60,995 nucleotides of DNA from positions 1 through 60,995 of the forward strand of contig JAGYMU010000004.1 of the NCBI GenBank assembly GCA_018399995.1. Direction: 5' to 3'. The position numbers were made by a program, and so were the translations under genes. The notes beneath the pieces are model-generated. The model was not told the origin of the DNA. It worked only from the letters and a program-made list of their open reading frames with translations, and made no database searches. Positions 1 to 60,995 of the stretch are shown here, in pieces. The first letter of the stretch is position 1, and every line of letters begins with the position of its first letter. Source of the stretch: Halanaerobiales bacterium. Its GTDB lineage: Bacteria > Bacillota > Halanaerobiia > Halanaerobiales > M55B127.

Positions 1-38
1 ATGAGGGGGCAGCCATAAAAATGGTCGCCCTACTCTAT
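1..38 (+). ncRNA. 3' end (domain VI) of a group II intron, truncated by the window edge
   Basis: ATGAGGGGGC-AGCCAT-AAAA-ATGGT-C-GCCCT-A-CTC-TAT folds as a stem GAG/GGGGC : GCCCT/CTC with a bulged A at 32 (position -7) and a terminal AY, the typical group II D6 ending CCTACTCTAT. Confidence 0.8.
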
Positions 39-119
39 TAATGTACTTCTTAAATTCAAAAGAGAGTAGGAAAATTAGAATTTTATTAATGCTGTTTTTG
101 GTTTTATTACAATAATTTA

Positions 120-230
120 ACAAAGAAGGATCAAATCATCTATAAATCATTGGGTATATTCACCGTAATTGATAGAGTGATTCAGCAGGTAACAATACTG
201 AAATTAGAAAATGAGTATAAATCACTTTAA
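120..230 (+). pseudogene. Fragment of a group II intron reverse transcriptase (RT2 region)
   Basis: Frame from 120 reads TKKDQIIYKSLGIFTVIDRVIQQVTILKLENEYKSL*, resembling the intron-RT motif PKxxGxxRPLGIPTVxDRVxQQA; no start codon or downstream RT domains. Confidence 0.6.
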
Positions 231-657
231 ATAATATGTTTAGTGTAATAGAATTATAATGAAAGGGAGGATTTGTTTAGACTTTAAACCATAAATTTTT
301 TAAAAGCGAATGTTCTATATAGAGTATATAAAATGTGCTGGAAAACTTTTTGAAATGAAATTTATAATAAAATTTAACTGTTTAGATGAAAAGGATTTTG
401 ATTATAATATTTAAATAGCAATAATTATTTTTTCAATCTTTTAAATAACCGATTTGATATGGGGTGTAAAAAAACTGATCGAATTCTATATAAAATCCTA
501 CTGATATTATTTTTGCAGACAACTATATATTAAACCGGATTCAATATAGTAAAAATTGGTTATGGTAAAAGTCAAAAATGGAAACAAATAAACTAATCAG
601 ACCTTTATTTTGATTAAGAAATACAATTTTGTTTTCAACTATAATTAATTTTTAGGG

Positions 658-1644
658 GTGGAAAAAATGAAAATTGTATTGTTTATAATTATATTTGTTT
701 TATTAATTCTTGGAATATATTTTGGATATTATCTAATTAATCCTTCTCAAAAAGGCAAAACAATACTGGACAATTTAAATATACCCCACCCTACTGTTAT
801 TGCACATAGAGGTGCTTCTACGATCGCGCCTGAATCAACTAGACCAGCATATATCAAGGCTGTGCAGTTGGGAGCTGACTATATAGAGGCTGATATTCAT
901 AGAACAAGTGATGGCAAAATAGTTGTTATACATGACAGCACTTTAAAAAGGACTTCCGATATAGAGAATATATATCCAGATCGAGTGAATAAGCACATCA
1001 GTAATTTTACTTATGAAGAACTGTTAAAATTAGATTTTGGCAGCTGGTTTAATAAAAAGTATCCAAAAAAAGCAGATGAAAGTTTTATTGGGCTTGATAT
1101 TATAAGGTTGGAAGAATTAATAGAAATAGTTGAACAAAGCAAAAAATCAACAGGCATTGTTTTGGATATAAAGGATATTAGATATTATCCTAATATTGAG
1201 GATGATATCATAAAGATTTTAAAAAAGAAGGGATGGTATAAAGATTACGAAGATAATATAGATAGTTCAGATCATACTTCTAAGGTATTAATATTTTCTT
1301 TTAATCTCAATACTTTAAAAAATTTTAAAGATCTCGCTCCCAATATTCCCAGGGTCCTTCTGTTAAGCAACAATATGATGGACTGGCAAAAATGGGACAG
1401 ATGGCTTGAGGCTGCTGATGGAAATGTAAATGGTTTGGGGATTAAGGGTTTTATAAGTTGGCCCTGGCATGTTGCAGCTGCTCATAAAAGAGATTTATTT
1501 GTATATCCTTATGTGATAAATGAAATTTGGCAGTTGCAAATTTTAGCTCAGATTGAAACAAGTGGCTATATTACCAATCGACCTCATAGAGTTGTAGAAT
1601 TTTTAGAAAAGTTACCTACTTTGATTGAATTAGAGATCGAATAA
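658..1644 (+). CDS. Glycerophosphodiester phosphodiesterase with N-terminal membrane anchor
   Basis: IAHRGAS...PEST, YIEADIHRTSDG, VVIHDSTLKRT GDPD motifs; hydrophobic N-terminal helix. Confidence 0.9.
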   Translation: MEKMKIVLFIIIFVLLILGIYFGYYLINPSQKGKTILDNLNIPHPTVIAHRGASTIAPESTRPAYIKAVQLGADYIEADIHRTSDGKIVVIHDSTLKRTSDIENIYPDRVNKHISNFTYEELLKLDFGSWFNKKYPKKADESFIGLDIIRLEELIEIVEQSKKSTGIVLDIKDIRYYPNIEDDIIKILKKKGWYKDYEDNIDSSDHTSKVLIFSFNLNTLKNFKDLAPNIPRVLLLSNNMMDWQKWDRWLEAADGNVNGLGIKGFISWPWHVAAAHKRDLFVYPYVINEIWQLQILAQIETSGYITNRPHRVVEFLEKLPTLIELEIE

Positions 1645-1688
1645 ATGTAATATATTTAATTTAAAATAAAAGGAAGAAGGTTGAAACC

Positions 1689-2339
1689 ATGAAAAGGAAT
1701 AAAAATAAAAAAAGTTTACATTCTATATGTGCAAAATGTGATAATAAGGTATGTAATAGTGAATCTGTTAATTATCCCGAGTGGTGTCTGCAAAATAAAG
1801 TTGATTGGCTGCCGCAGTTATTAGAAGAGTACAATAAAAAAGAAAATAAAGTTCTGTATAAGACAGCCGCTCATATTGAAACTACTGGTTACAAAGAATG
1901 GCCTCGCTTGAAAGAAATTGCTGAATATGCGCTTTCTGCTGGCTTTAAAAATATAGGTATTGCATTTTGTATAGGTTTATCAAATGAGGCCAAAATAGCT
2001 ACCAGATATTTTGAAAAAAAGGGGTTAAAGGTAAATTCTGCTGTTTGTTGTTGTGGTAGTATTGATAAAGCTAAGCTTGATATCCCACCTGAAGATAGGT
2101 TTTCTTTTAAAGGATTTGAAGCTGGCTGTAATCCGATCGGTCAGGCAAAACTTTTAGCTGAATGTGGAACTGAATTTAATGTAGTATTAGGTCTTTGTGT
2201 AGGTCATGACAGCTTATTTTTTAAGTATTCTAAAGCTCCCACCACTGTTCTTGCGGTTAAAGATAGGGTTTTAGGACATAATCCTCTGGCTGCAGTTTAT
2301 AACTCAGAAAGTTATTATAGCCATCTTTATGAAGAATAA
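1689..2339 (+). CDS. DUF1847-type Cys-rich putative metal-binding protein
   Basis: CAKC, IGIAFCIGL, GCNPIGQA, GLCVGHD, KDRVLGHNPLAA motifs. Confidence 0.85.
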   Translation: MKRNKNKKSLHSICAKCDNKVCNSESVNYPEWCLQNKVDWLPQLLEEYNKKENKVLYKTAAHIETTGYKEWPRLKEIAEYALSAGFKNIGIAFCIGLSNEAKIATRYFEKKGLKVNSAVCCCGSIDKAKLDIPPEDRFSFKGFEAGCNPIGQAKLLAECGTEFNVVLGLCVGHDSLFFKYSKAPTTVLAVKDRVLGHNPLAAVYNSESYYSHLYEE

Positions 2340-2631
2340 TATTTAAAAACTAATAATATATTATAATATTTGGGGACTAGAACAGAGAAAGTGGTTTTCA
2401 ATATCCATATAAAAGTAGTATATATAAAATAATCTTAATTTTAGAACAAGAAAATTACAATACATTTTTTTTCTAAAAGACCTCATAAAATGTTTTAAAA
2501 ATATGAGCAAGAAAATTTATATACTGATATAATAAAAGTAGATTGAAAAATTACTCGAGTTACATTTATGAAATCTTTTAAAATTGGATAATTTTTTGTA
2601 AATAAATATATTTTCAAGGGAGTAAAATAAC

Positions 2632-4794
2632 ATGAAAAAGAAAGCAATATATATAATTAGTTTAATAATGTTAATCTCCATATTTTTATCAGGTTGTTCT
2701 AGTGATATACTTGATATTTTTGCTGAATATGATATTTACTTTAGAGTGAAGGATAAAAGTGGGAATCCCATATCGGGGGCTTTAGTAACTTTAGATGGAT
2801 CATCTAAAAGAACTGGAGATGAAGGCAGAGTGAGTTTCAGCAGAGATGATGGAAATTATCATTATAAGGTTATAGCAGAGGGTTATAAAGATGATGGTGG
2901 GAAACTACTGGTGGATGGCAGTAATGTGAGCCTAGATATATCTTTAACTTCAATAAAGTATGATCTTTGGTTTAAAGTAATGGATGAAGATCAAAAAGCG
3001 ATCGAGGGAGCAGAGGTATATTTTAATAATCAAAAAGCATATACTGATGGTAACGGATTGGTAAATTTCTTCCATGAAGAACCCGGTCAATATACTATTG
3101 TTGTAATTTCTTCTGGATACAGTTATTTTAAAGATGATTTTACTCTTAATGAGGACCAGACCATAAATATTAATTTGTCTTCTATATCTGGAAATTCAAC
3201 GATTACAGGTAATATAAGAATATATAACAAAACAGGTCCCCTAACTATTAGTATAGGAAATGATAACCAAGATATAGGATATAAGGAAAACGGAAATATT
3301 AAGGATTATGAAGAATATGAAAAAGATGAAATAATTATAAAATTTAAAAGCCGGCTATCTTCTCAATCAGTTCTTCAGCTGGAAAAGAGCAATAATTTAA
3401 TAAAATTAAGCAGTCTTGATACAAAAGATGGTATTATATTAAGATATAGATTTATAAAAGACAAAAATATCAAGGATCTTCTTGATTATTACAACAATCT
3501 AGAAGAGGTTAAATGGGCAGAACCAAATTATACTGCTTATGCCTTGGCTGTACCTAATGATACTCATTATGATTATCAATGGAGTTTAATCAATTCTAAT
3601 CTTGAAGCAGCCTGGGATAAAAGAGAAGATAGTGGATATATTAAGGTGGCTGTTTTAGATACAGGGATTATACCAAATCACCCTGATTTGATAAACAATT
3701 TGAGCAGTGGTGCAGACTTTGTAGGGGGGGAGAATATGATCAATCCCTATAATTTTGAACCAACCGATGATGATCCTACTGATAAGACAACTCTAGCGAA
3801 TGGCGGCAGCCATGGGACTCATGTAAGTGGTATTATTGGTGCGGTGGGGAATAATAGCAGGGGAATTACGGGTGTGACCTGGAATATAAATATAATACCT
3901 GTTAGAGTTCTCAATGAAGATAAGGTTGGCAACCATTGGGATATTGCGGAAGGCATATATTATGCAGTCAAACATGGAGCAGATATTATAAATTTTAGTT
4001 TGGGAAGTTCTGAGGGGAGCTCTATTTTGGTCAATGCAATACAATATGCTGATTCTGCCGGAGTTGTTATGGTTGCTTCAGCTGGTAACAAAGGTTCAAG
4101 AGGATTATTATATCCGGCAGCCTATTCTGAAACAATAGCAGTGGGAGCTGTTGATTATAAAAATGAGCGAAGTTCTTATTCTAATTATAGCTCTAACCTT
4201 GATATAGTTGCTCCGGGCGGCACCTCAAGTAAAGGCATATATAGTACATGGGGTTATTATAATGAGGGAGTGGTTAATTCTAGTTACAGCTATATGAGTG
4301 GCACATCTATGGCCGCACCCCATGTAAGTGGAGTGGCTGCCTTATTGTTAGCAGAGGGTGTCAATCCGTCTAATATTAAGGGCAGACTTATATCAACAGC
4401 TGTGGACCTGGGTACAGAAGGTAAAGACGATTATTATGGTTATGGATTAGTTGATGCTTATGGGGCTTTACTAAATAAAAAGTTAAAGAATCCTTATGTG
4501 TTTGCAGGTAGCGAAAAATATGATATCAAAAGTGAATTTACCAAAATGAAAGATGATGGTTCATTTATTTTAAATCAGGTTGAAGCAGATGAGGTATATG
4601 TCTATAGCTGGAGAGATGTTAATGAAAACGGGATAATAGATAGTGGAGATTATTATGGGAGGTCAAGTAATTCTTTGAATATAAGTGATAACACTGATCA
4701 TTATGTTGATTTAAATATGTTTTATATTAATGATTCATCAAATTTAAATATAGCTATTCAAGGGCTAAATATTATTAAAGGACAGCTTGATTAG
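2632..4794 (+). CDS. Subtilisin-like S8 serine protease lipoprotein with N-terminal carboxypeptidase-regulatory-like repeats
   Basis: Lipobox LSGC; two repeats (VKDKSGNPISGALV, VMDEDQKAIEGAEV); triad VAVLDTG, HGTHVSG, GTSMAAPHV. Confidence 0.92.
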   Translation: MKKKAIYIISLIMLISIFLSGCSSDILDIFAEYDIYFRVKDKSGNPISGALVTLDGSSKRTGDEGRVSFSRDDGNYHYKVIAEGYKDDGGKLLVDGSNVSLDISLTSIKYDLWFKVMDEDQKAIEGAEVYFNNQKAYTDGNGLVNFFHEEPGQYTIVVISSGYSYFKDDFTLNEDQTININLSSISGNSTITGNIRIYNKTGPLTISIGNDNQDIGYKENGNIKDYEEYEKDEIIIKFKSRLSSQSVLQLEKSNNLIKLSSLDTKDGIILRYRFIKDKNIKDLLDYYNNLEEVKWAEPNYTAYALAVPNDTHYDYQWSLINSNLEAAWDKREDSGYIKVAVLDTGIIPNHPDLINNLSSGADFVGGENMINPYNFEPTDDDPTDKTTLANGGSHGTHVSGIIGAVGNNSRGITGVTWNINIIPVRVLNEDKVGNHWDIAEGIYYAVKHGADIINFSLGSSEGSSILVNAIQYADSAGVVMVASAGNKGSRGLLYPAAYSETIAVGAVDYKNERSSYSNYSSNLDIVAPGGTSSKGIYSTWGYYNEGVVNSSYSYMSGTSMAAPHVSGVAALLLAEGVNPSNIKGRLISTAVDLGTEGKDDYYGYGLVDAYGALLNKKLKNPYVFAGSEKYDIKSEFTKMKDDGSFILNQVEADEVYVYSWRDVNENGIIDSGDYYGRSSNSLNISDNTDHYVDLNMFYINDSSNLNIAIQGLNIIKGQLD

Positions 4795-4866
4795 AAAATA
4801 ATTAGGGCAGTTTACTTTTAAACACCTTTTAAATTTGTAAAATACCTATGTGAGGGAGTTGATATT

Positions 4867-5508
4867 GTGAAAATTAAATGGTGGGGACATGCTTCATTTT
4901 CAATAAGAACTTCTAATGACAGCGTAATTTTTACAGATCCTTATAATGAAGATTTGCCCTATGCTAAAATTAATGAAGAGGCTGATTATGTTACTGTAAG
5001 TCATGAACATTTTGATCACAATGCGGTTGAATTACTGTCAGGTAATCCAAAAATAGTCAAAGAGGTTACAGGATTTCAAAATGATGAGATAAAAATTGAA
5101 GGTATAGAAGTCTATCATGATGATGTTCAAGGAGAGATAAGGGGAAAGAATATAATATTCAACTTTGAATTTGATGGAATAAAAATAAGTCATCTGGGGG
5201 ATCTGGGACATTTATTAGACAAAGAACAAATAGAAAAACTGGCAGATGTAGATATCTTATTAATCCCGGTTGGTGGAAATTATACAATAAATGCAGCTCA
5301 GGCATATGATACAATAAATAAGATCACACCTAAAATAATCTTTCCCATGCATTATAAAACAGATATTTTGGATTTTCCAATCCAAGGCATAGATAAATTT
5401 TTGACTTTTTTTCATGATGAAAGTATAGAAAAAATTAATGGTTGTGAAGTAGAAATAGATGATTTTCCCTCAGAGCAGAAAGTATTTGTACTTGATTATG
5501 TAAAGTAA
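4867..5508 (+). CDS. MBL-fold metallo-hydrolase
   Basis: WWGHASF, SHEHFDH, HLGDLGH, PVGG, PMHY motifs. Confidence 0.9.
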   Translation: MKIKWWGHASFSIRTSNDSVIFTDPYNEDLPYAKINEEADYVTVSHEHFDHNAVELLSGNPKIVKEVTGFQNDEIKIEGIEVYHDDVQGEIRGKNIIFNFEFDGIKISHLGDLGHLLDKEQIEKLADVDILLIPVGGNYTINAAQAYDTINKITPKIIFPMHYKTDILDFPIQGIDKFLTFFHDESIEKINGCEVEIDDFPSEQKVFVLDYVK

Positions 5509-5638
5509 ATATTCTTATTAATATTATTTTATCAAGTCTTCCTCAAGAAAAACCTATCTAAATCTGTGATTTAGGTGGAGAAGAATTAAGGTTTTTTTGT
5601 TAAATTACTAGAAATTCCTTAGTTTTTTTCTTTACTAC

Positions 5639-5652
5639 CGAACAGACGTTTT
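5639..5652 (+). promoter_or_regulatory. LexA (SOS)-like box upstream of tnpB
   Basis: CGAACAGACGTTTT versus Firmicute consensus CGAACRNRYGTTYG, just upstream of TATATT (5660-5665). Confidence 0.6.
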
Positions 5653-5687
5653 GTGTGATTATATTAGTTGAGAGAGATAAAAGACTA

Positions 5688-6379
5688 ATGAAATTATCAT
5701 AAAAAGTATATGTAAATTTAAGTCATAGAGAAAAGAAAGTGTTTGATGAACTGATTTGGCATCTAACAAAATTATATAATATTTCTACTTTCCCAATGAG
5801 AGAAAATGAATCCATTTCGTATTCTAAGAATGATAAATTTGCAAATCAAATTTACGTAGTGACTATTTACATGCTCATAACAGGCAACAATTATTTAAAA
5901 AATTAGATAAAGATTGGAAAAGTTATTTTAAAACAATTAAAGAATTTAAAAAGAATAATCCTGAAGGCAATCTATTAATTCTATCACTTGCTAAAAAAAT
6001 AAAAGCTAAATATCAGATAGAAGATATAAAGATAAAACTGACAGAAAGGGTTTTAAAGCTGATAGGCAGTATTAAAAACATTAATTAAGTGATCATTAAA
6101 AAGGATTATTACAGTAATGGCTTTTACTTAAATGTTGTTTACACTAAAGATGAAAAAGAGAAACAAGGATACACAAACATAATGTCTATTGATTTAGGAT
6201 TAGACAATCTCACAACAGTAACCTTTTTAGAAAATGAAGATACTTATATTATTGATGGTAAAAAATTAAAATCTAGAAGAAAATATTTAAAATTAAAATG
6301 TATTCCAAAACTGATACAGACAGTGATGTATAATGGTGTCATGAATGCACCTAAGCGAATAAGTGTGGCCTGCTATTAA
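5688..6379 (+). pseudogene. tnpB: tnpB pseudogene with nonsense codons, a frameshift and a large internal deletion
   Basis: MKLS*KVYVNL...ELIWHLTKLYN; frameshift near 5840; DYLHAHNRQQLFKKLDKDWKSYF; stop at 6086; RuvC-I MSIDLGLDNL then joined directly to the C-terminal tail RKYLKLKCIPKL...PKRISVA (RuvC-II, Zn finger and RuvC-III missing). Confidence 0.88.
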
Positions 6380-6525
6380 TAGGTGCAAAACTTAAATACA
6401 AAACTTTGCTTGAAGCTATCTAGTATGCAGCAGCACTTAGGTTGCTAAAAGTATAGTAAAAGAAGCTCCCTCTAAATCTTTTATTTGATTTACTGAGAGA
6501 AGTTCACGGAATATGATTTGTATTA
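6330..6525 (+). ncRNA. Probable TnpB omegaRNA (reRNA) scaffold plus flanking guide; 5' boundary approximate
   Basis: Inferred from position: end of tnpB through the right end TTCAC (6503-6507); guide would begin at 6508 (GGAATATGATTTGTATT). Confidence 0.45.
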
Positions 6526-6660
6526 TATTCTTGAAGTGAGTTTTTATTAAACACTTTTTTAAAATCCAGCTGTTATAATTATAATTAATATCAAGTATTT
6601 ATCCTACATAATTAAGATAATTAGAAAAATAGAAGATATTTGAAAAAATATATTAACTGC

Positions 6661-6698
6661 AAAAACCCCCTTGCTGTATTATAGTCAAGGGGGTTTTT
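6661..6698. terminator. Bidirectional intrinsic terminator at the end of the mbx operon
   Basis: AAAAACCCCCTTG...CAAGGGGGTTTTT inverted repeat. Confidence 0.85.
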
Positions 6699-6731
6699 AT
6701 CTAGATTACTAAAATTTATGAAGATTTTTGA

Positions 6732-8531
6732 TTAATTTTTTAAAAATTCATCTATGCCCTGTGCAGCATTATGTCCGGTTTTAATTCCATTAATAACATC
6801 TGGTCCTCTGACTATATCTCCACCTGCAAAAAGCCAGGGGAGAGAGGTTTGCTGTTTATCGTTGACTTTTATTCTGGGTCCTTCATATTTTATGTCATAA
6901 TTATCATCTATATAACTATTATCACCGGCCTGTCCAATTGCTTCTACAACCATATCACACTCGTAGTTTTGAATATCCTGGTCATCAAAAGTGGGGTTAA
7001 AGTTCATATCATCATCAAAAACAGAAACACAGCAGTTTGTACATATCTGTGAAATACTTCCATCCTCACTTACAATAATTTCTTTTGGTCCTCTACCAGG
7101 CTCGAAATCAACACCTTCTTCTCGGGCTTCTTCTATTTCTTCTTGATCAGCAGGCATTATATCTTCGGTTTCTAGAGATGTGACTAAAACATTTACTTGA
7201 CCGTATTTCTTTTTCTGTAATCTGGCCAATGATCTGGCAATATCCATAGCCACATTGCCTCCGCCAATAACTACAATTTTTTTAGTTAAGGGAATTTCTT
7301 CTCCCTTTGTGATCTGTTTCAAGAGGTATATAGCTTGATATACATTATTATTTTCAGTACCTGGAATTCTTGTACTGCGTCCATTATGGAGCCCAGTAGC
7401 AGCAAAAACTGCATCATATTCTTTTTTAATATCAGATAGTGAAATATCTTTACCTATCCTGATATTGAATTTGAATTCAACACCCAGATTCTTGATATAG
7501 TTGATATCTTTATCCAGCTTATCATAGGGCAACCTATATTCAGGAATTCCATATCTCATCATTCCCCCGGCTTTACTTTCAGCTTCAAAGACAGTTATCT
7601 GATAACCCATCAATTTAAGATAATGAGCAGCAGATAGACCGGCTGGCCCGGCTCCTATTATTGCCACCTTTTTATCAACCTGATGGATTTTTTCTGTGCC
7701 TAAAATTTTATTATATTCAGCCAAATCTACATTATCAACCGCATATCTTTTTAACCAGCGGATAGAAACTGCTTCTCCTCTATGGCTAATAGAACAAATA
7801 GATTCACAGTTATGGGTACAAATCCTACCACATACTTCAGGTAAGGGGTTATCTTCATAAATTTGTTTAAGAGATTCTTCCAGGTCTTCATCATAAATTC
7901 CCCTAATATATTCCGGTATGTTCATACTGGCCGGACATGCTTCAGTGCAGATATCGCATTCTACACAGCGGGAAGCTTCTTTTTCAGCCTGTTTTTTGGA
8001 AAATCCTTTGACTATTTCCATAAAAGACTGTACTCTACTTTCGGCATCTAGTTCCTGCATTTCAATTCTATAGAGATCCAATAGTTCAGAATCTTGATCT
8101 CTTTCATAACCTATTGCAGATTCAATTTTATTGATATTTTTATTATCAGGAATATAGGAAAAACTTTCAGCATCATGATTAATATAAGTATAATCCTGGG
8201 TAAATTGTAAAGAACCTGTTGTGCAAATGTCAACACATAGCCCACACCAGCAGCAGCGTCCATAATCAATTTTGGGTCGTTCATTGCGTTGACCAAGTTC
8301 TGTTTTTACATTCTCTAGTTCTACCATTTTAATAGCCTTATTATCACATATCTTTGAACAGGTACCACAACCAATACATTTGTCTAGGTCATTAATATGA
8401 AAACCCCTATATCTTTTGGCTGTTTTTTTATTTTCTTCAGGTACTTTAATCGTCTCGGGCTTTTTAAATAAATTTTTAAAAGAAACCGCTGGAGAAAAAA
8501 TACTACTTTTATCTTTGCTCAATATTCTCAC
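6732..8531 (-). CDS. MbxN/NuoI-like 2x[4Fe-4S] domain fused to a GltD-like FAD/NAD(P)H oxidoreductase
   Basis: RYRGFH, CIGCGTCSKIC, CCWCGLCVDIC; then EASRCVEC..CTEACP, CGRICTHNCESIC, IIGAGPAGL, VIGGGNVAMD, FAGGDIVRG. Confidence 0.88.
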   Translation of the reverse strand: MRILSKDKSSIFSPAVSFKNLFKKPETIKVPEENKKTAKRYRGFHINDLDKCIGCGTCSKICDNKAIKMVELENVKTELGQRNERPKIDYGRCCWCGLCVDICTTGSLQFTQDYTYINHDAESFSYIPDNKNINKIESAIGYERDQDSELLDLYRIEMQELDAESRVQSFMEIVKGFSKKQAEKEASRCVECDICTEACPASMNIPEYIRGIYDEDLEESLKQIYEDNPLPEVCGRICTHNCESICSISHRGEAVSIRWLKRYAVDNVDLAEYNKILGTEKIHQVDKKVAIIGAGPAGLSAAHYLKLMGYQITVFEAESKAGGMMRYGIPEYRLPYDKLDKDINYIKNLGVEFKFNIRIGKDISLSDIKKEYDAVFAATGLHNGRSTRIPGTENNNVYQAIYLLKQITKGEEIPLTKKIVVIGGGNVAMDIARSLARLQKKKYGQVNVLVTSLETEDIMPADQEEIEEAREEGVDFEPGRGPKEIIVSEDGSISQICTNCCVSVFDDDMNFNPTFDDQDIQNYECDMVVEAIGQAGDNSYIDDNYDIKYEGPRIKVNDKQQTSLPWLFAGGDIVRGPDVINGIKTGHNAAQGIDEFLKN

Positions 8532-8546
8532 CTCACTTTAATACTT

Positions 8547-9656
8547 TTATCTATCAAATTCCGGAGGGCAAATTCCCAGGCTGTGTGCCCAGACTGGAAC
8601 ATCTTCAATTCTACATCCCGGCAGAAGGGTTTCTACTCCATATAATCCCAGGGGAGTAGATGTACCTCTTACATGCACTCTGTAAGGCTTTAACCCACCA
8701 TCAGATACAACATAATAACCATATTCTCCTCGAGAAGATTCAATTTTTACATATGCCTCACCGGCAGGTATTTTATATTTAAGGGCATTACCTAAATTAA
8801 GGCTGACCGGACCAGCCGGAATATTGTTAACTAACTGTCTTATGATCTTAATACTCTGAAAGATTTCATCTTTTTTTAATTTCAATCTAGTCCAGGCATC
8901 CCCATCTTCACCAGTGGGAACCTTAAAATCTACTTGATCATAAGCTGCATAAGGCATTAGTTTTCTTACATCATGTTCAAGTCCTGTTGCACGAAGAGCA
9001 GGGCCTGTTACACCTAAGCTTAGGGCATCTTCCTGGTTTAATACAGCTGTATTTTTCCAGCGTTTTTGAGCTATTGGATTTTCGAAGATTAATTTTTGAA
9101 ATTCGGGCATCCTATTATTCTCTAAGTCATTTAGTAAATCAAGTATTTTCTGAAGAGTTACATCTTCAATATCATGTCTTACCCCACCGGGTCTGATGTA
9201 GATATGATAGACCCTGCCCCCGGTTATTTCTTCAAAGATATCCAAAATATAATCTCGGGTTAATACCCCCCACTGCATGGCTGTATACAAACCGATAGCT
9301 CCACAGTTACCACCTATCGAAAATATATGTGCCTGAATCCTGGCCAGTTCTAAGATTATAGATCTGATATAAGCAGCTCTTTTGGGGATTTTAATCTCCC
9401 CAATTGCTTCAAAACTCATCGCATATACCATTTCATTAATATCGGGTTCCATTACACATATTCGGCAGACAAGAGGCGTGTTTTTAATCCATTCCCGTTC
9501 TTCCATTAGTTTTTCAAAGCCGCGGTGTAAATGTCCAGGGTTGGGTTCGGCAGAAACGACAGTGTCACCTTCATAAAAATAGTTGATCCCATAATTACCA
9601 GGTACGCCTGGATGGTTGGGTCCGAAAAACATTTCTGTCCTTTTACTCTTGCCCAT
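8547..9656 (-). CDS. mbxL: MbxL/MbsL-like NuoD-family subunit lacking a full NiFe site
   Basis: FGPNHP, GHLHRGFEKL, RICVMEPD, ESSRGE, ICPPEFDR; only one Cys left from each NiFe CxxC motif. Start moved to ATG 9656 after a GGAGG RBS. Confidence 0.85.
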   Translation of the reverse strand: MGKSKRTEMFFGPNHPGVPGNYGINYFYEGDTVVSAEPNPGHLHRGFEKLMEEREWIKNTPLVCRICVMEPDINEMVYAMSFEAIGEIKIPKRAAYIRSIILELARIQAHIFSIGGNCGAIGLYTAMQWGVLTRDYILDIFEEITGGRVYHIYIRPGGVRHDIEDVTLQKILDLLNDLENNRMPEFQKLIFENPIAQKRWKNTAVLNQEDALSLGVTGPALRATGLEHDVRKLMPYAAYDQVDFKVPTGEDGDAWTRLKLKKDEIFQSIKIIRQLVNNIPAGPVSLNLGNALKYKIPAGEAYVKIESSRGEYGYYVVSDGGLKPYRVHVRGTSTPLGLYGVETLLPGCRIEDVPVWAHSLGICPPEFDR

Positions 9657-10131
9657 GGTATTGCCTCCAATCATACTTTTTATCTACATATTGACGGGTT
9701 TTAAAGTCTTTTCTCATAGGGGGAATTTCATTCCAATTTTCCAAAATTAATTCGTCCATATTATCATTTCCAGTGAACTTAATACCAAAAAAATCATGTA
9801 TATCACGTTCATAATATTTTGCTACTCCCCAGAGGTTTTTTATAGTGACAAACCTACTTTTTTGTCTGTTTATTTTAGTTTTAACACTTAAGCTTATTTT
9901 ATCTTCATATGAGAACAGGTGATAAATTAGTTCAAATTGATTATCTTCGATCCAATCTACACAACTTATTGTTGCAAGGTGAATATAACTGTGAGATTTT
10001 AAATAGTTTAGACCGGAGACGAGTTCTTCATTTTCAAGTCTTATTGATATATTCTGTTTTCTCAGTTTTTTAACAGAAAGCAAGTTTAAATCTCTGTTGA
10101 GCAGTTCTATAAGTTCATTTTCACTTCTCAT
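9643..10131 (-). CDS. mbxK: MbxK/NuoC-like subunit
   Basis: ISCVDW, YERDIHDFFGIKFTG, PPMRKDF. Confidence 0.85.
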   Translation of the reverse strand: MRSENELIELLNRDLNLLSVKKLRKQNISIRLENEELVSGLNYLKSHSYIHLATISCVDWIEDNQFELIYHLFSYEDKISLSVKTKINRQKSRFVTIKNLWGVAKYYERDIHDFFGIKFTGNDNMDELILENWNEIPPMRKDFKTRQYVDKKYDWRQYHGQE

Positions 10132-10661
10132 TGTCTTCTTTTGACCTCCCCCAGTACTTTTTCTTGATTTTTCTTATATGTTTCATATTCTTTATTATAC
10201 TTTTTATATCCATCTGCATTGCCTGTTTCTATCTTTTCTTTCAATTTTAAAAATCCCTCTAAAATAGCTTCTGGTCTGGGCATACACCCTGCTATATATA
10301 AATCTACCGGTATATATTTATCAAGTTGTTTGATTGTATTATATGAGTCCCAGTACATTCCTCCATTTATGGTACAAGAGCCAAAACCCATAACAAATTT
10401 GGGATCCTGCATCTGTTCATAAGTATAGATAACTCTTCTGAGGGTCTTGGTGCTTAGATAGCCGGTTATTAATAGTATATCAGCCTGTCTGGGTGTTGCA
10501 GCTGGGCCGATGCCAAATCGGCTCATATCATAACGAGAAGTCATAGTTGGTGGTAGTTCAATTGCCCCACAACCTGTACAGTAATGCAGCATAAAAAGAG
10601 ATCTTTTTTGAACCCAATTAATAACCTCCTGCCATTTATTACTTTCGTATTTATTATTCAT
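10128..10661 (-). CDS. mbxJ: MbxJ/NuoB-like Fe-S subunit
   Basis: YCTGCGAIE (MBX-type rather than the CC motif of NuoB), TPRQAD, GSCTINGG, GCMPRPE. Confidence 0.88.
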   Translation of the reverse strand: MNNKYESNKWQEVINWVQKRSLFMLHYCTGCGAIELPPTMTSRYDMSRFGIGPAATPRQADILLITGYLSTKTLRRVIYTYEQMQDPKFVMGFGSCTINGGMYWDSYNTIKQLDKYIPVDLYIAGCMPRPEAILEGFLKLKEKIETGNADGYKKYNKEYETYKKNQEKVLGEVKRRQ

Positions 10662-10678
10662 TTAATGATCACTCCTGT

Positions 10679-11575
10679 TTAAAAAATAATGATAACTGCC
10701 TGTAATAATGCAGCGATCAGAGGCCATCGCCAGTAAAAAAGCACACCTTCTTCAACCTTAAAGCGCGGAAATATTGAACCTATTAAAGCTGCTAAAAGCC
10801 ATACTATTAACATCTTTACAATGAAGATAAAAATATTATTTCCCCCACCCAGAAATAGGTCCACAAAAAGTGCGGTTTTAACCACGACTGAAACTGCATG
10901 CTGCAGCATTATAAAGGCCAGATATTTACCTCCGTGTTCAACAACAGGCCCTGAAGCAATTTCAGATGGAGCAACAGGGGCATCAAAGGGTTTTTTGCCC
11001 ATTAATCCTAAAAGGGCAATAAAAGCAACAGCAGTACCAATAGGTATATTGATTAAATTCCAGTTCATAAAACCACTCTGTTGAGCCTGAACAATCCCAA
11101 TTATTGAAGAAGTATTACTACTATAAATCAATGTTAATAAGACCACTATAAAGGGCAGTTCATAGCCCAACATCTGAGTTAGCGCTCTTGATATACCTAC
11201 TGATGCTAAGGGGTTACCAGAACCAACTGTAGCCATAGCCATGCCTAAATAAGCTACAGCCATTAAATATATTACTAATAATAGAGTTCCATTCATTCCA
11301 TATAAAACAAAGGGACCGACAGGTACAAAAAATAGTGTGGTAATCATTCCACCAAAGGCCATAATTGCACCAAAATCAAAAATAAACCCATGTGTAATAG
11401 AATTTTTGGTAAATAATTTTAATACATCTAAGTAGGGCTGGTAAAAAGGAGGCCCAATTCTTTTTTGTACTCTTGCTACTACTTTACGGGCAATACCAAT
11501 AAACAACAGACCTAAAGCCATGGCACTGAATGCCATCATTAAAAATCCAAATATATTTAAAATCATATTATCCAC
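10679..11575 (-). CDS. mbxM: MbxM/NuoH-like membrane subunit
   Basis: RKVVARVQKRIGPPFYQPYLDVLKL, KPFDAPVAPSEIASG, PRFK. Confidence 0.88.
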   Translation of the reverse strand: MDNMILNIFGFLMMAFSAMALGLLFIGIARKVVARVQKRIGPPFYQPYLDVLKLFTKNSITHGFIFDFGAIMAFGGMITTLFFVPVGPFVLYGMNGTLLLVIYLMAVAYLGMAMATVGSGNPLASVGISRALTQMLGYELPFIVVLLTLIYSSNTSSIIGIVQAQQSGFMNWNLINIPIGTAVAFIALLGLMGKKPFDAPVAPSEIASGPVVEHGGKYLAFIMLQHAVSVVVKTALFVDLFLGGGNNIFIFIVKMLIVWLLAALIGSIFPRFKVEEGVLFYWRWPLIAALLQAVIIIF

Positions 11576-13434
11576 CCCGCAAAAGCTAATATAACGATGA
11601 AGAGAATCATATAAAAAGCATAAGTTTGTCCATTACCTGTCACAATTGATTTTCTAAATACATTGCCTAATTTTACTATATTTTGAGCAAAAGTATCATA
11701 AGCAGCCGTCAAACTTCTGGCAGCGAAAGAATCAAATACCCGATCAAAGGGTCTAAAATACTGGTATGCATAGTGGTAGGCTTCTGGATCATCCAGATAT
11801 TCACCTGATGTGTAGGTATCCATTAAACCGACCGGTTTTGATTTTTTTACTGAAATAAATATGATAAAAGCCAGCAGAAATCCACCCACGAAAAGACTAA
11901 AGATAACTAATGAATTCCAGGTTCCAAAAGCACCTGTTATTGAATAGAGAGTGAATCCTACGGGTGTAATATTTAAAAGTTGAGAAATTTGATTTATTAA
12001 ATTCATCTGTAGGCCGGGCAGTATTCCAAATAACAATATCAGAGCCATTAAAACAAACATTGGAAGCTGCATCAAAAAAGGAACCTCTTTTATATTTTCG
12101 TGTTCAGGTTTTAATTGACCTAAAAATATAGTGCTCAAGGGTTTAAACACATACATAAATGAGCCTATACTTCCAAAAAAAGCAGCTACAGAGAGAAAAA
12201 TGTAACCTTTTTCTATTAAGGCCTGGTAAATAACCCATTTTGAAATAAAACCATTAGTAGGTGGTATACCTGCCAGGGCAATGATGGCGATTAAATAAGC
12301 TGCAAATGTAACAGGCATCTTAAATATCAGCCCACCCATTTCTCTCATTTTAGTTGTTTTAGTTCTATAAATTACAGCTGCAATACTTAAAAATATGGTT
12401 GTCTTAAAAATCATGTGGTTCATTAGATGAAGAAGTCCACCTGTAAACCCCAGTGGAGTTGAAATAGCTAGAGCCATGATAATATAACCCATCTGAGAAA
12501 TCGAAGAAAAGGCTACTAACCTTTTAACATCTTCCTGTCTTATGGCTAATACTGTTCCGGTAATAACAGTAACACCGCCAAATATAGCCAGTATATAATT
12601 AAATATTGGTAAACCTCTATAATGGATACTGTCCTTTAAAATATTATAGAGAGGTACAAAGTATAAAAGAAGGATCACTCCATAGATACCAACTTTTAAC
12701 ATTAAACCGGACAAAAAAGGAGAGAATTCCTTGGGAGCATTACTATGAGCTCCATTAACCCAGACATGAAAAGGGAATACACCCGCCTTGATTATAAATG
12801 GAATAGCAAGCATAATAATTAATATAATAGATTCTGTGATAGGAAGCCCACTCAAATGAGCTGCCACCTGACTGTATCTTAGGGTATGGATCTGATTATA
12901 TATTATAAAGATGGCTGTAACCATCAGATAAGCTCCTACAGTACTTAAAATGATGTAGCGAAAAGAGGCTTTTTGAGCGGCTTTTTTTTCACCTGATGAT
13001 ATCAGAAAAAAGGATGACCAGGTCATTATTTCCCAGAATATAAACAGGCTTAAAAAATCACCAGCCAAAACTACTCCGAGTATACTACCAACCAGAATCG
13101 CAAAATTAAGATGAAAGGCAGATCTTAACGTATATTCCTGCTGTGATTTAATCGTAAATATTGCAATTAAAAGACCAGCCCCTGTTGTCATAAATATAAA
13201 CAACCAAGATAATGGAGTTAATTGAAAGATCAGCTGTACTTCTCGATCAAATATATAATATGTTATGGACTCATAAGGTATATCCCACTGACCATAGAGA
13301 CGGCTAATTTGATAAAATAGATAAGCAAAAACAACACTGTTTAAAATAGCTAAGGATAACTTGATTTTTTTATTTAAAAAATAAGCTATAAAAGCTATAA
13401 TTATCGGAATAAAGGTATAGTAGAAAAGTGACAT
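11563..13434 (-). CDS. MbxH'-like antiporter subunit (NuoL/MrpA family)
   Basis: FIFWEIMT, KAGVFPFHVW, LMLKVGIYG, KRLVAFSSISQMG, GIPPTNGFISKW. Confidence 0.88.
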   Translation of the reverse strand: MSLFYYTFIPIIIAFIAYFLNKKIKLSLAILNSVVFAYLFYQISRLYGQWDIPYESITYYIFDREVQLIFQLTPLSWLFIFMTTGAGLLIAIFTIKSQQEYTLRSAFHLNFAILVGSILGVVLAGDFLSLFIFWEIMTWSSFFLISSGEKKAAQKASFRYIILSTVGAYLMVTAIFIIYNQIHTLRYSQVAAHLSGLPITESIILIIMLAIPFIIKAGVFPFHVWVNGAHSNAPKEFSPFLSGLMLKVGIYGVILLLYFVPLYNILKDSIHYRGLPIFNYILAIFGGVTVITGTVLAIRQEDVKRLVAFSSISQMGYIIMALAISTPLGFTGGLLHLMNHMIFKTTIFLSIAAVIYRTKTTKMREMGGLIFKMPVTFAAYLIAIIALAGIPPTNGFISKWVIYQALIEKGYIFLSVAAFFGSIGSFMYVFKPLSTIFLGQLKPEHENIKEVPFLMQLPMFVLMALILLFGILPGLQMNLINQISQLLNITPVGFTLYSITGAFGTWNSLVIFSLFVGGFLLAFIIFISVKKSKPVGLMDTYTSGEYLDDPEAYHYAYQYFRPFDRVFDSFAARSLTAAYDTFAQNIVKLGNVFRKSIVTGNGQTYAFYMILFIVILAFAGWII

Positions 13435-14889
13435 TTACATCCCCCCTAAGACATTTGAAATATAATCTGATCTGGATAACAATTCACCTGCAGCCTGATT
13501 TAATGGTTTTATGATTAATTCAGGATAAATTCCTAACAAAAAAACGACAGTGATTAAGACTATGATTGGTACATAAGCCTTGACTATCTTATGGGGATTA
13601 ATACTTATCTTTCCAAAGAAGATCTTTTGTATTACCTTTAGATAATAAGCCATCTCGATGACTGTAGCAAATAAAATTAAAAATGTTAATAGATACTCAC
13701 CTGCATTAAGAGAACCGTTAACTATCATAATCTTACTTACAAAACCATTAAAAAAAGGAACACCTAATATTCCCAGAGATCCTACGGAAAATCCAACAGC
13801 AATCAAAGGTATCTTTTTAGCTATTCCTCCTAAATTAGAAATATCTCTACTACCTGCATATTTAATCATCAAACCAGCTGTTAAAAAAAGAAGTGTTTTT
13901 AAAATTGCATGGTTAAAGAGCTGGAATAAGCCACCGCTTATCGCGTATTTAGTGCCAACACTGATGATAGTTAAAACCAGACTCATCTGCGCAATACTTG
14001 AATAAGCCAGCATTCTTTTAATATCGTCTTGCTGATAAGCAATTAATTCTCCGATGACCAGACTAATTGCGCCGATAATCATCAGATATATATATAAGCT
14101 GGGATTAACAAATAAACTAAAGAAAATCTTAATAAGAGCAATAATTCCAGCTAAAAATACCAGGCCACTTAAAGTAGAACTTACTGCAGAAGGTGCTATT
14201 GAATGTACATCTGGGACCCAGATGCTTAAAGGTAAGATGCCTGCTTCAAAAGCAATTCCAACAAAAAACAAAAGGGAGATTATCTTGATTAAGTCTGGGT
14301 TTATTAGATGTGAAGCAGCAGCGATGAACGCCATGTTCAAACTTCCAACTGCTGAATAAGTAAAACCTATTGCCATTAATAAAAACACAGAACTTATCGA
14401 GCCGATAATTATATATTTGATAGCTGCTTCATACCCCTTATCTTTATTAAAAGTGGTTAATCCATAAGCAGCGACTGTGGTTATTTCTATGAACACAAAT
14501 AAATTAAAAATATCTCCGGTCATCACAATTCCATAAATACCCGCTATAATTATCAAATACAAGGTGTGGAATTTACTTTCTGATGCAAAATTACTGTGAT
14601 TTAAATTATATACAGCTAAAATCAAAGATATTATACTGATCACAGTTATTGAAATCAGCTCTAATGTTCCCACATATAAGTTGATAGCAAAGGGTGCTTG
14701 CCAGCTGCCCAGTTCAATGATTACCGGTTCTAAAATTATTTGATTATAATTTATAATAATTATTAATAGATTTATTGCAGTTGTTAAAACAACAACAACT
14801 GAGGGTAGTTTTTTGTTTATATAGTTAAATAAGGGTATAAGAAATGCAGTTAAAAGAGGTAGTGCAATAATTAATATTATATTCACCAT
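13435..14889 (-). CDS. mbxH: MbxH-like antiporter subunit (MrpD family)
   Basis: GDIFNLFVFIEI, WVPDVH, KRMLAYSSIAQ, GVPFFNGFVSK. Confidence 0.88.
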   Translation of the reverse strand: MVNIILIIALPLLTAFLIPLFNYINKKLPSVVVVLTTAINLLIIIINYNQIILEPVIIELGSWQAPFAINLYVGTLELISITVISIISLILAVYNLNHSNFASESKFHTLYLIIIAGIYGIVMTGDIFNLFVFIEITTVAAYGLTTFNKDKGYEAAIKYIIIGSISSVFLLMAIGFTYSAVGSLNMAFIAAASHLINPDLIKIISLLFFVGIAFEAGILPLSIWVPDVHSIAPSAVSSTLSGLVFLAGIIALIKIFFSLFVNPSLYIYLMIIGAISLVIGELIAYQQDDIKRMLAYSSIAQMSLVLTIISVGTKYAISGGLFQLFNHAILKTLLFLTAGLMIKYAGSRDISNLGGIAKKIPLIAVGFSVGSLGILGVPFFNGFVSKIMIVNGSLNAGEYLLTFLILFATVIEMAYYLKVIQKIFFGKISINPHKIVKAYVPIIVLITVVFLLGIYPELIIKPLNQAAGELLSRSDYISNVLGGM

Positions 14890-15248
14890 TTCAACCCCCT
14901 TATTTTAGAAATATCAAGCGTATTATATTTTTCATATATTTTAATGATTACTCCTAAACCCAGTGCTAGAACAGCCACACCGATTACAATGGATGTAAGA
15001 ACCAGGGCTTGAGGAATAGGATCGACAAAGTTATAAGAATTATTGTTTATTGTAGAAGTAATAATTGGTGCAAAGCCCCCTTTTACATAGCCTAAGGAGA
15101 CTAATAGAACATTGATGCCTGTATCCATTAAACTCAGTCCAATAAAAATCTTAATTAGATTCTTTCTGGTAATTACCCCATAAAGGCCGATTAAGATAAG
15201 GAGAATAGAACCACCAAAAAAAGACCATTTTTCCAGAAAGTCAATCAT
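14883..15248 (-). CDS. mbxG: MbxG/MrpC-like subunit
   Basis: RKNLIK, DPIPQALVLTSIVIG. Confidence 0.9.
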   Translation of the reverse strand: MIDFLEKWSFFGGSILLILIGLYGVITRKNLIKIFIGLSLMDTGINVLLVSLGYVKGGFAPIITSTINNNSYNFVDPIPQALVLTSIVIGVAVLALGLGVIIKIYEKYNTLDISKIRGLKW

Positions 15249-15281
15249 TTAGATCACATCCCTTTTAAAATTACTTTTCAA

Positions 15282-16043
15282 TTATGCTTTCATTAAATCA
15301 TTTATTATATTCGTAAGTTCTACAGCTACTTTCAAACCTATTGTAATATATAATATGGGGACGATTCCTCCACTAAATAAATTAGCAATAGTACCGGTTT
15401 CTAAAAAATTCGTTAAAAAAGATCCTTCTGCATATAATCCATAAAGGCCTATACTAACAAAACTGACTCCGGCAGTAACTTCAATTGCTTTTAATTTATT
15501 TTCATCTAACTCATACTCTTTACTACTTAACAATTTAAGTAAAAGGGCAGTTGCGATTACTGCACCCCCTTGAAAACTCCCGCCGGGACTTAGGTGTCCA
15601 TAAATTATTATATAAGAACCTGCCAGGATTAATAGAGGGAAAAGTATCTTTATACCATTTTTTAGTATAAATGAACCTTCCTTTACTACAAAATTATTTT
15701 TTGCATGTTTCTTATTATAGAGTATGGCACTTAATCCGGTTGCTGCTAAAAAGAGAACTGTTACTTCCCCTAGAGTATCAAGGGCACGGTAATTTGCCAC
15801 AATGGAAGTAACTATATTTGCAGAACCACTTTCTTTATCTTTACTTTCCTTATATATTACTTCCTCATTAGGAGAGTTAACGCTTTTATCTATATATAAT
15901 TGGGCTGTTCTGTTTTCTATATCTGCTTTCCCAAAATTATTTAGAGCGATTTCCCCTTTTTCAGGAGAAATCAAAAAGGCCTGCAAAATAAAAATACCCA
16001 ATAAAATAACCGTCATTAAGGCCAATATCTTGCGAAAATTCAC
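15282..16043 (-). CDS. MbxE/F (MrpB-like) subunit
   Basis: NIVTSIVANYRALDTLGE, GHLSPGGSFQGG. Confidence 0.88.
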   Translation of the reverse strand: MNFRKILALMTVILLGIFILQAFLISPEKGEIALNNFGKADIENRTAQLYIDKSVNSPNEEVIYKESKDKESGSANIVTSIVANYRALDTLGEVTVLFLAATGLSAILYNKKHAKNNFVVKEGSFILKNGIKILFPLLILAGSYIIIYGHLSPGGSFQGGAVIATALLLKLLSSKEYELDENKLKAIEVTAGVSFVSIGLYGLYAEGSFLTNFLETGTIANLFSGGIVPILYITIGLKVAVELTNIINDLMKA

Positions 16044-16282
16044 TAATTTTCCCTCCCTTCAGTTTTATATAAGGTTATGATAAAGATAGCTGTGGATAGT
16101 CCTGCTCCGATAGCTGCCTCAGCCATTGCTACATCAGGGGCTCTTAAAAAATAGAACAAAAATGCAGCAATTAGACTAACCATACCCGCTGAAATTATTG
16201 AGTTAACAAGTTTATCAAAAATAAGAGCAGCTATCCCACTAATTAACATTAGCAAAATTAAAAAACTATAAAGCAGAGTCAT
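16043..16282 (-). CDS. mbxD: MbxD (DUF4040 / MrpA C-terminal-like) subunit
   Basis: APDVAMAEAAIGAG motif. Confidence 0.88.
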   Translation of the reverse strand: MTLLYSFLILLMLISGIAALIFDKLVNSIISAGMVSLIAAFLFYFLRAPDVAMAEAAIGAGLSTAIFIITLYKTEGREN

Positions 16283-16631
16283 TTATATCACCACTTTTGT
16301 TATACAGAACATCCTCATTATATTTATTTACAGTAGTTAATTTTGAAACTTTAATTCCATTTTTTATAGAGGAGCGTGCTATAGTTTGACTTCCAATTGG
16401 ATTGGTCATAACAATAAACAAGGCTATAATTAAAGTTTTTAAAAACCAGGAGGGCTGGATAAGTCCTACCCCAATTATTGTAGAAAGAGCACCAAGTGTA
16501 GTAGCCTTAGTACCAGCCTGGATTCTATTGTATAGATCAGGCATCCTGATTAGTCCTAAAGAACCTAAAAATAAGAAGACCGCACCGATACTTATCAAAA
16601 AGTAACCGATTACCTTAAGTAGTATTAACAT
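16266..16631 (-). CDS. mbxC: MbxC/MrpG-like subunit
   Basis: RMPDLYNRIQAGTKATTLG. Confidence 0.9.
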   Translation of the reverse strand: MLILLKVIGYFLISIGAVFLFLGSLGLIRMPDLYNRIQAGTKATTLGALSTIIGVGLIQPSWFLKTLIIALFIVMTNPIGSQTIARSSIKNGIKVSKLTTVNKYNEDVLYNKSGDINDSAL

Positions 16632-16634
16632 AGA

Positions 16635-16883
16635 TTAACCACTTCCTTCAATATAACGGGCTATGATTATAACACTTGTGAAAGATAAGGCTGCAAATAC
16701 TAAAGAGATATCTAAATAAATATTGTTCTTGAAAAATAAAGCAACTAAGACAAGTAGGGAACTGATAACTGTTGTGATAGTATCAAGGGCAACCGTTCTA
16801 TCGGCTGAGCTTGGTCCTTTAATTAGTCTAATAGTTCCCAATATTAAAGCTAGTGATAATATTAAGAAAACTAAATTAAGCAA
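16635..16883 (-). CDS. mbxB: MbxB/MrpF-like subunit
   Basis: RLIKGPSSADRTVALD. Confidence 0.9.
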   Translation of the reverse strand: MLNLVFLILSLALILGTIRLIKGPSSADRTVALDTITTVISSLLVLVALFFKNNIYLDISLVFAALSFTSVIIIARYIEGSG

Positions 16884-17375
16884 CTAAAATACCCCCTTTA
16901 AAATACCCGTAAATTTACCGGTAATTAATTTTTTCTGTAACTTAGGCTGATTACTTTTGAAATCTATCCAATGGATGTATAACAAATCATCTATAACATC
17001 TATTGTGAGGGTGCCTGGGGTTAAAGTTATTGAGTTAGCCAAAAATAGTTTTGCGTAATCAGACTTTAATTCAGTAGAAATTTTTACTATGCCGGGGTTT
17101 ATAGGTAGATTGGGATTTATTACGCGGCGAGCGACATCAATATTTGCTTTGATCATCTCAATGATGAAAACTGGTATATATCTTAATAGATTGAAAATGC
17201 GGACAAAAATATTATTATCACTGCTTTTTTGACTAAAGCTTTTGTATGTAAAAAACGATAATAATATTGAGATGGTGATACCTGCAAGCATTTCTTGCAT
17301 GGCTAGGCTGCCTGTATAAGCCAGCCAGAAGAGAAAATAGATAATAAGAGTAGAAAAATATCTTCTAAAATCCAA
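16884..17375 (-). CDS. mbxA: MbxA/MrpE-like subunit, first gene of the operon
   Basis: ANIDVARRV, PGIV, LANSITLTPGT, LYIHW; AAAGGAGG RBS before a TTG start. Confidence 0.9.
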   Translation of the reverse strand: MDFRRYFSTLIIYFLFWLAYTGSLAMQEMLAGITISILLSFFTYKSFSQKSSDNNIFVRIFNLLRYIPVFIIEMIKANIDVARRVINPNLPINPGIVKISTELKSDYAKLFLANSITLTPGTLTIDVIDDLLYIHWIDFKSNQPKLQKKLITGKFTGILKGVF

Positions 17376-17393
17376 TTCTGTTCCTCCTTTAAG

Positions 17394-17411
17394 TTGTGAT
17401 AAAGTTCACTT
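17394..17411. promoter_or_regulatory. Rex-like operator in the mbx leader
   Basis: TTGTGAT-AAAG-TTCACTT versus Rex consensus TTGTGAA-N4-TTCACAA (11 of 14 match), between promoter and RBS. Confidence 0.6.
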
Positions 17412-17425
17412 AGGGTGGCTACCAT

Positions 17426-17453
17426 ATATCATTATATTTAAATATTATGATAT
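17426..17453. promoter_or_regulatory. 28-bp near-perfect palindrome over the mbx -10/+1 region (candidate ArsR operator)
   Basis: ATATCATTATATTTAAATATTATGATAT, one mismatched pair. Confidence 0.6.
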
Positions 17454-17470
17454 TAAGATATGTTTGTCAA
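17442..17470 (-). promoter_or_regulatory. SigA-type promoter of the mbx operon
   Basis: Minus strand TTGACA-N17-TAATAT. Confidence 0.65.
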
Positions 17471-17481
17471 ATATAATTTTT

Positions 17482-17680
17482 GGTTCTTCTCCAAACGAGT
17501 GGGTCAATTTATGATTATACATAAAATTATCTATAGTCATTTTCTTTAATTGATGGGCTTTTTAATAATAAAAGGATAATATAAATATCGTATAAAAAAC
17601 CTATTTAATTAAGAAGATAGCCACTAATCAGTGTAGCAAACAAACTTCACATATTTTACCCACGGAAATGGAGAAGATCC
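17482..17680. mobile_element. 199-bp ISL3-like MITE
   Basis: Imperfect terminal IRs: left GGTTCTTCTCCAAACGAGTGGGTCAA, right (reverse complement) GGATCTTCTCCATTTCCGTGGGTAAA; no internal ORF; no clean target-site duplication. Confidence 0.65.
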
Positions 17681-17793
17681 GAGTTTATAAATCACCTTTA
17701 TTTTTTGACATAAAGCTTTAAATAATTCATACTTGACTTAATCAAATTAATTTCATAATATAAAGGTAGAGTGATAAATAAGGAGGTTAAATA

Positions 17794-18087
17794 GTGGAAG
17801 AGATTACTAAAGATATGGATGAAATTAAAAGCAAAGCTAAATTACTAAAGGTCATATCACATCCTATTCGATTATGTGTGGTCAAGGGGTTAATGGAGAG
17901 TGAAGGATATAATGTAACTAAAATTCAGAACTGTCTTAATATACCTCAGTCCACTCTTTCCCAGCATTTAAGTAAACTAAAAGACTTAGGTATAATTGAA
18001 GGAACACGCAAGGGAGTAGAAATAGAATATCATGTGAAAAATGATGACATAAAAAAGATAATAAACACAATATTTAATGATAAATAA
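17794..18087 (+). CDS. ArsR/SmtB family transcriptional regulator
   Basis: LLKVISHPIRLCVV...PQSTLSQHLSKLKDLGII...RKG winged HTH; two Cys. Confidence 0.92.
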   Translation: MEEITKDMDEIKSKAKLLKVISHPIRLCVVKGLMESEGYNVTKIQNCLNIPQSTLSQHLSKLKDLGIIEGTRKGVEIEYHVKNDDIKKIINTIFNDK

Positions 18088-18120
18088 CAAGAGATCCTTC
18101 TTTATTAAGAGGGATTTTTG
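18088..18120 (+). terminator. Intrinsic terminator after the ArsR gene
   Basis: GAGATCCTTCTT-TATT-AAGAGGGATTTTTG hairpin with T tract. Confidence 0.65.
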
Positions 18121-18326
18121 TTATTAATATTATAATTTCATAATAGAGATGAAATTATTTTCTTGTCGTGTATGGGATAAGAGCTGTGATGAATTATATT
18201 TTTTTATAAATATATAAATGATCAACAATTAGGATTAATTTAATTTTATCTTTAACAAAAAAGCAGGTAAAATAATAAGATTATTGAATTATATAATAAT
18301 AAGATGTTGTAAAAAGAAGGATAAAA

Positions 18327-18608
18327 ATGGTTAAAATATTTTAACAGGAGAAAAAAATTGCAAATTCTGACAAGACTGAAGTAATTGAAGGTAATAATTA
18401 TTTTTCTCCAGAGTCTGTTAAAATGAAGTATTTTAAAAAAATGACAAATACTCAACAGATCCATGGAAGGGGGCAAACTACTATCACTTAAAAGATGGTG
18501 AAAAAAAGGCTAATAATGCAGCCTGGTTTTACCCAGAACCTAAAAACCTTTGAAAGAATAAAAGATAAGATTGCTTTTTATTCTAACAAAGTTGATATTG
18601 TTGAGTAA
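18327..18608 (+). pseudogene. DUF427-family pseudogene
   Basis: MVKIF*QEKKIANSDKTEVIEGNNYFSPESV, frameshift, STDPWKGANYY...NNAAWFYPEPK, frameshift, ERIKDKIAFY. Confidence 0.8.
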
Positions 18609-18659
18609 TTGCCAAATGGTGGTAAGAAGCTAATATAAATCTAAAATAATTCAAGGGGG

Positions 18660-20318
18660 ATGATGTTTGTGAAAAAAAGATTTCTTATTGTTACTATGGT
18701 TTTTGTATTAATGTTTTCATTAATAGGGACAGCCTTAGCTCAAGAAATGGATTTTACAGTATTATTTACAAACGACACACATGGGAGGGTTGAAGAGGGA
18801 GGATATGCTGGTATGGGCTTTCCCAAACTGGCTACTCTAATAAAAGAGTATCGCAGTGAGGGTAATGTTTTACTTTTGGATTCCGGAGATACTTTCCACG
18901 GTCAAACAATTGTTAACTTAAATGAAGGTGAAGCAATTGTCAATATTATGAACGAAATGGGTTATGATGCACTGACTTTGGGTAACCATGATTTTAACTT
19001 TGGTCAAGAGAGGATTAAAGAGTTGGATGAAATGTCAGATTTCCCATTGTTAGCTGCAAATCTGGATCCACTACTGGTAGAGCCCTATGTAATTAAAGAA
19101 ATTGAAGGCATGAAAATAGGTATATTTGGTCTTGCCACTCCTGAAACTACTTATAAAACACACCCCAAAAATGTAGAAGGATTAACTTTTAGAGATCCAG
19201 CAGTTGTAGCACAGGAAATGGTTGATGAGTTATCAGGACAGGTAGATATGATTATCGCCCTGGCTCACCTGGGCATATCTGAAGAAAGTGAATTTACAAG
19301 CCGTAAAGTTGCTGAAAATGTTTCTGGTATTGATTTAATTGTTGATGGCCACAGTCACCATGCTCTAGAAGAAGGCATGATGGTTAATGATACATTAATA
19401 GTGCAGGCAGGAGAATATGATAAGAATTTAGGAGTAGTTGAAGTTAAAATGGTAGACGGTGCAGTTGAAGATCTAAAGGCAAGTTTAGTCACAAAAGAAG
19501 AAGCAGAAGATGTAGAAAAAGATCCAGATATTTTAGCACAAATTGAAGAAATAAAAGCAGAAAATGAAGAGATAACATCAGCTGTAGTAGGTAAAACTTC
19601 TGTAGAATTAAATGGTGAACGTGAATATGTAAGAACTGGCGAAACCAATTTGGGTAATCTATTAACAGATGCTATGTTAGCTAAGGTCGATGCAGATGTT
19701 GCAATAACTAATGGTGGAGGTATTAGAGCATCAATAGATGAAGGAGAAATAACCAAGGGTGAGATAATCACTGTACTGCCTTTTGGTAATACCACTATAG
19801 TCAAGAAATTAACTGGTGCTCAACTATTAGATGTTGTAGAACATGGAGTTTCTCAATATCCTGCTCACGAAGGATTATTCCCACAGGTTGGCGGAATAAG
19901 GATAATATTTGATGGTGAACGACCAGCAGGAGAAAGGGTAATTGATCTTAAAGTACAGGGAGAGCCCATAGAATATGATGATGTTTATCATGTAGCAACC
20001 AATGACTTCATGGCTGCTGGAGGAGATGGTTATGAGACATTTGCTAATACAGAAACTGTAGTTGAAGCAGGTGGCCTGGAAGAAGTTCTTATGGAATATA
20101 TCAGTAATAAAGGAACTGTAGCACCCGTTAGAGAGGGTAGAATTATTGAAGTTGATAAAGAAGGCAACAATTATATCTATGATGTACGCAAAGGAGATTA
20201 TCTTGCTAAGATTTCCAAAATGTTTAATGTTAAGATAGATGCTATAATGGAAGCTAATAATATAGAAAGTGCCAATATGATCTATGCTGGTCAAGAAATA
20301 GCAATACCAATGGATTAA
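18660..20318 (+). CDS. Secreted 5'-nucleotidase/UDP-sugar hydrolase with C-terminal LysM
   Basis: Signal peptide; TNDTHG, DSGD, LGNHDF, GHSH, NGGGIR, LPFGN; LysM YDVRKGDYLAKIS...IYAGQEIAIP. Confidence 0.92.
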   Translation: MMFVKKRFLIVTMVFVLMFSLIGTALAQEMDFTVLFTNDTHGRVEEGGYAGMGFPKLATLIKEYRSEGNVLLLDSGDTFHGQTIVNLNEGEAIVNIMNEMGYDALTLGNHDFNFGQERIKELDEMSDFPLLAANLDPLLVEPYVIKEIEGMKIGIFGLATPETTYKTHPKNVEGLTFRDPAVVAQEMVDELSGQVDMIIALAHLGISEESEFTSRKVAENVSGIDLIVDGHSHHALEEGMMVNDTLIVQAGEYDKNLGVVEVKMVDGAVEDLKASLVTKEEAEDVEKDPDILAQIEEIKAENEEITSAVVGKTSVELNGEREYVRTGETNLGNLLTDAMLAKVDADVAITNGGGIRASIDEGEITKGEIITVLPFGNTTIVKKLTGAQLLDVVEHGVSQYPAHEGLFPQVGGIRIIFDGERPAGERVIDLKVQGEPIEYDDVYHVATNDFMAAGGDGYETFANTETVVEAGGLEEVLMEYISNKGTVAPVREGRIIEVDKEGNNYIYDVRKGDYLAKISKMFNVKIDAIMEANNIESANMIYAGQEIAIPMD

Positions 20319-20335
20319 CGGTTAATTATTAATGG

Positions 20336-20370
20336 AGGGACAGCTTTTAAGCTGTCCCTTTATTTTTTTT
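20336..20370 (+). terminator. Intrinsic terminator
   Basis: AGGGACAGCTT-TT-AAGCTGTCCCT followed by a T-rich tail. Confidence 0.85.
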
Positions 20371-20391
20371 ATAAAAAGGGGGTTGGTATTT

Positions 20392-21189
20392 GTGGAATAT
20401 GTTGATCGATTTACTGATTTAGCAATTCGTTATGGGGTTAAACTAATAATAGCATTAATTATAGTATTTATCGGGATGAAGATTATCAAATATATAGTAA
20501 ATCAATTTGGAAAATCTTTTAAAGATAAGATGGAACCCACATTACTTAATTTTTTAAAATCGGTATTTAAAAGCCTTTTAAATATTCTATTATTTTTATC
20601 AGCAGCTTCAACACTCGGCATTCAAATGACTTCATTTGTTGCTGTGCTGGGTGCTATGTCTTTTGCGATTGGTTTGGCATTACAGGGTAGCCTGGCCAAT
20701 TTTGCCGGGGGAGTATTAATATTACTGGCAAAACCATTTAAAGCAGGGGACTTTGTAGAAGCGGGGGGAAATAAAGGAACTGTGCAAGAAATTCAAATAT
20801 TGTATACTGTTCTTAATACTCCTGATAATAAAAAAGTTGTGATTCCCAATGGGGATTTAAGCAATTCAGACATAACGAACTATTCTGCCTATGATCAGAG
20901 AAGATTGGACTTAAGCTTTGGTATAGGTTATGACGATGATTTACTAAAAGCAAAAGAGGTTTTACGTGATATAGTTGAAAAAAAGGATGTGATATTGAGT
21001 AGTCCAGAACCAGTTATTAAGGTAGGAGAATTGGCAGGGAGTTCTGTAAATTTTGATGTTAAAGTATGGGTTAATTCTAAAGATTACTGGAATGTATATT
21101 ATGAGATGAAGGAAGAGGTCAAATTAAGATTTGATGAAGAGGGTATAGGTATTCCCTATCCACAAATAGATATTCATCTGGACAAATAA
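20392..21189 (+). CDS. mscS: Small-conductance mechanosensitive channel
   Basis: GLALQGSLANFAGG, KPFKAGD, IPNG, IPYPQ; start reassigned to GTG 20392. Confidence 0.9.
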   Translation: MEYVDRFTDLAIRYGVKLIIALIIVFIGMKIIKYIVNQFGKSFKDKMEPTLLNFLKSVFKSLLNILLFLSAASTLGIQMTSFVAVLGAMSFAIGLALQGSLANFAGGVLILLAKPFKAGDFVEAGGNKGTVQEIQILYTVLNTPDNKKVVIPNGDLSNSDITNYSAYDQRRLDLSFGIGYDDDLLKAKEVLRDIVEKKDVILSSPEPVIKVGELAGSSVNFDVKVWVNSKDYWNVYYEMKEEVKLRFDEEGIGIPYPQIDIHLDK

Positions 21190-21203
21190 CGGGGGTCTAT
21201 ATT

Positions 21204-22262
21204 TTGAAAGAATTTCATAAAAAATCAATTGATGATAGTGCCAGCTTGCCAGGTAAATTGCAATATGATGAAAAAGTTCAAGAAGAAGATGTAAATATCA
21301 GAGTATTTACTTATAATTATGATGAAATATATGAAGAAGAATATGAAGAGATAAACCAAGAAGTATTTGAAAAAAAAGAGGGATATAAAAAATGGATTGA
21401 TATTGATGGGGTTCATAATAGAGAAGTGATTTCTCAAGTGGGGTCCTATTTTAACTTACATCCCCTCGTTCTAGAGGATATATGGAATACCAGACAGAGA
21501 CCCAAACTTGAAGAGCAAGAAAAGGCAACAGTAATAATTTTAAATTCTCTTTTTCTAAAGAATACTGAAGTTAATACAGGTCAGATTAGTTTAATCATAA
21601 GTAATGATATTGTTATTTCTTTTCAGGAGAAGGGGATAAGTTCACTTGATCCAATTCGAGAGAGAATTAGGATGATGAAAGGGAAGATCAGGAGTTTTGG
21701 TAGTGATTATTTAGCATATACTTTAATAGATGCAATAGTTGATAAGTATTTGGAAGTCTTAGAAGAACTAGGAAATTTAATTGAGAAATTGGAAGATAAA
21801 TTAATAGAAGATCCTGAACAAGAAGATTTGGAAAAGATTCAAGAATTGAAAAAGGAAATGATATTTTTAAGAAAAATAGTATGGCCTTTAATACAGATCG
21901 ATAATATGCTTATCAGAACAAAAAGTGATTATATAAAGGACAGCACAGAAATTTACTTAAGAGATGTATATGATCACCTGACACAGGTTATTGATGAGAT
22001 CGAAGTTCTGAGAGATATGTTAAGTTCTATGCTGGATATTTATATGACAGGTTCTACAAATAAGATGAATGAAGTGATGAATGTATTAACTATTGTGGCA
22101 ACCATCTTTATACCACTGACCTTTATAGCGGGTATATATGGTATGAATTTTAGTTATATGCCAGAATTAGAAATGAAAATGGGTTATCCAATTGTATTAA
22201 CTGTTATGTTAACAATTGCTGTCTTTATGTTAATATTTTTTAAATGGAAGGATTGGTTGTAG
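21204..22262 (+). CDS. corA: CorA Mg2+/Co2+ transporter
   Basis: HPLVLED, QRPK, YLRDVYDH, PLTFIAGIYGMNF (GMN motif), MPEL. Confidence 0.93.
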   Translation: MKEFHKKSIDDSASLPGKLQYDEKVQEEDVNIRVFTYNYDEIYEEEYEEINQEVFEKKEGYKKWIDIDGVHNREVISQVGSYFNLHPLVLEDIWNTRQRPKLEEQEKATVIILNSLFLKNTEVNTGQISLIISNDIVISFQEKGISSLDPIRERIRMMKGKIRSFGSDYLAYTLIDAIVDKYLEVLEELGNLIEKLEDKLIEDPEQEDLEKIQELKKEMIFLRKIVWPLIQIDNMLIRTKSDYIKDSTEIYLRDVYDHLTQVIDEIEVLRDMLSSMLDIYMTGSTNKMNEVMNVLTIVATIFIPLTFIAGIYGMNFSYMPELEMKMGYPIVLTVMLTIAVFMLIFFKWKDWL

Positions 22263-22321
22263 ATTTTAAAATTAAATTACAGATATAATAAAACAGATAA
22301 GTAAAAAGAGTAGCCATTTAA

Positions 22322-23470
22322 TTAGACTACTCTTTTTTCTGTTTTACTGAGAAAAATATAATAACCAAGTCCGGCAGTAAAAGCAAGAGCTGCCCATGTC
22401 AAATACATTATATCACCGCCCAGCTTATCAAAAATTACTCCTCCTACCATGTTGCCTACAATGCTACCCAAACCGATATATACTGAGGTAAAAACATTTT
22501 GGGCGGTAGCTTTGATTTCATCTTTGGTTACTTTGTTAATAAAGTTTACACAAGTAACATAAAAAAGTCCGAAGGATAAGCTATGTAATATTTGTGAACT
22601 TAAAAATATAATTCTTATTGGGTATAAGCCTAAAAGTATCCATCTTATAACAAAAGCGGAGGAAGATACTGCAAATATGTGTTTGATGTTAAATCTATCG
22701 AGAATTTTATCAGAGAAAAGCAAGATCAGAATTTCACTGATAGAGCCGACCATTTTAGTTAAACCAAATAAGCCTTCTTTACCACCATATTCTAATACAT
22801 ATAAGGGGAAATAAGTTAAGTTACCATTCATTGTTATCTGCATAAAGAAAACATATATTAAAAAGGCAACAAATAGTTTGTTTTTAAACAACAGACCAAT
22901 ATTAGCAAATCTTCCTTGATCATTATCATTATCTATACTCTTTTGAATTTCGTTTTCGGGTAATTTCATACTGATTAATAATGTTAGAAATAAAAGGGCT
23001 GATAAAATATAAAAAGTATTGGAAACATTTGTGTTCTCAAAAAAGAAACCAAGTATTGGTACAATTATTGAATAACCAAGAGAGCCCCATAGTCTAAAAC
23101 GGCCATATTTGTTTTCCTGGTCTCCTAAAAAACCAAAAAGGAGATTGTCGTATAAAGGTCGAATTGGGTTCATAAAAGAAGCCAAAAATACCATGAGCAC
23201 GATAATAATTATCAGATTAGAAGTTGTTAAAAACATTAAACTAAACACCATAGTACCGATGACAGCAAACTGTAGCACCCTCTTATTTGCCTTAAGGCTG
23301 TCTGAGGCTATCCCCCAGAAAGGTAAGATGAATAGGGCTACTCCTCGGGCAATTGAATTTATAAGGCCAATCTGGGTTGATGTGTAACCCAAATTGCTGA
23401 AGTGAATATTAAAAAATGATTTTGCTGCAAAAGACATATAGTAAATAAAATTAAATAATTTAAAATGCAT
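22322..23470 (-). CDS. MFS transporter (NupG/HcaT-like)
   Basis: About 12 hydrophobic segments; YGRFRLWGSLG, SQILHSLSFG. Confidence 0.85.
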   Translation of the reverse strand: MHFKLFNFIYYMSFAAKSFFNIHFSNLGYTSTQIGLINSIARGVALFILPFWGIASDSLKANKRVLQFAVIGTMVFSLMFLTTSNLIIIIVLMVFLASFMNPIRPLYDNLLFGFLGDQENKYGRFRLWGSLGYSIIVPILGFFFENTNVSNTFYILSALLFLTLLISMKLPENEIQKSIDNDNDQGRFANIGLLFKNKLFVAFLIYVFFMQITMNGNLTYFPLYVLEYGGKEGLFGLTKMVGSISEILILLFSDKILDRFNIKHIFAVSSSAFVIRWILLGLYPIRIIFLSSQILHSLSFGLFYVTCVNFINKVTKDEIKATAQNVFTSVYIGLGSIVGNMVGGVIFDKLGGDIMYLTWAALAFTAGLGYYIFLSKTEKRVV

Positions 23471-23537
23471 GATCTCACCTCCTGATTAAGTAAACAATTA
23501 TTACCAATAAAACATATCACATATATTATTATAATGC

Positions 23538-23560
23538 AAAAAACCCCCTTTTAAAAGGGG
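23538..23560 (-). terminator. Terminator after the xdh-like operon
   Basis: Minus strand CCCCTTTTAAAAGGGGGTTTTTT. Confidence 0.65.
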
Positions 23561-23568
23561 ATAAAAAT

Positions 23569-24039
23569 TTATCTATTATCGATAACTTTATTTACCGCTC
23601 TTTCTATTCCTTCATATCCAGTACACCTACATAAATTGCTGTTCAGCCACTCCTTTATTTGTTGTTCATTGGGTTTTTTATATTTATCTAAAAGTGCATA
23701 AGCATTTACAATAAAACCAGAAGTACAATAGCCGCACTGGTATCCTTCTTTATCAATAAAAGCTTTTTGAATTTCGGTTTTCTTAAGTCCTTCTATAGTT
23801 GTAATATCGTTACCTTCCATTTCTACTGCTAAAGCCATACATGATTTGAAAGGTTTATCATTGATTAGAACGGTACAGGCTCCACAGTCCCCATTTTCAC
23901 AGCCTGCTTTTGGGCCGGTTAATTCTAATTTATCTCTCAATATATTTAATAATGTTTCATTAGGCTTTACTACAACTTTGTATATTTCATTATTGATCTT
24001 TAGTGAAATTTCTTTATTACCTTTGTATGTTATCATCAT
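23569..24039 (-). CDS. Xanthine dehydrogenase family [2Fe-2S] subunit
   Basis: GCENGDCGACTV, QCGYCTSG, NLCRCTGY. Confidence 0.92.
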   Translation of the reverse strand: MMITYKGNKEISLKINNEIYKVVVKPNETLLNILRDKLELTGPKAGCENGDCGACTVLINDKPFKSCMALAVEMEGNDITTIEGLKKTEIQKAFIDKEGYQCGYCTSGFIVNAYALLDKYKKPNEQQIKEWLNSNLCRCTGYEGIERAVNKVIDNR

Positions 24040-24875
24040 ATCTCACTCCCCAATTGATCTAAACATGAATTTAAGGAATTTCTAAAAAGCATTTCTTTAT
24101 AATCTTTACCACCACGATAATTAGAACTAATAGGAACCGGCAGGTTATTTACTACTTGGTCTATTTTTTCCAGGCGTGTTAATTTATTATCATTGATGAT
24201 AGTTTCTAAATCTTTATCGCGAAATGGAAAGGCACAGAGTGAACTTAAGGATGTTTTAATTTTGTCATTTTGTTTGAGGGCAACCAGATGCATAATAGGG
24301 TAATCGATTTCACTTTGTTTAACTTCTCTTATCTGAAAATAAGGTAGATCGATAACACCTTTATCAATATGAATCTGTAATAAAATATCTTCCGGTTTAA
24401 GCTGTAATCTTTTGTCAAATAATTGAGTTATTTTTTTGATTGTGATTCCATTTTGAGTCATAACTTTAAGGTTTGCATTCGCCACTAATAAAGATAAAAC
24501 AGCTTCTTTATAAGGGAGCTTGCCTGCCAAATTACCCCCTATAGTAATTTGGTTTCTGGTGGTATGATCGGCTATACCTCTGCAGGAATTACTTAATAAA
24601 GGGAAATAATTTTTTTCTATTATCATATTTAATGGTACCGAAGATCCAATAATAATCTGTTTTTCATTGGATTTTAATACAGAACATTCCGGGATATTTT
24701 GTATATCAATCAAAGCAGAAAATTTAATTTTATTTTTTCGGGCATATGTAACTATTTCTGTACCACCATTGTAATATAATACATTTTGATTTTGTTCTGA
24801 TAGTTCGAGATATTTATGAAGTGCCTCTTTTGCATTTTCTGCTCGGTAATAGTCAAAGTCAAAACTAATCATCAT
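24036..24875 (-). CDS. Xanthine dehydrogenase family FAD subunit
   Basis: FDYYRA, GGTE, RNQITIGGNL. Confidence 0.88.
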   Translation of the reverse strand: MMISFDFDYYRAENAKEALHKYLELSEQNQNVLYYNGGTEIVTYARKNKIKFSALIDIQNIPECSVLKSNEKQIIIGSSVPLNMIIEKNYFPLLSNSCRGIADHTTRNQITIGGNLAGKLPYKEAVLSLLVANANLKVMTQNGITIKKITQLFDKRLQLKPEDILLQIHIDKGVIDLPYFQIREVKQSEIDYPIMHLVALKQNDKIKTSLSSLCAFPFRDKDLETIINDNKLTRLEKIDQVVNNLPVPISSNYRGGKDYKEMLFRNSLNSCLDQLGSEI

Positions 24876-27198
24876 TATGACCCTCCTTTACATTTTTATA
24901 AATCAACTCAGGTATTAAGGGCAATTCCTTAATTTCTTGATTAACTGCATTTGAAATAGCATTGGCTAGAGCTCCTGGCATACCGATAACTCCTTGTTCA
25001 CCCAGGCCTCTAGCCCCAAATGGCCCATCACCCTGTGGTGTTTCTATAAATTCAACATAATAATTGGGGTGTTCACCATATCTTAATATCTTATAGTCTC
25101 TCAGTGTATCATTTTGTACTAGATTTGATGAATTAAAAGAAAACCCCTCACTGCGGGCAAAACTAAGACCCATAGCCATCGCTCCTGTCACTTGTCCACG
25201 TGCTAAATCCGGATTAATAACTTTACCCACATCCATTGTCGAAGCAGCTTTTTTTATTTCATAGGAGTAATTACGTAAATTAAATTCTATTTTAACTGCT
25301 TGGGCCCCTAAAGTCCATTCTAAGGCAGGTCTTCCTTCACCTGTTTTAGGGTCCATACTGCTTAATTTACGGGCAATATAATTACCTCGTCCTATTATTT
25401 GACCCCCTATTGCATTACCATTTTCATAAACATAACCCAGACAGAGATCTCTTACTTTAATAAAAATGTTTGGTTCATCAGTCATAAAAACTTTTTGTTC
25501 AGCAACTGTTAAGTCTTCTACAGGACATCTTAAAACTCTTGCCGCTGTATTTTTTAATTGCTGTATGGCGTCTTCAGAGGCATTAATAGCTGCGCGACCA
25601 GCCATCATAAGACTGCGGCTGGCTGCAGTTGCCCAATCATGGGGTCCTGTTTTAGTATTTACTTCTGAAGTGATGTGAACTTTATTTAAAGGCATTTGCA
25701 GTTTTTCTGCAACGATCTGTCTCAAAGCGGTTTTTGTACCCTGACCAATTTCAACAATTGAATTATGTAAATTTACACTTCCATCATTGTTGAAGGTTAA
25801 AATAGCTCCAGCATCAGTATTTGTAGGCATAGCAGGTGATTTCCAGAGTAATCCCATGCCCCGCGCAATTACTTTATCATTATCAATTTTTACTACTGAA
25901 CCCTGATCCCAGTTTATCAATTCAGCAGTTTTATTAATACAGGCTTTCAAATCCCCTGTGTTATTGTCCATCAAACTTCTGGTAGGAGTTGTATCGCCTT
26001 TTGAGATAGCATTAATTAGTCTTAATTTTACAGGGTCAATATCAATTTTTTTTGCTAAAATATCTATACTCCGCTCTATCACATAGGCTAGTTCTATATG
26101 TCCAAAACCCCTATAGGCTGTTGCAAAGGGATGATTTGTATATAAACAGTATGAATCACAATTTAGATTGTCAACCCTGTAAGGTCCAGTGGCAGATATA
26201 GCTGCAGCTCTGCTCACATTGACGGCATAATCTGCATAAGCACCTGCATCAAAATAGTACTGTAGGTCCATTCCTGTTATATTTGCCTGCTCATCTGCTG
26301 TGATGGTGACATTTGCCTCTAGACCTATATGTCCAGGTGAAGAGACCATATCATCTTCTCTTTTATTAACTATTTTAACTGGTTTTCCGCCTACAGATTT
26401 GGATAATATATAGGCTAATCCCTCTAGTTGCAGGCCGGCTTTTCCTCCAAATCCCCCTCCAATAGGAGGGGCTATAACATTGATCTTCCCAGTTGGAATA
26501 TCAAAATTAAAAGCCAGCAATTCTTTGACAACAAAAGGAGCCTGAGTAGTAGAATAAATTTGCACATCACCATTTGCTTTAATTTCAGCAACAGCAGATC
26601 TGTTTTCCATAGCAACATGGTCACCGGGAGGGAATTTAAATTTTTCCTTTATTACATATTTTGCTTCTTTAGCTGCTTTTTGGTAATTTCCTTTTCTTAT
26701 TTTAGTTAAATTTGCTATATTGCTGTTAGGTTGGGGAACAACATCAGGAATATGATTATAATTCTTAAGATTCTGATGCAGAATAGGAGCTTCTTTTTTT
26801 AGGGATTCCCGGGATGAGCTAACAGAATTAAGTTTTTTATATTTAACCCTTATCTTCTGAACAGCTTTTTCTGCATCTGCTTTACTTTTTGCAATTACAG
26901 CAGCTACAGGTTCACCATAGTACCTTACTTTTTGAACTGCCAGGGGTGGTTTATCTCCCAGATAAAGACCCATAGCATGAGGATGATAATCACCTGTAAG
27001 CACTCTTTTAACACCAGGTGAATTTTCTGCCTCTTTTATATCAATATTTAGGATTTCAGCATGGGCATGAGGGCTGCTCAAGATTGATGCATAAAGCAAA
27101 CCACCAAATTTCAAATCATCTAAATATTTCTGGTCACCACTAATCTTATCCAGACCATCATTTCTTTTAATTGATTTGCCGACAAAACTTTTTGTCAA
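24865..27198 (-). CDS. Xanthine dehydrogenase family molybdopterin subunit
   Basis: SPHAHA, TQAP, IGGGFGGK, AYRGFG, EIGQG, ARGLGE. Confidence 0.92.
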   Translation of the reverse strand: MTKSFVGKSIKRNDGLDKISGDQKYLDDLKFGGLLYASILSSPHAHAEILNIDIKEAENSPGVKRVLTGDYHPHAMGLYLGDKPPLAVQKVRYYGEPVAAVIAKSKADAEKAVQKIRVKYKKLNSVSSSRESLKKEAPILHQNLKNYNHIPDVVPQPNSNIANLTKIRKGNYQKAAKEAKYVIKEKFKFPPGDHVAMENRSAVAEIKANGDVQIYSTTQAPFVVKELLAFNFDIPTGKINVIAPPIGGGFGGKAGLQLEGLAYILSKSVGGKPVKIVNKREDDMVSSPGHIGLEANVTITADEQANITGMDLQYYFDAGAYADYAVNVSRAAAISATGPYRVDNLNCDSYCLYTNHPFATAYRGFGHIELAYVIERSIDILAKKIDIDPVKLRLINAISKGDTTPTRSLMDNNTGDLKACINKTAELINWDQGSVVKIDNDKVIARGMGLLWKSPAMPTNTDAGAILTFNNDGSVNLHNSIVEIGQGTKTALRQIVAEKLQMPLNKVHITSEVNTKTGPHDWATAASRSLMMAGRAAINASEDAIQQLKNTAARVLRCPVEDLTVAEQKVFMTDEPNIFIKVRDLCLGYVYENGNAIGGQIIGRGNYIARKLSSMDPKTGEGRPALEWTLGAQAVKIEFNLRNYSYEIKKAASTMDVGKVINPDLARGQVTGAMAMGLSFARSEGFSFNSSNLVQNDTLRDYKILRYGEHPNYYVEFIETPQGDGPFGARGLGEQGVIGMPGALANAISNAVNQEIKELPLIPELIYKNVKEGHNDD

Positions 27199-27666
27199 TT
27201 GTTATCCACCTCTTTTTTAATAAAAACTATTACTAATAATATATATTAGATGGTTATATTCCAATTCCTGCTTTTAATATCTAAATTAGTGTTCTTTTAA
27301 ATAATTAAATTATCAATTAACCAGGGCCGATCAATATAGAATAATTATTTTAATATTTAATAAGCAAGGTGAATCTCTCTGCTCAAATCCAAAACATGAG
27401 TTTGATGGATTTTTTGAGAAACTTTTAAAAAGTATCTTCTTTGTACAGTTTTTCTGGTTTTGTTTCTTTGTTTGGCAGGGAATTTGAAGGCATATGAGCT
27501 ATAGATAAAGCCATGGATTTTTTTAAACATGATCTTCATCACATGATCATAATATTTTTCTAAATATCAAAAAGAACCTACTATAAATCTTAACTTTACT
27601 TATAATAATCGTGAATTTATTAAACTTAAAACCAGCAAAAAACAAAATGGATTTAGACTTTGTCTG

Positions 27667-27680
27667 TGAAACCGTTATCT
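27667..27680 (+). promoter_or_regulatory. cre/LacI-family-like operator
   Basis: TGAAACCGTTATCT versus TGWNANCGNTNWCA (one mismatch), adjacent to a SigH-like promoter. Confidence 0.4.
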
Positions 27681-27684
27681 TTAC

Positions 27685-27713
27685 AAAGGAAATTAAAGAT
27701 TGTTGTTGAATTA
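27685..27713 (+). promoter_or_regulatory. SigH-like promoter upstream of the PfkB kinase
   Basis: AAAGGAAAT-N11-GTTGAATTA matches RNAGGAWWW-N11-RNNGAATWW. Confidence 0.55.
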
Positions 27714-27896
27714 TAAAATTAGCTTCATTTCTGTTTTCTAAAATTTTGAGCAGTTTCTCTTGATAATAGAGGAAAAGAGGAGTGAGGTTTTTTATTCATA
27801 TCAATTACTATTAAATTAAAATATATGTTGATGAAATTCGCTTATTTATATAATACTGGGAATAAGGGGCTATAATATTAAAGGAGGGAAAAATAA

Positions 27897-28841
27897 ATGA
27901 ATGGTGTAATAACCCTGGGTGAGGCGCTAATAGATTTTATACCCGTAGACAGTCAAAATAGATTATATAAAAAAAATCCTGGAGGGGCGCCAGCAAATGT
28001 TGCGGTTGGACTTTCCAGACTGGGTAGTGAAACTGCTTTTATAACAAAAATGGGTGATGATGTTCTTGGCAGATATTTATATGAAATATTTGATCTAGAA
28101 GAAATAAATTTGAATAATATGTTATTAACTGATCAGGCTAGAACGCAATTATCGATAGTGACTTTAAATAAATCGGGAGATAGGAAATTTGATTTCTTTG
28201 TAGAAAAAAGTGCTGACAAATTATTAAAAAAGGAAGAAATTGATCAGAAAATTTTCGAAAAATACAAGATATTTCATTTTGGTTCGATTTCAATGATTGA
28301 TGAAGGGGCAAGAGAGGCCACCTTATATGCCTTAGATCTTGCAGTAGAAAATGGCATGTATGTATCTTATGATCCCAATCTAAGGGAGATATTATGGGGT
28401 GATCTAGATAAAGCGAGAAAAGTAATTAAAACTGTTTTAGGGAAGGTAGATATCTTAAAGGTTTCTCGAGAAGAACTGATTTTTTTAACGCAAGTTGAAG
28501 AATTGAAAAATGGTGTAGAACAAATAAAAAACAAAAATGATATAAAATTAGTATTAATTACAGATGGAGAAAATGGAGCTTATTTTTATAAGGATGAATT
28601 ATACCATGTACCTACAAAAGAGGTAGATGCTGTTGATACAACCGGTGCAGGTGATGCTTTTGTTTCCGCTTTTTTAAATAGAATAGATAAATGCAATCAG
28701 GATTTAGAAGACTTGAACAAAATCAAGATTGAGAAGATTTGTCAGTTTGCAAATCACTGCTCATCTCTCGTAATTACAAAAGAAGGTGCTATGACAAAAC
28801 TACCGTATATAAAAGATGTCAGGGAATTTTTGAAAGTATGA
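27897..28841 (+). CDS. PfkB family carbohydrate kinase (fructokinase-like)
   Basis: GEALID, PGGAPANVAVG, YDPNLR, DTTGAGDAF. Confidence 0.9.
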   Translation: MNGVITLGEALIDFIPVDSQNRLYKKNPGGAPANVAVGLSRLGSETAFITKMGDDVLGRYLYEIFDLEEINLNNMLLTDQARTQLSIVTLNKSGDRKFDFFVEKSADKLLKKEEIDQKIFEKYKIFHFGSISMIDEGAREATLYALDLAVENGMYVSYDPNLREILWGDLDKARKVIKTVLGKVDILKVSREELIFLTQVEELKNGVEQIKNKNDIKLVLITDGENGAYFYKDELYHVPTKEVDAVDTTGAGDAFVSAFLNRIDKCNQDLEDLNKIKIEKICQFANHCSSLVITKEGAMTKLPYIKDVREFLKV

Positions 28842-28878
28842 GTATTTGTATAAATATCTGATAAAATATAGACAAACT

Positions 28879-30057
28879 TCAATCTTTAACAATCAGAGCC
28901 ACACTTTCTATATGGGAAGTATGGGGAAACATATCGATTAGTTTAATATCTTCGATGTGATAGTTATTGTACAGTAATTTCTTTAAGTCTTGTGCCTGAG
29001 TTTTAGGATTACAGGAAATATAAACAATTTCCTTAGGTGACATATCTACTATGCTCTTTATCACTTCTGAATGCAGGCCGGGTCGAGGTGGATCAACCAC
29101 TATCTTTTCTATCTTTATTTCTTTATTATTTAAAATATTTCGCACATCTCCCTGGATGAATTTACAGTTATTTATATGATTTAGTTTCGCATTTTCCCTG
29201 GCGCGTTCTACAGCTGATTGATCGATTTCTACACCAATTATCTTTTCTACATAAGGAGAAATAATTTGAGCAATAGAACCTGTACCTGAATAAAGGTCAT
29301 AGACTTTTTGCAGCGAGTCATTTTTAAAGTAATCAATTACTATCTTCAATAATTTTTCGGCAGCTTTTGTATTTACCTGGAAAAAATCAAGGGGACTTAT
29401 CTTAAATTTATAGTCTAATAATTTTTCAAAAAAGTAATTCCTGCCGTAACAGGTAATAACATGATCAGATTTAACCGCATCTGCATAGTCATCATTAATA
29501 GTATGTATCAGACCAACTAAATTTCCCTTATAATCTAATTTTTTCATCATATCAACGTAGTTTTTTAAATCAACTTCCCTTTGTGAAGTAGTAACTAAGT
29601 TAATCAATATTTCACCGGTATTATGGCCTTTTCTGATCTTTAGATTTCTTAAATAACCTTTCTTCAATTTAACATGATATTTTTTTAACTCAGTTTCTCT
29701 AAAATAATCGACAGTTTTTTTAATTATTTTTCTAAAATCCTGATCGATTATATAACATCCGTCTATGGTCACTACATCATATTGTTTTCCTCTAGGATGC
29801 AAACCCAGTTGAAGTTTTCCATCTATTTCTAAATCACCAAAGCTTAGTTCCATGTGATTTCTATATTCATATATCTGAGGGCTTTCAATAATTTGAGACA
29901 AAGGAAATTCCATTATATTATTATCTAAATAATATTTTTTTACCTTTTCTTTCTTTTCTATGATCTGTTTGGAGTATAATATATCTAATTTACTGCATCC
30001 GCCACATAAGTCATAGTGTTTACATATATTGATATCTTTGCGATAAGTGTAATACAT
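28879..30057 (-). CDS. rlmD: 23S rRNA m5U methyltransferase (RlmD/TrmA family, no TRAM domain)
   Basis: CKHYDLCGGC, FFQVN, DLYSGTG, DPPRPG, YISCNP, DMFPHTSHIE. Confidence 0.88.
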   Translation of the reverse strand: MYYTYRKDINICKHYDLCGGCSKLDILYSKQIIEKKEKVKKYYLDNNIMEFPLSQIIESPQIYEYRNHMELSFGDLEIDGKLQLGLHPRGKQYDVVTIDGCYIIDQDFRKIIKKTVDYFRETELKKYHVKLKKGYLRNLKIRKGHNTGEILINLVTTSQREVDLKNYVDMMKKLDYKGNLVGLIHTINDDYADAVKSDHVITCYGRNYFFEKLLDYKFKISPLDFFQVNTKAAEKLLKIVIDYFKNDSLQKVYDLYSGTGSIAQIISPYVEKIIGVEIDQSAVERARENAKLNHINNCKFIQGDVRNILNNKEIKIEKIVVDPPRPGLHSEVIKSIVDMSPKEIVYISCNPKTQAQDLKKLLYNNYHIEDIKLIDMFPHTSHIESVALIVKD

Positions 30058-30152
30058 TTAAAGTGCCTCCCGTATTTTAAAAGATTTTTGATAAGATCTT
30101 AGTTATTACCATTATAACATGCCAAGTTTAAGTTAAGGGGAGATTAAAATAA

Positions 30153-31586
30153 TCATCCGTACTTCTTACCTGTCAGTTCTTTACAGACCTCTTTTACTTC
30201 TTTTGATGCTTCATTTTTCAGTCCTCCATTTTTAACCCTTTTGATTTCTGTGAGGATGATTTCCTGCTTTTTTGGTGTAACTTTGTATCTGTGGCTGAAG
30301 AATAATCCGAACAAAATAAGTATCAAAGGCACAAAGACAAAAATATATTTTAAATAAATTAATGTACTTGGATTCTGAGCCTGATTAGGAATATAATTTA
30401 TTAATGTTAAAATAATACCGATAGACCAGAGGGCTATAGCCTGGGCTATTTTTCTGATAAAGGTCATTAGACCTGAGTAAATACCTGTTCTTCTTTTTAA
30501 ACTAATTATCTGATCAATATCTGAAACTGTGGGCAGTATTGCCCAGGGGATCATAACACCGGCTGAAAGTCCCGAACCAATTAAAATACAGATAATTATT
30601 ATAAGATATAAGGGTGTGTTTGAACTTAAAAATAATAAACTGAGCATACCCAGACCCCAGATTGATAAACCAAGGGTATATGCTTTGGACTTACCTTTTT
30701 TGTTACTTATTTTCATATAGAGCGGCAGCATTGAAATTTGGCTTAGTAAGATAGCCAACATACAGAAGGGAAAAATATCAGGTTTTTTGATATAATATGT
30801 GAGATAGTAGATAAAAAGGGCCATTAAAAAGTCCATTGCTAAATAAGCTGAAATATACATCCCCAGATGAATTTTAAATGACTTATTGTAAAACACAGTC
30901 TTATATTTTTTTACCTTATCTATTAATTTAGTTTCTTTATCCACTTCATAAGGTATTTCCCAGGTACCTCTATAAACAATAATCCAAGGTAATGCGTAGA
31001 TTAAAGAAAACACAATTCCCATTATTAAATAACTGTAGTTAGGTGAAATAAGTGTAGATTGATTTAAATATTCTACTAAAAACTTGGGTAAAACCCCAGA
31101 AATAAGGGCTGAGAACTGTGAAAAAGCCATACGAGCTGTGGAAAGTTTTGTTCTGATTTGAAAATTTTCTGATAGCTCAGCATTTAAGGCAGAATAAGGG
31201 ACCATTACCATTGTAAATACTGTTGAAAAAAAGATATAGGCAAAGGTGTAGTATAAAAATAGGATCAGACTGGATTGAGAACTCAAGGGTATCCAGAGGG
31301 CTGTGAAACTTATAATTATAGGGATGATACCGATTAAAAAGAAGATCCTCCTGCGGCCATATTTGGTATCTATATTATCTGAAATATGACCCATTAAAGG
31401 ATCAGATATAGCATCCCAAGCTTTACCTACTACTACCACAGTTCCGGCTAAAGCCGGATTTAATCCTACAATATCTGTTAAAAATATCATATAAAGTGTA
31501 CCTAAGAGCAAAAATGCCCCGCCCCCATAAATATCACCGGCTCCATATGAAATTATATTTTTTTTAGTCACATTTTTTTCTGACAA
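30153..31586 (-). CDS. GPH-family (MelB-like) sugar:cation symporter
   Basis: YGAGD, WDAISDPLMG..SD, GRRR, PYSAL; start reassigned to TTG 31586 after AAGGAG. Confidence 0.88.
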   Translation of the reverse strand: MSEKNVTKKNIISYGAGDIYGGGAFLLLGTLYMIFLTDIVGLNPALAGTVVVVGKAWDAISDPLMGHISDNIDTKYGRRRIFFLIGIIPIIISFTALWIPLSSQSSLILFLYYTFAYIFFSTVFTMVMVPYSALNAELSENFQIRTKLSTARMAFSQFSALISGVLPKFLVEYLNQSTLISPNYSYLIMGIVFSLIYALPWIIVYRGTWEIPYEVDKETKLIDKVKKYKTVFYNKSFKIHLGMYISAYLAMDFLMALFIYYLTYYIKKPDIFPFCMLAILLSQISMLPLYMKISNKKGKSKAYTLGLSIWGLGMLSLLFLSSNTPLYLIIIICILIGSGLSAGVMIPWAILPTVSDIDQIISLKRRTGIYSGLMTFIRKIAQAIALWSIGIILTLINYIPNQAQNPSTLIYLKYIFVFVPLILILFGLFFSHRYKVTPKKQEIILTEIKRVKNGGLKNEASKEVKEVCKELTGKKYG

Positions 31587-31736
31587 GGGATTCTCCTTTA
31601 ATAAAAGTATTTTGATTATTATAAGTACTTTAATTATAATAATTAAAGAAAATTTTATCAAGTAAATTATTATTAGAGGTGTATAAATATTAATATAGAA
31701 TATTATATATATAGCAGCCAATTAATTTCTAAAGAG

Positions 31737-32477
31737 GTGATTACTATATCTAACCCACCACTTGCTTTTATGATTACAAAGATTATTGCTAAAGGTTTAT
31801 TGAGATCTTTATTTAAAATTGAGCTATATGGAAAGGATAATATTCCAGAAGAAAAAAATTATATTATTATTTCCAATCATTTAAATTGGATCGATCCTTT
31901 TTTAATTTTGATGGTTTTTCCCTCTTCTCCTAAGATTATATTTATTGCCGAGAATGAAGGTATTTATGACAGTGAATTTAAAAAAAGTTTCATTAACAAA
32001 ATGGGTAAACCAATAGTACCAATTAATAGAGATGAAGCAAAATCAAGGATTAGAGCAGTTAGAGCTATGATGAAAGTAATAAAATCAAAGAATAATCTGG
32101 CAGTATTTCCCGAAGGAAGGCTGGGTCATGCAGAAGGTCAATTGTTTCCTTTTTATGTAGGTGTGTTTTCTGTAGCTAAAAAGCTGAATACACCTATTTT
32201 ACCGGTTGCTATTTCCGGTACAAAGGTCCTATCTTTCAGAAATCCTTTTAAAATAAATATCGGTGAGTTAAGCTATTGTAAAAAGGCAGAAACAGATGAA
32301 GATTTTGCTAAAAGAATGGCTTTAAGGATGAGGGATATTTTACCTGAATATCCAGGAGAGGGACCTTTTCCCCATAAAATGAATTGGATGACCAATTTAT
32401 TTCAGGAGGGTTTAAGACCTTTTGAGGGAGAATATAATTTGATAATTAAAAGAAATAAGCCCTCTGATAGATATTAG
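31737..32477 (+). CDS. plsC: 1-acyl-sn-glycerol-3-phosphate acyltransferase family
   Basis: SNHLNWID, FPEGR, PILPVAI. Confidence 0.82.
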   Translation: MITISNPPLAFMITKIIAKGLLRSLFKIELYGKDNIPEEKNYIIISNHLNWIDPFLILMVFPSSPKIIFIAENEGIYDSEFKKSFINKMGKPIVPINRDEAKSRIRAVRAMMKVIKSKNNLAVFPEGRLGHAEGQLFPFYVGVFSVAKKLNTPILPVAISGTKVLSFRNPFKINIGELSYCKKAETDEDFAKRMALRMRDILPEYPGEGPFPHKMNWMTNLFQEGLRPFEGEYNLIIKRNKPSDRY

Positions 32478-32573
32478 CATACAACATTTATAAAAAAATA
32501 AATTAATATCTTTAAATCAGGATAAATTGATGATAAAATTAAATATAATAAGATTAAGATAAGGAGTGGTAAG

Positions 32574-33005
32574 ATGCCGCGTCCTCCCAAGAGGAGAAGA
32601 ATTAAGAACATCCCCCATATTAGATTTTTTAAACCAGCAGGTATACCCGGCCGTCAGCTGAAAGAAGTTTTATTAAGTTTGGAAGAGGTTGAGGCTTTAA
32701 GATTGAAAGATAGATTGGGATTGAATCAAACAGAGAGTGCAGAAAAAATGAATGTTTCTCGTCCTACTTTTCAGAGGATAATAACAGCTGCTCATGAAAA
32801 AGTAGCTGAAGCACTTTTAGAGGGAAAAGCCTTGAGATTTGAAGGAGGAGATTATGAGCTGGAAAAAGGCTTATATAAATGCAAACAATGTGGGGCAGAG
32901 TTTATATTAAAAATTAATCGCAAAAGAAAACAGAAGTCAGGTCGTAGAGGTGCTAAAATTTGTCCAGAATGTGGTTCGAATTCAGTTATGAAGATATCAG
33001 AATAG
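32574..33005 (+). CDS. DUF134 (UPF0251) HTH protein with C-terminal zinc ribbon
   Basis: MPRPPKRR, FKPAG, EEVEALRLKD, MNVSRPTFQR, CKQCG...CPECGS. Confidence 0.88.
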   Translation: MPRPPKRRRIKNIPHIRFFKPAGIPGRQLKEVLLSLEEVEALRLKDRLGLNQTESAEKMNVSRPTFQRIITAAHEKVAEALLEGKALRFEGGDYELEKGLYKCKQCGAEFILKINRKRKQKSGRRGAKICPECGSNSVMKISE

Positions 33006-33112
33006 CTGTTAACGATTTAAAAGATCAATGTATGGTTTGATGATATTTTACTTAGTTGTGCAACACCATTTTAGTTTATAGAACAAAAAACATTAAGAAA
33101 GGAGTGATTATT

Positions 33113-33184
33113 TTGTTAGAAGTTTTAGGTTTGATAGTTGTGATTTGGGCGATTGTGTATTATGTAAATAATATGACTCCATAA
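33113..33184 (+). CDS. Putative 23-aa single-pass membrane peptide (MLEVLGLIVVIWAIVYYVNNMTP)
   Basis: Strong RBS AAAGGAGTGA before TTG; hydrophobic core; hairpin follows at 33199-33225. Confidence 0.5.
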   Translation: MLEVLGLIVVIWAIVYYVNNMTP

Positions 33185-33198
33185 TTTTTTTAAAAGAG

Positions 33199-33225
33199 AG
33201 GGAAATAGAATTAAATTATTTCCCT
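33199..33225. terminator. Hairpin between convergent transcription units
   Basis: AGGGAAATA...TATTTCCCT inverted repeat. Confidence 0.55.
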
Positions 33226-33252
33226 TTACTACTTGAGTTAGATTTTTAAATA

Positions 33253-34149
33253 TCAGTTTATAATATTATTATTGATAATAGATCTGGGATTTACAAAAAC
33301 ACCATTTATAGTAATCGTCCAATGTAAATGGGGACCGGTTGAAAAACCTGTAGAACCTATTTCTCCAATCTTTTGACCTTTTTCAACCCGGTCTCCTTTT
33401 TTGACTTCAATTTTTGAAAGGTGGCTGTAAGAAGAGAAAATATTCCAGCCATGATCTATGATAACAGTATTACCGGTTATTAATAAATTTGTTGCCAGTT
33501 TGACAATTCCATTATTAGTAGCAGAAACACTTTTACCCTGCTGACAGGCGATATCTATACCTGAATGGCGGCTCTGCAGAGATCCATTTACAAATCTTGT
33601 TGCTCCGAATTCTGTGCTTATGGGACCCTTCACAGGCCATATAAAACTATCTGTCCATAAATTACTAAAAGAACTTTTCTGCCTTGCTTTATTTATTAAT
33701 TTTTGTTCTTCTTTTTTTCTTTGGATAGTTGATTCTTTTTCGGGTCTAATTAAATTTTCTTTTTCTTGATCTACTTCAATATAGCTGTTGGGAAAGTTTC
33801 CTGATAAGACGGTAATCGTTTTTTTGATTTGTTTATTTGGGCCAAATATCTTTAGTATATAATCATTCGGGGTGATCCAATAAGAAACTGGGACTACAGC
33901 AATTTTCATATCCTGGTAATTATTAAAATTATATTTTGTTGTGTTGAAAAGCACTGAGTTTAGAGGGGAAGTGAGGTTTGTTTCAACTATCAAAAAATCA
34001 CCCTGCTGTATACTTTCAGTATTTAAAGAAAAATTTTCATTTAAATCATCGGCGCAAATAAAGGGAGGCATAAAAGAAGTTATTGAGATCAATAATATGA
34101 ATATAATTAGAGTTATTGTATAATTTTTTTTAATATCCATAAAAAACAC
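33253..34149 (-). CDS. M23 family metallopeptidase
   Basis: HSGIDI, IDHG, YSHL, TGFSTGPHLH; N-terminal signal or anchor. Confidence 0.92.
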   Translation of the reverse strand: MFFMDIKKNYTITLIIFILLISITSFMPPFICADDLNENFSLNTESIQQGDFLIVETNLTSPLNSVLFNTTKYNFNNYQDMKIAVVPVSYWITPNDYILKIFGPNKQIKKTITVLSGNFPNSYIEVDQEKENLIRPEKESTIQRKKEEQKLINKARQKSSFSNLWTDSFIWPVKGPISTEFGATRFVNGSLQSRHSGIDIACQQGKSVSATNNGIVKLATNLLITGNTVIIDHGWNIFSSYSHLSKIEVKKGDRVEKGQKIGEIGSTGFSTGPHLHWTITINGVFVNPRSIINNNIIN

Positions 34150-34279
34150 TCCTTGATTATTCTTTTGTATCTTTATTATCTGTTTCTCGAAAAAAATAAT
34201 ATTATCCTTTTTTATTTTACAATTTTTTTATTTAAATCTTATTTCAATTCAAACATTAATTGAGCTGTAGGTGAATTAG

Positions 34280-35305
34280 ATGAATAATGTTTCTGTGATA
34301 CTCTCTGTTATAAAAAAAGATATGCAGGAATTTTTTCGTAATAAAACAATTGTTATAGTAATTTTATTACCTTTATTGGCTTCACTTTTTTTTCTGGTGA
34401 TTGAAGATGCCGGTTTAAATAAGGAATTTAAAATTGGACTAATTGATCAAACAAAGAGTGATTTTAAAAGTTATGTAGATCAAAATATAGTCAATTTGAA
34501 TACTGTAAATTTTAATGAAATTAAACAGGCTATACAAAGCATAGGAAGCAATCTCGATGGGGTTATCGAGATCGAAGATAAAAATAATTTTAAAATATAT
34601 TTAGATGCAGCTAATACGAACTCCTACTTTTTTTTACAGAATCAATTAGAGAAAATAATTGATGATTACCTTAATATTAAACCAGAGTATAGTTTAGAAA
34701 TTATTCCCGTTAATAAAATAGAAGGTAGATTGAATTTCCTTCCAATCTGGTTAACTGTTACAATTACCATGATTGGTGTGTTGATAATTTCAGGTAATCT
34801 TGCAGAGGAGAAAGAAAACAAAACTATGGATGCTGTTTATATTTCTCCAGTACATAATTTACTATTTTTAAGCGGGAAAATATTATCTGGAGTAATTTTA
34901 TCAACCATAACTGCCCTAATTATGCTTTTTATTAATGGGTTTTATAAGCAGCCTTTGGTTGATATTGCAATGGTATTTTTAGTGATTTTTATCAGTTCTT
35001 TAATCTTTAATGTAATTGGTTTGATTATAGGTGCTAAATCTGAATCTCAATCTGCAGCCAGATCGATAGGCACTGTTATTTATTTTCCTCTATTGTTTCC
35101 AACTCTAATCTATAATTTATCAGATTTTACAAATTTATTAGCAAAATTTTTTCCTACTTATTATTTGTTCCAGGCTGTAAATGGTTTATTGAGTTTAGAT
35201 GTAGATTACAATTTGATCTGGTATAATATATTTATCTTATTATTATTTGCATTTTTCTTATTATTTATATTATTTTATGTTTTTAGGAAGGTGTATAAAC
35301 AATGA
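34280..35305 (+). CDS. ABC-2 type exporter permease
   Basis: EEKENKT motif, six TM segments, extracellular loop. Confidence 0.85.
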   Translation: MNNVSVILSVIKKDMQEFFRNKTIVIVILLPLLASLFFLVIEDAGLNKEFKIGLIDQTKSDFKSYVDQNIVNLNTVNFNEIKQAIQSIGSNLDGVIEIEDKNNFKIYLDAANTNSYFFLQNQLEKIIDDYLNIKPEYSLEIIPVNKIEGRLNFLPIWLTVTITMIGVLIISGNLAEEKENKTMDAVYISPVHNLLFLSGKILSGVILSTITALIMLFINGFYKQPLVDIAMVFLVIFISSLIFNVIGLIIGAKSESQSAARSIGTVIYFPLLFPTLIYNLSDFTNLLAKFFPTYYLFQAVNGLLSLDVDYNLIWYNIFILLLFAFFLLFILFYVFRKVYKQ

Positions 35306-35790
35306 ATAGTAAAAAATCCAATCTATATATATTGATATTGATATTATTATCAGTATTGTCTTTTTCATTACTTTCGGCAGCCGAACAGCCGTTAGATATC
35401 AAAGAATTTGTCCATCAGATTTATAATAAATATATGGATAATGATTTTCAGGCTGTCTATGAAGTCATCCATCCTCAGATAAAAGAAGTTTTAGATAAAA
35501 AAGAGTATATTGATTTTCAAAAAAAGAATACTGAAAAATATAGCATAGAAATATCTGAAGTTGAGGTTGAAAAGGTTGTTACTTTAGAAAATTTACCTGA
35601 GGGTTTTAAAGAGATATTCAAAGATTATAACTTTGAACATATCTATGAAGTTACGATAGAGTATAAATCTTCTTATATTGTTGCAAAAAATAAGCAGGAA
35701 AAGTTCATTGAGAAAAAAACTTATGTAGTTACCGATAAAAATAAAGACTACTTACTATGGGATCCAGGCATTATAAAAAAAGAAGGCTAA
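35302..35790 (+). CDS. Secreted hypothetical protein, possibly NTF2-like
   Basis: Signal peptide; DFQAVYEVIHP motif; overlaps both neighbours. Confidence 0.65.
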   Translation: MNSKKSNLYILILILLSVLSFSLLSAAEQPLDIKEFVHQIYNKYMDNDFQAVYEVIHPQIKEVLDKKEYIDFQKKNTEKYSIEISEVEVEKVVTLENLPEGFKEIFKDYNFEHIYEVTIEYKSSYIVAKNKQEKFIEKKTYVVTDKNKDYLLWDPGIIKKEG

Positions 35791-36719
35791 AGCAGGTGTT
35801 AGGCTTGAATTCACTTCAATATCCAATCAGGATAGAAGAGCTAACAAAAGAATATAATCAAATTAAGGCTCTTAAAGGTATCTCTTTTAAGGTTAAAAAA
35901 GGTGAAATATTTGGCTTTTTAGGCCCCAATGGGGCGGGTAAAAGTACGGCTTTAAATATACTAATTGGAATTTTAAAGCCTACCTCTGGCATAAGTTATT
36001 TATTTGAAGACAACTCAATGGATTTAAGTAAAGAGACAAGGCAGAGATTGGGGGTTGTTTTTGAAGAAAACAATTTATATAAAAGGTTAAGCGGCCGCGA
36101 GAATTTAAAGTTCTTTGCCAGGTTATATAATATTAATAATATTAAGGTAGAGAATTTACTTGACTTATTTGACTTAAGTACTGCTGGAGATAGGCTGGTT
36201 AAAAACTATTCAAAAGGTATGAAACAGAGGTTATTAATTGCAAGAGCGCTCTTGAATGACCCGCAATTACTGATTTTAGATGAGCCGACCAGTGGATTAG
36301 ATCCCCAGTCTGTTGAGTTAATTCATAAAGCTATAGAAGATTTTGCAGCTGAGGGTAAAACAGTATTAATAAGCACCCATTTCATGGAGGAAGCAGATCG
36401 TTTATGTGATGAGATTGCTTTTATCAACAAGGGTCAGATTGTTACTATAACACCACCATCAGAATTAAAAAGTCGCTATGGAGCCAAAATAGTTGAGGTG
36501 GTTATTAAGGAGAAGAACTTAAAGATTGATAACCTGGATAATATAGTTTTAGGGAGGTTTATCAGAGAAGAAGGTGGTAAAATTATAGTTGAAATCCCAA
36601 TAAATGAACTGAAACTGGGTAAAATTATAGATAATTTAAAGAAAGATTTTGAGATCTTAAGTATTCATACTAAAGAAGCTTCTCTTCATCAAGTTTTTTT
36701 AAAGTTAATTAAGCAATAA
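35757..36719 (+). CDS. ABC exporter ATP-binding protein (true start probably about 35796-35805)
   Basis: GPNGAGKST, YSKGMKQR, LILDEPTSGLD, STH. Confidence 0.9.
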   Translation: MGSRHYKKRRLKQVLGLNSLQYPIRIEELTKEYNQIKALKGISFKVKKGEIFGFLGPNGAGKSTALNILIGILKPTSGISYLFEDNSMDLSKETRQRLGVVFEENNLYKRLSGRENLKFFARLYNINNIKVENLLDLFDLSTAGDRLVKNYSKGMKQRLLIARALLNDPQLLILDEPTSGLDPQSVELIHKAIEDFAAEGKTVLISTHFMEEADRLCDEIAFINKGQIVTITPPSELKSRYGAKIVEVVIKEKNLKIDNLDNIVLGRFIREEGGKIIVEIPINELKLGKIIDNLKKDFEILSIHTKEASLHQVFLKLIKQ

Positions 36720-36733
36720 AGGGGATAAACATA

Positions 36734-37708
36734 ATGGAATTTGTCCGGCCGAAAATAGTAATTAGTAAATGTCTGGGATTTGCTGCCTGTTATTATAGCG
36801 GGCAGATTTTTAATATTGAATTTATTGATAAACTGAGCGAGTTTGTTGAATTTAGACCGGTTTGTCCTGAACTTGAAATAGGTTTAGGTGTACCCCGACC
36901 GACTATAAGAATTGTAAAAGACAAAGACAAAGAAGAGATCAGATTAATTCAACCCAAAACTAAAGAAGATCTTACAAAGAAAATGGATGATTTTTCAGAG
37001 AAATTTTTAAAAGAGTTCGATTATATTGATGGTTTTATTTTTAAGAGTCGTTCGCCTTCCTGTGGTTTTAAGAACATAAAAGTATATTCTGATCTTAATG
37101 GTATGGTTTTAAACAAAGATGGGGTCGGTTTATTTGCACAAAAAGCAATGAATATATATCCCAAAGCAGCAATTGAAAGTGAAGGCAGATTAAATAATCT
37201 TAGATTAAGAGATCATTTTTTATCAAAACTGTATACTCTGGCTGAATTTAGAAAAATCAAAAAGATGAGAAGAATGAAAGATCTTGTCAAATATCATACC
37301 AGGCACAAATATTTATTTATGGCCTATGATCAAGATTTACTTAATGAACTGGGTAAAATTACAGCTAACCATGATAATAAAAAAGTACAAGAAGTATATT
37401 CTTTATATGAAAAACAATTACAGGATATATTTCTAAAACCTCCTAGTTATAAATCTATTATAAATGTATTAAGCCATATTTATGGATATTTTAAAGATAA
37501 ATTAAGTAAAAATGAGAAAAAGTTTTTCATTGATATTGTTGAAAAGTACAGAGATAATAAAGTTAATTTAGCTGTTCCTATCCACCTCCTGCGGGCCTGG
37601 ATAATAGAATATGATGTCAGTTATCTAAAAGAACAGAGTTTTATTAATCCTTTTCCAAAAGAACTGGTTGATCTTACCGATTCCGGGAAAAATAATGACA
37701 GGTTATGA
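36734..37708 (+). CDS. DUF523 (TudS-like) plus DUF1722 (YbgA) fusion protein
   Basis: ISKCLG..C, VCPELEIGLGVPR, KSRSPSCG, EGRL, H..HKY, HIYGYFK. Confidence 0.88.
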   Translation: MEFVRPKIVISKCLGFAACYYSGQIFNIEFIDKLSEFVEFRPVCPELEIGLGVPRPTIRIVKDKDKEEIRLIQPKTKEDLTKKMDDFSEKFLKEFDYIDGFIFKSRSPSCGFKNIKVYSDLNGMVLNKDGVGLFAQKAMNIYPKAAIESEGRLNNLRLRDHFLSKLYTLAEFRKIKKMRRMKDLVKYHTRHKYLFMAYDQDLLNELGKITANHDNKKVQEVYSLYEKQLQDIFLKPPSYKSIINVLSHIYGYFKDKLSKNEKKFFIDIVEKYRDNKVNLAVPIHLLRAWIIEYDVSYLKEQSFINPFPKELVDLTDSGKNNDRL

Positions 37709-37803
37709 TTTTAGATTAATATAGTTGTAAGTATCATACATTTTTCTTGAGAATTTGTTTTATTTTAATTATTGTATAATTATATATCAAAAGGTGATTT
37801 TAT

Positions 37804-38445
37804 ATGTTACAGCCACACTGCATATTATGTAAAAATGAGAATATTTCTTTGATTAATTTAGATGATAAATACTATTATTGTAATCAATGTGGACTTATAT
37901 TTATTGAGCGAGATACCTTGCCAAATAGGAAAACAGAACTTAAAAATTATCGAAAACATGAGAATACGCATGAAAATGAAGGGTATGTCAATATGTTTGA
38001 AGATTTTTATGATACCCTTATAAAAGAACATGTAGATGGGATAAAAGATGTTTTAGAATACGGATGTGGACCTGGACCGGTTTTAGCTGATATCTTGCAG
38101 AAGAAAGGTTTGGATGTTGTCAAATATGATCCTTTTTTCTTTCCAGAACAAAGTTATATTAACAAGAAATATGATTTATTAACTTCAACAGAAGTTTTTG
38201 AACACTTTAGTAATCCCAAAAAAGAAATTAATGGTTTAATTAAGCTGATGAAAACAGGTTCTTTTTTAGCCATAATGACATTATTCCATCCGGGTGTAGA
38301 AAAATTCAAAGGCTGGTGGTATAGAAGAGATAAGACGCATGTAGTATTTTATAATTTAAAAACTTTCCAATACATCGAAAAAAAATACCCTCTAAAAATT
38401 TTAAAAACAGATGGTGAAAGATTAATTTTACTGCAAAAAATCTAG
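37804..38445 (+). CDS. Class I SAM-dependent methyltransferase with N-terminal zinc ribbon
   Basis: CILC..CNQCG, LEYGCGPGP, YDPFF, TEVFEH, WWYRRDKTHV. Confidence 0.85.
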   Translation: MLQPHCILCKNENISLINLDDKYYYCNQCGLIFIERDTLPNRKTELKNYRKHENTHENEGYVNMFEDFYDTLIKEHVDGIKDVLEYGCGPGPVLADILQKKGLDVVKYDPFFFPEQSYINKKYDLLTSTEVFEHFSNPKKEINGLIKLMKTGSFLAIMTLFHPGVEKFKGWWYRRDKTHVVFYNLKTFQYIEKKYPLKILKTDGERLILLQKI

Positions 38446-38901
38446 ATATTCACTTTCTATAGATACATGGTTATATAATAAAAAATAGTGGTGGTTTATT
38501 ATGGTTATTTATTTAAAAGTATACAAATATTTTAATCTAAACAACTATTAAAGAAGGTGTAATCATCAAAAACTTCTGATATTAAAATATCCAAAATCAT
38601 TATTTAAAAGAAAAGTTTGAACACCCAGAATTTTTTTACCAGAGCCGTTGGAGTTTTTTATAAAACAAAAGACAAATAAAACAAAAGTAACTGCAAAGGT
38701 GTATGATTGTTGAATGATCTTTATAATTTGATCAATTCTGAAATTAATAGAATGTGAATGCTTATGTTGCTTTTATTTATATTGTGGTTTTTGGGTATTT
38801 GAAAATATATTTTTGTATATTTGATTGCATATAAAGAGTTGATCTATTTAGTTAATTGTTTTATATAATTAAATAAATGAGTAGAAAGTAGGGAGTATAA
38901 A

Positions 38902-40794
38902 ATGAAAAATGATGAATTACTAACACATCTAGATCTAAACGATCAGGTTAAAAAGATATTTAAAAATTGCCCTAATTATCAAATAGTAGATGATGTTGAA
39001 ACATTAAAAAATTTATCGGTGAGTAATAAGAAAAAAGGTTGGAATAATGTAAAGTATGATATTGGTAATAATCAAGATTATATTGAAACAAGGGTCAGTG
39101 AGGTTAGAAATGGAATAGCAGCAAATTTTATGGAACCTTACATGCGCAGACGTGATCCCAATTGTATGGTTATAGGAGATGATTATCCTACTGACAAGGT
39201 TAGATATAGAGAAAGATTCGGCTCTGATTTTCAAAAAACAAGAAGTGAGACCTTCCAGTGGTTGAAAAAACAGGAACTGGTAGTATTTTTATTTAAAGCA
39301 GGTCCTGAGAACTTAAATTATCCGGTAATGGCTATAGCTCCTGCTAATGCAGGTTTTTTTGCTTTTGGACTTGCTTTACTTCAAGGGATAACAAAGTTAG
39401 AAGATAATGGTGAAAAGATTAAACCTAAGGGATATATTTTTGTGGCTCCTCCTTTTCGTCATACTCATTTTGATGGTAAACAGATTGTAGTTCACAACAG
39501 GTTAAAAGATAATTATGAGTTGTTTAGTTATAATCTTTATCCGGGACCAAGTGCTAAAAAAGGTGTATATAGTATGTTGATTAACCTTGGTGAAAAAAAT
39601 GAATGGCCTACCTTACATTGTTCAGCTGTTCAGGTTGTTACGCCTTATAATAATAAAATAAACATTGCTTATGAAGGTGCAAGTGGAGCCGGGAAATCAG
39701 AAATGTTAGAGGATATGCATAGAGAAAGAAGCGGTAGAATTTTAATGGGTGAAAATATAGTTACTGATGATCAGTATAAAATCACTTTACCACAGGGATG
39801 TAGTCTAAAACCAATTGCAGATGATATGGCTGTGACACCCTCTTATTTACAGAAAGAAAACGGGAAACTGCAGTTAAAAGATGCTGAAAATGCTTGGTTT
39901 GTAAGGGTTGATCATATTGATCAATATGGTGTGGATCCTCATCTTGAATCCATAACCACAAATCCAGAGAATCCTCTTCTGTTTTTAAATATTGATGCCG
40001 CTCCCCAAAGTACGGCATTAATTTGGGAACATATTGAAGATTATCCTAATAAACCCTGTCCAAACCCACGGGTAGTAATTCCTCGCAAAGATGTTCCGGG
40101 TTCATTAAAGAGGGAAGTGGATATTGATGTAAGGGGCTTCGGAGTCAGAACACCTCCCTGTACAAAGGATAAACCCAGCTATGGAATAATTGGTTTATTC
40201 CACGTTCTGCCACCTACTCTGGCCTGGTTATGGAGGTTGGTATCTCCAAGAGGATATGGTAATCCCAGTATTAACGATTCAGAGGGGATGAGTTCTGAAG
40301 GTGTAGGTTCTTATTGGCCATTTGCTACGGGAAGAAGAGTGGATCAGGCCAATATACTCTTAAAACAAATTATTAATTCACCTGAAGTTAAGTATATACT
40401 GTGTCCCAATCAATATATAGGGTCGTGGAAGGTTGGATTTATGCCAGAATGGATAGCGAGAGAATACTTGGCCCGTCGAGGAGGCGCCTGGTTTACAGAA
40501 AAACAAATAGAACCCTCTCGTTCAACTCTGTTGGGTTATAGTTTAAAGAATGTTATGGTTGAAGGCCAGATGATAGAAAGAGAATTATTAAAGGTAGAAA
40601 CACAACCAAAAGTTGGAGTTAAGGCCTATGACCAGGGGGCAGGGATGCTTGAAGAATTTTTTAAAGATTATTTACAAAACTATAACTGTCAAGACTTACT
40701 CCCTTTGGGGAGAGATATTATCGATTGTTTCCTTAAAGATGGATCTCTTCACGATTTTATTTCATTAATGGATTATCCTGTAATAAAAGAGTAA
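38902..40794 (+). CDS. DUF4914 family protein with PEP-carboxykinase-like motifs
   Basis: YMRRRDP, PPFRHTHFDGKQ, YPGPSAKKG, LHCSA, GASGAGKSE, IADDM, CPNPR. Confidence 0.82.
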   Translation: MKNDELLTHLDLNDQVKKIFKNCPNYQIVDDVETLKNLSVSNKKKGWNNVKYDIGNNQDYIETRVSEVRNGIAANFMEPYMRRRDPNCMVIGDDYPTDKVRYRERFGSDFQKTRSETFQWLKKQELVVFLFKAGPENLNYPVMAIAPANAGFFAFGLALLQGITKLEDNGEKIKPKGYIFVAPPFRHTHFDGKQIVVHNRLKDNYELFSYNLYPGPSAKKGVYSMLINLGEKNEWPTLHCSAVQVVTPYNNKINIAYEGASGAGKSEMLEDMHRERSGRILMGENIVTDDQYKITLPQGCSLKPIADDMAVTPSYLQKENGKLQLKDAENAWFVRVDHIDQYGVDPHLESITTNPENPLLFLNIDAAPQSTALIWEHIEDYPNKPCPNPRVVIPRKDVPGSLKREVDIDVRGFGVRTPPCTKDKPSYGIIGLFHVLPPTLAWLWRLVSPRGYGNPSINDSEGMSSEGVGSYWPFATGRRVDQANILLKQIINSPEVKYILCPNQYIGSWKVGFMPEWIAREYLARRGGAWFTEKQIEPSRSTLLGYSLKNVMVEGQMIERELLKVETQPKVGVKAYDQGAGMLEEFFKDYLQNYNCQDLLPLGRDIIDCFLKDGSLHDFISLMDYPVIKE

Positions 40795-40849
40795 AAAGCT
40801 AATAATTAATTTATATTTTATAATGATTGTTTTACTATGGAGGGTAATT

Positions 40850-41476
40850 ATGTTTGAATTACAAAATGTAGTAGTTAAAAACATTTTAACAATAGACTAT
40901 CTGAAAATTAATGAGGGTGAGATTACCTGCATTATAGGAAGAAGTGGTGGAGGGAAAACTACTTTTTTGAAACTTTTAAATAATATGAAAAGCAAAGATG
41001 AGGGTGAGATAAGATATAAAAATAGGAAGATAGAATCATATGATCCTGTTCAATTAAGAAGGGAAGTTTTGATGATGGCACAAAATCCGGTGATTTTTTC
41101 TAAAACTATCCGAGATAATTTTGTAAAAACATTGGAGTATAATAACCAAGCGGAATTTTCTGATCAAAAATATTTAAGGATATTAAATAAAGTGGGATTA
41201 AAAGAAAAAAAACTAGAAGAGAGTGCAGATAAATTATCTGGAGGAGAGAAGCAGAGGCTTGCTTTAGCCCGTATATTAATTTTAGATCCTTATATATTAC
41301 TCTTAGACGAACCCTCTTCAGCTTTAGATAGTGAAACAGAAGAATTAATTATTGATATGGTAGTTAATTGTATTAAAGAAAAAGAGGCTACTTTAATTAT
41401 GGTTACTCATTCTAAAAAAATTGCAGAAAAATATGGAGATCATATAATTACAATCAATCACGGTGAAATTAGATAA
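40850..41476 (+). CDS. fetA: ABC ATPase, FetA/YbbL-like
   Basis: GRSGGGKTT, LSGGEKQR, LLDEPSSALD; start at ATG 40850 after GGAGG. Confidence 0.82.
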   Translation: MFELQNVVVKNILTIDYLKINEGEITCIIGRSGGGKTTFLKLLNNMKSKDEGEIRYKNRKIESYDPVQLRREVLMMAQNPVIFSKTIRDNFVKTLEYNNQAEFSDQKYLRILNKVGLKEKKLEESADKLSGGEKQRLALARILILDPYILLLDEPSSALDSETEELIIDMVVNCIKEKEATLIMVTHSKKIAEKYGDHIITINHGEIR

Positions 41477-41496
41477 AATATTGATGAGGAGAGATT

Positions 41497-42285
41497 TTGA
41501 TGAAAGATATAATATTTGACATTTCTCTTATTAATTTAGTTACGGCATATATCTTTGTTTTATTATTGCTCTTAATTGTAAAAAAAGAGAGAATAGGGCG
41601 TGAAAAACAAATATTAATTGCTTCTTTTAGGATGACAGTTCAATTAGTATTAGTCGGCTATCTATTGACCTATGTATTTCAAAATCCTAATCCCTTCATT
41701 ACCTTAATTATAATTTTGTTTATGGAGCTATTTGCTATCTATAATATTTATGCCAGGGTAGAAAGTACATTGTCAAAAAATTTAAAGGTGGTGATAGGAC
41801 TTTCCATGTTGATTGGAACAGTTATTAGTATTTTGTTTTTTCTTTTCATCGTAATAAATATTGACCCCTGGTTTATGCCACAGTACTTCATACCAATTTC
41901 GGGAATGTTAATTGGTAATTCTATGACAGGCATATCTTTGGGGGCCCAGGGTTTAATAAATGGCATGAAAGATAGTAAAGAGAAGATAGAAAATTCTCTC
42001 ATGTTGGGTGCTACTCCTCATCAAGCTACGAAGGATATCCAAAATAGATCTTTTTACAATGCAGTATTGCCTACAATTAATTCCATGATTGGAATGGGAA
42101 TTGTTTTTTTGCCGGGTATGATGACAGGACAAATCCTAGCAGGGGCCGCTCCATTAACAGCTATTAAATACCAGATTGTAGTTATGCTGGGCATTTTGGG
42201 AAGTGTTACTCTAACGGTATATTTAATGGTTAAATGGGGTAGAAAAAGTTTTTTTAATAGCCGGGCACAGATCGAAATTAGTTGA
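41497..42285 (+). CDS. fetB: FetB/YbbM (UPF0014) permease
   Basis: RMTVQLVLVGY, IPISGMLIGNSM, GIVFLPGMMTGQILAG. Confidence 0.88.
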   Translation: MMKDIIFDISLINLVTAYIFVLLLLLIVKKERIGREKQILIASFRMTVQLVLVGYLLTYVFQNPNPFITLIIILFMELFAIYNIYARVESTLSKNLKVVIGLSMLIGTVISILFFLFIVINIDPWFMPQYFIPISGMLIGNSMTGISLGAQGLINGMKDSKEKIENSLMLGATPHQATKDIQNRSFYNAVLPTINSMIGMGIVFLPGMMTGQILAGAAPLTAIKYQIVVMLGILGSVTLTVYLMVKWGRKSFFNSRAQIEIS

Positions 42286-42435
42286 TTATTTTGATTAAAA
42301 TTATAATGGCTTTCATATATAAAAAATGTGTTAATATAATTCTGTCTGAAAATCTTGTATAGTTCTGAACTATTTTATGTTTTTATGATGAAAAAGAGGT
42401 GCAACACCTGTTCTATATCAGCTTTGAGGTTTTTG

Positions 42436-42464
42436 TTGACAACCAAGTCTTATTATGTTATATT
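42436..42464 (+). promoter_or_regulatory. SigA promoter of the cold-shock gene
   Basis: TTGACA-N17 (ending TGT)-TATATT; leader hairpin TTGAGCA...TGCTCAA at 42472-42502. Confidence 0.75.
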
Positions 42465-42531
42465 TATGTTGTTGAGCAAAAAAAAACAAGTAAGATGCTC
42501 AATAAGAAATTTTTAGGAGGAATAAATTTTA

Positions 42532-42735
42532 ATGACTTACACAGGAACAGTAAAATGGTTTGATGAGAAAAAAGGTTATGGTTTTATTGAGAGAGAAGAT
42601 GGAGACGATGTATTTGTTCACTTTTCAGCTATCCAGGATGATGGTTTTAAGACATTGAATGAAGATCAGGAAGTAGAATTTGAAATCGTGGAAGGCGACC
42701 GCGGCCTACAGGCTGAAAATGTTGTTAAATTATAA
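42532..42735 (+). CDS. cspA: Cold-shock protein
   Basis: [21 protein letters not shown]. Confidence 0.95.
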
Positions 42736-42760
42736 TATATTATTATAAGATATAGCAACT

Positions 42761-42790
42761 AATCCCGACCGGTTAAAGGTCGGGTTTTTT
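42761..42790 (+). terminator. Terminator of the cold-shock gene
   Basis: CCCGACC-GGTTAAA-GGTCGGG-TTTTTT. Confidence 0.85.
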
Positions 42791-42811
42791 AATTTACATT
42801 AAATATGAAAT

Positions 42812-42845
42812 GAGAAGCCTACTAATTAAATTTAGTAGGCTTCTC
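42812..42845 (-). terminator. Terminator of the thiolase gene
   Basis: GAGAAGCCTACTAA...TTAGTAGGCTTCTC 14-bp stem. Confidence 0.75.
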
Positions 42846-42871
42846 TTAATTAAACAGTCTTTTTGATCAAA

Positions 42872-44053
42872 TTAAAGAGTTTCTACAAGAGTAGTAACTC
42901 CCATTCCACCACCAACACATAATGAAGCTAATCCTCTTTTAAGTTCTCTTTTTTCCATTTCATATAGTAAGGTTACTAATATTCTGGCTCCACTGGCACC
43001 GATAGGATGTCCTAAAGAAATCGCTCCGCCATTTACATTGACAATTTCAGAATCAAAAGGCAGTTCTTTTAGAACTGATAACGATTGAGCAGCAAAAGCT
43101 TCATTGAGCTCAACTAACTGAATATCTTCAAAACCCCAGTTACTTTTTGCAAGGGCTTTTTTAACAGATGGTACTGGAGCAATACCCATAATTTTTGGAT
43201 CGACTGCAGCTGTTGCATATGAAACAACTCTGGCCAGGGGTTTTACCCCTAATTCATCAGCTTTTTCTTTGCTCATTACTAAAAGAGCAGCAGCCCCATC
43301 ATTAATACCGGAAGCATTACCTGCTGTCACTGTGCCATCTTTTTTAAAAGCGGGTCTAAGTTTGGATAAAGAATCAGCAGTGACGCCTTTACGAGGAAAC
43401 TCATCCTGTTTGAATAATTTTGGTTCACCTTTTCTTTGTGGTATCTCTACAGGTACTATCTCATCTTGGAAACGCTTATTTTTTATGGCATTTATTGCTT
43501 TTTGCTGACTTTGAGCAGCAAATTCATCCTGTTTTTGTCTGTTTATATTATATTTTTCTGCTAAATTTTCAGCTGTAATGCCCATGTGGTATTCATTTAC
43601 AGCACAGGTGAGTCCATCTCTAATCATGGAGTCCACAACTTTACCGTCTCCCATTTTATATCCATAACGTGCTTTTTCTAAAAGATAGGGAGCTCTACTC
43701 ATGCTTTCCATACCACCAGCCACAACAACATCTGTATCACCCAATAATATTTCTTGGACGGCAAGATTAACTGATTTAAGTCCAGAACCACATAGTTTGT
43801 TAATAGACATAGCTGGAATTTTTACATCTAAACCTGCTTTAATTGAAGCCTGACGGGCTGGGTTTTGTCCTTGTCCTGCTTGTAATACAATACCCATAAT
43901 AACATTATCAACTACATCTGGATCTACATCTGCTCTCTCGATAACTGTCTTAATAACTTTAGTTCCCAGGTCAACAACTGGAATGTCTTTTAAACCTTTA
44001 CCAAAAGAACCAATTGCAGTTCTTGTTGCACTAGCTATAACAACTTCTCGCAA
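42872..44053 (-). CDS. thlA: Acetyl-CoA acetyltransferase (thiolase)
   Basis: [29 protein letters not shown]. Confidence 0.95.
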
Positions 44054-44095
44054 AAGAATCCCTCCTATATATTTATGTAATCTTTACTTACTATA

Positions 44096-44139
44096 AGTTT
44101 AATAAATAAGTGTTACCTTTAAGTTACAATTGAGTTGCA
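44096..44139 (-). promoter_or_regulatory. Thiolase promoter with three 11-bp-phased repeats
   Basis: Minus strand TGCAAC-N5-TGTAAC-N5-GGTAAC-N10-TAAACT. Confidence 0.75.
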
Positions 44140-44269
44140 ATGTTTTAAAATGATAGTATTATCCACAAATTAATCTAATAATATTTGTTGTTAATATTGG
44201 ACTCTCAATAAGAAATATGTCTTATTTTTTTAAATTTTGCTTGTATAATAAATGATTTGTTTATATTAT

Positions 44270-44298
44270 AGAGGATTTTAAATTGATTTATTGAATTT
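44270..44298 (+). promoter_or_regulatory. SigH-like promoter of the STAND/BTAD regulator
   Basis: AGAGGATTT-N11-ATTGAATTT. Confidence 0.55.
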
Positions 44299-44336
44299 AT
44301 CTTTAACAAGACTTAAAAGAACAGAGGGGTGTAAAA

Positions 44337-47300
44337 GTGTTTGGAAATGTAGTGGTTAAAACTAAATTTCTTCCACAATATTATAAAAGCAAAATATTTT
44401 CTAGAGATGATTTAAAAACCATCGTAAATAAAACTGCTCAGTATCCAGTTTCTATGGTTAAAGCAGGACCTGGTTATGGGAAAAGTGCTTTTTTGACAAA
44501 TGGATTTAAAAATAAGGATTATGTTTTTTGGTATAATGTAAGTACTGGTGATGGGAATGTTTTAACCTTTTTAATTAATTTAATTTATAGTTTTAATACT
44601 ATGGATCCAGAAATAGGTGAAAAGACTTTAAATTTATTAAAAGAAAAGGGAGAAACTAATCAGGAGTGGACACCTGTTTTAAATGCTTTAATTAATGAAA
44701 TTTGGGATAAATATAGATATAAAGAATTATATTTAATAATAGATGACTATCATTTATTAAATAACCAAGCTAAGACGAATAGATTGATTGAACATTTTAT
44801 TGAAAACAGGCCGCCCAATATGCACTTTATTATATCAACCAGAAAAGTCCCAGATATTCACGCTTTAAGTGTTTGGAGGGTTAAAGATCAGATATTAGAA
44901 ATTGATGAAGATGATCTAAAATTAAGTAGAGACGAAATAGAGATTTTTTACAATAAGCATTATGATTATGATCTAAATGATCAAGATCTATCATTAATAT
45001 ATGATTTAACAGAGGGCTGGATTATAGGGGTTGAGATGATAAGACAGAGTATTAAAGAAGGCAATAGTTTAAATCATATTAAGGAACAATCAATGCTCTC
45101 TTTAGAACATCTTTTTAATTATCTAGCTAGCGAAATACTATCTAAACAAAATGAAGAGATAAGAAAATTTTTAATTAAGACTTCTATTTTAAGGGTTTTG
45201 ATTCCCGATGTTTGTAATTTTATACGTGATAAAGATAATAGCGAACAGATATTAAAGTATTTAGTGAAAAATGATCTATTTATTATTCAACTCGATGACC
45301 AAAAATACAGATATCACCATTTATTTCATGATTTTTTGAAAGAACATGCCAAAAAAGAGGTCAAAAATATTGCCCTTCTTCAAAAAGATATAGCCCGCTA
45401 TTTTAAAGAAAACAAACAATATGAAGAAGCGGTTTACCATAATATGGAGAGTGGAGATTACTTTTCCGCCGCACAAATAATTAAAGAAAGAGCTAATAAA
45501 TTATTAACTTCAGGGCGTTTTACAACTTACAATAACTGGTTTGATAAACTTCCGGAAAGAATTATAGAAAATTTCCCCTATTTATACTTGTATAAAGGTG
45601 ACATTGATCGTTTTACATGTAATTATAATCAGGCTTTGGAGTGGTATAATCAGGGCAGAAAGTATTTAAAAAAGCAGAGTGATAACAAAGGAATAAGTGT
45701 GTCTTACCAGAAAATGGCTATGATTTATTTAGATACTGTACAGCCTACTAAAGCAGATAAATATTTAAAAAAGGCTTTGGAACTTAGGGAAAAAGAAAAT
45801 TATTGGGAAGAATCTGTTTTGCTTCGTTTGGTTGCTGAAAATTATTTAAATAGGGGTAATGTCGAAAAAGCTAAAGAAATGCATGGCAAATTAAAGAAAC
45901 TAGACCAGGAAAATACCAGTTATATTCTAGATTCCAGAGTTAAAATTAGAACGGGTAGATTAAAGGAAGCCGAGGAATTATTAGAAGAAGAATTAAAAAA
46001 AGAAGGACTCGTTGATGAAAATAAGGTGGGTAGAGCACACCGCGAAACCATTCTTTTACTTTCTCTGATTGCCTCATTTAAGGGTGATGTAAAAAAAGCT
46101 TTAGAATATGCGAAGATAGGATTGGAAAAATCAAAAAGTTTAGAGTCTTTATTTACCCAGGCAGTTGCCTATATGAGGTTAGGACATGCCTATCAAATTA
46201 ATGGTGAACATTATCAAATGAAAGCAATTCAATCATATGAAAAAAGTTTGGAAATTGTTGATAAGTTAAAAGTTAATAGGGGGCGAGCTGAGGCACTCTG
46301 GGGGTTAACTTTAGTTAATGGTAATTTAGGTTATGAAGAGCAGATGAAAAAATATGGACAGGAAGGTGTCAAAATATGTGAAGAAGCTGGAGATGAATGG
46401 TTGAATTCTTTGATTAAACTTTCTTTGGGTATAGGTTATCATTTTCTAAAAAAATATAAGTTGTCTATAAAGTGGTTAACAGAAGCTGTGAAGTCGTATG
46501 ATTATTGTAATGATATATTTGGTAAGACTATCGGTCAGATATGGCTTACATTAATTGATTGTGAGCTTGGCAATAAGGTTGATTTTAAAAATCGTATCGA
46601 GGAAATTGTTCCTATAATCAAGGAAAATAATATGGAGTTTGTTTTTAAGAAAGTCAATTTAGTAGGTCCACGTGATAAAACAACTTTGATACCTATTTTA
46701 ACAAAGGGTTATAATTTAGATATTGAAAAACAATTTTGTAAATTGATACTTGAGGATTTAGATATTGAGCCAGGCATCAAACATCCCGGTTACAGTTTAA
46801 AAATCAAAACATTAGGTAGGTTTAGCTTGTTAAGAGGGAGAACAGAGATAAAGGATAGTGATTGGAAAAGAAAAAAGGCCAGGACCTTATTTAAAATATT
46901 CTTAACTTATCAAGATGAGTTAATATCAAAAGAAAAACTGGCAGAAATGATCTCTTCTAAAAAAGACAAGAAGACTGCAATTAGGGATTTCAAAGTTGCT
47001 TTAAATGCTTTAAATAATGTTTTGGAACCTAAGAGAGAAGCCCGGGCTACTCCTTTTTTTATCAGAAAAAAAGGAGCTCTTTATGGCTTAAATCCAGATG
47101 CTTCTTACAGTATAGATGTCAATGAATTTGAGTATCTGATTAAAGAAGGTATAAATCAAAAAAACCAAAATAATAGTAATGAGGCTATAGATTATTTTGA
47201 GCGTGCGGATAATCTTTATAATGGAAATTATTTGCCTAACTGTATGTATAAGGATTGGTCCAGAGAAGTCAGAGAAAAGTATAAGCAGCTGTTTATTCAG

Positions 47301-47564
47301 GGTTTAGAACTTTTGGCTGAACTTTACTATGATATGGGGAATTATCATAAAACAATTGAAACAGCAGAAAAACTTATTTCTAAAGAGTCTTCAGTAGAAG
47401 AGGCATATCAGTTAATTATGAAAGCATATAATAAATTAGGTCAACGTACTCAAGCAATTCACACTTACCAACGCTGTGTTAACAATCTAGAAAAAGAGTT
47501 GGGAGTTATTCCAACCCAAAAATCTGTGGAATTATATAAAAAAATTAAGTCAGAACAAAAATAA
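44337..47564 (+). CDS. MalT-like STAND ATPase + TPR + winged-helix/BTAD (SARP-like) transcriptional activator
   Basis: AGPGYGKS, LIIDDYH, TEGW, YRYHHLF; TPR-like helices; C-terminal IKTLGRF..WKRKKARTL and BTAD (IDVNEF, EEAYQLIMKAY, ELGVIP). Confidence 0.9.
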   Translation: MFGNVVVKTKFLPQYYKSKIFSRDDLKTIVNKTAQYPVSMVKAGPGYGKSAFLTNGFKNKDYVFWYNVSTGDGNVLTFLINLIYSFNTMDPEIGEKTLNLLKEKGETNQEWTPVLNALINEIWDKYRYKELYLIIDDYHLLNNQAKTNRLIEHFIENRPPNMHFIISTRKVPDIHALSVWRVKDQILEIDEDDLKLSRDEIEIFYNKHYDYDLNDQDLSLIYDLTEGWIIGVEMIRQSIKEGNSLNHIKEQSMLSLEHLFNYLASEILSKQNEEIRKFLIKTSILRVLIPDVCNFIRDKDNSEQILKYLVKNDLFIIQLDDQKYRYHHLFHDFLKEHAKKEVKNIALLQKDIARYFKENKQYEEAVYHNMESGDYFSAAQIIKERANKLLTSGRFTTYNNWFDKLPERIIENFPYLYLYKGDIDRFTCNYNQALEWYNQGRKYLKKQSDNKGISVSYQKMAMIYLDTVQPTKADKYLKKALELREKENYWEESVLLRLVAENYLNRGNVEKAKEMHGKLKKLDQENTSYILDSRVKIRTGRLKEAEELLEEELKKEGLVDENKVGRAHRETILLLSLIASFKGDVKKALEYAKIGLEKSKSLESLFTQAVAYMRLGHAYQINGEHYQMKAIQSYEKSLEIVDKLKVNRGRAEALWGLTLVNGNLGYEEQMKKYGQEGVKICEEAGDEWLNSLIKLSLGIGYHFLKKYKLSIKWLTEAVKSYDYCNDIFGKTIGQIWLTLIDCELGNKVDFKNRIEEIVPIIKENNMEFVFKKVNLVGPRDKTTLIPILTKGYNLDIEKQFCKLILEDLDIEPGIKHPGYSLKIKTLGRFSLLRGRTEIKDSDWKRKKARTLFKIFLTYQDELISKEKLAEMISSKKDKKTAIRDFKVALNALNNVLEPKREARATPFFIRKKGALYGLNPDASYSIDVNEFEYLIKEGINQKNQNNSNEAIDYFERADNLYNGNYLPNCMYKDWSREVREKYKQLFIQGLELLAELYYDMGNYHKTIETAEKLISKESSVEEAYQLIMKAYNKLGQRTQAIHTYQRCVNNLEKELGVIPTQKSVELYKKIKSEQK

Positions 47565-47657
47565 GAGTTTTAAAAAAAGGCTTTTAAGTTTTGTTTTTCT
47601 TTGAAGATCAAACAAATTTTTGAATGAAAATAGATTCATTTTTATAATTATCAAATG

Positions 47658-47733
47658 GGTTTCACCTCTTTTTGTGAGTAAATTTTTGTTTTCTGTTAAC
47701 AAAAATTAGCAAAAATAGGCGGAACCTTTTTTT
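47658..47733 (+). terminator. Long imperfect hairpin with T7 tail downstream of the regulator
   Basis: GGTTTCACCTCTTTTTG...AATTTTTGTT-loop-AACAAAAATT...CAAAAATAGGCGGAACC-TTTTTTT. Confidence 0.55.
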
Positions 47734-47845
47734 GTTATCAATACTGTTAAATTAGGATTAACTTCTTATGAAATATCTTAGTTATTTATACAAAATATGG
47801 AACACATGTCTTTGATATTATGAAAATCTATTAATGGTAAATCAT

Positions 47846-47878
47846 TGCAACTGTTTTGTAACTTTATTTTATTATAAT
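47846..47878 (+). promoter_or_regulatory. Upstream promoter P1 of the KAS III-like operon
   Basis: TGCAAC-N5-TGTAAC-TTTATTTTAT-TATAAT. Confidence 0.72.
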
Positions 47879-47923
47879 TAAGACAGGCAGATATTTGCTA
47901 TTTGTTTTATTGAGTTAATTATT

Positions 47924-47967
47924 TGTAACTGCAATGCAACATCTTAGTAACTTTATTTTATTATAAT
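47924..47967 (+). promoter_or_regulatory. Downstream promoter P2 of the KAS III-like operon
   Basis: TGTAAC-N5-TGCAAC-N5-AGTAAC-TTTATTTTAT-TATAAT. Confidence 0.78.
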
Positions 47968-47999
47968 GTAAATACAAAGATATCAATGGGGGTGAAGAG

Positions 48000-49010
48000 G
48001 TGCAAGAAAATGTAGGGATACTTTCGACCGGTGTTTATATACCGAACAATTATATGGATAGTAAAGAACTAGCTGAAAAAACTGACATACCAGAAGATGT
48101 AATCAGAGAAAAGTTTGGTATAAAGAAAAAACCCATTCCCGGTGAAAATGATCATACTTGTGCAATGGGAATCAAGGCTGCTAATACTGCGATAAGAAAA
48201 GCAGATATTGATCCTAATGACATCGATCTAGTTATCTGGGCAGGGGCAGAACATAAAGAATATCCAATGTGGACTGCTTCTATCAAATTACAGTATGAAA
48301 TTGGCGCTAAAAAAGCGTGGGCTTTTGACATAGCTCTCAGGTGTGGGACCATGATAATGGCGATGAAAGTTGCCAAAGATATGCTATTATCTAATGATAA
48401 TATGGATACAGTTTTAATTGGATCTGGTTATAGAAATGGTGATTTAATAGATTTTGATAATCCTAGAGTATCATTTATGTATAATCTGGGAGCAGGTGGA
48501 ACAGCCGTTATACTTAAAAAAGGTCTTAATAAAAACATAGTTCTGTCTGCAACTGCAGAAACTGATGGATCTCTCTCAGAAACTGTTGTAGTGCCAGCTG
48601 GAGGTACAAAAAAAGAGCTGACAGCTGAAGGTTTAAAAAACAATGAAAACCATTTAGATGTTATAGATAGTGAATATATGAAAGAAAGGCTTAATGAAGT
48701 TTCACTGGAAAATTTTGTAGGGGTTGTAAAGGATTCTGTTAAAAATAGTGGATATAAAATGAACGATGTAGACTATATTGCAATTCTTCATATGAAGTAT
48801 TCAGCTCACAAGTTTATGTTAGATCAACTGGGTTTAACAGAAGAACAAAGTATTTATCTAAATGAATATGGTCATATAGGTCAAAATGATCAGATAATAT
48901 CTTTAGAATTAGCTTTAAATAAAGGTAAAGTGAAGACGGGAGACCTCGTTGTTTTTGTTAGCGCGGGTATTGGTTATGCCTGGAATGCGCTTACCATTAA
49001 ATGGGGATAG
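48000..49010 (+). CDS. KAS III (FabH)-fold protein with non-canonical active site
   Basis: AFDIALRCG (catalytic Cys), ILHMK, YGHIGQND in place of GNT, AGIGYAW. Confidence 0.85.
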   Translation: MQENVGILSTGVYIPNNYMDSKELAEKTDIPEDVIREKFGIKKKPIPGENDHTCAMGIKAANTAIRKADIDPNDIDLVIWAGAEHKEYPMWTASIKLQYEIGAKKAWAFDIALRCGTMIMAMKVAKDMLLSNDNMDTVLIGSGYRNGDLIDFDNPRVSFMYNLGAGGTAVILKKGLNKNIVLSATAETDGSLSETVVVPAGGTKKELTAEGLKNNENHLDVIDSEYMKERLNEVSLENFVGVVKDSVKNSGYKMNDVDYIAILHMKYSAHKFMLDQLGLTEEQSIYLNEYGHIGQNDQIISLELALNKGKVKTGDLVVFVSAGIGYAWNALTIKWG

Positions 49011-49044
49011 TAAATTTGAAGAATTTAAAAATGGAGGTTTTATT

Positions 49045-49785
49045 ATGAGATTAAAGGATAAGGTTGCAATCATTACAGGTGCTGGAAGTGGTCTGGGAAG
49101 AGCAGGTGCTTTAAGATTTGCAGAAGAGGGTGCAAAAGTAGTTATTGCAGATTATGATAATAAAGCAGGCCAAGAGGTAGAAAAAGAGATTAAAGAGGCT
49201 GGAGGAGAAGCCTGTTTTGTAGAAGTTGATGTATCTAACTGGCAGCAGGTAGAGGATATGGTAGATAAAACAATTGAAAAATATGAAACAGTTGACATAT
49301 TAATTAATAATGCAGGTGTGACTCAGGATTCATTTTTAGTAAAAATGTCTCAAGAACAGTGGGATACAGTTATAGATATAAATCTAAAAGGTGTATTTAA
49401 TTGTACAAAAGCAGTGGCCTCTCTAATGATGGATAAAGGTGAGGGTAAAATTATTAATACCTCTTCTGTTGTAGGTGAGCAAGGTAATGTAGGACAAACT
49501 AATTATTCAGCTACAAAAGCAGGTGTTATTGGAATGACCAAGACCTGGGCAAAAGAGCTTGGTTCTAAAGGTATTAATGTTAATGCAGTAGCTCCAGGTT
49601 ATATAATGACAGAAATGGTCGCAAAAGTTCCTGATAAAATTTTAGAAAAACTCAAAAGCAAAGTACCATTTGGTAAGTTAGGAGAACCAGAAGATATCGC
49701 AAATGCTTATCTATATCTTGCTTCTTCTGAATCAGATTACTGTAATGGAACAATATTAGATGTCAATGGAGGCATTAGTTTATAA
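49045..49785 (+). CDS. FabG/PhaB-like short-chain dehydrogenase (3-oxoacyl-CoA reductase family)
   Basis: TGAGSGLG, ADYD, NNAG, GQTNYSATK, VAPGYI; start at ATG 49045 after GGAGG. Confidence 0.9.
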   Translation: MRLKDKVAIITGAGSGLGRAGALRFAEEGAKVVIADYDNKAGQEVEKEIKEAGGEACFVEVDVSNWQQVEDMVDKTIEKYETVDILINNAGVTQDSFLVKMSQEQWDTVIDINLKGVFNCTKAVASLMMDKGEGKIINTSSVVGEQGNVGQTNYSATKAGVIGMTKTWAKELGSKGINVNAVAPGYIMTEMVAKVPDKILEKLKSKVPFGKLGEPEDIANAYLYLASSESDYCNGTILDVNGGISL

Positions 49786-49812
49786 TATTGAATTCTGAAA
49801 GGAGGAGGATTA

Positions 49813-51105
49813 ATGGATTTCCAAGAACTATATAAACAGAAATTAATTACAATGCCAGAAGCAGTTTCAAAAGTAAAATCCAACCAAAAAGTATGTACAG
49901 CCATGGCTGCTTCAGAGCCGCAGGGTCTTTTAACTGAACTTGGCAAACACAAAAGTGATTTAGAAAATGTTAATGTAGTTTCCTGTTTAATGATGGGAAA
50001 TTACGAGTTCTTAAAACCCGAAATGAAAGGACATTTTCTAAATGAGACCTGGTTTTATGGTCCCGGTGATAGAGCCAATCACAAACATGGCAATGTGACA
50101 TATATTCCAAATAATCTACACGAAGCGGGCAAGATCAAAATAGAAAATGATAATATCAATATATTTTGGGGTACAGCCACCTCAATGGATAAAAATGGAT
50201 TTTTCTCACTTTCTTTAGGTTTAACATATGAAAAACAGATGGTTGAAAATATTGATGTAGTCATGTTAGAGATTAATGAAAATTTACCCTGGACCTTAGG
50301 TGATACGCAGGTTCATATCTCAGATGTGGATTTTGTGGTAGAAAATAATGCACCATTGATTGAGCTACCCTATATAGAGCCGGGTGAAGTAGAAGAACAG
50401 ATTGGCCAAAATGTTGCGAGTCTAATTGAGGACGGATCAACACTTCAGCTTGGTATTGGAGGAATTCCCAATGCTATTGCTCACCATCTTGATGATAAAA
50501 AGGACCTTGGTATCCATACCGAAATGTTTACAGATGGAATGGTTGATCTTTTTAGAAAAGGCATTATAACAAATAAGAAGAAGACGATTTGGAAGGGTAA
50601 AATGGTGGGTACATTTGCCCTTGGTACTCAAAAACTTTATGACTTTATTGATAAGAATTTAGCTGTAGAGTTCCAACAGGGTAAAGTCACTAATGATCCC
50701 TATATACTTGGTCAAAATAATAAGATGGTCAGTATAAATACTGCCTTACAGGTTGATGTTACCGGTCAGGTCTGTTCAGAAGCGATTGGCAATAAACATT
50801 ACAGTGGGACCGGTGGACAGGTCGATACACATCGAGGTGCCCAGAGATCACCCGGAGGTAAGGGGATTATTGCATTAAGGTCAACAGCTAAAGACGGAAA
50901 ATATTCAACAATATTAGCACAACTACCGATAGGTTCTAAAATAACACTTGGTAGAAATGATATAGACTATATAGTTACAGAATATGGAGTAGCCCATTTA
51001 AAAGGGAAAAGTATAAGAGATAGGGTGGATGAGTTAATTAGTATAGCCCACCCGGATTTTAGAGATGAAATAAGGAGAAAAGCTCAGGAGTTGAAGATCT
51101 GGTAA
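49813..51105 (+). CDS. 4-hydroxybutyrate/butyrate:acetyl-CoA CoA-transferase family (Cat2/AbfT-like)
   Basis: ASEP, LQLGIGGIP, HTEMF (catalytic Glu), SGTGGQVD, VTEYG. Confidence 0.9.
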   Translation: MDFQELYKQKLITMPEAVSKVKSNQKVCTAMAASEPQGLLTELGKHKSDLENVNVVSCLMMGNYEFLKPEMKGHFLNETWFYGPGDRANHKHGNVTYIPNNLHEAGKIKIENDNINIFWGTATSMDKNGFFSLSLGLTYEKQMVENIDVVMLEINENLPWTLGDTQVHISDVDFVVENNAPLIELPYIEPGEVEEQIGQNVASLIEDGSTLQLGIGGIPNAIAHHLDDKKDLGIHTEMFTDGMVDLFRKGIITNKKKTIWKGKMVGTFALGTQKLYDFIDKNLAVEFQQGKVTNDPYILGQNNKMVSINTALQVDVTGQVCSEAIGNKHYSGTGGQVDTHRGAQRSPGGKGIIALRSTAKDGKYSTILAQLPIGSKITLGRNDIDYIVTEYGVAHLKGKSIRDRVDELISIAHPDFRDEIRRKAQELKIW

Positions 51106-51212
51106 TGATTATTTTGAAAGGATGTGATATAGAATATTAATTAATTACATTTTAGTAAAATAATTTTTGAAGAGTGAAAATTGTAATAATAAAAATTAAG
51201 GGGGATAAAAAA

Positions 51213-52454
51213 TTGAAGAGAAATAGTATTTTAATTTTTTCATTGGTTGTTATCTTAGCCTTTGCTTTTAGTTTGAGTTCATATGCCCAAGATGATCCAA
51301 TTAAAATTGGTGCTGTTAATCCGTTAGGAGATATTACAGGTGATCAATCTACGAAAGCAATGGAGTTAGCTGTTAAAGAAATTAATGACAATGGTGGGTT
51401 ACTGGGTAGACCGGTTGAACTTATTGTAGTAGATAGTGAATTTAAACCTGAAAAAGGTGCTGCAGCAATTGATAAACTTGCTACAGTAGATGAGGTAGAC
51501 TTTTTTGTTGGTGGTATGTCAAGTGGTGTTCACCAGGCTCAAATACCTAGTTTGAAAAAATATAAAAAAATTACTATATGGGCAGGAGCAGCTTCCTATC
51601 TTGCAGAAGAGGCAATAGGGCCAGATGCAGATTGGTATTTTCACTTACACCCCTGGGATTATCAACAGGGAGAAAGTTATGGAATAGGTTGGTCAGATAT
51701 AGCTGAAGCAAGAGAAGAAGTAGAAATTGGCAAGGTATTTTTAGCTTATGAAGAAGGCGGTTTTGGAACAGCTTCTTTTGAATCATATGAAGTTTTAGCT
51801 GATCAAGCTGATGAAGGTGAAGGACCTTATGCTGACATATTATCAGATTTCGAAGGTGGTTCCTTTAAAAGTGCAGCACTAGGTGGAGGCGAATACCGTG
51901 CTCTATTACGTAGGGCTAAAGAATTTGATCCAGATCTATTTATCTGGGCAGGATATGCTGCAGATGCAATACCATTGTTAGCACAATCCAGAGAAGTCGG
52001 TTTTGAACCACCATTATATGTAGGAGCTCCTCCAGGATGGCCTGCTGATTTTGAAGCTAATCCTTTATCAGATAAGGTAGTTCTATATGGTATGTGGGCA
52101 CCTGCATTAAAAGAAGTAAGTGAAGTTGCTGAACATTTCTGGGATGGATATATCAAAATGCATCAGGAAAGACCCGCAACTTACTTTGCCCCATTAGGTT
52201 ATACTAATATTATGTATCTGGCAAAAGCCATTGAAAATGCTGGTACATTAGAAAAAGAAGCCTTAATTGAGTCTTTAGAAAATACAGAATATGACTCACC
52301 ACTGGGGACTACTCTTAAAATTGCACCGAGTAATGTTATCAAACATCAAGGTTTTACAAGACAAAAGATATTACAGTATCAGGATGGTCAACAACATGTA
52401 ATCTGGCCATTTGAAGTATCAACAGCTGAACTAGAATATCCCTTTTCCTGGTAA
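51213..52454 (+). CDS. LIV/HAAT-family ABC substrate-binding protein
   Basis: Signal peptide, IKIG, INDNGGLLGRPVEL, QYQDG...IWP; start at TTG 51213. Confidence 0.88.
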   Translation: MKRNSILIFSLVVILAFAFSLSSYAQDDPIKIGAVNPLGDITGDQSTKAMELAVKEINDNGGLLGRPVELIVVDSEFKPEKGAAAIDKLATVDEVDFFVGGMSSGVHQAQIPSLKKYKKITIWAGAASYLAEEAIGPDADWYFHLHPWDYQQGESYGIGWSDIAEAREEVEIGKVFLAYEEGGFGTASFESYEVLADQADEGEGPYADILSDFEGGSFKSAALGGGEYRALLRRAKEFDPDLFIWAGYAADAIPLLAQSREVGFEPPLYVGAPPGWPADFEANPLSDKVVLYGMWAPALKEVSEVAEHFWDGYIKMHQERPATYFAPLGYTNIMYLAKAIENAGTLEKEALIESLENTEYDSPLGTTLKIAPSNVIKHQGFTRQKILQYQDGQQHVIWPFEVSTAELEYPFSW

Positions 52455-52464
52455 ATAGACTAAA

Positions 52465-52499
52465 AACAGCCGGGTTATAATATACCCGGCTGTTATTTT
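52465..52499 (+). terminator. Stem-loop after the substrate-binding gene (partial terminator or mRNA stabiliser)
   Basis: AACAGCCGGGT...ACCCGGCTGTT. Confidence 0.7.
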
Positions 52500-52530
52500 A
52501 AAAAAAATATTAAATGGATGGAGGGGAAAA

Positions 52531-53454
52531 ATGTCATTTTCTCTTAATAAATCATATAAGGTATTATTATTATTAGTAATATTTATAGTAATTATTGGCT
52601 TTTGGAATCCTAATGCATTACTCGATGGACTCCAGAGAGGCAGCTTATATTCATTAATAGCACTGCCTTTAGCTTTAGTTTTGGGAATATTAGGGGTTTT
52701 AAATCTTGCACATGGAGAATTCTTGACAGTGGGTTTATACTTTATATTTATGCTAAATAACAGATTTAATTTAGATCCCCTGGTTGCTATTATCCCGACC
52801 GTTATATTTTTACTTATATTAGGAGCTATTATTTATTGGTTGACGATAAAAAGAGTTGTAAAAGAGGGACATTTAAGTCAACTTCTATTAACCTTTGGTA
52901 TATCCTTAATTTTAATTGAAACGATAAATATATTTTGGACTTCAATGGCAAGAAATACTTATACGAGTTATTCATATGCATCAATGGAAGTTGGTGGATT
53001 TAGGTTTGGTACTTATGAACTTCTATATATATTAATTGCAGTTTTAGTTTTGGTAGGTTTACAATTATTTTTGAAAAAAACTCGTTTAGGTCAGGCTACT
53101 TTTGCAGTGGGTCAAAATCCTAAGGGGGCTAAAATAGTAGGTATTAATGTAAATTATGTTTATTTATTTGTTTTTAGTGTTGCTGTAGCAATACTGGGTA
53201 TTGTAGCAGGAGCAATGCTGCCCAGAACAGCGATATTTCCTGAAGTAGGCTCTCCCTTCACACTTAAGTCATTTGCTCTGGCTGCTATGGCAGGTATGGG
53301 TAATTTAAATGGTATATTATTTGCAGGAGTAACTCTTGGAATAGGAGAAGCTGTAATTAATTCAATACCTAATTATGGCGGTTGGTCTGATATCGTATTT
53401 TTTGGAGTACTGATTATAGTCATTATATCACGATCATATCGGGGGGCTAGATAA
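52531..53454 (+). CDS. livH: LivH-like ABC permease
   Basis: VLNLAHGEF, KTRLG, GINV. Confidence 0.85.
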   Translation: MSFSLNKSYKVLLLLVIFIVIIGFWNPNALLDGLQRGSLYSLIALPLALVLGILGVLNLAHGEFLTVGLYFIFMLNNRFNLDPLVAIIPTVIFLLILGAIIYWLTIKRVVKEGHLSQLLLTFGISLILIETINIFWTSMARNTYTSYSYASMEVGGFRFGTYELLYILIAVLVLVGLQLFLKKTRLGQATFAVGQNPKGAKIVGINVNYVYLFVFSVAVAILGIVAGAMLPRTAIFPEVGSPFTLKSFALAAMAGMGNLNGILFAGVTLGIGEAVINSIPNYGGWSDIVFFGVLIIVIISRSYRGAR

Positions 53455-54407
53455 TGAGAAAAAACTTAATTATATTATTATTATTAATAATTGCACTTAC
53501 TCTGCCCTTATATACAGGTGTTTATATTTTGCATATCTTCAGTTCAATATTAATATTTTTAGCATTGAGTTTAAGCTGGGATATGATGTTAAGAACAGGT
53601 CAACTTTCCTTTGGAACTGCAGGATTTTTTGGTTTGGGAGCATATGCTTCTGTTTTGATCGTTGTTAAAATGGGTTTTAATCCGATTTTAAGCCTGTTAA
53701 TAGGAGCGATATTTTCGGGCCTCATAGCTTTTATTTTAGGGTTCATAGTTTTAAGATTAAGAGAAATATACTTTGCAATTACCACCCTGGCTTTAACCCA
53801 TGTATTTTCTGTAATTATCAGGAATTTTTCTGATTTTACGGGTGGAGCAAGTGGAACAATATTAGCTAATGCAATTTTCGAAGGAGATCCAGTTAAGATA
53901 TATTATCTGATTCTTATAGTTGCAGTTTTAGTTATAATAATTTCTGAAGTCTTTAAAAGAAGTAGGATCCACTATGCTATAAATGCAATTCGTAATGATG
54001 AAATTACGGCTAAGTCCAGTGGTATAAACGTATTTAAATACTTATTATTTGTATTTGTAGTTACTTCAGCCATACAGGGTTTGGTGGGAGCTGTTTATGC
54101 TCATCAATATGCTTTTGTTAATCCTGAAAGCACATTTTCACTTAACTTCTTATTGCTTCCCATTGCCATGGCTTTAGTAGGAGGAATATACAGTACAAAC
54201 GGTCCAATTATTGGAGCATTACTTTTAGGTTTAATTTCAGAGTACTTAAAATTAATTATGCCCTATGGTCACTTGATAGTATATGGATTAATTATTGTTT
54301 TTGTTGTCCTATTTCTCCCTAGAGGGATTTATAGTACAATCCATAATAAGTTGTTAAAGAGTAATATCATTGGGGGGGATAAAAATGCCAATACTGCAAG
54401 CAAATAA
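53454..54407 (+). CDS. livM: LivM-like ABC permease
   Basis: TGQLSFG, LRLREIYFAITTLA, AIRNDE, GPIIGA, LPRGI. Confidence 0.85.
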   Translation: MRKNLIILLLLIIALTLPLYTGVYILHIFSSILIFLALSLSWDMMLRTGQLSFGTAGFFGLGAYASVLIVVKMGFNPILSLLIGAIFSGLIAFILGFIVLRLREIYFAITTLALTHVFSVIIRNFSDFTGGASGTILANAIFEGDPVKIYYLILIVAVLVIIISEVFKRSRIHYAINAIRNDEITAKSSGINVFKYLLFVFVVTSAIQGLVGAVYAHQYAFVNPESTFSLNFLLLPIAMALVGGIYSTNGPIIGALLLGLISEYLKLIMPYGHLIVYGLIIVFVVLFLPRGIYSTIHNKLLKSNIIGGDKNANTASK

Positions 54408-55101
54408 TATATTAAGGAAATTCGGTGGTTTAGTTGCTGTAAATGATTTAAGTTTTAGCATGGAAAAAGGTGAGATACTGGGCATTATTGGCCCCAATGG
54501 TGCTGGAAAAACTACAGTGATAAACTTAATGGCGGGCACCTTAGGAGTTAATAAAGGAACAATAGAATTTAAAGATGAGGATATTACTAAAAATGCTGCC
54601 TATATTAGAAACAGGAAAGGTATTGCAAGAACTTTTCAAATTGTAAGACCGCTTGAGAACTTTACTGCAATTGAAAATATTATGGTGGGGGCTCTTTTTG
54701 GTAAAGGTGATAAATTAAATGAAGCCCGCTCATCTGCCCAAAATATATGTAATTTGTTAAATATTAAAAATGTAAATAAGCATGTTGATGAATTAACTGT
54801 TTTAGAGCTGAAAAAAGTTGAATTAGGTAGAGCGCTGGCCGCAGATCCAGAAGTTCTCTTTTTAGATGAAATAATGGCTGGCTTAACCAGTGATGAAACC
54901 TGGGAGTTAATTGATATAGTAAAATCTTTACAAAAAAAAGATATAGCTATAAGTGTAGTAGAGCATATTATGAAAGTAGTTAAAGAATTAACAGATAGAG
55001 TTATAGTATTGAACAAAGGACAAATAATAGCTCAAGGACCTTATGAGGAAGTATCCGAAAACAAAGAAGTAATAGCAGCTTACCTGGGGGAGGAAGAGTA
55101 A
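54385..55101 (+). CDS. livG: LivG-like ABC ATPase
   Basis: FGGLVAV, GPNGAGKTT, GIARTFQ, LDE, VEH, AYLG. Confidence 0.88.
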   Translation: MPILQANNILRKFGGLVAVNDLSFSMEKGEILGIIGPNGAGKTTVINLMAGTLGVNKGTIEFKDEDITKNAAYIRNRKGIARTFQIVRPLENFTAIENIMVGALFGKGDKLNEARSSAQNICNLLNIKNVNKHVDELTVLELKKVELGRALAADPEVLFLDEIMAGLTSDETWELIDIVKSLQKKDIAISVVEHIMKVVKELTDRVIVLNKGQIIAQGPYEEVSENKEVIAAYLGEEE

Positions 55102-55102
55102 T

Positions 55103-55810
55103 ATGCTTGAGATCAACAATTTAAATGTCTCATATGGTAAAATTCAGGTGATTTGGGACTTATCTATGGAAATAAAAGAAAATGAAGCAGTCGGTATTTT
55201 TGGTCCCAATGGGGCCGGCAAAAGTACTTTGATAAATGCAATTATTGGTCTGGTAAAAAACAAAGAAGGTAGTATTAAGTTTAATGAAGAGAAAATAATT
55301 GGCTTAGAAACTCATCAGATAATAAAAAAAGGAATAGCTTTAGTACCCCAAAAAAGAGAACTTTTTCCCATTATGACTGTCAAAGAAAATCTTAAATTAG
55401 GCGCAGCATATATTCCGGAAGCACGTGGTGAAATAAAGCAAAATCTAGAGTTTGTCTATAATATTTTTCCTATTCTTAAAGAAAGAGAGAAGCAACTTGC
55501 TGGTACTATGAGCGGAGGTCAGCAAAGGATGTTAGCAGTGGGTAGAGCTTTAATGTCAAGCCCGAAACTACTCATACTTGATGAACCTTCTGTAGGATTA
55601 CAACCCTCATTGGTGACAGACCTGTTCAAAAAATTGAATGAAATAAAAAAAGAGGATGTTTCGATATTATTAGCTGAACAAAACGTAAAACAGGGATTAA
55701 AGGTTATCGATAGGGGTTATGTATTAGAAAATGGCAAAATAGAGTTAGAAGATGATGCAGAGAACTTGACAAAAAATGAACATATACAAAAATCTTATTT
55801 GGGCATCTAA
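55103..55810 (+). CDS. livF: LivF-like ABC ATPase
   Basis: GPNGAGKST, AGTMSGGQQRML, LDEPSVGL, EQN, YLG. Confidence 0.88.
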   Translation: MLEINNLNVSYGKIQVIWDLSMEIKENEAVGIFGPNGAGKSTLINAIIGLVKNKEGSIKFNEEKIIGLETHQIIKKGIALVPQKRELFPIMTVKENLKLGAAYIPEARGEIKQNLEFVYNIFPILKEREKQLAGTMSGGQQRMLAVGRALMSSPKLLILDEPSVGLQPSLVTDLFKKLNEIKKEDVSILLAEQNVKQGLKVIDRGYVLENGKIELEDDAENLTKNEHIQKSYLGI

Positions 55811-55827
55811 TTTTATTAAAGAAAGGA

Positions 55828-56829
55828 GTGTTCTATTTGGGTGTTAAATTATTAGCAACCGGTTCTTATGCTCCGGATAATACTTATAGTATTGAAGATA
55901 TGAGTGAAATTGTGGGAGAAGATATAAGTGATTTTATGGAGCCATTGGGTATTAAACAGAGGAATATGACTGAATCAGAGATGAGTTCTGCTGATTTAGC
56001 TGTCCAGGCCGGGAAAAGGGCACTAGAGAAATCCGGTCTTTCAGCTAAAGATCTAGATCTATTGATATTATCTACAGATACTCCGGATATCATATCTCCC
56101 CAGAGCTCAGCCATTGTAGCAAATGATTTGGGAATGAGGGACGGTGCTACTTTTTTTGATTTAAATGGTTCTTGTACTGGATTTGTTTTTGCAACAGAGA
56201 CCGCTAAAAATTGGATAGAAGGTAATTCGGATTATGAAACTGTGATGGTGATTTCTACTTATAATATGACTAAATATGCAGATATGAAGAGAGGTAAATT
56301 TTTCTGTGTGTTTTCAGATGGAGCCGGAGCAGCCATTTATAAAAAAGACGAAGAAAAAAAGGGTGTATTATCTTCACACTTTATAGGGAATGGAGATCAG
56401 TGGATGACACTGGGGATTTATGTAGGAGGAACACGTTTTCCCGCTACAGAAAAGAGGATTCAAGGCAACGGTGAGGTTCAACCTAATTTGACTTTTTGGA
56501 AAGGTGAATTGATGAACCGTAATCCAGAACTGTGGCCTGTTATCATAGAGAAAATGCTTGATAAAAGTGATTATCAATTAGAAGATATTGACAAATTTAT
56601 TTTTACACAGATCAATAAATCAGCTATTGCATTAACCTGCGAAAATTTAGGTATAGAGATGGAAAAGACACATAATGTTATGGACAAATACGGTTATACA
56701 GGTAATGCATGTATTATTATGGCATTGAATGATGCCTTAGAAAAAAAAGAGGTAAAAGAAGGGGATTTAGTTTGTCTTACAGCTTCTGGAGTGGGCTATA
56801 CAATGGCGACAATATTAATTAGAATATAA
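55828..56829 (+). CDS. Second KAS III (FabH)-fold protein with non-canonical active site (start may be TTG 55837)
   Basis: TGSYAP, FDLNGSCTGF (Cys), FSDGAGA, FTQIN in place of HQAN, YGYTG in place of GNT. Confidence 0.85.
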   Translation: MFYLGVKLLATGSYAPDNTYSIEDMSEIVGEDISDFMEPLGIKQRNMTESEMSSADLAVQAGKRALEKSGLSAKDLDLLILSTDTPDIISPQSSAIVANDLGMRDGATFFDLNGSCTGFVFATETAKNWIEGNSDYETVMVISTYNMTKYADMKRGKFFCVFSDGAGAAIYKKDEEKKGVLSSHFIGNGDQWMTLGIYVGGTRFPATEKRIQGNGEVQPNLTFWKGELMNRNPELWPVIIEKMLDKSDYQLEDIDKFIFTQINKSAIALTCENLGIEMEKTHNVMDKYGYTGNACIIMALNDALEKKEVKEGDLVCLTASGVGYTMATILIRI

Positions 56830-56854
56830 GGTATAAAAATATCTATAAGCATTA

Positions 56855-56880
56855 CAAAAGGCCCTTTTAAGGGCCTTTTG
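56855..56880. terminator. Bidirectional terminator
   Basis: CAAAAGGCCCTT-TT-AAGGGCCTTTTG. Confidence 0.85.
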
Positions 56881-56928
56881 TCAATTGTAATCTATTGAAT
56901 AATATCAAAATATTAATATTATCTATTT

Positions 56929-58068
56929 TTAGTTATTTTCAGTTGCCTTAGGGTCTAAGGCATCTCGTAAGCCATCACCCAATAAATTGTAACTCAGTAC
57001 GGCAAAAAATATCATAAAACCTGGTATTAAAAGCCAGGGAAAATTCGTTATTTTGGTTACATTTTGTGCAGCTGTCAGCATGTTACCCCAGCTGGCATTT
57101 GGTTCCTGAATACCCAAGCCTAAAAAGCTTAACCCGGATTCCATTATAATATAACCTGGAATTGATACAGTAGCACGTACTATAACATAAGTTGTTGTAG
57201 TTGGTAGTACGTGTTTTTTAATTATTCTTGGGTCTCGTGCACCGATGGCCTCAGCTGCTAATACATAATCTTCATTTCTAATAGACAAGACCATACCCCG
57301 TATAACACGAGCCATTCCAGCCCAACCTCTGAAGGATAAAATGGATATGATTAAAAAGAACCGTAATGTTGATGAAATACCCATTGGCAAAACAGCTGCT
57401 AGAGCTAGTAACAAATAAAAAGCTGGTATAGACATTATTACTTCTGCAAAGCGCATCAATATGTTGTCTACCCATCCCCCATAATATCCTGCTATACCAC
57501 CCACAATCAAACCTATTATAGTGGTAATGAATATAGCAACAAAACCAATGAACATAGAAACCCTGCCTCCAAACAATATCCGGGTAAAGAGATCCCGTCC
57601 GTAATTATCAGAACCCAGTAAAAACAGATGGGCAGGCTCATCTACCCCAAATAAATGTAGATCAGTTTTAAATAGGCCGAAAAGCTTATATTCATCACCT
57701 TTATGGAAAAATTTTATGGGATATTTTTTATCTTTGATAACTTCATATTCAGCCCAATCGACAGTTTCAGTTCTGTAAACATAAGGACGTGTAAGGCCAT
57801 CTTCATCGAAGAAGTGTACTTTCGTTGGTGGGTGGAAAAAATGTTTTTTAAAGCCATGATAAGGATTATATGGTCCTAAAAATCCTGCAAATATTACAAT
57901 AATATATAAAATTATGACAATAGTTCCACCGATTATAGCCATTTTATGTCTTCTCATTCTACGCCATGTATCATTAAGAAAATCATATTCTTTTTTTTCT
58001 GATTTCTTTTCTTTTGAAATATCAGTATTTTTATCAAAATTTCCTTGGTTTAATCTATTCATTTCCAC
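56929..58068 (-). CDS. oppC: Opp/Dpp-type ABC permease C
   Basis: LGSDNYGRD, AEAIGA, ESGLSFLGLG, GDGLRDALDP. Confidence 0.9.
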   Translation of the reverse strand: MEMNRLNQGNFDKNTDISKEKKSEKKEYDFLNDTWRRMRRHKMAIIGGTIVIILYIIVIFAGFLGPYNPYHGFKKHFFHPPTKVHFFDEDGLTRPYVYRTETVDWAEYEVIKDKKYPIKFFHKGDEYKLFGLFKTDLHLFGVDEPAHLFLLGSDNYGRDLFTRILFGGRVSMFIGFVAIFITTIIGLIVGGIAGYYGGWVDNILMRFAEVIMSIPAFYLLLALAAVLPMGISSTLRFFLIISILSFRGWAGMARVIRGMVLSIRNEDYVLAAEAIGARDPRIIKKHVLPTTTTYVIVRATVSIPGYIIMESGLSFLGLGIQEPNASWGNMLTAAQNVTKITNFPWLLIPGFMIFFAVLSYNLLGDGLRDALDPKATENN

Positions 58069-58072
58069 CCTC

Positions 58073-59041
58073 CTAATTATATCGAATTCTTGGATCGCTT
58101 ATTGCCAATAATATATCTGCGATTAGATTACCCAAAATAAGTAAAACACTACCTATCATTAGACCAGCCATTGCTAAATAGAGGTCTTTGGAGCGAACTG
58201 CTGTTAACATCATTTTACCCAAACCAGGCCATCCTGTTACAGTTTCAGTTAAAGCAGCACCACTCAGCAGTGCACTTATTTGGAAACCAAACATTGTAAT
58301 CATTGGATTAATCGCATTTCTGAAGGCGTGTTTATAGACAACCGTTTTGTTTTTCAATCCCTTAGCACGGGCTGTACGTATATAATCCGAGCGCATAGCT
58401 TCTATCATTTGTCCCCTCATAATACGGGTTAAAGAAGCCATACTGGCTGTACCAAGGACAACTGCGGGAACCAGTAAATGTTTCAAAACATCTATAATTT
58501 TACCGGAGAACGATAAATAATCGTACATGATACTTGTCATTCCCGTTATGGGCAAGGGAACATTAAATTTTACTATTAAAAATAAAAGTAAAAGAGCAAA
58601 GAAAAAATTAGGTATAGATAAACCTACAAAAGCCAAACTGGTAAAAATATTATCTCCAATCGTGTATTTGTGAGTTGCCGAATATATCCCAATCGGAATA
58701 GAAAAGCCCCATGCAATAATCATCGCTGCAACAGATAAAATTATAGTATTTAGGGCTCGTGTTTTAATAACATGTGTGACCGGGACTTTATATGTAAATG
58801 ATTCACCGAAGTTACCGTGTAAGATTTGCCAAAGCCAGTGAAAATATTGTTCGGGAATACTTTTATCTAACCCATACTGTTTTTGCATAGTTTCGATTAG
58901 TTCTTCGGATACATCCGGGTTTAGTTTCATAGTATCAAGATAGTTACCCGGAGATAATTGCATTATGAAAAATGATAGTATGGATATTGCTATAAGTAAT
59001 GGTATAGCCTGTAAAAATCTTCTTAATATATATGTGCGCAT
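58073..59041 (-). CDS. oppB: Opp/Dpp-type ABC permease B
   Basis: YIRTARAKGL, HAFRNA, WPGLG, DPRI. Confidence 0.9.
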   Translation of the reverse strand: MRTYILRRFLQAIPLLIAISILSFFIMQLSPGNYLDTMKLNPDVSEELIETMQKQYGLDKSIPEQYFHWLWQILHGNFGESFTYKVPVTHVIKTRALNTIILSVAAMIIAWGFSIPIGIYSATHKYTIGDNIFTSLAFVGLSIPNFFFALLLLFLIVKFNVPLPITGMTSIMYDYLSFSGKIIDVLKHLLVPAVVLGTASMASLTRIMRGQMIEAMRSDYIRTARAKGLKNKTVVYKHAFRNAINPMITMFGFQISALLSGAALTETVTGWPGLGKMMLTAVRSKDLYLAMAGLMIGSVLLILGNLIADILLAISDPRIRYN

Positions 59042-59102
59042 TAAATAGAAACTCCTTTCAATTACAATAAATTCATTTAAATAATAAACAATTATTTAAA
59101 TA

Positions 59103-59126
59103 GAGAAGGAGGTTGCCCTCCTTCTC
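59103..59126 (-). terminator. Stem-loop between the binding-protein and permease genes
   Basis: GAGAAGGAGG-TTGC-CCTCCTTCTC. Confidence 0.65.
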
Positions 59127-59157
59127 CTTATAGAACATATATTTTTTATAGCAAAAA

Positions 59158-60885
59158 TTAATCTGCTAAGTATTGTTCATGTATATTCCAGGTTACTCCG
59201 CCATATGCAGTAGCTTCAGTATTTTTTAAGTTATTTCTAATTGCATATAGAGAGTTAGGAGTTACTGTATAAATAACAGGTACTCTATCCGCAATTATTT
59301 CTTGGAATTCATTGTAGTATTTTACTCTTTCTTCTGTTTTTACAGCGCTTGCACCGAGTTCAAATAGTTCATCTATTCTAGCTTCCCATTCAGTAGCAGG
59401 TTCTTCCTGGACGGGATTCCACATGTGTAAATGTCCATGTGAAGGCCATACGTTAGAACCACTATGTGGCTCTACCCCACCGGTTAGACCAATTATAATA
59501 GTATCAAAATCAAATTCACTTGTTAACTGACTAACCAATTTATTGAATTCGATAGGAGTAGAATTTATTTTCATACCTAAAGTACGCAGTTCAGTAGCAA
59601 TTATATTGAGAATTTGTTCTCTTACAGTATTACCTGCATTTGTTACCATATTAAATTCTACTCTTCTGCCATCTTTATCTAACAATTCGTCTTCATTATT
59701 CCATGTAAATCCGCCTTTTTCTAATTCTTCTTTGGCTTTGTCTAGATTATAATGATATTTTGTTACATCTTCATTTAAAAATACTTTGTTAGGAGCACTA
59801 ACAGGGCTCCATTGTTTGGACCCAAAGCCTGCTAAAGCCTGATCAATCATTGTATCTTTATCCATGGAATAAGCAACAGCTTTTCTGAAGTGTATATTAG
59901 TAAACCATTCATATTTCCAGGGTTGATCTTCTAACTTCGGATTACGTGGATTCATATTGAATACTAAAAAGTTTGTAGAAAAAGTAGGTCCGGCATCTAC
60001 CATAGTGTAATTACCACTTTCAGCATCTTCAGCAAAACGTTTGAAATCAATTCCTCTAACAGCATGGAAGTGAGTTTCTCCTTTTTCAAATAAGAGAGCC
60101 TGTGTTTCTTGGCTTTCAGAAATCACTCTAACCCATCTAATAATATAGGGAAGTGGTTTACCTTGAGGATCTCTTCTCCAATGATAGGCATTTCTTGTCA
60201 TTACTACACGTTCACCAGGTTTATAATCTCCTAATGTAAATGGTCCGGTACCAACTATTTCGGAAGGTTCGGTATCAATGCCCCACATATCATTAAAATC
60301 GCCGGCTTTCCAGGCATCATATAATTTGTGTTTTGGAACAATATAAGTTGTCATATTATTGAGGAATGGTGCAAAAGGTTTAGGTATTTCTATTTCCACA
60401 GTATACTTATCAACTTTCCTATATTCTGGGAATTGACCATCCACCATCATGACATCTCTTGTACTTGTGGGTACATCTTCATCTTTTATAACATCGAATG
60501 TAAAGATTACATCATCAGCAGTAAACTCTACCCCATCACTCCACTGTACTCCTCTTCTTAGATGGAAAGTGTAAACTGTACCGTCTTCACTGATTTCCCA
60601 ATCTTTAGCCAATTCAGGGATAAATTCGGTTGTAACCCCATGTCTAGTGACGAGGCCTTCAAAAATGAAACCATCGGTAATATCAGTTGAAGAAGTTTCT
60701 TGTGCTATAATTGTATTAAATGTTTTGGGGTCACCCAATAATGTGGTTATTAAAGTTCCGCCATGTTGACCCTGTTCTTTTTCGGAGACCCAGGGATCTA
60801 ATAGTTCTACATCTTGAGCAAAAAGTCCAGCACTAAAGGTTAATAAAAATACTAAAACTAAAGAAAAAACAGTCAATCTTTTCAT
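59158..60885 (-). CDS. oppA: Family 5 (peptide/oligosaccharide) ABC substrate-binding protein
   Basis: Signal peptide; PELAKDW, WSDG.EFTADDV, GTGPF, FRKAV. Confidence 0.9.
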   Translation of the reverse strand: MKRLTVFSLVLVFLLTFSAGLFAQDVELLDPWVSEKEQGQHGGTLITTLLGDPKTFNTIIAQETSSTDITDGFIFEGLVTRHGVTTEFIPELAKDWEISEDGTVYTFHLRRGVQWSDGVEFTADDVIFTFDVIKDEDVPTSTRDVMMVDGQFPEYRKVDKYTVEIEIPKPFAPFLNNMTTYIVPKHKLYDAWKAGDFNDMWGIDTEPSEIVGTGPFTLGDYKPGERVVMTRNAYHWRRDPQGKPLPYIIRWVRVISESQETQALLFEKGETHFHAVRGIDFKRFAEDAESGNYTMVDAGPTFSTNFLVFNMNPRNPKLEDQPWKYEWFTNIHFRKAVAYSMDKDTMIDQALAGFGSKQWSPVSAPNKVFLNEDVTKYHYNLDKAKEELEKGGFTWNNEDELLDKDGRRVEFNMVTNAGNTVREQILNIIATELRTLGMKINSTPIEFNKLVSQLTSEFDFDTIIIGLTGGVEPHSGSNVWPSHGHLHMWNPVQEEPATEWEARIDELFELGASAVKTEERVKYYNEFQEIIADRVPVIYTVTPNSLYAIRNNLKNTEATAYGGVTWNIHEQYLAD

Positions 60886-60995
60886 ATTTTAAATTCCTCC
60901 TTGATAATTATTACTACTCGATAAATATTTTTTTTAAAACTATTAATTAGTTATCTTTATTACTCCCCCCTTTTTTTATTAAAATTAAATAACTG

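Follow-up and report, generated by a model that had tools for sequence, protein, structure and literature searches.

The region at about 42872-56880 of the window, by which we mean the whole stretch of 60,995 nucleotides from a Halanaerobiales bacterium that was analysed, holds a gene set that has, in our view, about an even chance of being a self-contained regulon, switched by a ligand, through which a short (R)-3-hydroxy acid from the polyhydroxyalkanoate (PHA) of other organisms is taken up and broken down in a CoA-dependent way. The substrate would most likely be 3-hydroxybutyrate (3HB) or 3-hydroxyvalerate, and possibly small oligomers of these. The locus is best read as an inducible scavenging system for exogenous (R)-3-hydroxyalkanoates of PHA origin, and most likely a salt-lake fermenter keeps here a switch-controlled set of genes to import and burn hydroxy acids from a bacterial storage polyester. 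No published description of this gene set was found in a search that covered openly readable papers apart from their supplements.

In the proposed mechanism, an inducer would bind the regulator at its STAND sensor half, and the SARP-type end would bind heptads spaced by 11 nt and overlapping the -35 position, activating the thiolase gene thl and the kas1 operon. The LIV-type system would bring in the acid, the CoA-transferase would form the acyl-CoA at zero ATP cost, and the SDR would convert the (R)-3-hydroxyacyl-CoA into 3-oxoacyl-CoA. A thiolase-superfamily enzyme would split the latter to acetyl-CoA, yielding ATP via acetate formation. Judged by sequence, the importer, the 4-hydroxybutyrate (4HB)-type CoA-transferase, the FabG-like SDR and the thiolase together speak for such a route.

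Organization of the Locus

The locus consists of a divergent thl, a 1075-aa activator and the operon kas1-SDR-CoA-transferase-livKHMGF-kas2, which closes with a strong hairpin. Pfam and NCBIfam profile searches confirmed 11 of 11 genes in position and family, and the gene content claimed in the initial annotation is real. A small csp gene lies at 42533-42736, between thl and the upstream operon. The terminator 3' of kas2 gave no call in a simple scan and was seen by folding 56854-56881, where a bidirectional hairpin with a 12-bp stem (-20.2 kcal/mol, z = -5.97; no strand assigned) ends the operon as had been proposed. Another hairpin, GC-rich and palindromic (52465..52494, likewise unstranded), lies between the binding-protein gene and livH and is spanned by an RNA-library contig. 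As a sign of expression, RNA-library contigs from salt lakes, from two studies, bridge the SDR/CoA-transferase/binding-protein, binding-protein/livH and livH-to-kas2 junctions.

The locus is no cluster for fatty-acid synthesis, in agreement with the initial annotation. No ACP, malonyl-transferase or FabZ family was found among the window ORFs scanned. The intergenic gaps of the operon are too small for any of these genes, and its 435-nt leader contains only ORFs of 29 and 50 aa. The family scan found no dehydratase, enoyl reductase, thioesterase or exporter at the locus.

The Operator and the STAND-SARP Regulator

The regulator (44337..47564, + strand) begins with a P-loop STAND half that is MalT-like, continues with TPRs and closes with a BTAD of SARP type. 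It scores 242 bits over residues 7-527 on the MalT model NF003420, under the cut-off of 537, and its BTAD gives 87.5 bits over residues 926-1070 in the profile search. Homologues of 27-41% identity are located in related clusters. The sensor half, STAND plus TPR, resembles MalT, but the LuxR-type HTH is lacking. The BTAD output and the operator resemble those of SARP/AfsR regulators, although here the sensor precedes the SARP part, opposite to the arrangement in AfsR. A further difference from both MalT and SARP/AfsR is that the regulator governs an operon of catabolic appearance, in an anaerobe of Firmicute type.

Heptad direct repeats with 11-nt spacing beside a -10 element are a hallmark of SARP regulators, and such repeats occur on both sides of the regulator gene. 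The thl-promoter operator (44111..44139, - strand) contains the heptads TGCAACT, TGTAACT and GGTAACA, spaced by 11 nt, with a TATAGT-like -10 element after them. Upstream of kas1 lie two promoter/operators on the + strand: P1 (47836..47894), with heptads followed by TATTATAAT, and P2 (47924..47983), with TGTAACT, TGCAACA and AGTAACT, again followed by TATTATAAT. The P1 repeats correspond to the repeat family D3 of the repeat search. The pattern TGCAAC-N6-GTAACTT occurs three times in the window, at 44121-44139 (-), 47846-47864 (+) and 47935-47953 (+), against 0.06 expected by chance, and three or more occurred in 0 of 100 shuffles. Across the whole 2.19-Mb assembly, a strict form of the pattern is confined to these three sites. 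P1 and P2 are kept in three related loci (L002, L003 and L124), whose proteins are 76-87% identical. The claim that thl and kas1 share one operator is upheld, and so is the view of a self-contained unit.

The LIV-Type Importer

The periplasmic binding protein of HAAT/LIV type (51174..52454, +; Peripla_BP_6, 137 bits) carries a signal-like segment at its N-terminus. It is followed on the + strand by the permeases livH (52531-53454) and livM (53454-54407), both BPD_transp_2, and the ATPases livG (54370-55101) and livF (55103-55810), both ABC_tran; the profile search also gave one BCA_ABC_TP_C match within livHMGF. The importer has the five-component LivKHMGF layout of HAAT/LIV transporters, but its binding protein is distant from all characterised ones: solved relatives are weak (best E 3e-12), with none close and characterised, and the protein scores 48-51 bits on Liv and Urt models. 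HAAT/LIV systems also carry ligands other than amino acids, including urea, amides, and aromatic and fatty acids.

It is very improbable that this is an ordinary branched-chain amino acid importer, joined by chance to spare FabH/FabG paralogues. The LIV and FabH/FabG annotations are generic, as such a view would have it, but the binding protein gives just 48 bits on the LivJ/K model, where the cut-off is 477, and the locus contains no aminotransferase or keto-acid dehydrogenase. Canonical housekeeping fabH and a fabG sit elsewhere in the genome, on the separate contig C1. The altered triads of the two KAS III-like proteins, both under the FabH cut-offs, and the conservation of module and regulator across phyla also argue against chance.

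Enzymes for the Proposed CoA-Dependent Catabolism

The product of thl (42872..44053, - strand), which is divergent from the regulator and has the operator upstream, is a biosynthetic-type acetoacetyl-CoA thiolase with Thiolase_N and Thiolase_C domains (TIGR01930, 500 bits, cut-off 240). The SDR (49045..49785, +) is a FabG-like 3-oxoacyl thioester reductase or (R)-3-hydroxyacyl-CoA dehydrogenase, at 313.8 bits on the NCBI FabG model NF004198 (cut-off 296). Its ORF was listed from 48949, and the ATG at 49045 behind GGAGG is the likelier start. Among solved structures, 4nbu (310 bits) is its top-scoring relative, followed by the (3R)-hydroxyacyl-CoA dehydrogenase 2et6 (269 bits), and strand 2 of the SDR ends in VVIAD, which we take by eye to be an NAD-type site. 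The family I CoA-transferase (49813..51105, +), of 4-hydroxybutyrate / butyryl-CoA:acetate type, has the N- and C-terminal AcetylCoA_hydro domains and matches 3eh7 (E 5e-112) and 3gk7 (E 8e-107).

In classical 3HB/PHB mobilisation, PhaZ acts first, followed by 3HB activation or oxidation and then by acetoacetyl-CoA thiolase. The locus shares with this route the thiolase, an (R)-specific FabG/PhaB-like SDR and CoA activation, and a PhaZ-family (NF050089) esterase is linked to it in relatives and present in this genome. It differs in using a LIV-type ABC importer and a 4HB-type CoA-transferase, not BdhA plus SCOT, in adding two KAS III-fold proteins and STAND-SARP control, and in occurring in hosts without detectable PHA synthase.

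Conservation of the Module and the Link to PHA-Depolymerase-Family Genes

The genes belong to a widespread conserved module of KAS III-like protein, alpha/beta-hydrolase, FabG-like SDR, CoA-transferase or AMP-ligase, and importer, which is found across phyla and often with the same type of regulator. The kas1 comparison set comprised 21 metagenome loci flanked by 4 kb or more on each side. LIV genes were present in 21 of 21, the SDR in 19, the regulator in 14, and either a ligase (15) or a CoA-transferase (6). A hydrolase labelled as PhaZ-type occurred in 18 of the 21, and 15 of these hydrolases were at least 52% identical to that of locus L082. This hydrolase scores 467 bits on NF050089, the intracellular short-chain-length (scl)-PHA depolymerase model (cut-off 300), and matches the B. 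thuringiensis PHB depolymerase 8ynv with E 2e-88. On Bacillaceae-like contigs the hydrolase beside kas1 is of the intracellular short-chain PHA depolymerase family, and the Bacillaceae counterpart of the operon comprises regulator, LIV genes, kas1, PhaZ-type gene, SDR and ligase.

A survey of 61 Halanaerobiales genomes, 48 of them at least 90% complete, found, each above its cut-off, kas1 in 26 and the PhaZ-type hydrolase in 23. The hydrolase was present in 21-22 of the 26 kas1 carriers vs 2 of the 35 non-carriers, a co-occurrence that overstates the support because related genomes are not independent. Both genes were found in 21 genomes, with one more whose PhaZ-type gene is cut short by the end of a contig; four had kas1 only, two the PhaZ-type gene only, and 33 neither. 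The two genes lie at most about 6 kb apart in 11 genomes. At two loci (L157 and L158) the heptad operator stands in front of PhaZ-type genes, and also in front of kas1, the CoA-transferase gene and the gene for the binding protein. PHA synthase (PhaC) was found in 0 of the 61 genomes, a result that points to an exogenous source of the substrate.

The initial annotation had read the locus as an importer of (R)-3HB or its esters or oligomers, with PHA breakdown products as an example, and had ester bonds cleaved onto CoA. The link to PHA emerged positive from the neighbourhood survey that it had suggested, which found both KAS III-like families accompanied by PhaZ-family hydrolases, MaoC, acyl-CoA ligases and BTAD regulators. 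That part of the interpretation stands with the non-synthesis cluster and the self-contained regulon, but there is no esterase in the operon of the window. The PhaZ-type gene of this genome is on contig C167, unlinked to the operon and without the operator upstream, and neither an extracellular PHB esterase (PF10503) nor MaoC was found in this 80%-complete assembly.

The Two KAS III-Like Proteins

Kas1 (48000..49010, +) belongs to the family NF005308/PRK06840 (508.9 bits, cut-off 315). Alignment to solved FabH and family alignments place Cys115-His264-His292 at its triad positions, and a Glu84-His-Lys-Glu motif is conserved. In kas2 (55828..56829, +) the same approach gives Cys116, while Thr260 stands in for the His and Tyr290 for the Asn; its Asp84 is conserved. 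The AF2 models (pLDDT 91.6 for kas1 and 91.2 for kas2) have the FabH fold, with TM of 0.85-0.89 and 0.84-0.90. Both share fold, ACP_syn_III domains and active-site Cys with FabH, CerJ, DpsC, PqsD, PqsBC, BioZ and OleA (TM 0.84-0.90), but lack the Cys-His-Asn triad, fall under the FabH cut-offs and are encoded in an importer and CoA-ester operon without ACP. "Non-canonical" was the correct term. Read from their sequences, the two cannot be ordinary malonyl-ACP condensing enzymes. They belong to the core of the module, but since 3HB catabolism in its plain form would run without either of them, the proposed route does not predict their presence and leaves it unexplained. For kas1, with its Cys-His-His and conserved Glu, our preferred chemistry would be a Claisen or retro-Claisen reaction on 3-oxoacyl-CoA that resembles thiolase and involves no decarboxylation. 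For kas2, which has only the Cys, with Thr and Tyr in the other two places, it would be acyl transfer through an acyl-S-Cys intermediate, coordinated with an esterase.

An anabolic module seems unlikely to us. Here the acid taken up would be activated, lengthened through a KAS III-like Claisen condensation and then reduced by the SDR, giving an (R)-3-hydroxyacyl-CoA for a polyester, lipid or signal molecule. The Cys-His-His of kas1 is the triad of KAS I/II condensing enzymes, SARP regulators mostly govern biosynthetic clusters, and the SDR meets the FabG cut-off, so that the reductive direction is formally possible. A class III PhaC-like gene (353.5 bits vs a cut-off of 365.3) and MaoC adjoin kas2 in locus L054, and PhaC-like matches occur in 3 of 53 kas2 loci. 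However, kas2 is without the residues required for decarboxylative condensation, the pairing of an ABC importer and a MalT-like sensor typifies catabolic regulons, and the lack of PhaC in the 61 Halanaerobiales genomes, the lack of synthesis and export genes at the locus and the NAD-type site of the SDR all point away from synthesis.

Thiolytic depolymerisation is a further, improbable role, in which 3HB oligomers or esters would be imported and the KAS III-like Cys would take the acyl group of the oxoester and hand it to CoA, saving the bond energy. Both proteins retain the acyl-accepting Cys, kas2 has neither enolate-stabilising His nor Asn, and the solved relatives of kas1 include CerJ, ChlB3 and DpsC, which are O-acyltransferases of KAS III fold. 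In many lineages an esterase gene adjoins or overlaps a KAS gene, and many clusters use AMP-ligases, which would be costly if one were needed per monomer. Fermenters would profit most from ATP-free activation, yet the kas1 module is also present in aerobic Bacillaceae, and the CoA-transferase of the window operon already activates without ATP. Thiolysis would be redundant where clusters already have esterases, and no enzyme of KAS III fold known to us works from ester to thioester.

Possible Substrate Range of the kas2 Clusters

Scavenging of PHA-derived hydroxy acids remains our preferred reading, and it is somewhat unlikely that some other imported ester, lactone or organic acid is catabolised, such as an enol-lactone, a beta-diketo acid or medium-chain 3-hydroxy fatty acids from lipids, with PHA depolymerase being a family label only. 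The window's CoA-transferase is nearest to short-chain (4HB/butyrate) enzymes, the hydrolase linked in Halanaerobiales exceeds the scl-PHA depolymerase cut-off, and family searches found no acyl-CoA dehydrogenase or hydratase for longer chains. The other side of the case comes from kas2 in other phyla. The hydrolases coupled to it there are of an uncharacterised PcaD/Est1-like type, unlike the PhaZ type; their highest scores come from 3-oxoadipate enol-lactonase models and stay under the cut-off (118-170 vs 256 bits), and the closest solved relative is an esterase without stated substrate. Ligases of these clusters are of medium- or long-chain type, TonB-type outer-membrane proteins are frequent, adjoining kas2 in Acidobacteriota together with a carboxylesterase, and locus L068 has an SCP-x thiolase with a DUF35 protein. 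Because of the different hydrolase type, the long-chain-type ligases and the TonB-type proteins, the kas2 family may serve other esters.

OleABCD/beta-lactone clusters combine the thiolase-fold OleA, the alpha/beta-hydrolase OleB, the AMP-ligase-like OleC and the SDR OleD. The triad of OleA is Cys-His-Asn, which kas1 and kas2 lack, and kas2 aligns to solved OleA-type entries over residues 38-148 only. The window operon differs in having no ligase or hydrolase and an SDR of FabG type, whereas distant kas2 clusters show those four protein classes side by side.

Organization of the Locus

The locus defines a conserved and widespread module with a clear operator and sensor, and comparative genomics ties it to esterases of the PHA-depolymerase family in hosts in which no PHA synthase was detected. 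In the interval 42872-56881, open reading frames, Pfam and NCBIfam place a thiolase gene (thl, 42872-44053, minus strand) and the gene of a 1075-residue regulator ahead of a plus-strand operon, which reads kas1, SDR, CoA-transferase, LIV-type binding protein (SBP), livH, livM, livG, livF and kas2. The first and last of these genes (kas1, 48000-49010; kas2, 55828-56829) encode the two KAS III-fold proteins. Spacing within the operon runs from about -38 nt (a 38-nt overlap) up to +76 nt, and the most likely start codon of the SDR is the ATG at 49045, which is preceded by GGAGG. The operon ends in a 12-bp hairpin found by folding (-20.2 kcal/mol, z = -5.97) and missed by a simple terminator scan. 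A peptide-permease operon that converges on it ends at the same hairpin. The flanks are unrelated, holding UPF0014 with an ABC ATPase, DUF4914, a csp gene and Opp-type permeases. No ACP, FabD or FabZ gene occurs at the locus, and no ACP-sized open reading frame fits within the unit. The window is low in GC (26-38%), and its source assembly (2.19 Mb, 80% complete) represents an uncultured Halanaerobiales genus.

A perfect GC-rich palindrome at 52465-52494 separates the binding-protein gene from livH; its effect may be attenuation or stabilisation of the transcript, giving more binding protein than permease. The start and ribosome-binding regions of the regulator (44326-44352) and kas1 (47989-48015) are alike, with 74% identity over 27 nt, and both hold GGGGTG, a spacer and GTG.

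Two KAS III-Fold Proteins without the Canonical Triad

Both kas1 and kas2 have the thiolase fold, with the Pfam domains ACP_syn_III and ACP_syn_III_C, and their AF2 models (pLDDT 91-92) reach TM values of 0.84-0.90 to FabH structures in Foldseek. Fold searches with both models returned only FabH-type structures and no functional clue. Structurally similar as they are, the two proteins fall below the FabH cut-off of TIGR00747 (292 bits), with 133 bits for kas1 and 186.8 bits for kas2, and the Cys-His-Asn triad is absent from each. In kas1 the residues are Cys115-His264-His292, His292 replacing the Asn both in the alignment to solved FabH and in a 16-member family alignment. A conserved Glu84-His-Lys-Glu stretch lies 31 residues ahead of the Cys, its Glu84 being replaced by Gln in two of the 16 members. 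In kas2 the residues are Cys116-Thr260-Tyr290, the alignments placing Thr260 where FabH has its His and Tyr290 where it has its Asn; Asp84, within an S-T-D-T-P-D stretch, and Cys295 are near-invariant. The one true FabH in the kas2 family alignment, sequence P0107, carries the canonical residues.

The kas1 protein exceeds the 315-bit cut-off of NF005308/PRK06840 with 508.9 bits, and kas2 stays under it with 159.9. NF005308 is named "3-oxoacyl-ACP synthase" and is a family without a tested function. In most lineages each KAS family is found without the other. A canonical fabH and a fabG of the same genome lie on another contig, C1; these, with the altered triads and the scores below the FabH cut-offs, bear out the description of the two proteins as non-canonical KAS III in the initial annotation, and ordinary malonyl-ACP condensation is therefore unlikely, above all for kas2. 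Fatty-acid synthesis was rejected as a reading on the altered triads, the lack of ACP and the housekeeping fabH and fabG elsewhere. An anabolic route, as a rival reading, is improbable.

Two further readings draw on relatives of known type. OleABCD/beta-lactone chemistry was considered in view of distant loci that bring hydrolase, KAS, ligase and SDR together. OleA has Cys-His-Asn with a Glu base and clusters with OleB, OleC and OleD, whereas the kas proteins lack the triad and the operon has neither ligase nor hydrolase, so this reading was rejected for the window. BioZ, which has the canonical triad, is among the solved relatives of kas2; a BioZ-type biotin route was rejected for want of supporting context and of that triad in kas2.

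HMG-CoA synthase and OleA use an acidic base at the place of the conserved acidic residue of kas1. The kas1 protein keeps two His and this acidic residue, and a non-decarboxylative, thiolase-like role is the favoured candidate for it because these are kept and because 15 of 21 kas1 clusters have no thiolase. For kas2, in which both enolate-stabilising residues are lost and to which an esterase gene is usually coupled, acyl transfer through the Cys is the favoured candidate role. The initial annotation proposed that thiolase-fold acyltransferases of the locus cleave ester bonds onto CoA; such thiolytic cleavage would be one form of the kas2 acyl transfer and, taken by itself, is a slim prospect. 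We also considered a bolder proposal, of two new catabolic subfamilies of the KAS III fold, in which Cys-His-His with Glu would perform thiolytic C-C cleavage and Cys-Thr-Tyr with Asp would act as a CoA-dependent "thiolytic esterase", turning imported 3-hydroxyalkanoate oligomers into acyl-CoA. The chance of it being right in full is small. If true, fermenters without PHA synthase would gain ester-bond energy from the storage polyester of other organisms.

Accompanying Enzymes and Importer

The remaining enzymes are of familiar kinds. The thiolase has Thiolase_N and Thiolase_C domains and scores 500.5 bits on TIGR01930 against a cut-off of 240.55; by eye it carries the motifs LCGSG, GHPIG and CVGGG, whose Cys, His and Cys we take to be the catalytic residues. 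The CoA-transferase, with N- and C-terminal AcetylCoA_hydro domains, is closest to solved 4-hydroxybutyrate CoA-transferases (3eh7, E 5e-112) and falls far under the cut-off of the butyryl-CoA:acetate equivalog TIGR03948 (304.2 against 674.8 bits). The SDR passes FabG cut-offs (NF004198, 313.8 against 296; TIGR01830, 306.4 against 297.75); its best solved relative is 4nbu and its second is 2et6, which is the (3R)-hydroxyacyl-CoA dehydrogenase portion of a multifunctional enzyme from yeast. An Asp ends its strand 2 (VVIAD, by eye). Asp at this place marks a preference for NAD(H) in the SDR family, which suggests that the enzyme uses NAD(H). Together these enzymes would provide a complete, ATP-free route, in which an imported (R)-3-hydroxy acid would pass through its acyl-CoA and 3-oxoacyl-CoA to acetyl-CoA.

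The importer is a HAAT/LIV set, in which one binding protein is joined by a pair of BPD_transp_2 permeases and a pair of ATPases with a BCA tail. Its binding protein scores only 48.4 bits on the LivJ/LivK model NF011933, against a cut-off of 477, and found no informative relative among solved structures. A plain amino-acid importer accompanied by spare fab genes would fit the transporter class, and is very improbable.

Link to PHA Depolymerase-Type Hydrolases

PHA is a major carbon store of microbial mats and saline sediments, and to our knowledge little is known of how strict fermenters use its breakdown products. At L082, one of the kas1 loci of other genomes, the hydrolase that follows kas1 reaches 466.9 bits on the model of intracellular short-chain-length PHA depolymerases, NF050089 (cut-off 300), and matches, over its whole length, PDB 8ynv/8ynw, "poly(3-hydroxybutyrate) depolymerase" (E 2e-88). 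Table 1 of PMC12278694 gives Bacillus thuringiensis as the source of 8YNV. The window itself holds no NF050089-type gene, and its own genome has one, at 11907-12800 (minus strand) of contig C167, with 421 bits. The product is cytoplasmic, with no signal peptide and a GWSTG nucleophile motif, and is 51.5% identical to the hydrolase following kas1 in Bacillaceae-like contigs. It stands alone, with no heptad operator upstream, among genes for a GNAT-like protein, an ABC-2 exporter and an encapsulin-EncFtn pair.

Among 61 Halanaerobiales genomes, kas1 exceeds its cut-off in 26 and the PhaZ-type gene in 23. Both are present in 21, and a further genome carries, beside kas1, only part of a PhaZ-type gene at the edge of a contig; four genomes (62-93% complete) have kas1 only, two have the PhaZ-type gene only and 33 have neither, counts drawn from related, non-independent genomes and incomplete MAGs. 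In 11 genomes kas1 and the PhaZ-type gene share a contig, separated by 0.2-6 kb, and in two relatives (L157, L158) the heptad operator stands immediately 5' of the PhaZ-type gene. PHA synthase was found in none of the 61 genomes (TIGR01836, E up to 1e-10), and a Caulobacter synthase used as a control was detected. Because of this link to the PHA-depolymerase family and of the lack of any synthase match, the locus points to a probable scavenging of exogenous PHA-derived monomers or oligomers.

The Module in Other Genomes

The survey of gene neighbourhoods proposed in the initial annotation yielded PhaZ-type hydrolases, AMP-ligases and the regulator near both kas1 and kas2, and MaoC near kas2. 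Many Bacillaceae proteins are 57-62% identical to kas1, and a search with a Bacillaceae member found 73 metagenome loci, with the recurrent order regulator, SBP, livG, livF, livH, livM, kas1, hydrolase, SDR and ligase. Neighbours were counted at 21 loci with flanks, among which L124 is a near-identical relative of the window. LIV genes are near kas1 at all 21, an SDR at 19, a hydrolase labelled PhaZ-type at 18, an AMP-ligase at 15 and the regulator at 14; CoA-transferase and thiolase are each found at six, and kas2 at three. Identity to the hydrolase of L082 is 52% or more for 15 of the 18 so labelled, and such a hydrolase lies directly 3' of kas1 in 40 of the 73 loci.

The kas2 search covered one genome per species with patterns made of the family's own motifs, and kas2-like genes occur in at least 596 species; motif counts across these loci are partly circular, since the same motifs served to find them. 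By tblastn within 9 kb, at the 53 loci flanked by 4 kb or more on either side, AMP-ligases accompany kas2 at 47 and alpha/beta-hydrolases of another type at 43, followed by SDR (27), MaoC (20), LIV genes (12), the regulator (7) and hydrolases labelled PhaZ-like (6). CoA-transferase, kas1 and thiolase are near it at four loci each, and a PhaC-like gene at three. In many loci the hydrolase gene adjoins or overlaps the start of kas2. Catabolism of another ester, lactone or acid is an unlikely rival to the reading of PHA-derived substrates. A literature search by PDB codes found no substrate for Est1.

The whole operon recurs with conserved synteny in MAGs of Halanaerobiales (L002-L005), and rearranged versions are found in other Bacillota, Anaerolineae, Caldisericota, Ignavibacteria and KSB1. 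A compact triad of hydrolase, kas2 and AMP-ligase is seen in many phyla, including Acidobacteriota, Myxococcota, Bdellovibrionota and Gemmatimonadota among others (L062, L054, L027, L009-L066). Its frequent companions are MaoC, TonB-type outer-membrane barrels, carboxylesterases or class III PhaC-like genes. Thorarchaeota and Promethearchaeota MAGs hold kas2 relatives at 36-38% identity. Within Halanaerobiales, kas2-like genes (about 150-168 bits on the PRK06840 model) are confined to the window's genus, in which kas1 and the PhaZ-type gene are also unlinked; other families of the order have regulator, PhaZ, LIV, kas1, SDR and CoA-transferase, without kas2.

Our literature search, which covered main texts and for the most part openly accessible journals, found no description of the module or of either KAS subfamily. 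Catabolism of 3-hydroxy acids is familiar; the importer and regulator architecture are unusual, and the two thiolase-fold enzymes are uncharacterised. The two KAS III-fold families of the module, large and conserved, are labelled "ketoacyl-ACP synthase III" everywhere, yet are unlikely to be such an enzyme. Their reactions, once known, would correct thousands of annotations, and a thiolase-fold catabolic reaction might emerge that is useful for polyester recycling or CoA-ester biocatalysis.

Regulator and Operator

Residues 1-527 of the regulator align to MalT with 242.4 bits, under the equivalog cut-off of 537. The N-terminal half carries a P-loop (GPGYGKS, by eye) and is followed by TPRs. 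MalT ends in a LuxR-type HTH, whereas the last 150 residues here are a BTAD domain (87.5-88.9 bits). Pfam gave no Trans_reg_C winged helix ahead of the BTAD at E up to 1, and the alignment to the SARP proteins BagI/FevR is weak (20 bits, residues 849-1070).

The predicted operator, TGCAAC-N6-GTAACTT, has three copies in the window against 0.06 expected, and in its strict form the whole assembly has only these three sites. Each site consists of three heptads at 11-nt spacing, immediately 5' of a TATAAT-like box; one faces thl and two in tandem face kas1. Both kas1 sites are letter-for-letter identical in L002, L003 and also L124, relatives with 76-87% protein identity to the window, in a spacer that has otherwise diverged. 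Other Halanaerobiales families have variants of the form TGTAAC-N5-TGTAAC, then TATAAT, ahead of cluster genes. Heptad direct repeats beside a -10 element are the known layout of SARP activators, and the locus shares with SARP systems the BTAD, the heptads at 11-nt spacing and the adjoining -10 box. A STAND-SARP regulator with so simple an operator could be a ready-made inducible switch.

Representation in RNA Libraries

Seven RNA-library runs from two salt-lake studies contain 30-85% of the sampled words of the operon; the DNA runs X10-X20, whose shares are small, play no part in any reading of habitat. Contigs were mapped for four of the 21 listed runs. RNA-library contigs match at 95-100% identity and span gene junctions: one (49418-52037) covers those between SDR, CoA-transferase and SBP, a second crosses from SBP to livH and reads through the palindrome, and a third (53317-56470) extends from livH through kas2. 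Bridging of this kind is no proof of one continuous transcript, and DNA can be present in RNA libraries. Contig depth in run X2 is 3670 for csp, 15-62 for the operon and 0-1.6 for the regulator, figures that do not rank expression because each contig carries one depth. In each of the four RNA libraries compared, contig depth peaks by a wide margin over the csp stretch.

Other Features of the Window

The csp gene (42533-42736, plus strand), unlisted before, encodes a 67-residue cold-shock protein and is followed by a terminator-like hairpin at 42764-42784; the Rfam cspA thermoregulator matches partially at 42595-42789 with 39.9 bits, below its gathering score of 78. A long minus-strand cluster at 6732-17375 encodes Mrp-antiporter-like subunits, complex-I-like (NiFe-hydrogenase-type) 20, 30 and 49 kDa subunits and an FeS/pyridine-nucleotide oxidoreductase, and is probably an ion-translocating hydrogenase-type complex. 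A three-subunit molybdopterin enzyme of the xanthine-dehydrogenase family is encoded at 23569-27198 (minus strand), and a 630-residue DUF4914 protein (983 bits) at 38902-40794 (plus strand), after which come genes for an ABC ATPase and for a membrane protein of the UPF0014 family.

Follow-up and report, generated by a model that had tools for sequence, protein, structure and literature searches.

Activators of the SARP family are the closest described counterparts of the system considered here, and their sites are reported to follow a simple rule: direct heptamer repeats recur every 11 (or 22) bp over the -35 region, and 8 bp separate the 3' repeat from the -10 box (PMC10936776, PMC7040171; partial texts). 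The family is stated to be actinomycete and tied to secondary-metabolite clusters (PMC7040171, partial text). Its small cluster-situated members, such as ActII-ORF4, DnrI, RedD and FdmR1, consist of the SARP domain alone, with less than 400 residues and no sensor, and their sites in antibiotic clusters of actinomycetes are heptamer direct repeats with 4-bp spacers, often in three copies, and leave 8 bp between the 3' copy and the -10 box (PMC7040171, PMC10972967; partial texts). The large SARP AfsR of Streptomyces coelicolor (PDB 8hvr, 8k60, 8jke) couples this domain to a STAND-type NTPase and TPR repeats in the order SARP, NB-ARC NOD, TPR, and its site comprises two 11-bp direct repeats that cover the -35 region, the -35 element of that promoter being poor (PMC10936776, partial text). 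In the PimR-type SARP-LAL regulators of Streptomyces an N-terminal SARP domain is joined to a LAL-type ATPase and TPR portion; the PimR site has three heptamers with 4-nt spacers and lies clear of the -35 box, and a secondary site is built from 10-bp units (PMC10972967, partial text).

Two further groups are relevant to the comparison. MalT of E. coli and the LAL regulators are one-component activators of the inducer- and ATP-dependent type, which share a plan of an N-terminal MalT-type P-loop NTPase, a helical or TPR sensor and a C-terminal DNA-binding output in the form of a LuxR-type helix-turn-helix. The winged-helix proteins of the PhoB/OmpR family act on pho boxes, which are 11-bp direct repeats that replace the -35 element some 10 bp ahead of the -10 box; such pho-box-like geometry is generally ascribed to the whole OmpR/PhoB winged-helix class.

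The window analysed here, a stretch of 60,995 nucleotides, comes from a member of the Halanaerobiales (NCBI lineage Bacillota, Clostridia), in keeping with the earlier assignment to a Firmicute. It contains a regulator gene flanked by three repeat-bearing promoters, namely that of a thiolase gene and the tandem promoters P1 and P2 of a downstream gene cluster:

42872..44053, minus strand: acetyl-CoA C-acetyltransferase (thiolase), 393 aa, TTG start; Pfam Thiolase_N (E 3.8e-108) and Thiolase_C (E 1.3e-47)
44101-44096, minus strand: thiolase promoter -10 box TAAACT, 10 nt past the last repeat
44112..44138, minus strand: thiolase promoter repeats, direct with an 11-bp period (read from sequence), GCAAC 44138-44134, GTAAC 44127-44123 and GTAAC 44116-44112
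44337..47564, plus strand: regulator, 1075 aa, with a MalT-like STAND P-loop NTPase, a TPR region and a C-terminal SARP domain
46731..47561, plus strand: SARP domain (C-terminal 277 residues of the regulator), an OmpR-type winged helix followed by a BTA domain
47837..47862, plus strand: P1 repeats, degenerate GTAAA 47837-47841, GCAAC 47847-47851 and GTAAC 47858-47862
47873-47878, plus strand: P1 -10 box TATAAT, 10 nt past GTAAC 47858-47862
47925..47951, plus strand: P2 repeats, GTAAC 47925-47929, GCAAC 47936-47940 and GTAAC 47947-47951
47962-47967, plus strand: P2 -10 box TATAAT, 10 nt past GTAAC 47947-47951
47988-47995, plus strand: ribosome-binding site GGGGGTGA downstream of P2, with a GTG start codon at 48000
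48000..49010, plus strand: KASIII-like 3-oxoacyl synthase, 336 aa, first operon gene; Pfam ACP_syn_III and ACP_syn_III_C
48949..49785, plus strand: SDR of the 3-oxoacyl or acetoacetyl reductase type; Pfam adh_short_C2 (E 2.2e-71)
49813..51105, plus strand: CoA-transferase of the acetyl-CoA hydrolase/transferase family; Pfam AcetylCoA_hyd_C (E 4e-61)
51174..55810, plus strand: Liv-type ABC importer (binding protein, two permeases, two ATPases); Pfam Peripla_BP_6, two BPD_transp_2 and two ABC_tran
55828..56829, plus strand: second KASIII-like gene, ending the same-strand run; Pfam ACP_syn_III and ACP_syn_III_C

A direct reading of the DNA bore out the period of 11 bp and the gap of 10 nt to the -10 box that the sequence-only reading had described at all three promoters, each of which has a -10 box of the form TAnnnT. 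Its positions for the thiolase repeats stand, while its repeat starts for P1 and P2 were one base low and fell on the base before the pentamer. This base is T in four of the five P1 and P2 pentamers, and the conserved repeat unit is really TGYAACT, wider than the GYAAC pentamer. The degenerate third copy at P1 lies a 10-bp step upstream of its GCAAC neighbour, comparable to the 10-bp units of the secondary PimR site. The gap to the -10 box depends on framing, being 8 bp for GYAACnn and 9 bp for TGYAACT; in the former framing, the three promoters have at the sequence level the very arrangement of the published SARP rule (PMC10936776, PMC7040171; partial texts), as had been proposed. If transcription were to start 7 nt past the -10 box, the proximal unit would span -28 to -22 and the middle unit -39 to -33, where the contacted bases of the afs box span -29 to -22 and -40 to -33. 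The TGYAACT repeat sequence itself is new relative to the AfsR system.

In DNA as AT-rich as this (32% GC) the repeats might be a chance pattern or the functionless remnant of a local duplication, especially as P1 and P2 stem from a single 52-nt duplication, whose copies lie 89 bp apart with 77% identity, and are hence not independent of each other. Against this, the thiolase site, which is independent of that duplication, has the same form. Moreover, GYAAC-N6-GYAAC (GYAACNNNNNNGYAAC) has five matches in the window, all within the three promoters, against an expectation of 0.07 (sd 0.26), and none of 100 shuffled windows reached five. The same pattern has seven matches in the whole assembly (2,186,992 bp in 235 contigs), of which five are those in these promoters and two fall in apparent coding sequence. 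A relaxed scan, allowing one mismatch at most and requiring a -10 box, gave 12 matches versus nine in the reversed sequence, with the three promoters as its only zero-mismatch matches. The pattern is also kept across genera, including genomes of 59-64% GC, and these comparative data already make a chance origin very improbable; taking all of this together, we regard it as extremely unlikely.

The earlier proposal that the repeats occupy the place of the -35 element also holds, as no -35 box is found at spacers of 16-18 nt in P1, P2 or the thiolase promoter (best matches 2/6, 1/6 and 3/6, respectively). A TG-extended -10 is likewise absent from all three, and a plain sigma-70 scan lists none of them. 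In Bacillus, the sigma-X and sigma-W -35 boxes look similar to TGTAAC and TGAAAC, raising the alternative that these hexamers are the -35 element of an ECF-type sigma factor rather than an activator site. This is very unlikely: the ends of the hexamers lie 10 and 21 nt before the -10 box instead of 16-18 nt, they come as two or three in-phase copies, the -10 boxes (TATAAT) are of the sigma-A kind, and no sigma factor gene turns up in the annotated neighbourhoods.

The regulator encoded between the thiolase gene and P1 combines several domains. Pfam profiles recover NPHP3_N (residues 20-169), TPR_12, TPR_MalT and BTAD (926-1070, E 1.4e-24), and a Walker A motif GPGYGKS and a Walker B motif LIIDD can be read from the protein sequence. 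Its N-terminal 527 residues are related to MalT, with residues 7-527 aligning to positions 3-525 of the NCBIfam model PRK04841 (E 8.9e-72), albeit at 242 bits, under the equivalog cut-off of 537. It thus has the N-terminal MalT-type P-loop NTPase and helical-repeat sensor of the MalT/LAL regulators; however, no LuxR/GerE helix-turn-helix was matched, and the C-terminus is instead a SARP winged helix with a BTA domain. A profile of this domain matched AfsR (8hvr_I, E 2.6e-22 across the whole domain) and EmbR (2fez, 1.8e-14), whereas a single-sequence PDB search returned only TPR designs, the link to AfsR emerging with the profile alone. When an AF2 model of the domain (pLDDT 93.6) was compared with the PDB in Foldseek, EmbR and AfsR chains, the latter taken from transcription initiation complexes, filled the first six places (TMq 0.74-0.77), with AfsR the best match by both structure and profile. 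Although Pfam Trans_reg_C did not score on the regulator, Pfam BTAD, the AfsR profile, the model and Foldseek agree on the winged helix and BTAD previously ascribed to it, and by sequence and predicted structure the C-terminus is a true SARP domain.

In its composition the protein parallels AfsR and the PimR-type regulators, but the order is reversed, NTPase-TPR-SARP rather than SARP-NOD-TPR: the SARP domain forms the last ~277 of 1075 residues and is not N-terminal as in the SARP family at large. The NTPase is MalT-like and, unlike that of AfsR, has no Pfam NB-ARC match. The protein is also unlike the small SARPs in possessing a sensor, and unlike the PhoB/OmpR proteins in having a BTA domain and no receiver domain, despite the shared winged helix and 11-bp direct repeats in the -35 position. 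Both the host and the genes beside the sites depart from the actinomycete, secondary-metabolite setting of the SARPs, the organism being a member of the Halanaerobiales, its relatives MAGs of that order, and its candidate targets, a thiolase, an SDR, a CoA-transferase and an ABC importer, belonging to primary metabolism.

These assignments are backed by NCBIfam models to differing degrees. The thiolase (TIGR01930, 500.5 bits against a cut-off of 240.55) and the first KASIII-like protein (PRK06840, 508.9 against 315) score well above the cut-offs. The SDR matched FabG-type equivalogs and reached 260 bits, under the cut-off, with AcAcCoA_reduct; since its Pfam match begins only at residue 38, its real start is probably downstream of 48949. 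The nearest model for the CoA-transferase is butyryl-CoA:acetate CoA-transferase, again under the cut-off. The gene following the second KASIII-like gene is on the opposite strand. The putative target led by P1 and P2 is a nine-gene operon comprising the two KASIII-like genes, the SDR, the CoA-transferase and the Liv-type ABC importer. Our guess is that compounds of the 3-hydroxybutyrate type might be imported and broken down to acetyl-CoA.

The sequence-only reading had named absence of the motif from orthologous loci as one refutation; upstream of orthologous clusters it was looked for and is kept. At the genus level the sites, with their repeats, gap and -10 box, are present in 12 of 12 loci wherever the contig extends that far. 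All three pentamers of the thiolase site are invariant among eight distinct sequences, and its -10 box in relatives is TACAAT or TAAAAT, always 10 nt past the last repeat. The P1 box TATAAT is found in 11 of 11 distinct sequences, although the pattern that gathered the relatives had fixed its T, A and last T; L011, L012, L014 and L015 are four relatives whose distal P1 copy reads exactly GTAAC, again with a step of 10 bp. This pattern demanded the two proximal repeats and three -10 positions, and the invariance of these elements is therefore partly built in. The distal P2 copy, which it did not require, is nonetheless invariant in 11 distinct sequences. Overall, the genus alignment shows no variation in the pentamers, in the flanking T..T or in the distal repeat that the pattern left free, while the spacer columns drift to a mean of 1.3-1.5 bits and the upstream columns to 0.7-0.9 bits.

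At greater distances the association persists in part. The strict match is absent from the 1.5-kb flanks of 12 of 18 more distant order-level loci; in a widened set of ten such loci, with regulators 33-39% identical, GTAAC arrays were found in seven and no site in three. These arrays precede genes for a hydrolase, a KASIII-like protein, an SDR, a CoA-transferase, an ABC importer or a thiolase. In a phylum-level sample of 13 further loci (regulators 32-34% identical, 59-64% GC), three TGTAAC copies lie just past the regulator in seven, preceding SDR, CoA-transferase, thiolase or hydrolase genes, and six have no site. The hydrolase in the site-bearing gene set of these distant relatives is PHA-depolymerase-like. 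Sites also occur unlinked to the regulator, on other contigs (G004:C120 and G036:C10). That distant thiolase, hydrolase, SDR and CoA-transferase genes share the repeats even when so unlinked strengthens the earlier suggestion that the thiolase belongs with the operon in one regulon.

The repeats might alternatively be read by another factor encoded elsewhere, for instance an OmpR/PhoB-type response regulator, with the adjacent regulator a mere neighbour. Direct repeats with an 11-bp period some 10 bp ahead of the -10 box are recognised by proteins of that type too, and a genome of the same genus, G063 (94% complete), keeps a three-repeat site although the full-length regulator was not found in it, only a 384-aa SARP-domain protein with 30% identity. 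We nevertheless consider this reading unlikely. The MalT-SARP regulator is the sole gene common to all site-bearing loci, and no response-regulator gene occurs in the annotated neighbourhoods. Full-pattern matches numbered 76 versus seven in reversed controls across 30 genomes with the regulator and were at control level (17 versus 13) in 42 genomes without it, counts that do not amount to a statistical test because related genomes are not independent. Furthermore, a recognition-helix signature tracks the motif: F-K-V is present in 14 of 14 site-bearing regulators, and the four regulators with F-Y-V or F-S-V all lack a site, as do four with F-K-V in the DNA examined.

Hence, the repeats are most likely the predicted docking site of the neighbouring MalT-like regulator, and we think it probable that TGYAACT serves as the operator of this 1075-aa protein, a one-component activator in which a MalT-like ATPase/TPR sensor would control the C-terminal SARP domain. 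ATP and a small-molecule inducer, the triggers of MalT, presumably switch this protein on, whereupon its SARP domains might sit side by side, one per 11-bp unit, at promoters with a good -10 box and a missing -35 element. By taking the place of the latter they could bring in the sigma-A RNA polymerase or adapt it, in the way solved for AfsR. In this genome its targets would be the thiolase promoter and the tandem P1 and P2 of the nine-gene operon. What the analysis establishes is the sites with their geometry and conservation, the domain fold, and the joint occurrence of motif, regulator and gene set across order and phylum; that the protein binds, in which direction it regulates, where transcription starts and that an inducer acts are inferred.

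As the repeats overlap the core promoter, the regulator might instead be a polymerase-blocking repressor, or act both ways depending on the site; some related hydrolase promoters carry TGTTATAAT, and since this resembles an extended -10 box they could work unaided by an activator. P1, P2 and the thiolase promoter, on the other hand, should be weak alone because they have neither a -35 box nor a TG extension. Relative to the -10 box, their repeats stand in the same register as in the AfsR activation complex, and the characterised SARPs and MalT are described as activators (PMC10936776, PMC10972967, PMC7040171; partial texts), which makes repression quite unlikely. We accordingly retain activation as the preferred role.

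Taken as a whole, the comparisons support the earlier interpretation and point to a real, conserved SARP-style putative activator site and regulon beyond the Actinobacteria, with a SARP domain placed at the opposite end of a MalT-like sensor, on sites of canonical geometry, and appearing to run ordinary carbon and central acyl-CoA metabolism in a halophilic anaerobe. The balance tips slightly towards a broader proposal, namely that proteins with a MalT-type sensor and a C-terminal SARP domain make up an uncharacterised class of one-component activators spread through the phylum Bacillota (Chloroflexota has look-alikes by annotation). Down to identities of ~32%, this class would share one operator word, TGYAAC, in the SARP register and one regulon of thiolase, 3-oxoacyl/3-hydroxyacyl SDR, CoA-transferase, PHA-depolymerase-like esterase and ABC importer. 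If so, SARP-style replacement of the -35 element would be neither an actinomycete invention nor bound to antibiotic control, and the class would also regulate the use of ketone-body or PHB-derived carbon in anaerobes. The AT-rich promoters, with perfect -10 boxes, no -35 element and two or three repeats, suit the question of how a STAND sensor gates a SARP domain. The operator word and gene set, kept across families and a wide GC range, offer a testable regulon for a large family of ~1070-aa proteins: among 7999 candidates scored, at least 448 listed at E <= 1e-3 are annotated only as "BTAD domain-containing putative transcriptional regulator".

On reading 43900-48200 directly, we found the sites as the sequence-only reading had described them: 11-bp-phased GYAAC repeats stand 10 nt before the -10 box at three promoters, one of them driving the thiolase gene and two, P1 and P2, lying upstream of the operon. 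Its coordinates hold for the thiolase promoter, while those for P1 and P2 are each one base too low. The features are as follows:

44138-44134, 44127-44123 and 44116-44112, minus strand: GCAAC, GTAAC and GTAAC, repeats of the thiolase promoter, 11 bp start to start
44101-44096, minus strand: TAAACT, -10 box of the thiolase promoter, 10 nt past the last repeat
44337-47564: regulator gene, 1075 aa
47837-47841, plus strand: GTAAA, degenerate third copy in P1, at a 10-bp step
47847 and 47858, plus strand: GCAAC and GTAAC, repeats of P1, 3' of the regulator gene
47873, plus strand: TATAAT, -10 box of P1, 10 nt past the GTAAC at 47858
47925, 47936 and 47947, plus strand: GTAAC, GCAAC and GTAAC, repeats of P2
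47962, plus strand: TATAAT, -10 box of P2, 10 nt past the last repeat and followed by a ribosome-binding site and a GTG start at 48000
48000-56829: run of genes on the same strand, 3' of the regulator, with a KASIII-like synthase first and a second KASIII-like gene last; its members include an SDR of the 3-oxoacyl/acetoacetyl reductase type, a CoA-transferase of the acetyl-CoA hydrolase/transferase family and a Liv-type ABC importer (binding protein, two permeases and two ATPases)

P1 and P2 go back to a duplication of 52 nt, the two copies being 77% identical and 89 bp apart. If a spacer of 16-18 nt is allowed, the best -35 match scores 2/6 at P1, 1/6 at P2 and 3/6 at the thiolase promoter; a TG extension is found at none of the three, and a plain sigma-70 scan lists none of them. 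An Rfam scan of 43900-48200 at E <= 1 gave no match; hence, a known leader RNA or riboswitch does not account for the long intergenic region. Another TATAAT (44244-44249, plus strand), about 90 nt 5' of the regulator's GTG start, has no GYAAC repeats upstream and is likewise unlisted by the sigma-70 scan; it is a candidate for a promoter from which the regulator is expressed constitutively, and its lack of repeats would mean that there is no sign of autoregulation via the motif.

The SARP-style geometry proposed for these sites agrees with the published rule. PMC10936776 describes SARP targets as direct repeats with a spacing of 11 or 22 bp, the 3' one lying 8 bp from the -10 element; in PMC7040171 they are heptamers, each with a 4-bp spacer after it, located 8 bp upstream of the -10 box. 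Three heptamers occur at several sites, and PimR binds units of 10 bp as well (PMC10972967). The unit in our promoters is likewise 7 + 4 = 11 bp, and the gap from the end of the proximal heptamer to the -10 box is 8 bp if framed as GYAACnn and 9 bp if framed as TGYAACT. According to PMC10936776, the afs box comprises two 11-bp repeats at -40 to -19, to which two protomers bind side by side as a dimer, each contacting the first 8 bp of its repeat, and a poor -35 box is bypassed through 'sigma adaptation'. If +1 is assumed to lie 7 nt past the -10 box, the proximal unit falls at -28 to -22 and the middle unit at -39 to -33, positions that differ by no more than one base from those contacted in the afs box.

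The regulator itself points in the same direction. Its residues 7-527 align to positions 3-525 of the MalT model (E 8.9e-72, below the equivalog cut-off), with a readable Walker A (GPGYGKS) and Walker B (LIIDD), and are followed by TPR repeats and a BTAD at residues 926-1070. As a single query against PDB, the last 277 residues retrieved only designed TPR proteins; it required A1, a profile of 20 sequences of the C-terminal domain, to recover AfsR (8hvr_I, E 2.6e-22, profile 29-282 to chain 42-284, spanning the whole SARP domain) and EmbR (2fez, E 1.8e-14). The AF2 model of this domain (pLDDT 93.6, pTM 0.87) predicts an N-terminal sheet, three helices, a wing hairpin and a helical bundle, and a Foldseek search of PDB with it places EmbR and AfsR chains, the latter taken from transcription initiation complexes, in the first six ranks (TMq 0.74-0.77; TMt for AfsR 0.80-0.83). 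The MalT alignment, the TPRs and the profile and fold matches thus identify the protein as one in which a MalT-like sensor is joined to a SARP output at the C-terminus. It differs from AfsR in its reversed domain order and from MalT-type proteins in having no LuxR-type helix-turn-helix. A homologue search scored 448 proteins at E <= 1e-3 among 7999 candidates; the matches listed are mostly of 1018-1169 aa, come from Bacillota (Bacillus, Paenibacillus, Ammoniphilus, Symbiobacteriaceae) and Chloroflexota, and are annotated as 'BTAD domain-containing putative transcriptional regulator' or MalT/SARP. For the C-terminal domain by itself, 25,041 representatives reach E <= 1e-3. The architecture of the full protein is common yet unnamed.

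Conservation upstream of orthologous clusters, which had been put forward as a check, was found in close relatives: at five Halanaerobiales MAG loci (regulator 76-96% identical) and at 12 same-genus loci the sites are present wherever the contig extends to them, and the regulator occurs in 11 of the 12 other genomes of the genus. In alignments anchored on the -10 box (distinct sequences: 11 for P1, 11 for P2 and eight for the thiolase promoter), the pentamers together with the preceding and succeeding T are invariant, making TGYAACT the truly conserved unit. The collecting pattern demanded the two proximal repeats and, within the -10 box, T, A and T; it left free the flanking T's and, at both P2 and the thiolase promoter, the distal repeat, all of which are invariant too. 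Columns between the repeats average 1.3-1.5 bits vs 0.7-0.9 bits for those upstream. The -10 box of the thiolase promoter differs among relatives (TAAACT, TACAAT, TAAAAT), while its 10-nt gap to the last repeat is constant. P1 and P2 are 89 bp apart in two loci and 86 bp apart in nine, and are therefore not kept in strict helical phase. Two alternatives, that the repeats are -35 elements of an ECF sigma factor or that they arose by chance, were both rejected on spacing and conservation. In one relative (L004 8122-8276 and L008 1-155) the sequence past the P1 repeats, close to the contig end, is unrelated to that of other loci, which could reflect an insertion or an assembly break removing the P1 -10 box and P2. 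Several of the 76%-identity relatives have an extra 165-aa ORF between thiolase and regulator (L001 5267-5764, minus strand), without a Pfam match at E <= 1e-5.

The motif also occurs more often than chance would predict. GYAAC-N6-GYAAC has five matches in the 60,995-bp window, all in these promoters, where 0.07 (sd 0.26) would be expected; in 100 shuffles the count never attained five. The assembly (2.19 Mb, 235 contigs, 32% GC, 80% complete) holds seven in total, the two outside these promoters lying in apparent coding sequence. A relaxed scan allowing up to one mismatch and demanding a -10 box gave 12 matches vs nine in the reversed sequence, so that further regulon members were not found in the source genome; exact matches to the full pattern are confined to the three promoters. 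The source genome's PHA-depolymerase homologue (contig C167, 56% identical to that of the related locus L039) has no upstream repeats.

Among more distant loci of the order, strict matches were found within 1.5-kb flanks at six of 18, and in a wider context arrays were found at seven of 10 (regulators 33-39% identical): two or three copies of GTAAC or GAAAC with an 11-bp period, 9-11 nt before TAnnnT, frequently forming back-to-back divergent promoters. The sites of L041 and two of the three in L036 have one mismatch, and L042, L044 and L045 have no array even in the wider context. The sites precede genes for an alpha/beta hydrolase, named by NCBIfam as an intracellular short-chain-length PHA depolymerase (NF050089, 426 bits, cut-off 300), a KASIII-like enzyme, an SDR, a CoA-transferase, a Liv-type importer and thiolase. 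Sites also occur on contigs other than the regulator's, namely a three-repeat site upstream of the hydrolase gene in genome G004 and, in genome G036, that of a KASIII-like/CoA-transferase operon, within which another site lies upstream of the binding-protein gene. The spacer between CoA-transferase and binding-protein genes has an internal site in G004, G002 and G036 and none in the window. In three other genera an extra GTAAC pair within the gene run (L036 4376, L037 3177 and 6396, L047 5505) precedes an ABC binding-protein or KASIII-like gene, the window being without an internal site. In a phylum sample, 15 of 301 genomes encode a homologue at E <= 1e-100; seven of 13 new loci (32-34% identical, 59-64% GC) have arrays directly 3' of the regulator gene, with TGTAAC in three copies or GTAAC/GCAAC/GYAAC, spaced 11 bp and separated by 9-10 nt from TAnnnT, ahead of SDR, CoA-transferase, thiolase or hydrolase genes. 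At the other six the 1.5-kb flanks, one of them cut by a contig end, have no strict match.

We then compared the full pattern (two repeats, 9-11 nt, TAnnnT) with regulator presence in 72 genomes of the order. The 30 genomes with the regulator hold 76 matches, some of them double counts of single sites or copies of an unrelated element described below, against seven for reversed-pattern controls, and the 42 without it hold 17 against 13; as the genomes are related and not independent, these figures are counts and not a statistical test. That element, near-identical and dispersed, carries GTAACCGTCGGGTAAC and occurs in G046 (many contigs, about 17 exact copies), G047, G049 and G051; in these g17-genus genomes it is a false positive, unrelated to the regulon, that raises motif counts. 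A three-repeat array just 3' of a CoA-enzyme-activase gene (G046:C8) was set aside for want of a -10 box. An apparent exception, G047, has the regulator, cut by a contig end. The sole observation counter to a strict regulator-site link is G063 (same genus, 94% complete), where in place of a full-length regulator we found no more than a SARP-domain protein of 384 aa (30% identical). The genome retains a three-repeat site (L051 on G063:C5, 3863-4758) before a 169-aa ORF, which matches only the C-terminal part of the alpha/beta hydrolase family and adjoins an apparently short 290-aa acyl-CoA dehydrogenase ORF; this could be a decaying regulon. The recognition helix reads F-K-V-x-[LFQ]-N in all 14 site-bearing regulators, the four with F-Y-V or F-S-V have no site, and one L-K-V and four F-K-V regulators have none in the DNA examined; that these residues may track the presence of repeats is suggestive only.

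Geometry, fold, conservation and the co-occurrence of site and regulator are all observed, and this comparative evidence favors the repeats as the predicted site of the adjacent regulator, as originally proposed. Two or three SARP domains would bind, one to each 11-bp unit, substitute for the -35 contact and recruit sigma-A polymerase, with the ATPase and TPR sensor controlling their action. The domain is not N-terminal and the context is not that of an actinomycete or of antibiotic production; nevertheless, judged from sequence, the regulator probably works like a SARP despite its C-terminal domain and non-actinomycete host. PMC7040171 states that SARPs are exclusive to actinomycetes. We found no description of a SARP/BTAD regulator or of this regulon in Firmicutes, Clostridia or Bacillus in the full-text literature searched, from which most subscription journals are absent.

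As to function, the thiolase, encoded divergently from the regulator, is of the acetyl-CoA C-acetyltransferase type. The PHA synthase model TIGR01836 was above cut-off in none of five genomes searched for class III/IV synthases, which argues weakly against a PHB-synthesis regulon. More tentatively, the importer, esterase, dehydrogenase, CoA-transferase and thiolase might mediate uptake of a 3-hydroxybutyrate-type ester or acid and its breakdown to acetyl-CoA, a pathway that does not explain the role of the KASIII-like enzymes.

Eight metatranscriptome runs, available as contigs only, contain 12-32% of the sampled words, and in the four compared, parts of the genes for the thiolase, the regulator and the operon enzymes and importer occur at 93-100% likeness; such contigs give neither starts, ends nor strand, and the libraries may contain DNA. 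In these runs 47594-47843 is nearly without cover, a gap from which no conclusion follows as contig cover proves nothing by its gaps, and from 47844 there is some cover in two runs. On the far side of the thiolase promoter, 38902-42285 encodes three proteins unrelated to the regulon: a DUF4914 protein (630 aa, E 5e-296) and, after it, an ABC ATPase and a membrane protein of UPF0014. Next to these is a 67-aa ORF (42532-42735, plus strand), which resembles a cold-shock protein (GTVKWF...KGYGFI...DVFVH). It explains the very high contig depth of bin 42500-42833 in four runs (353-750), much of which probably stems from homologues of other organisms.
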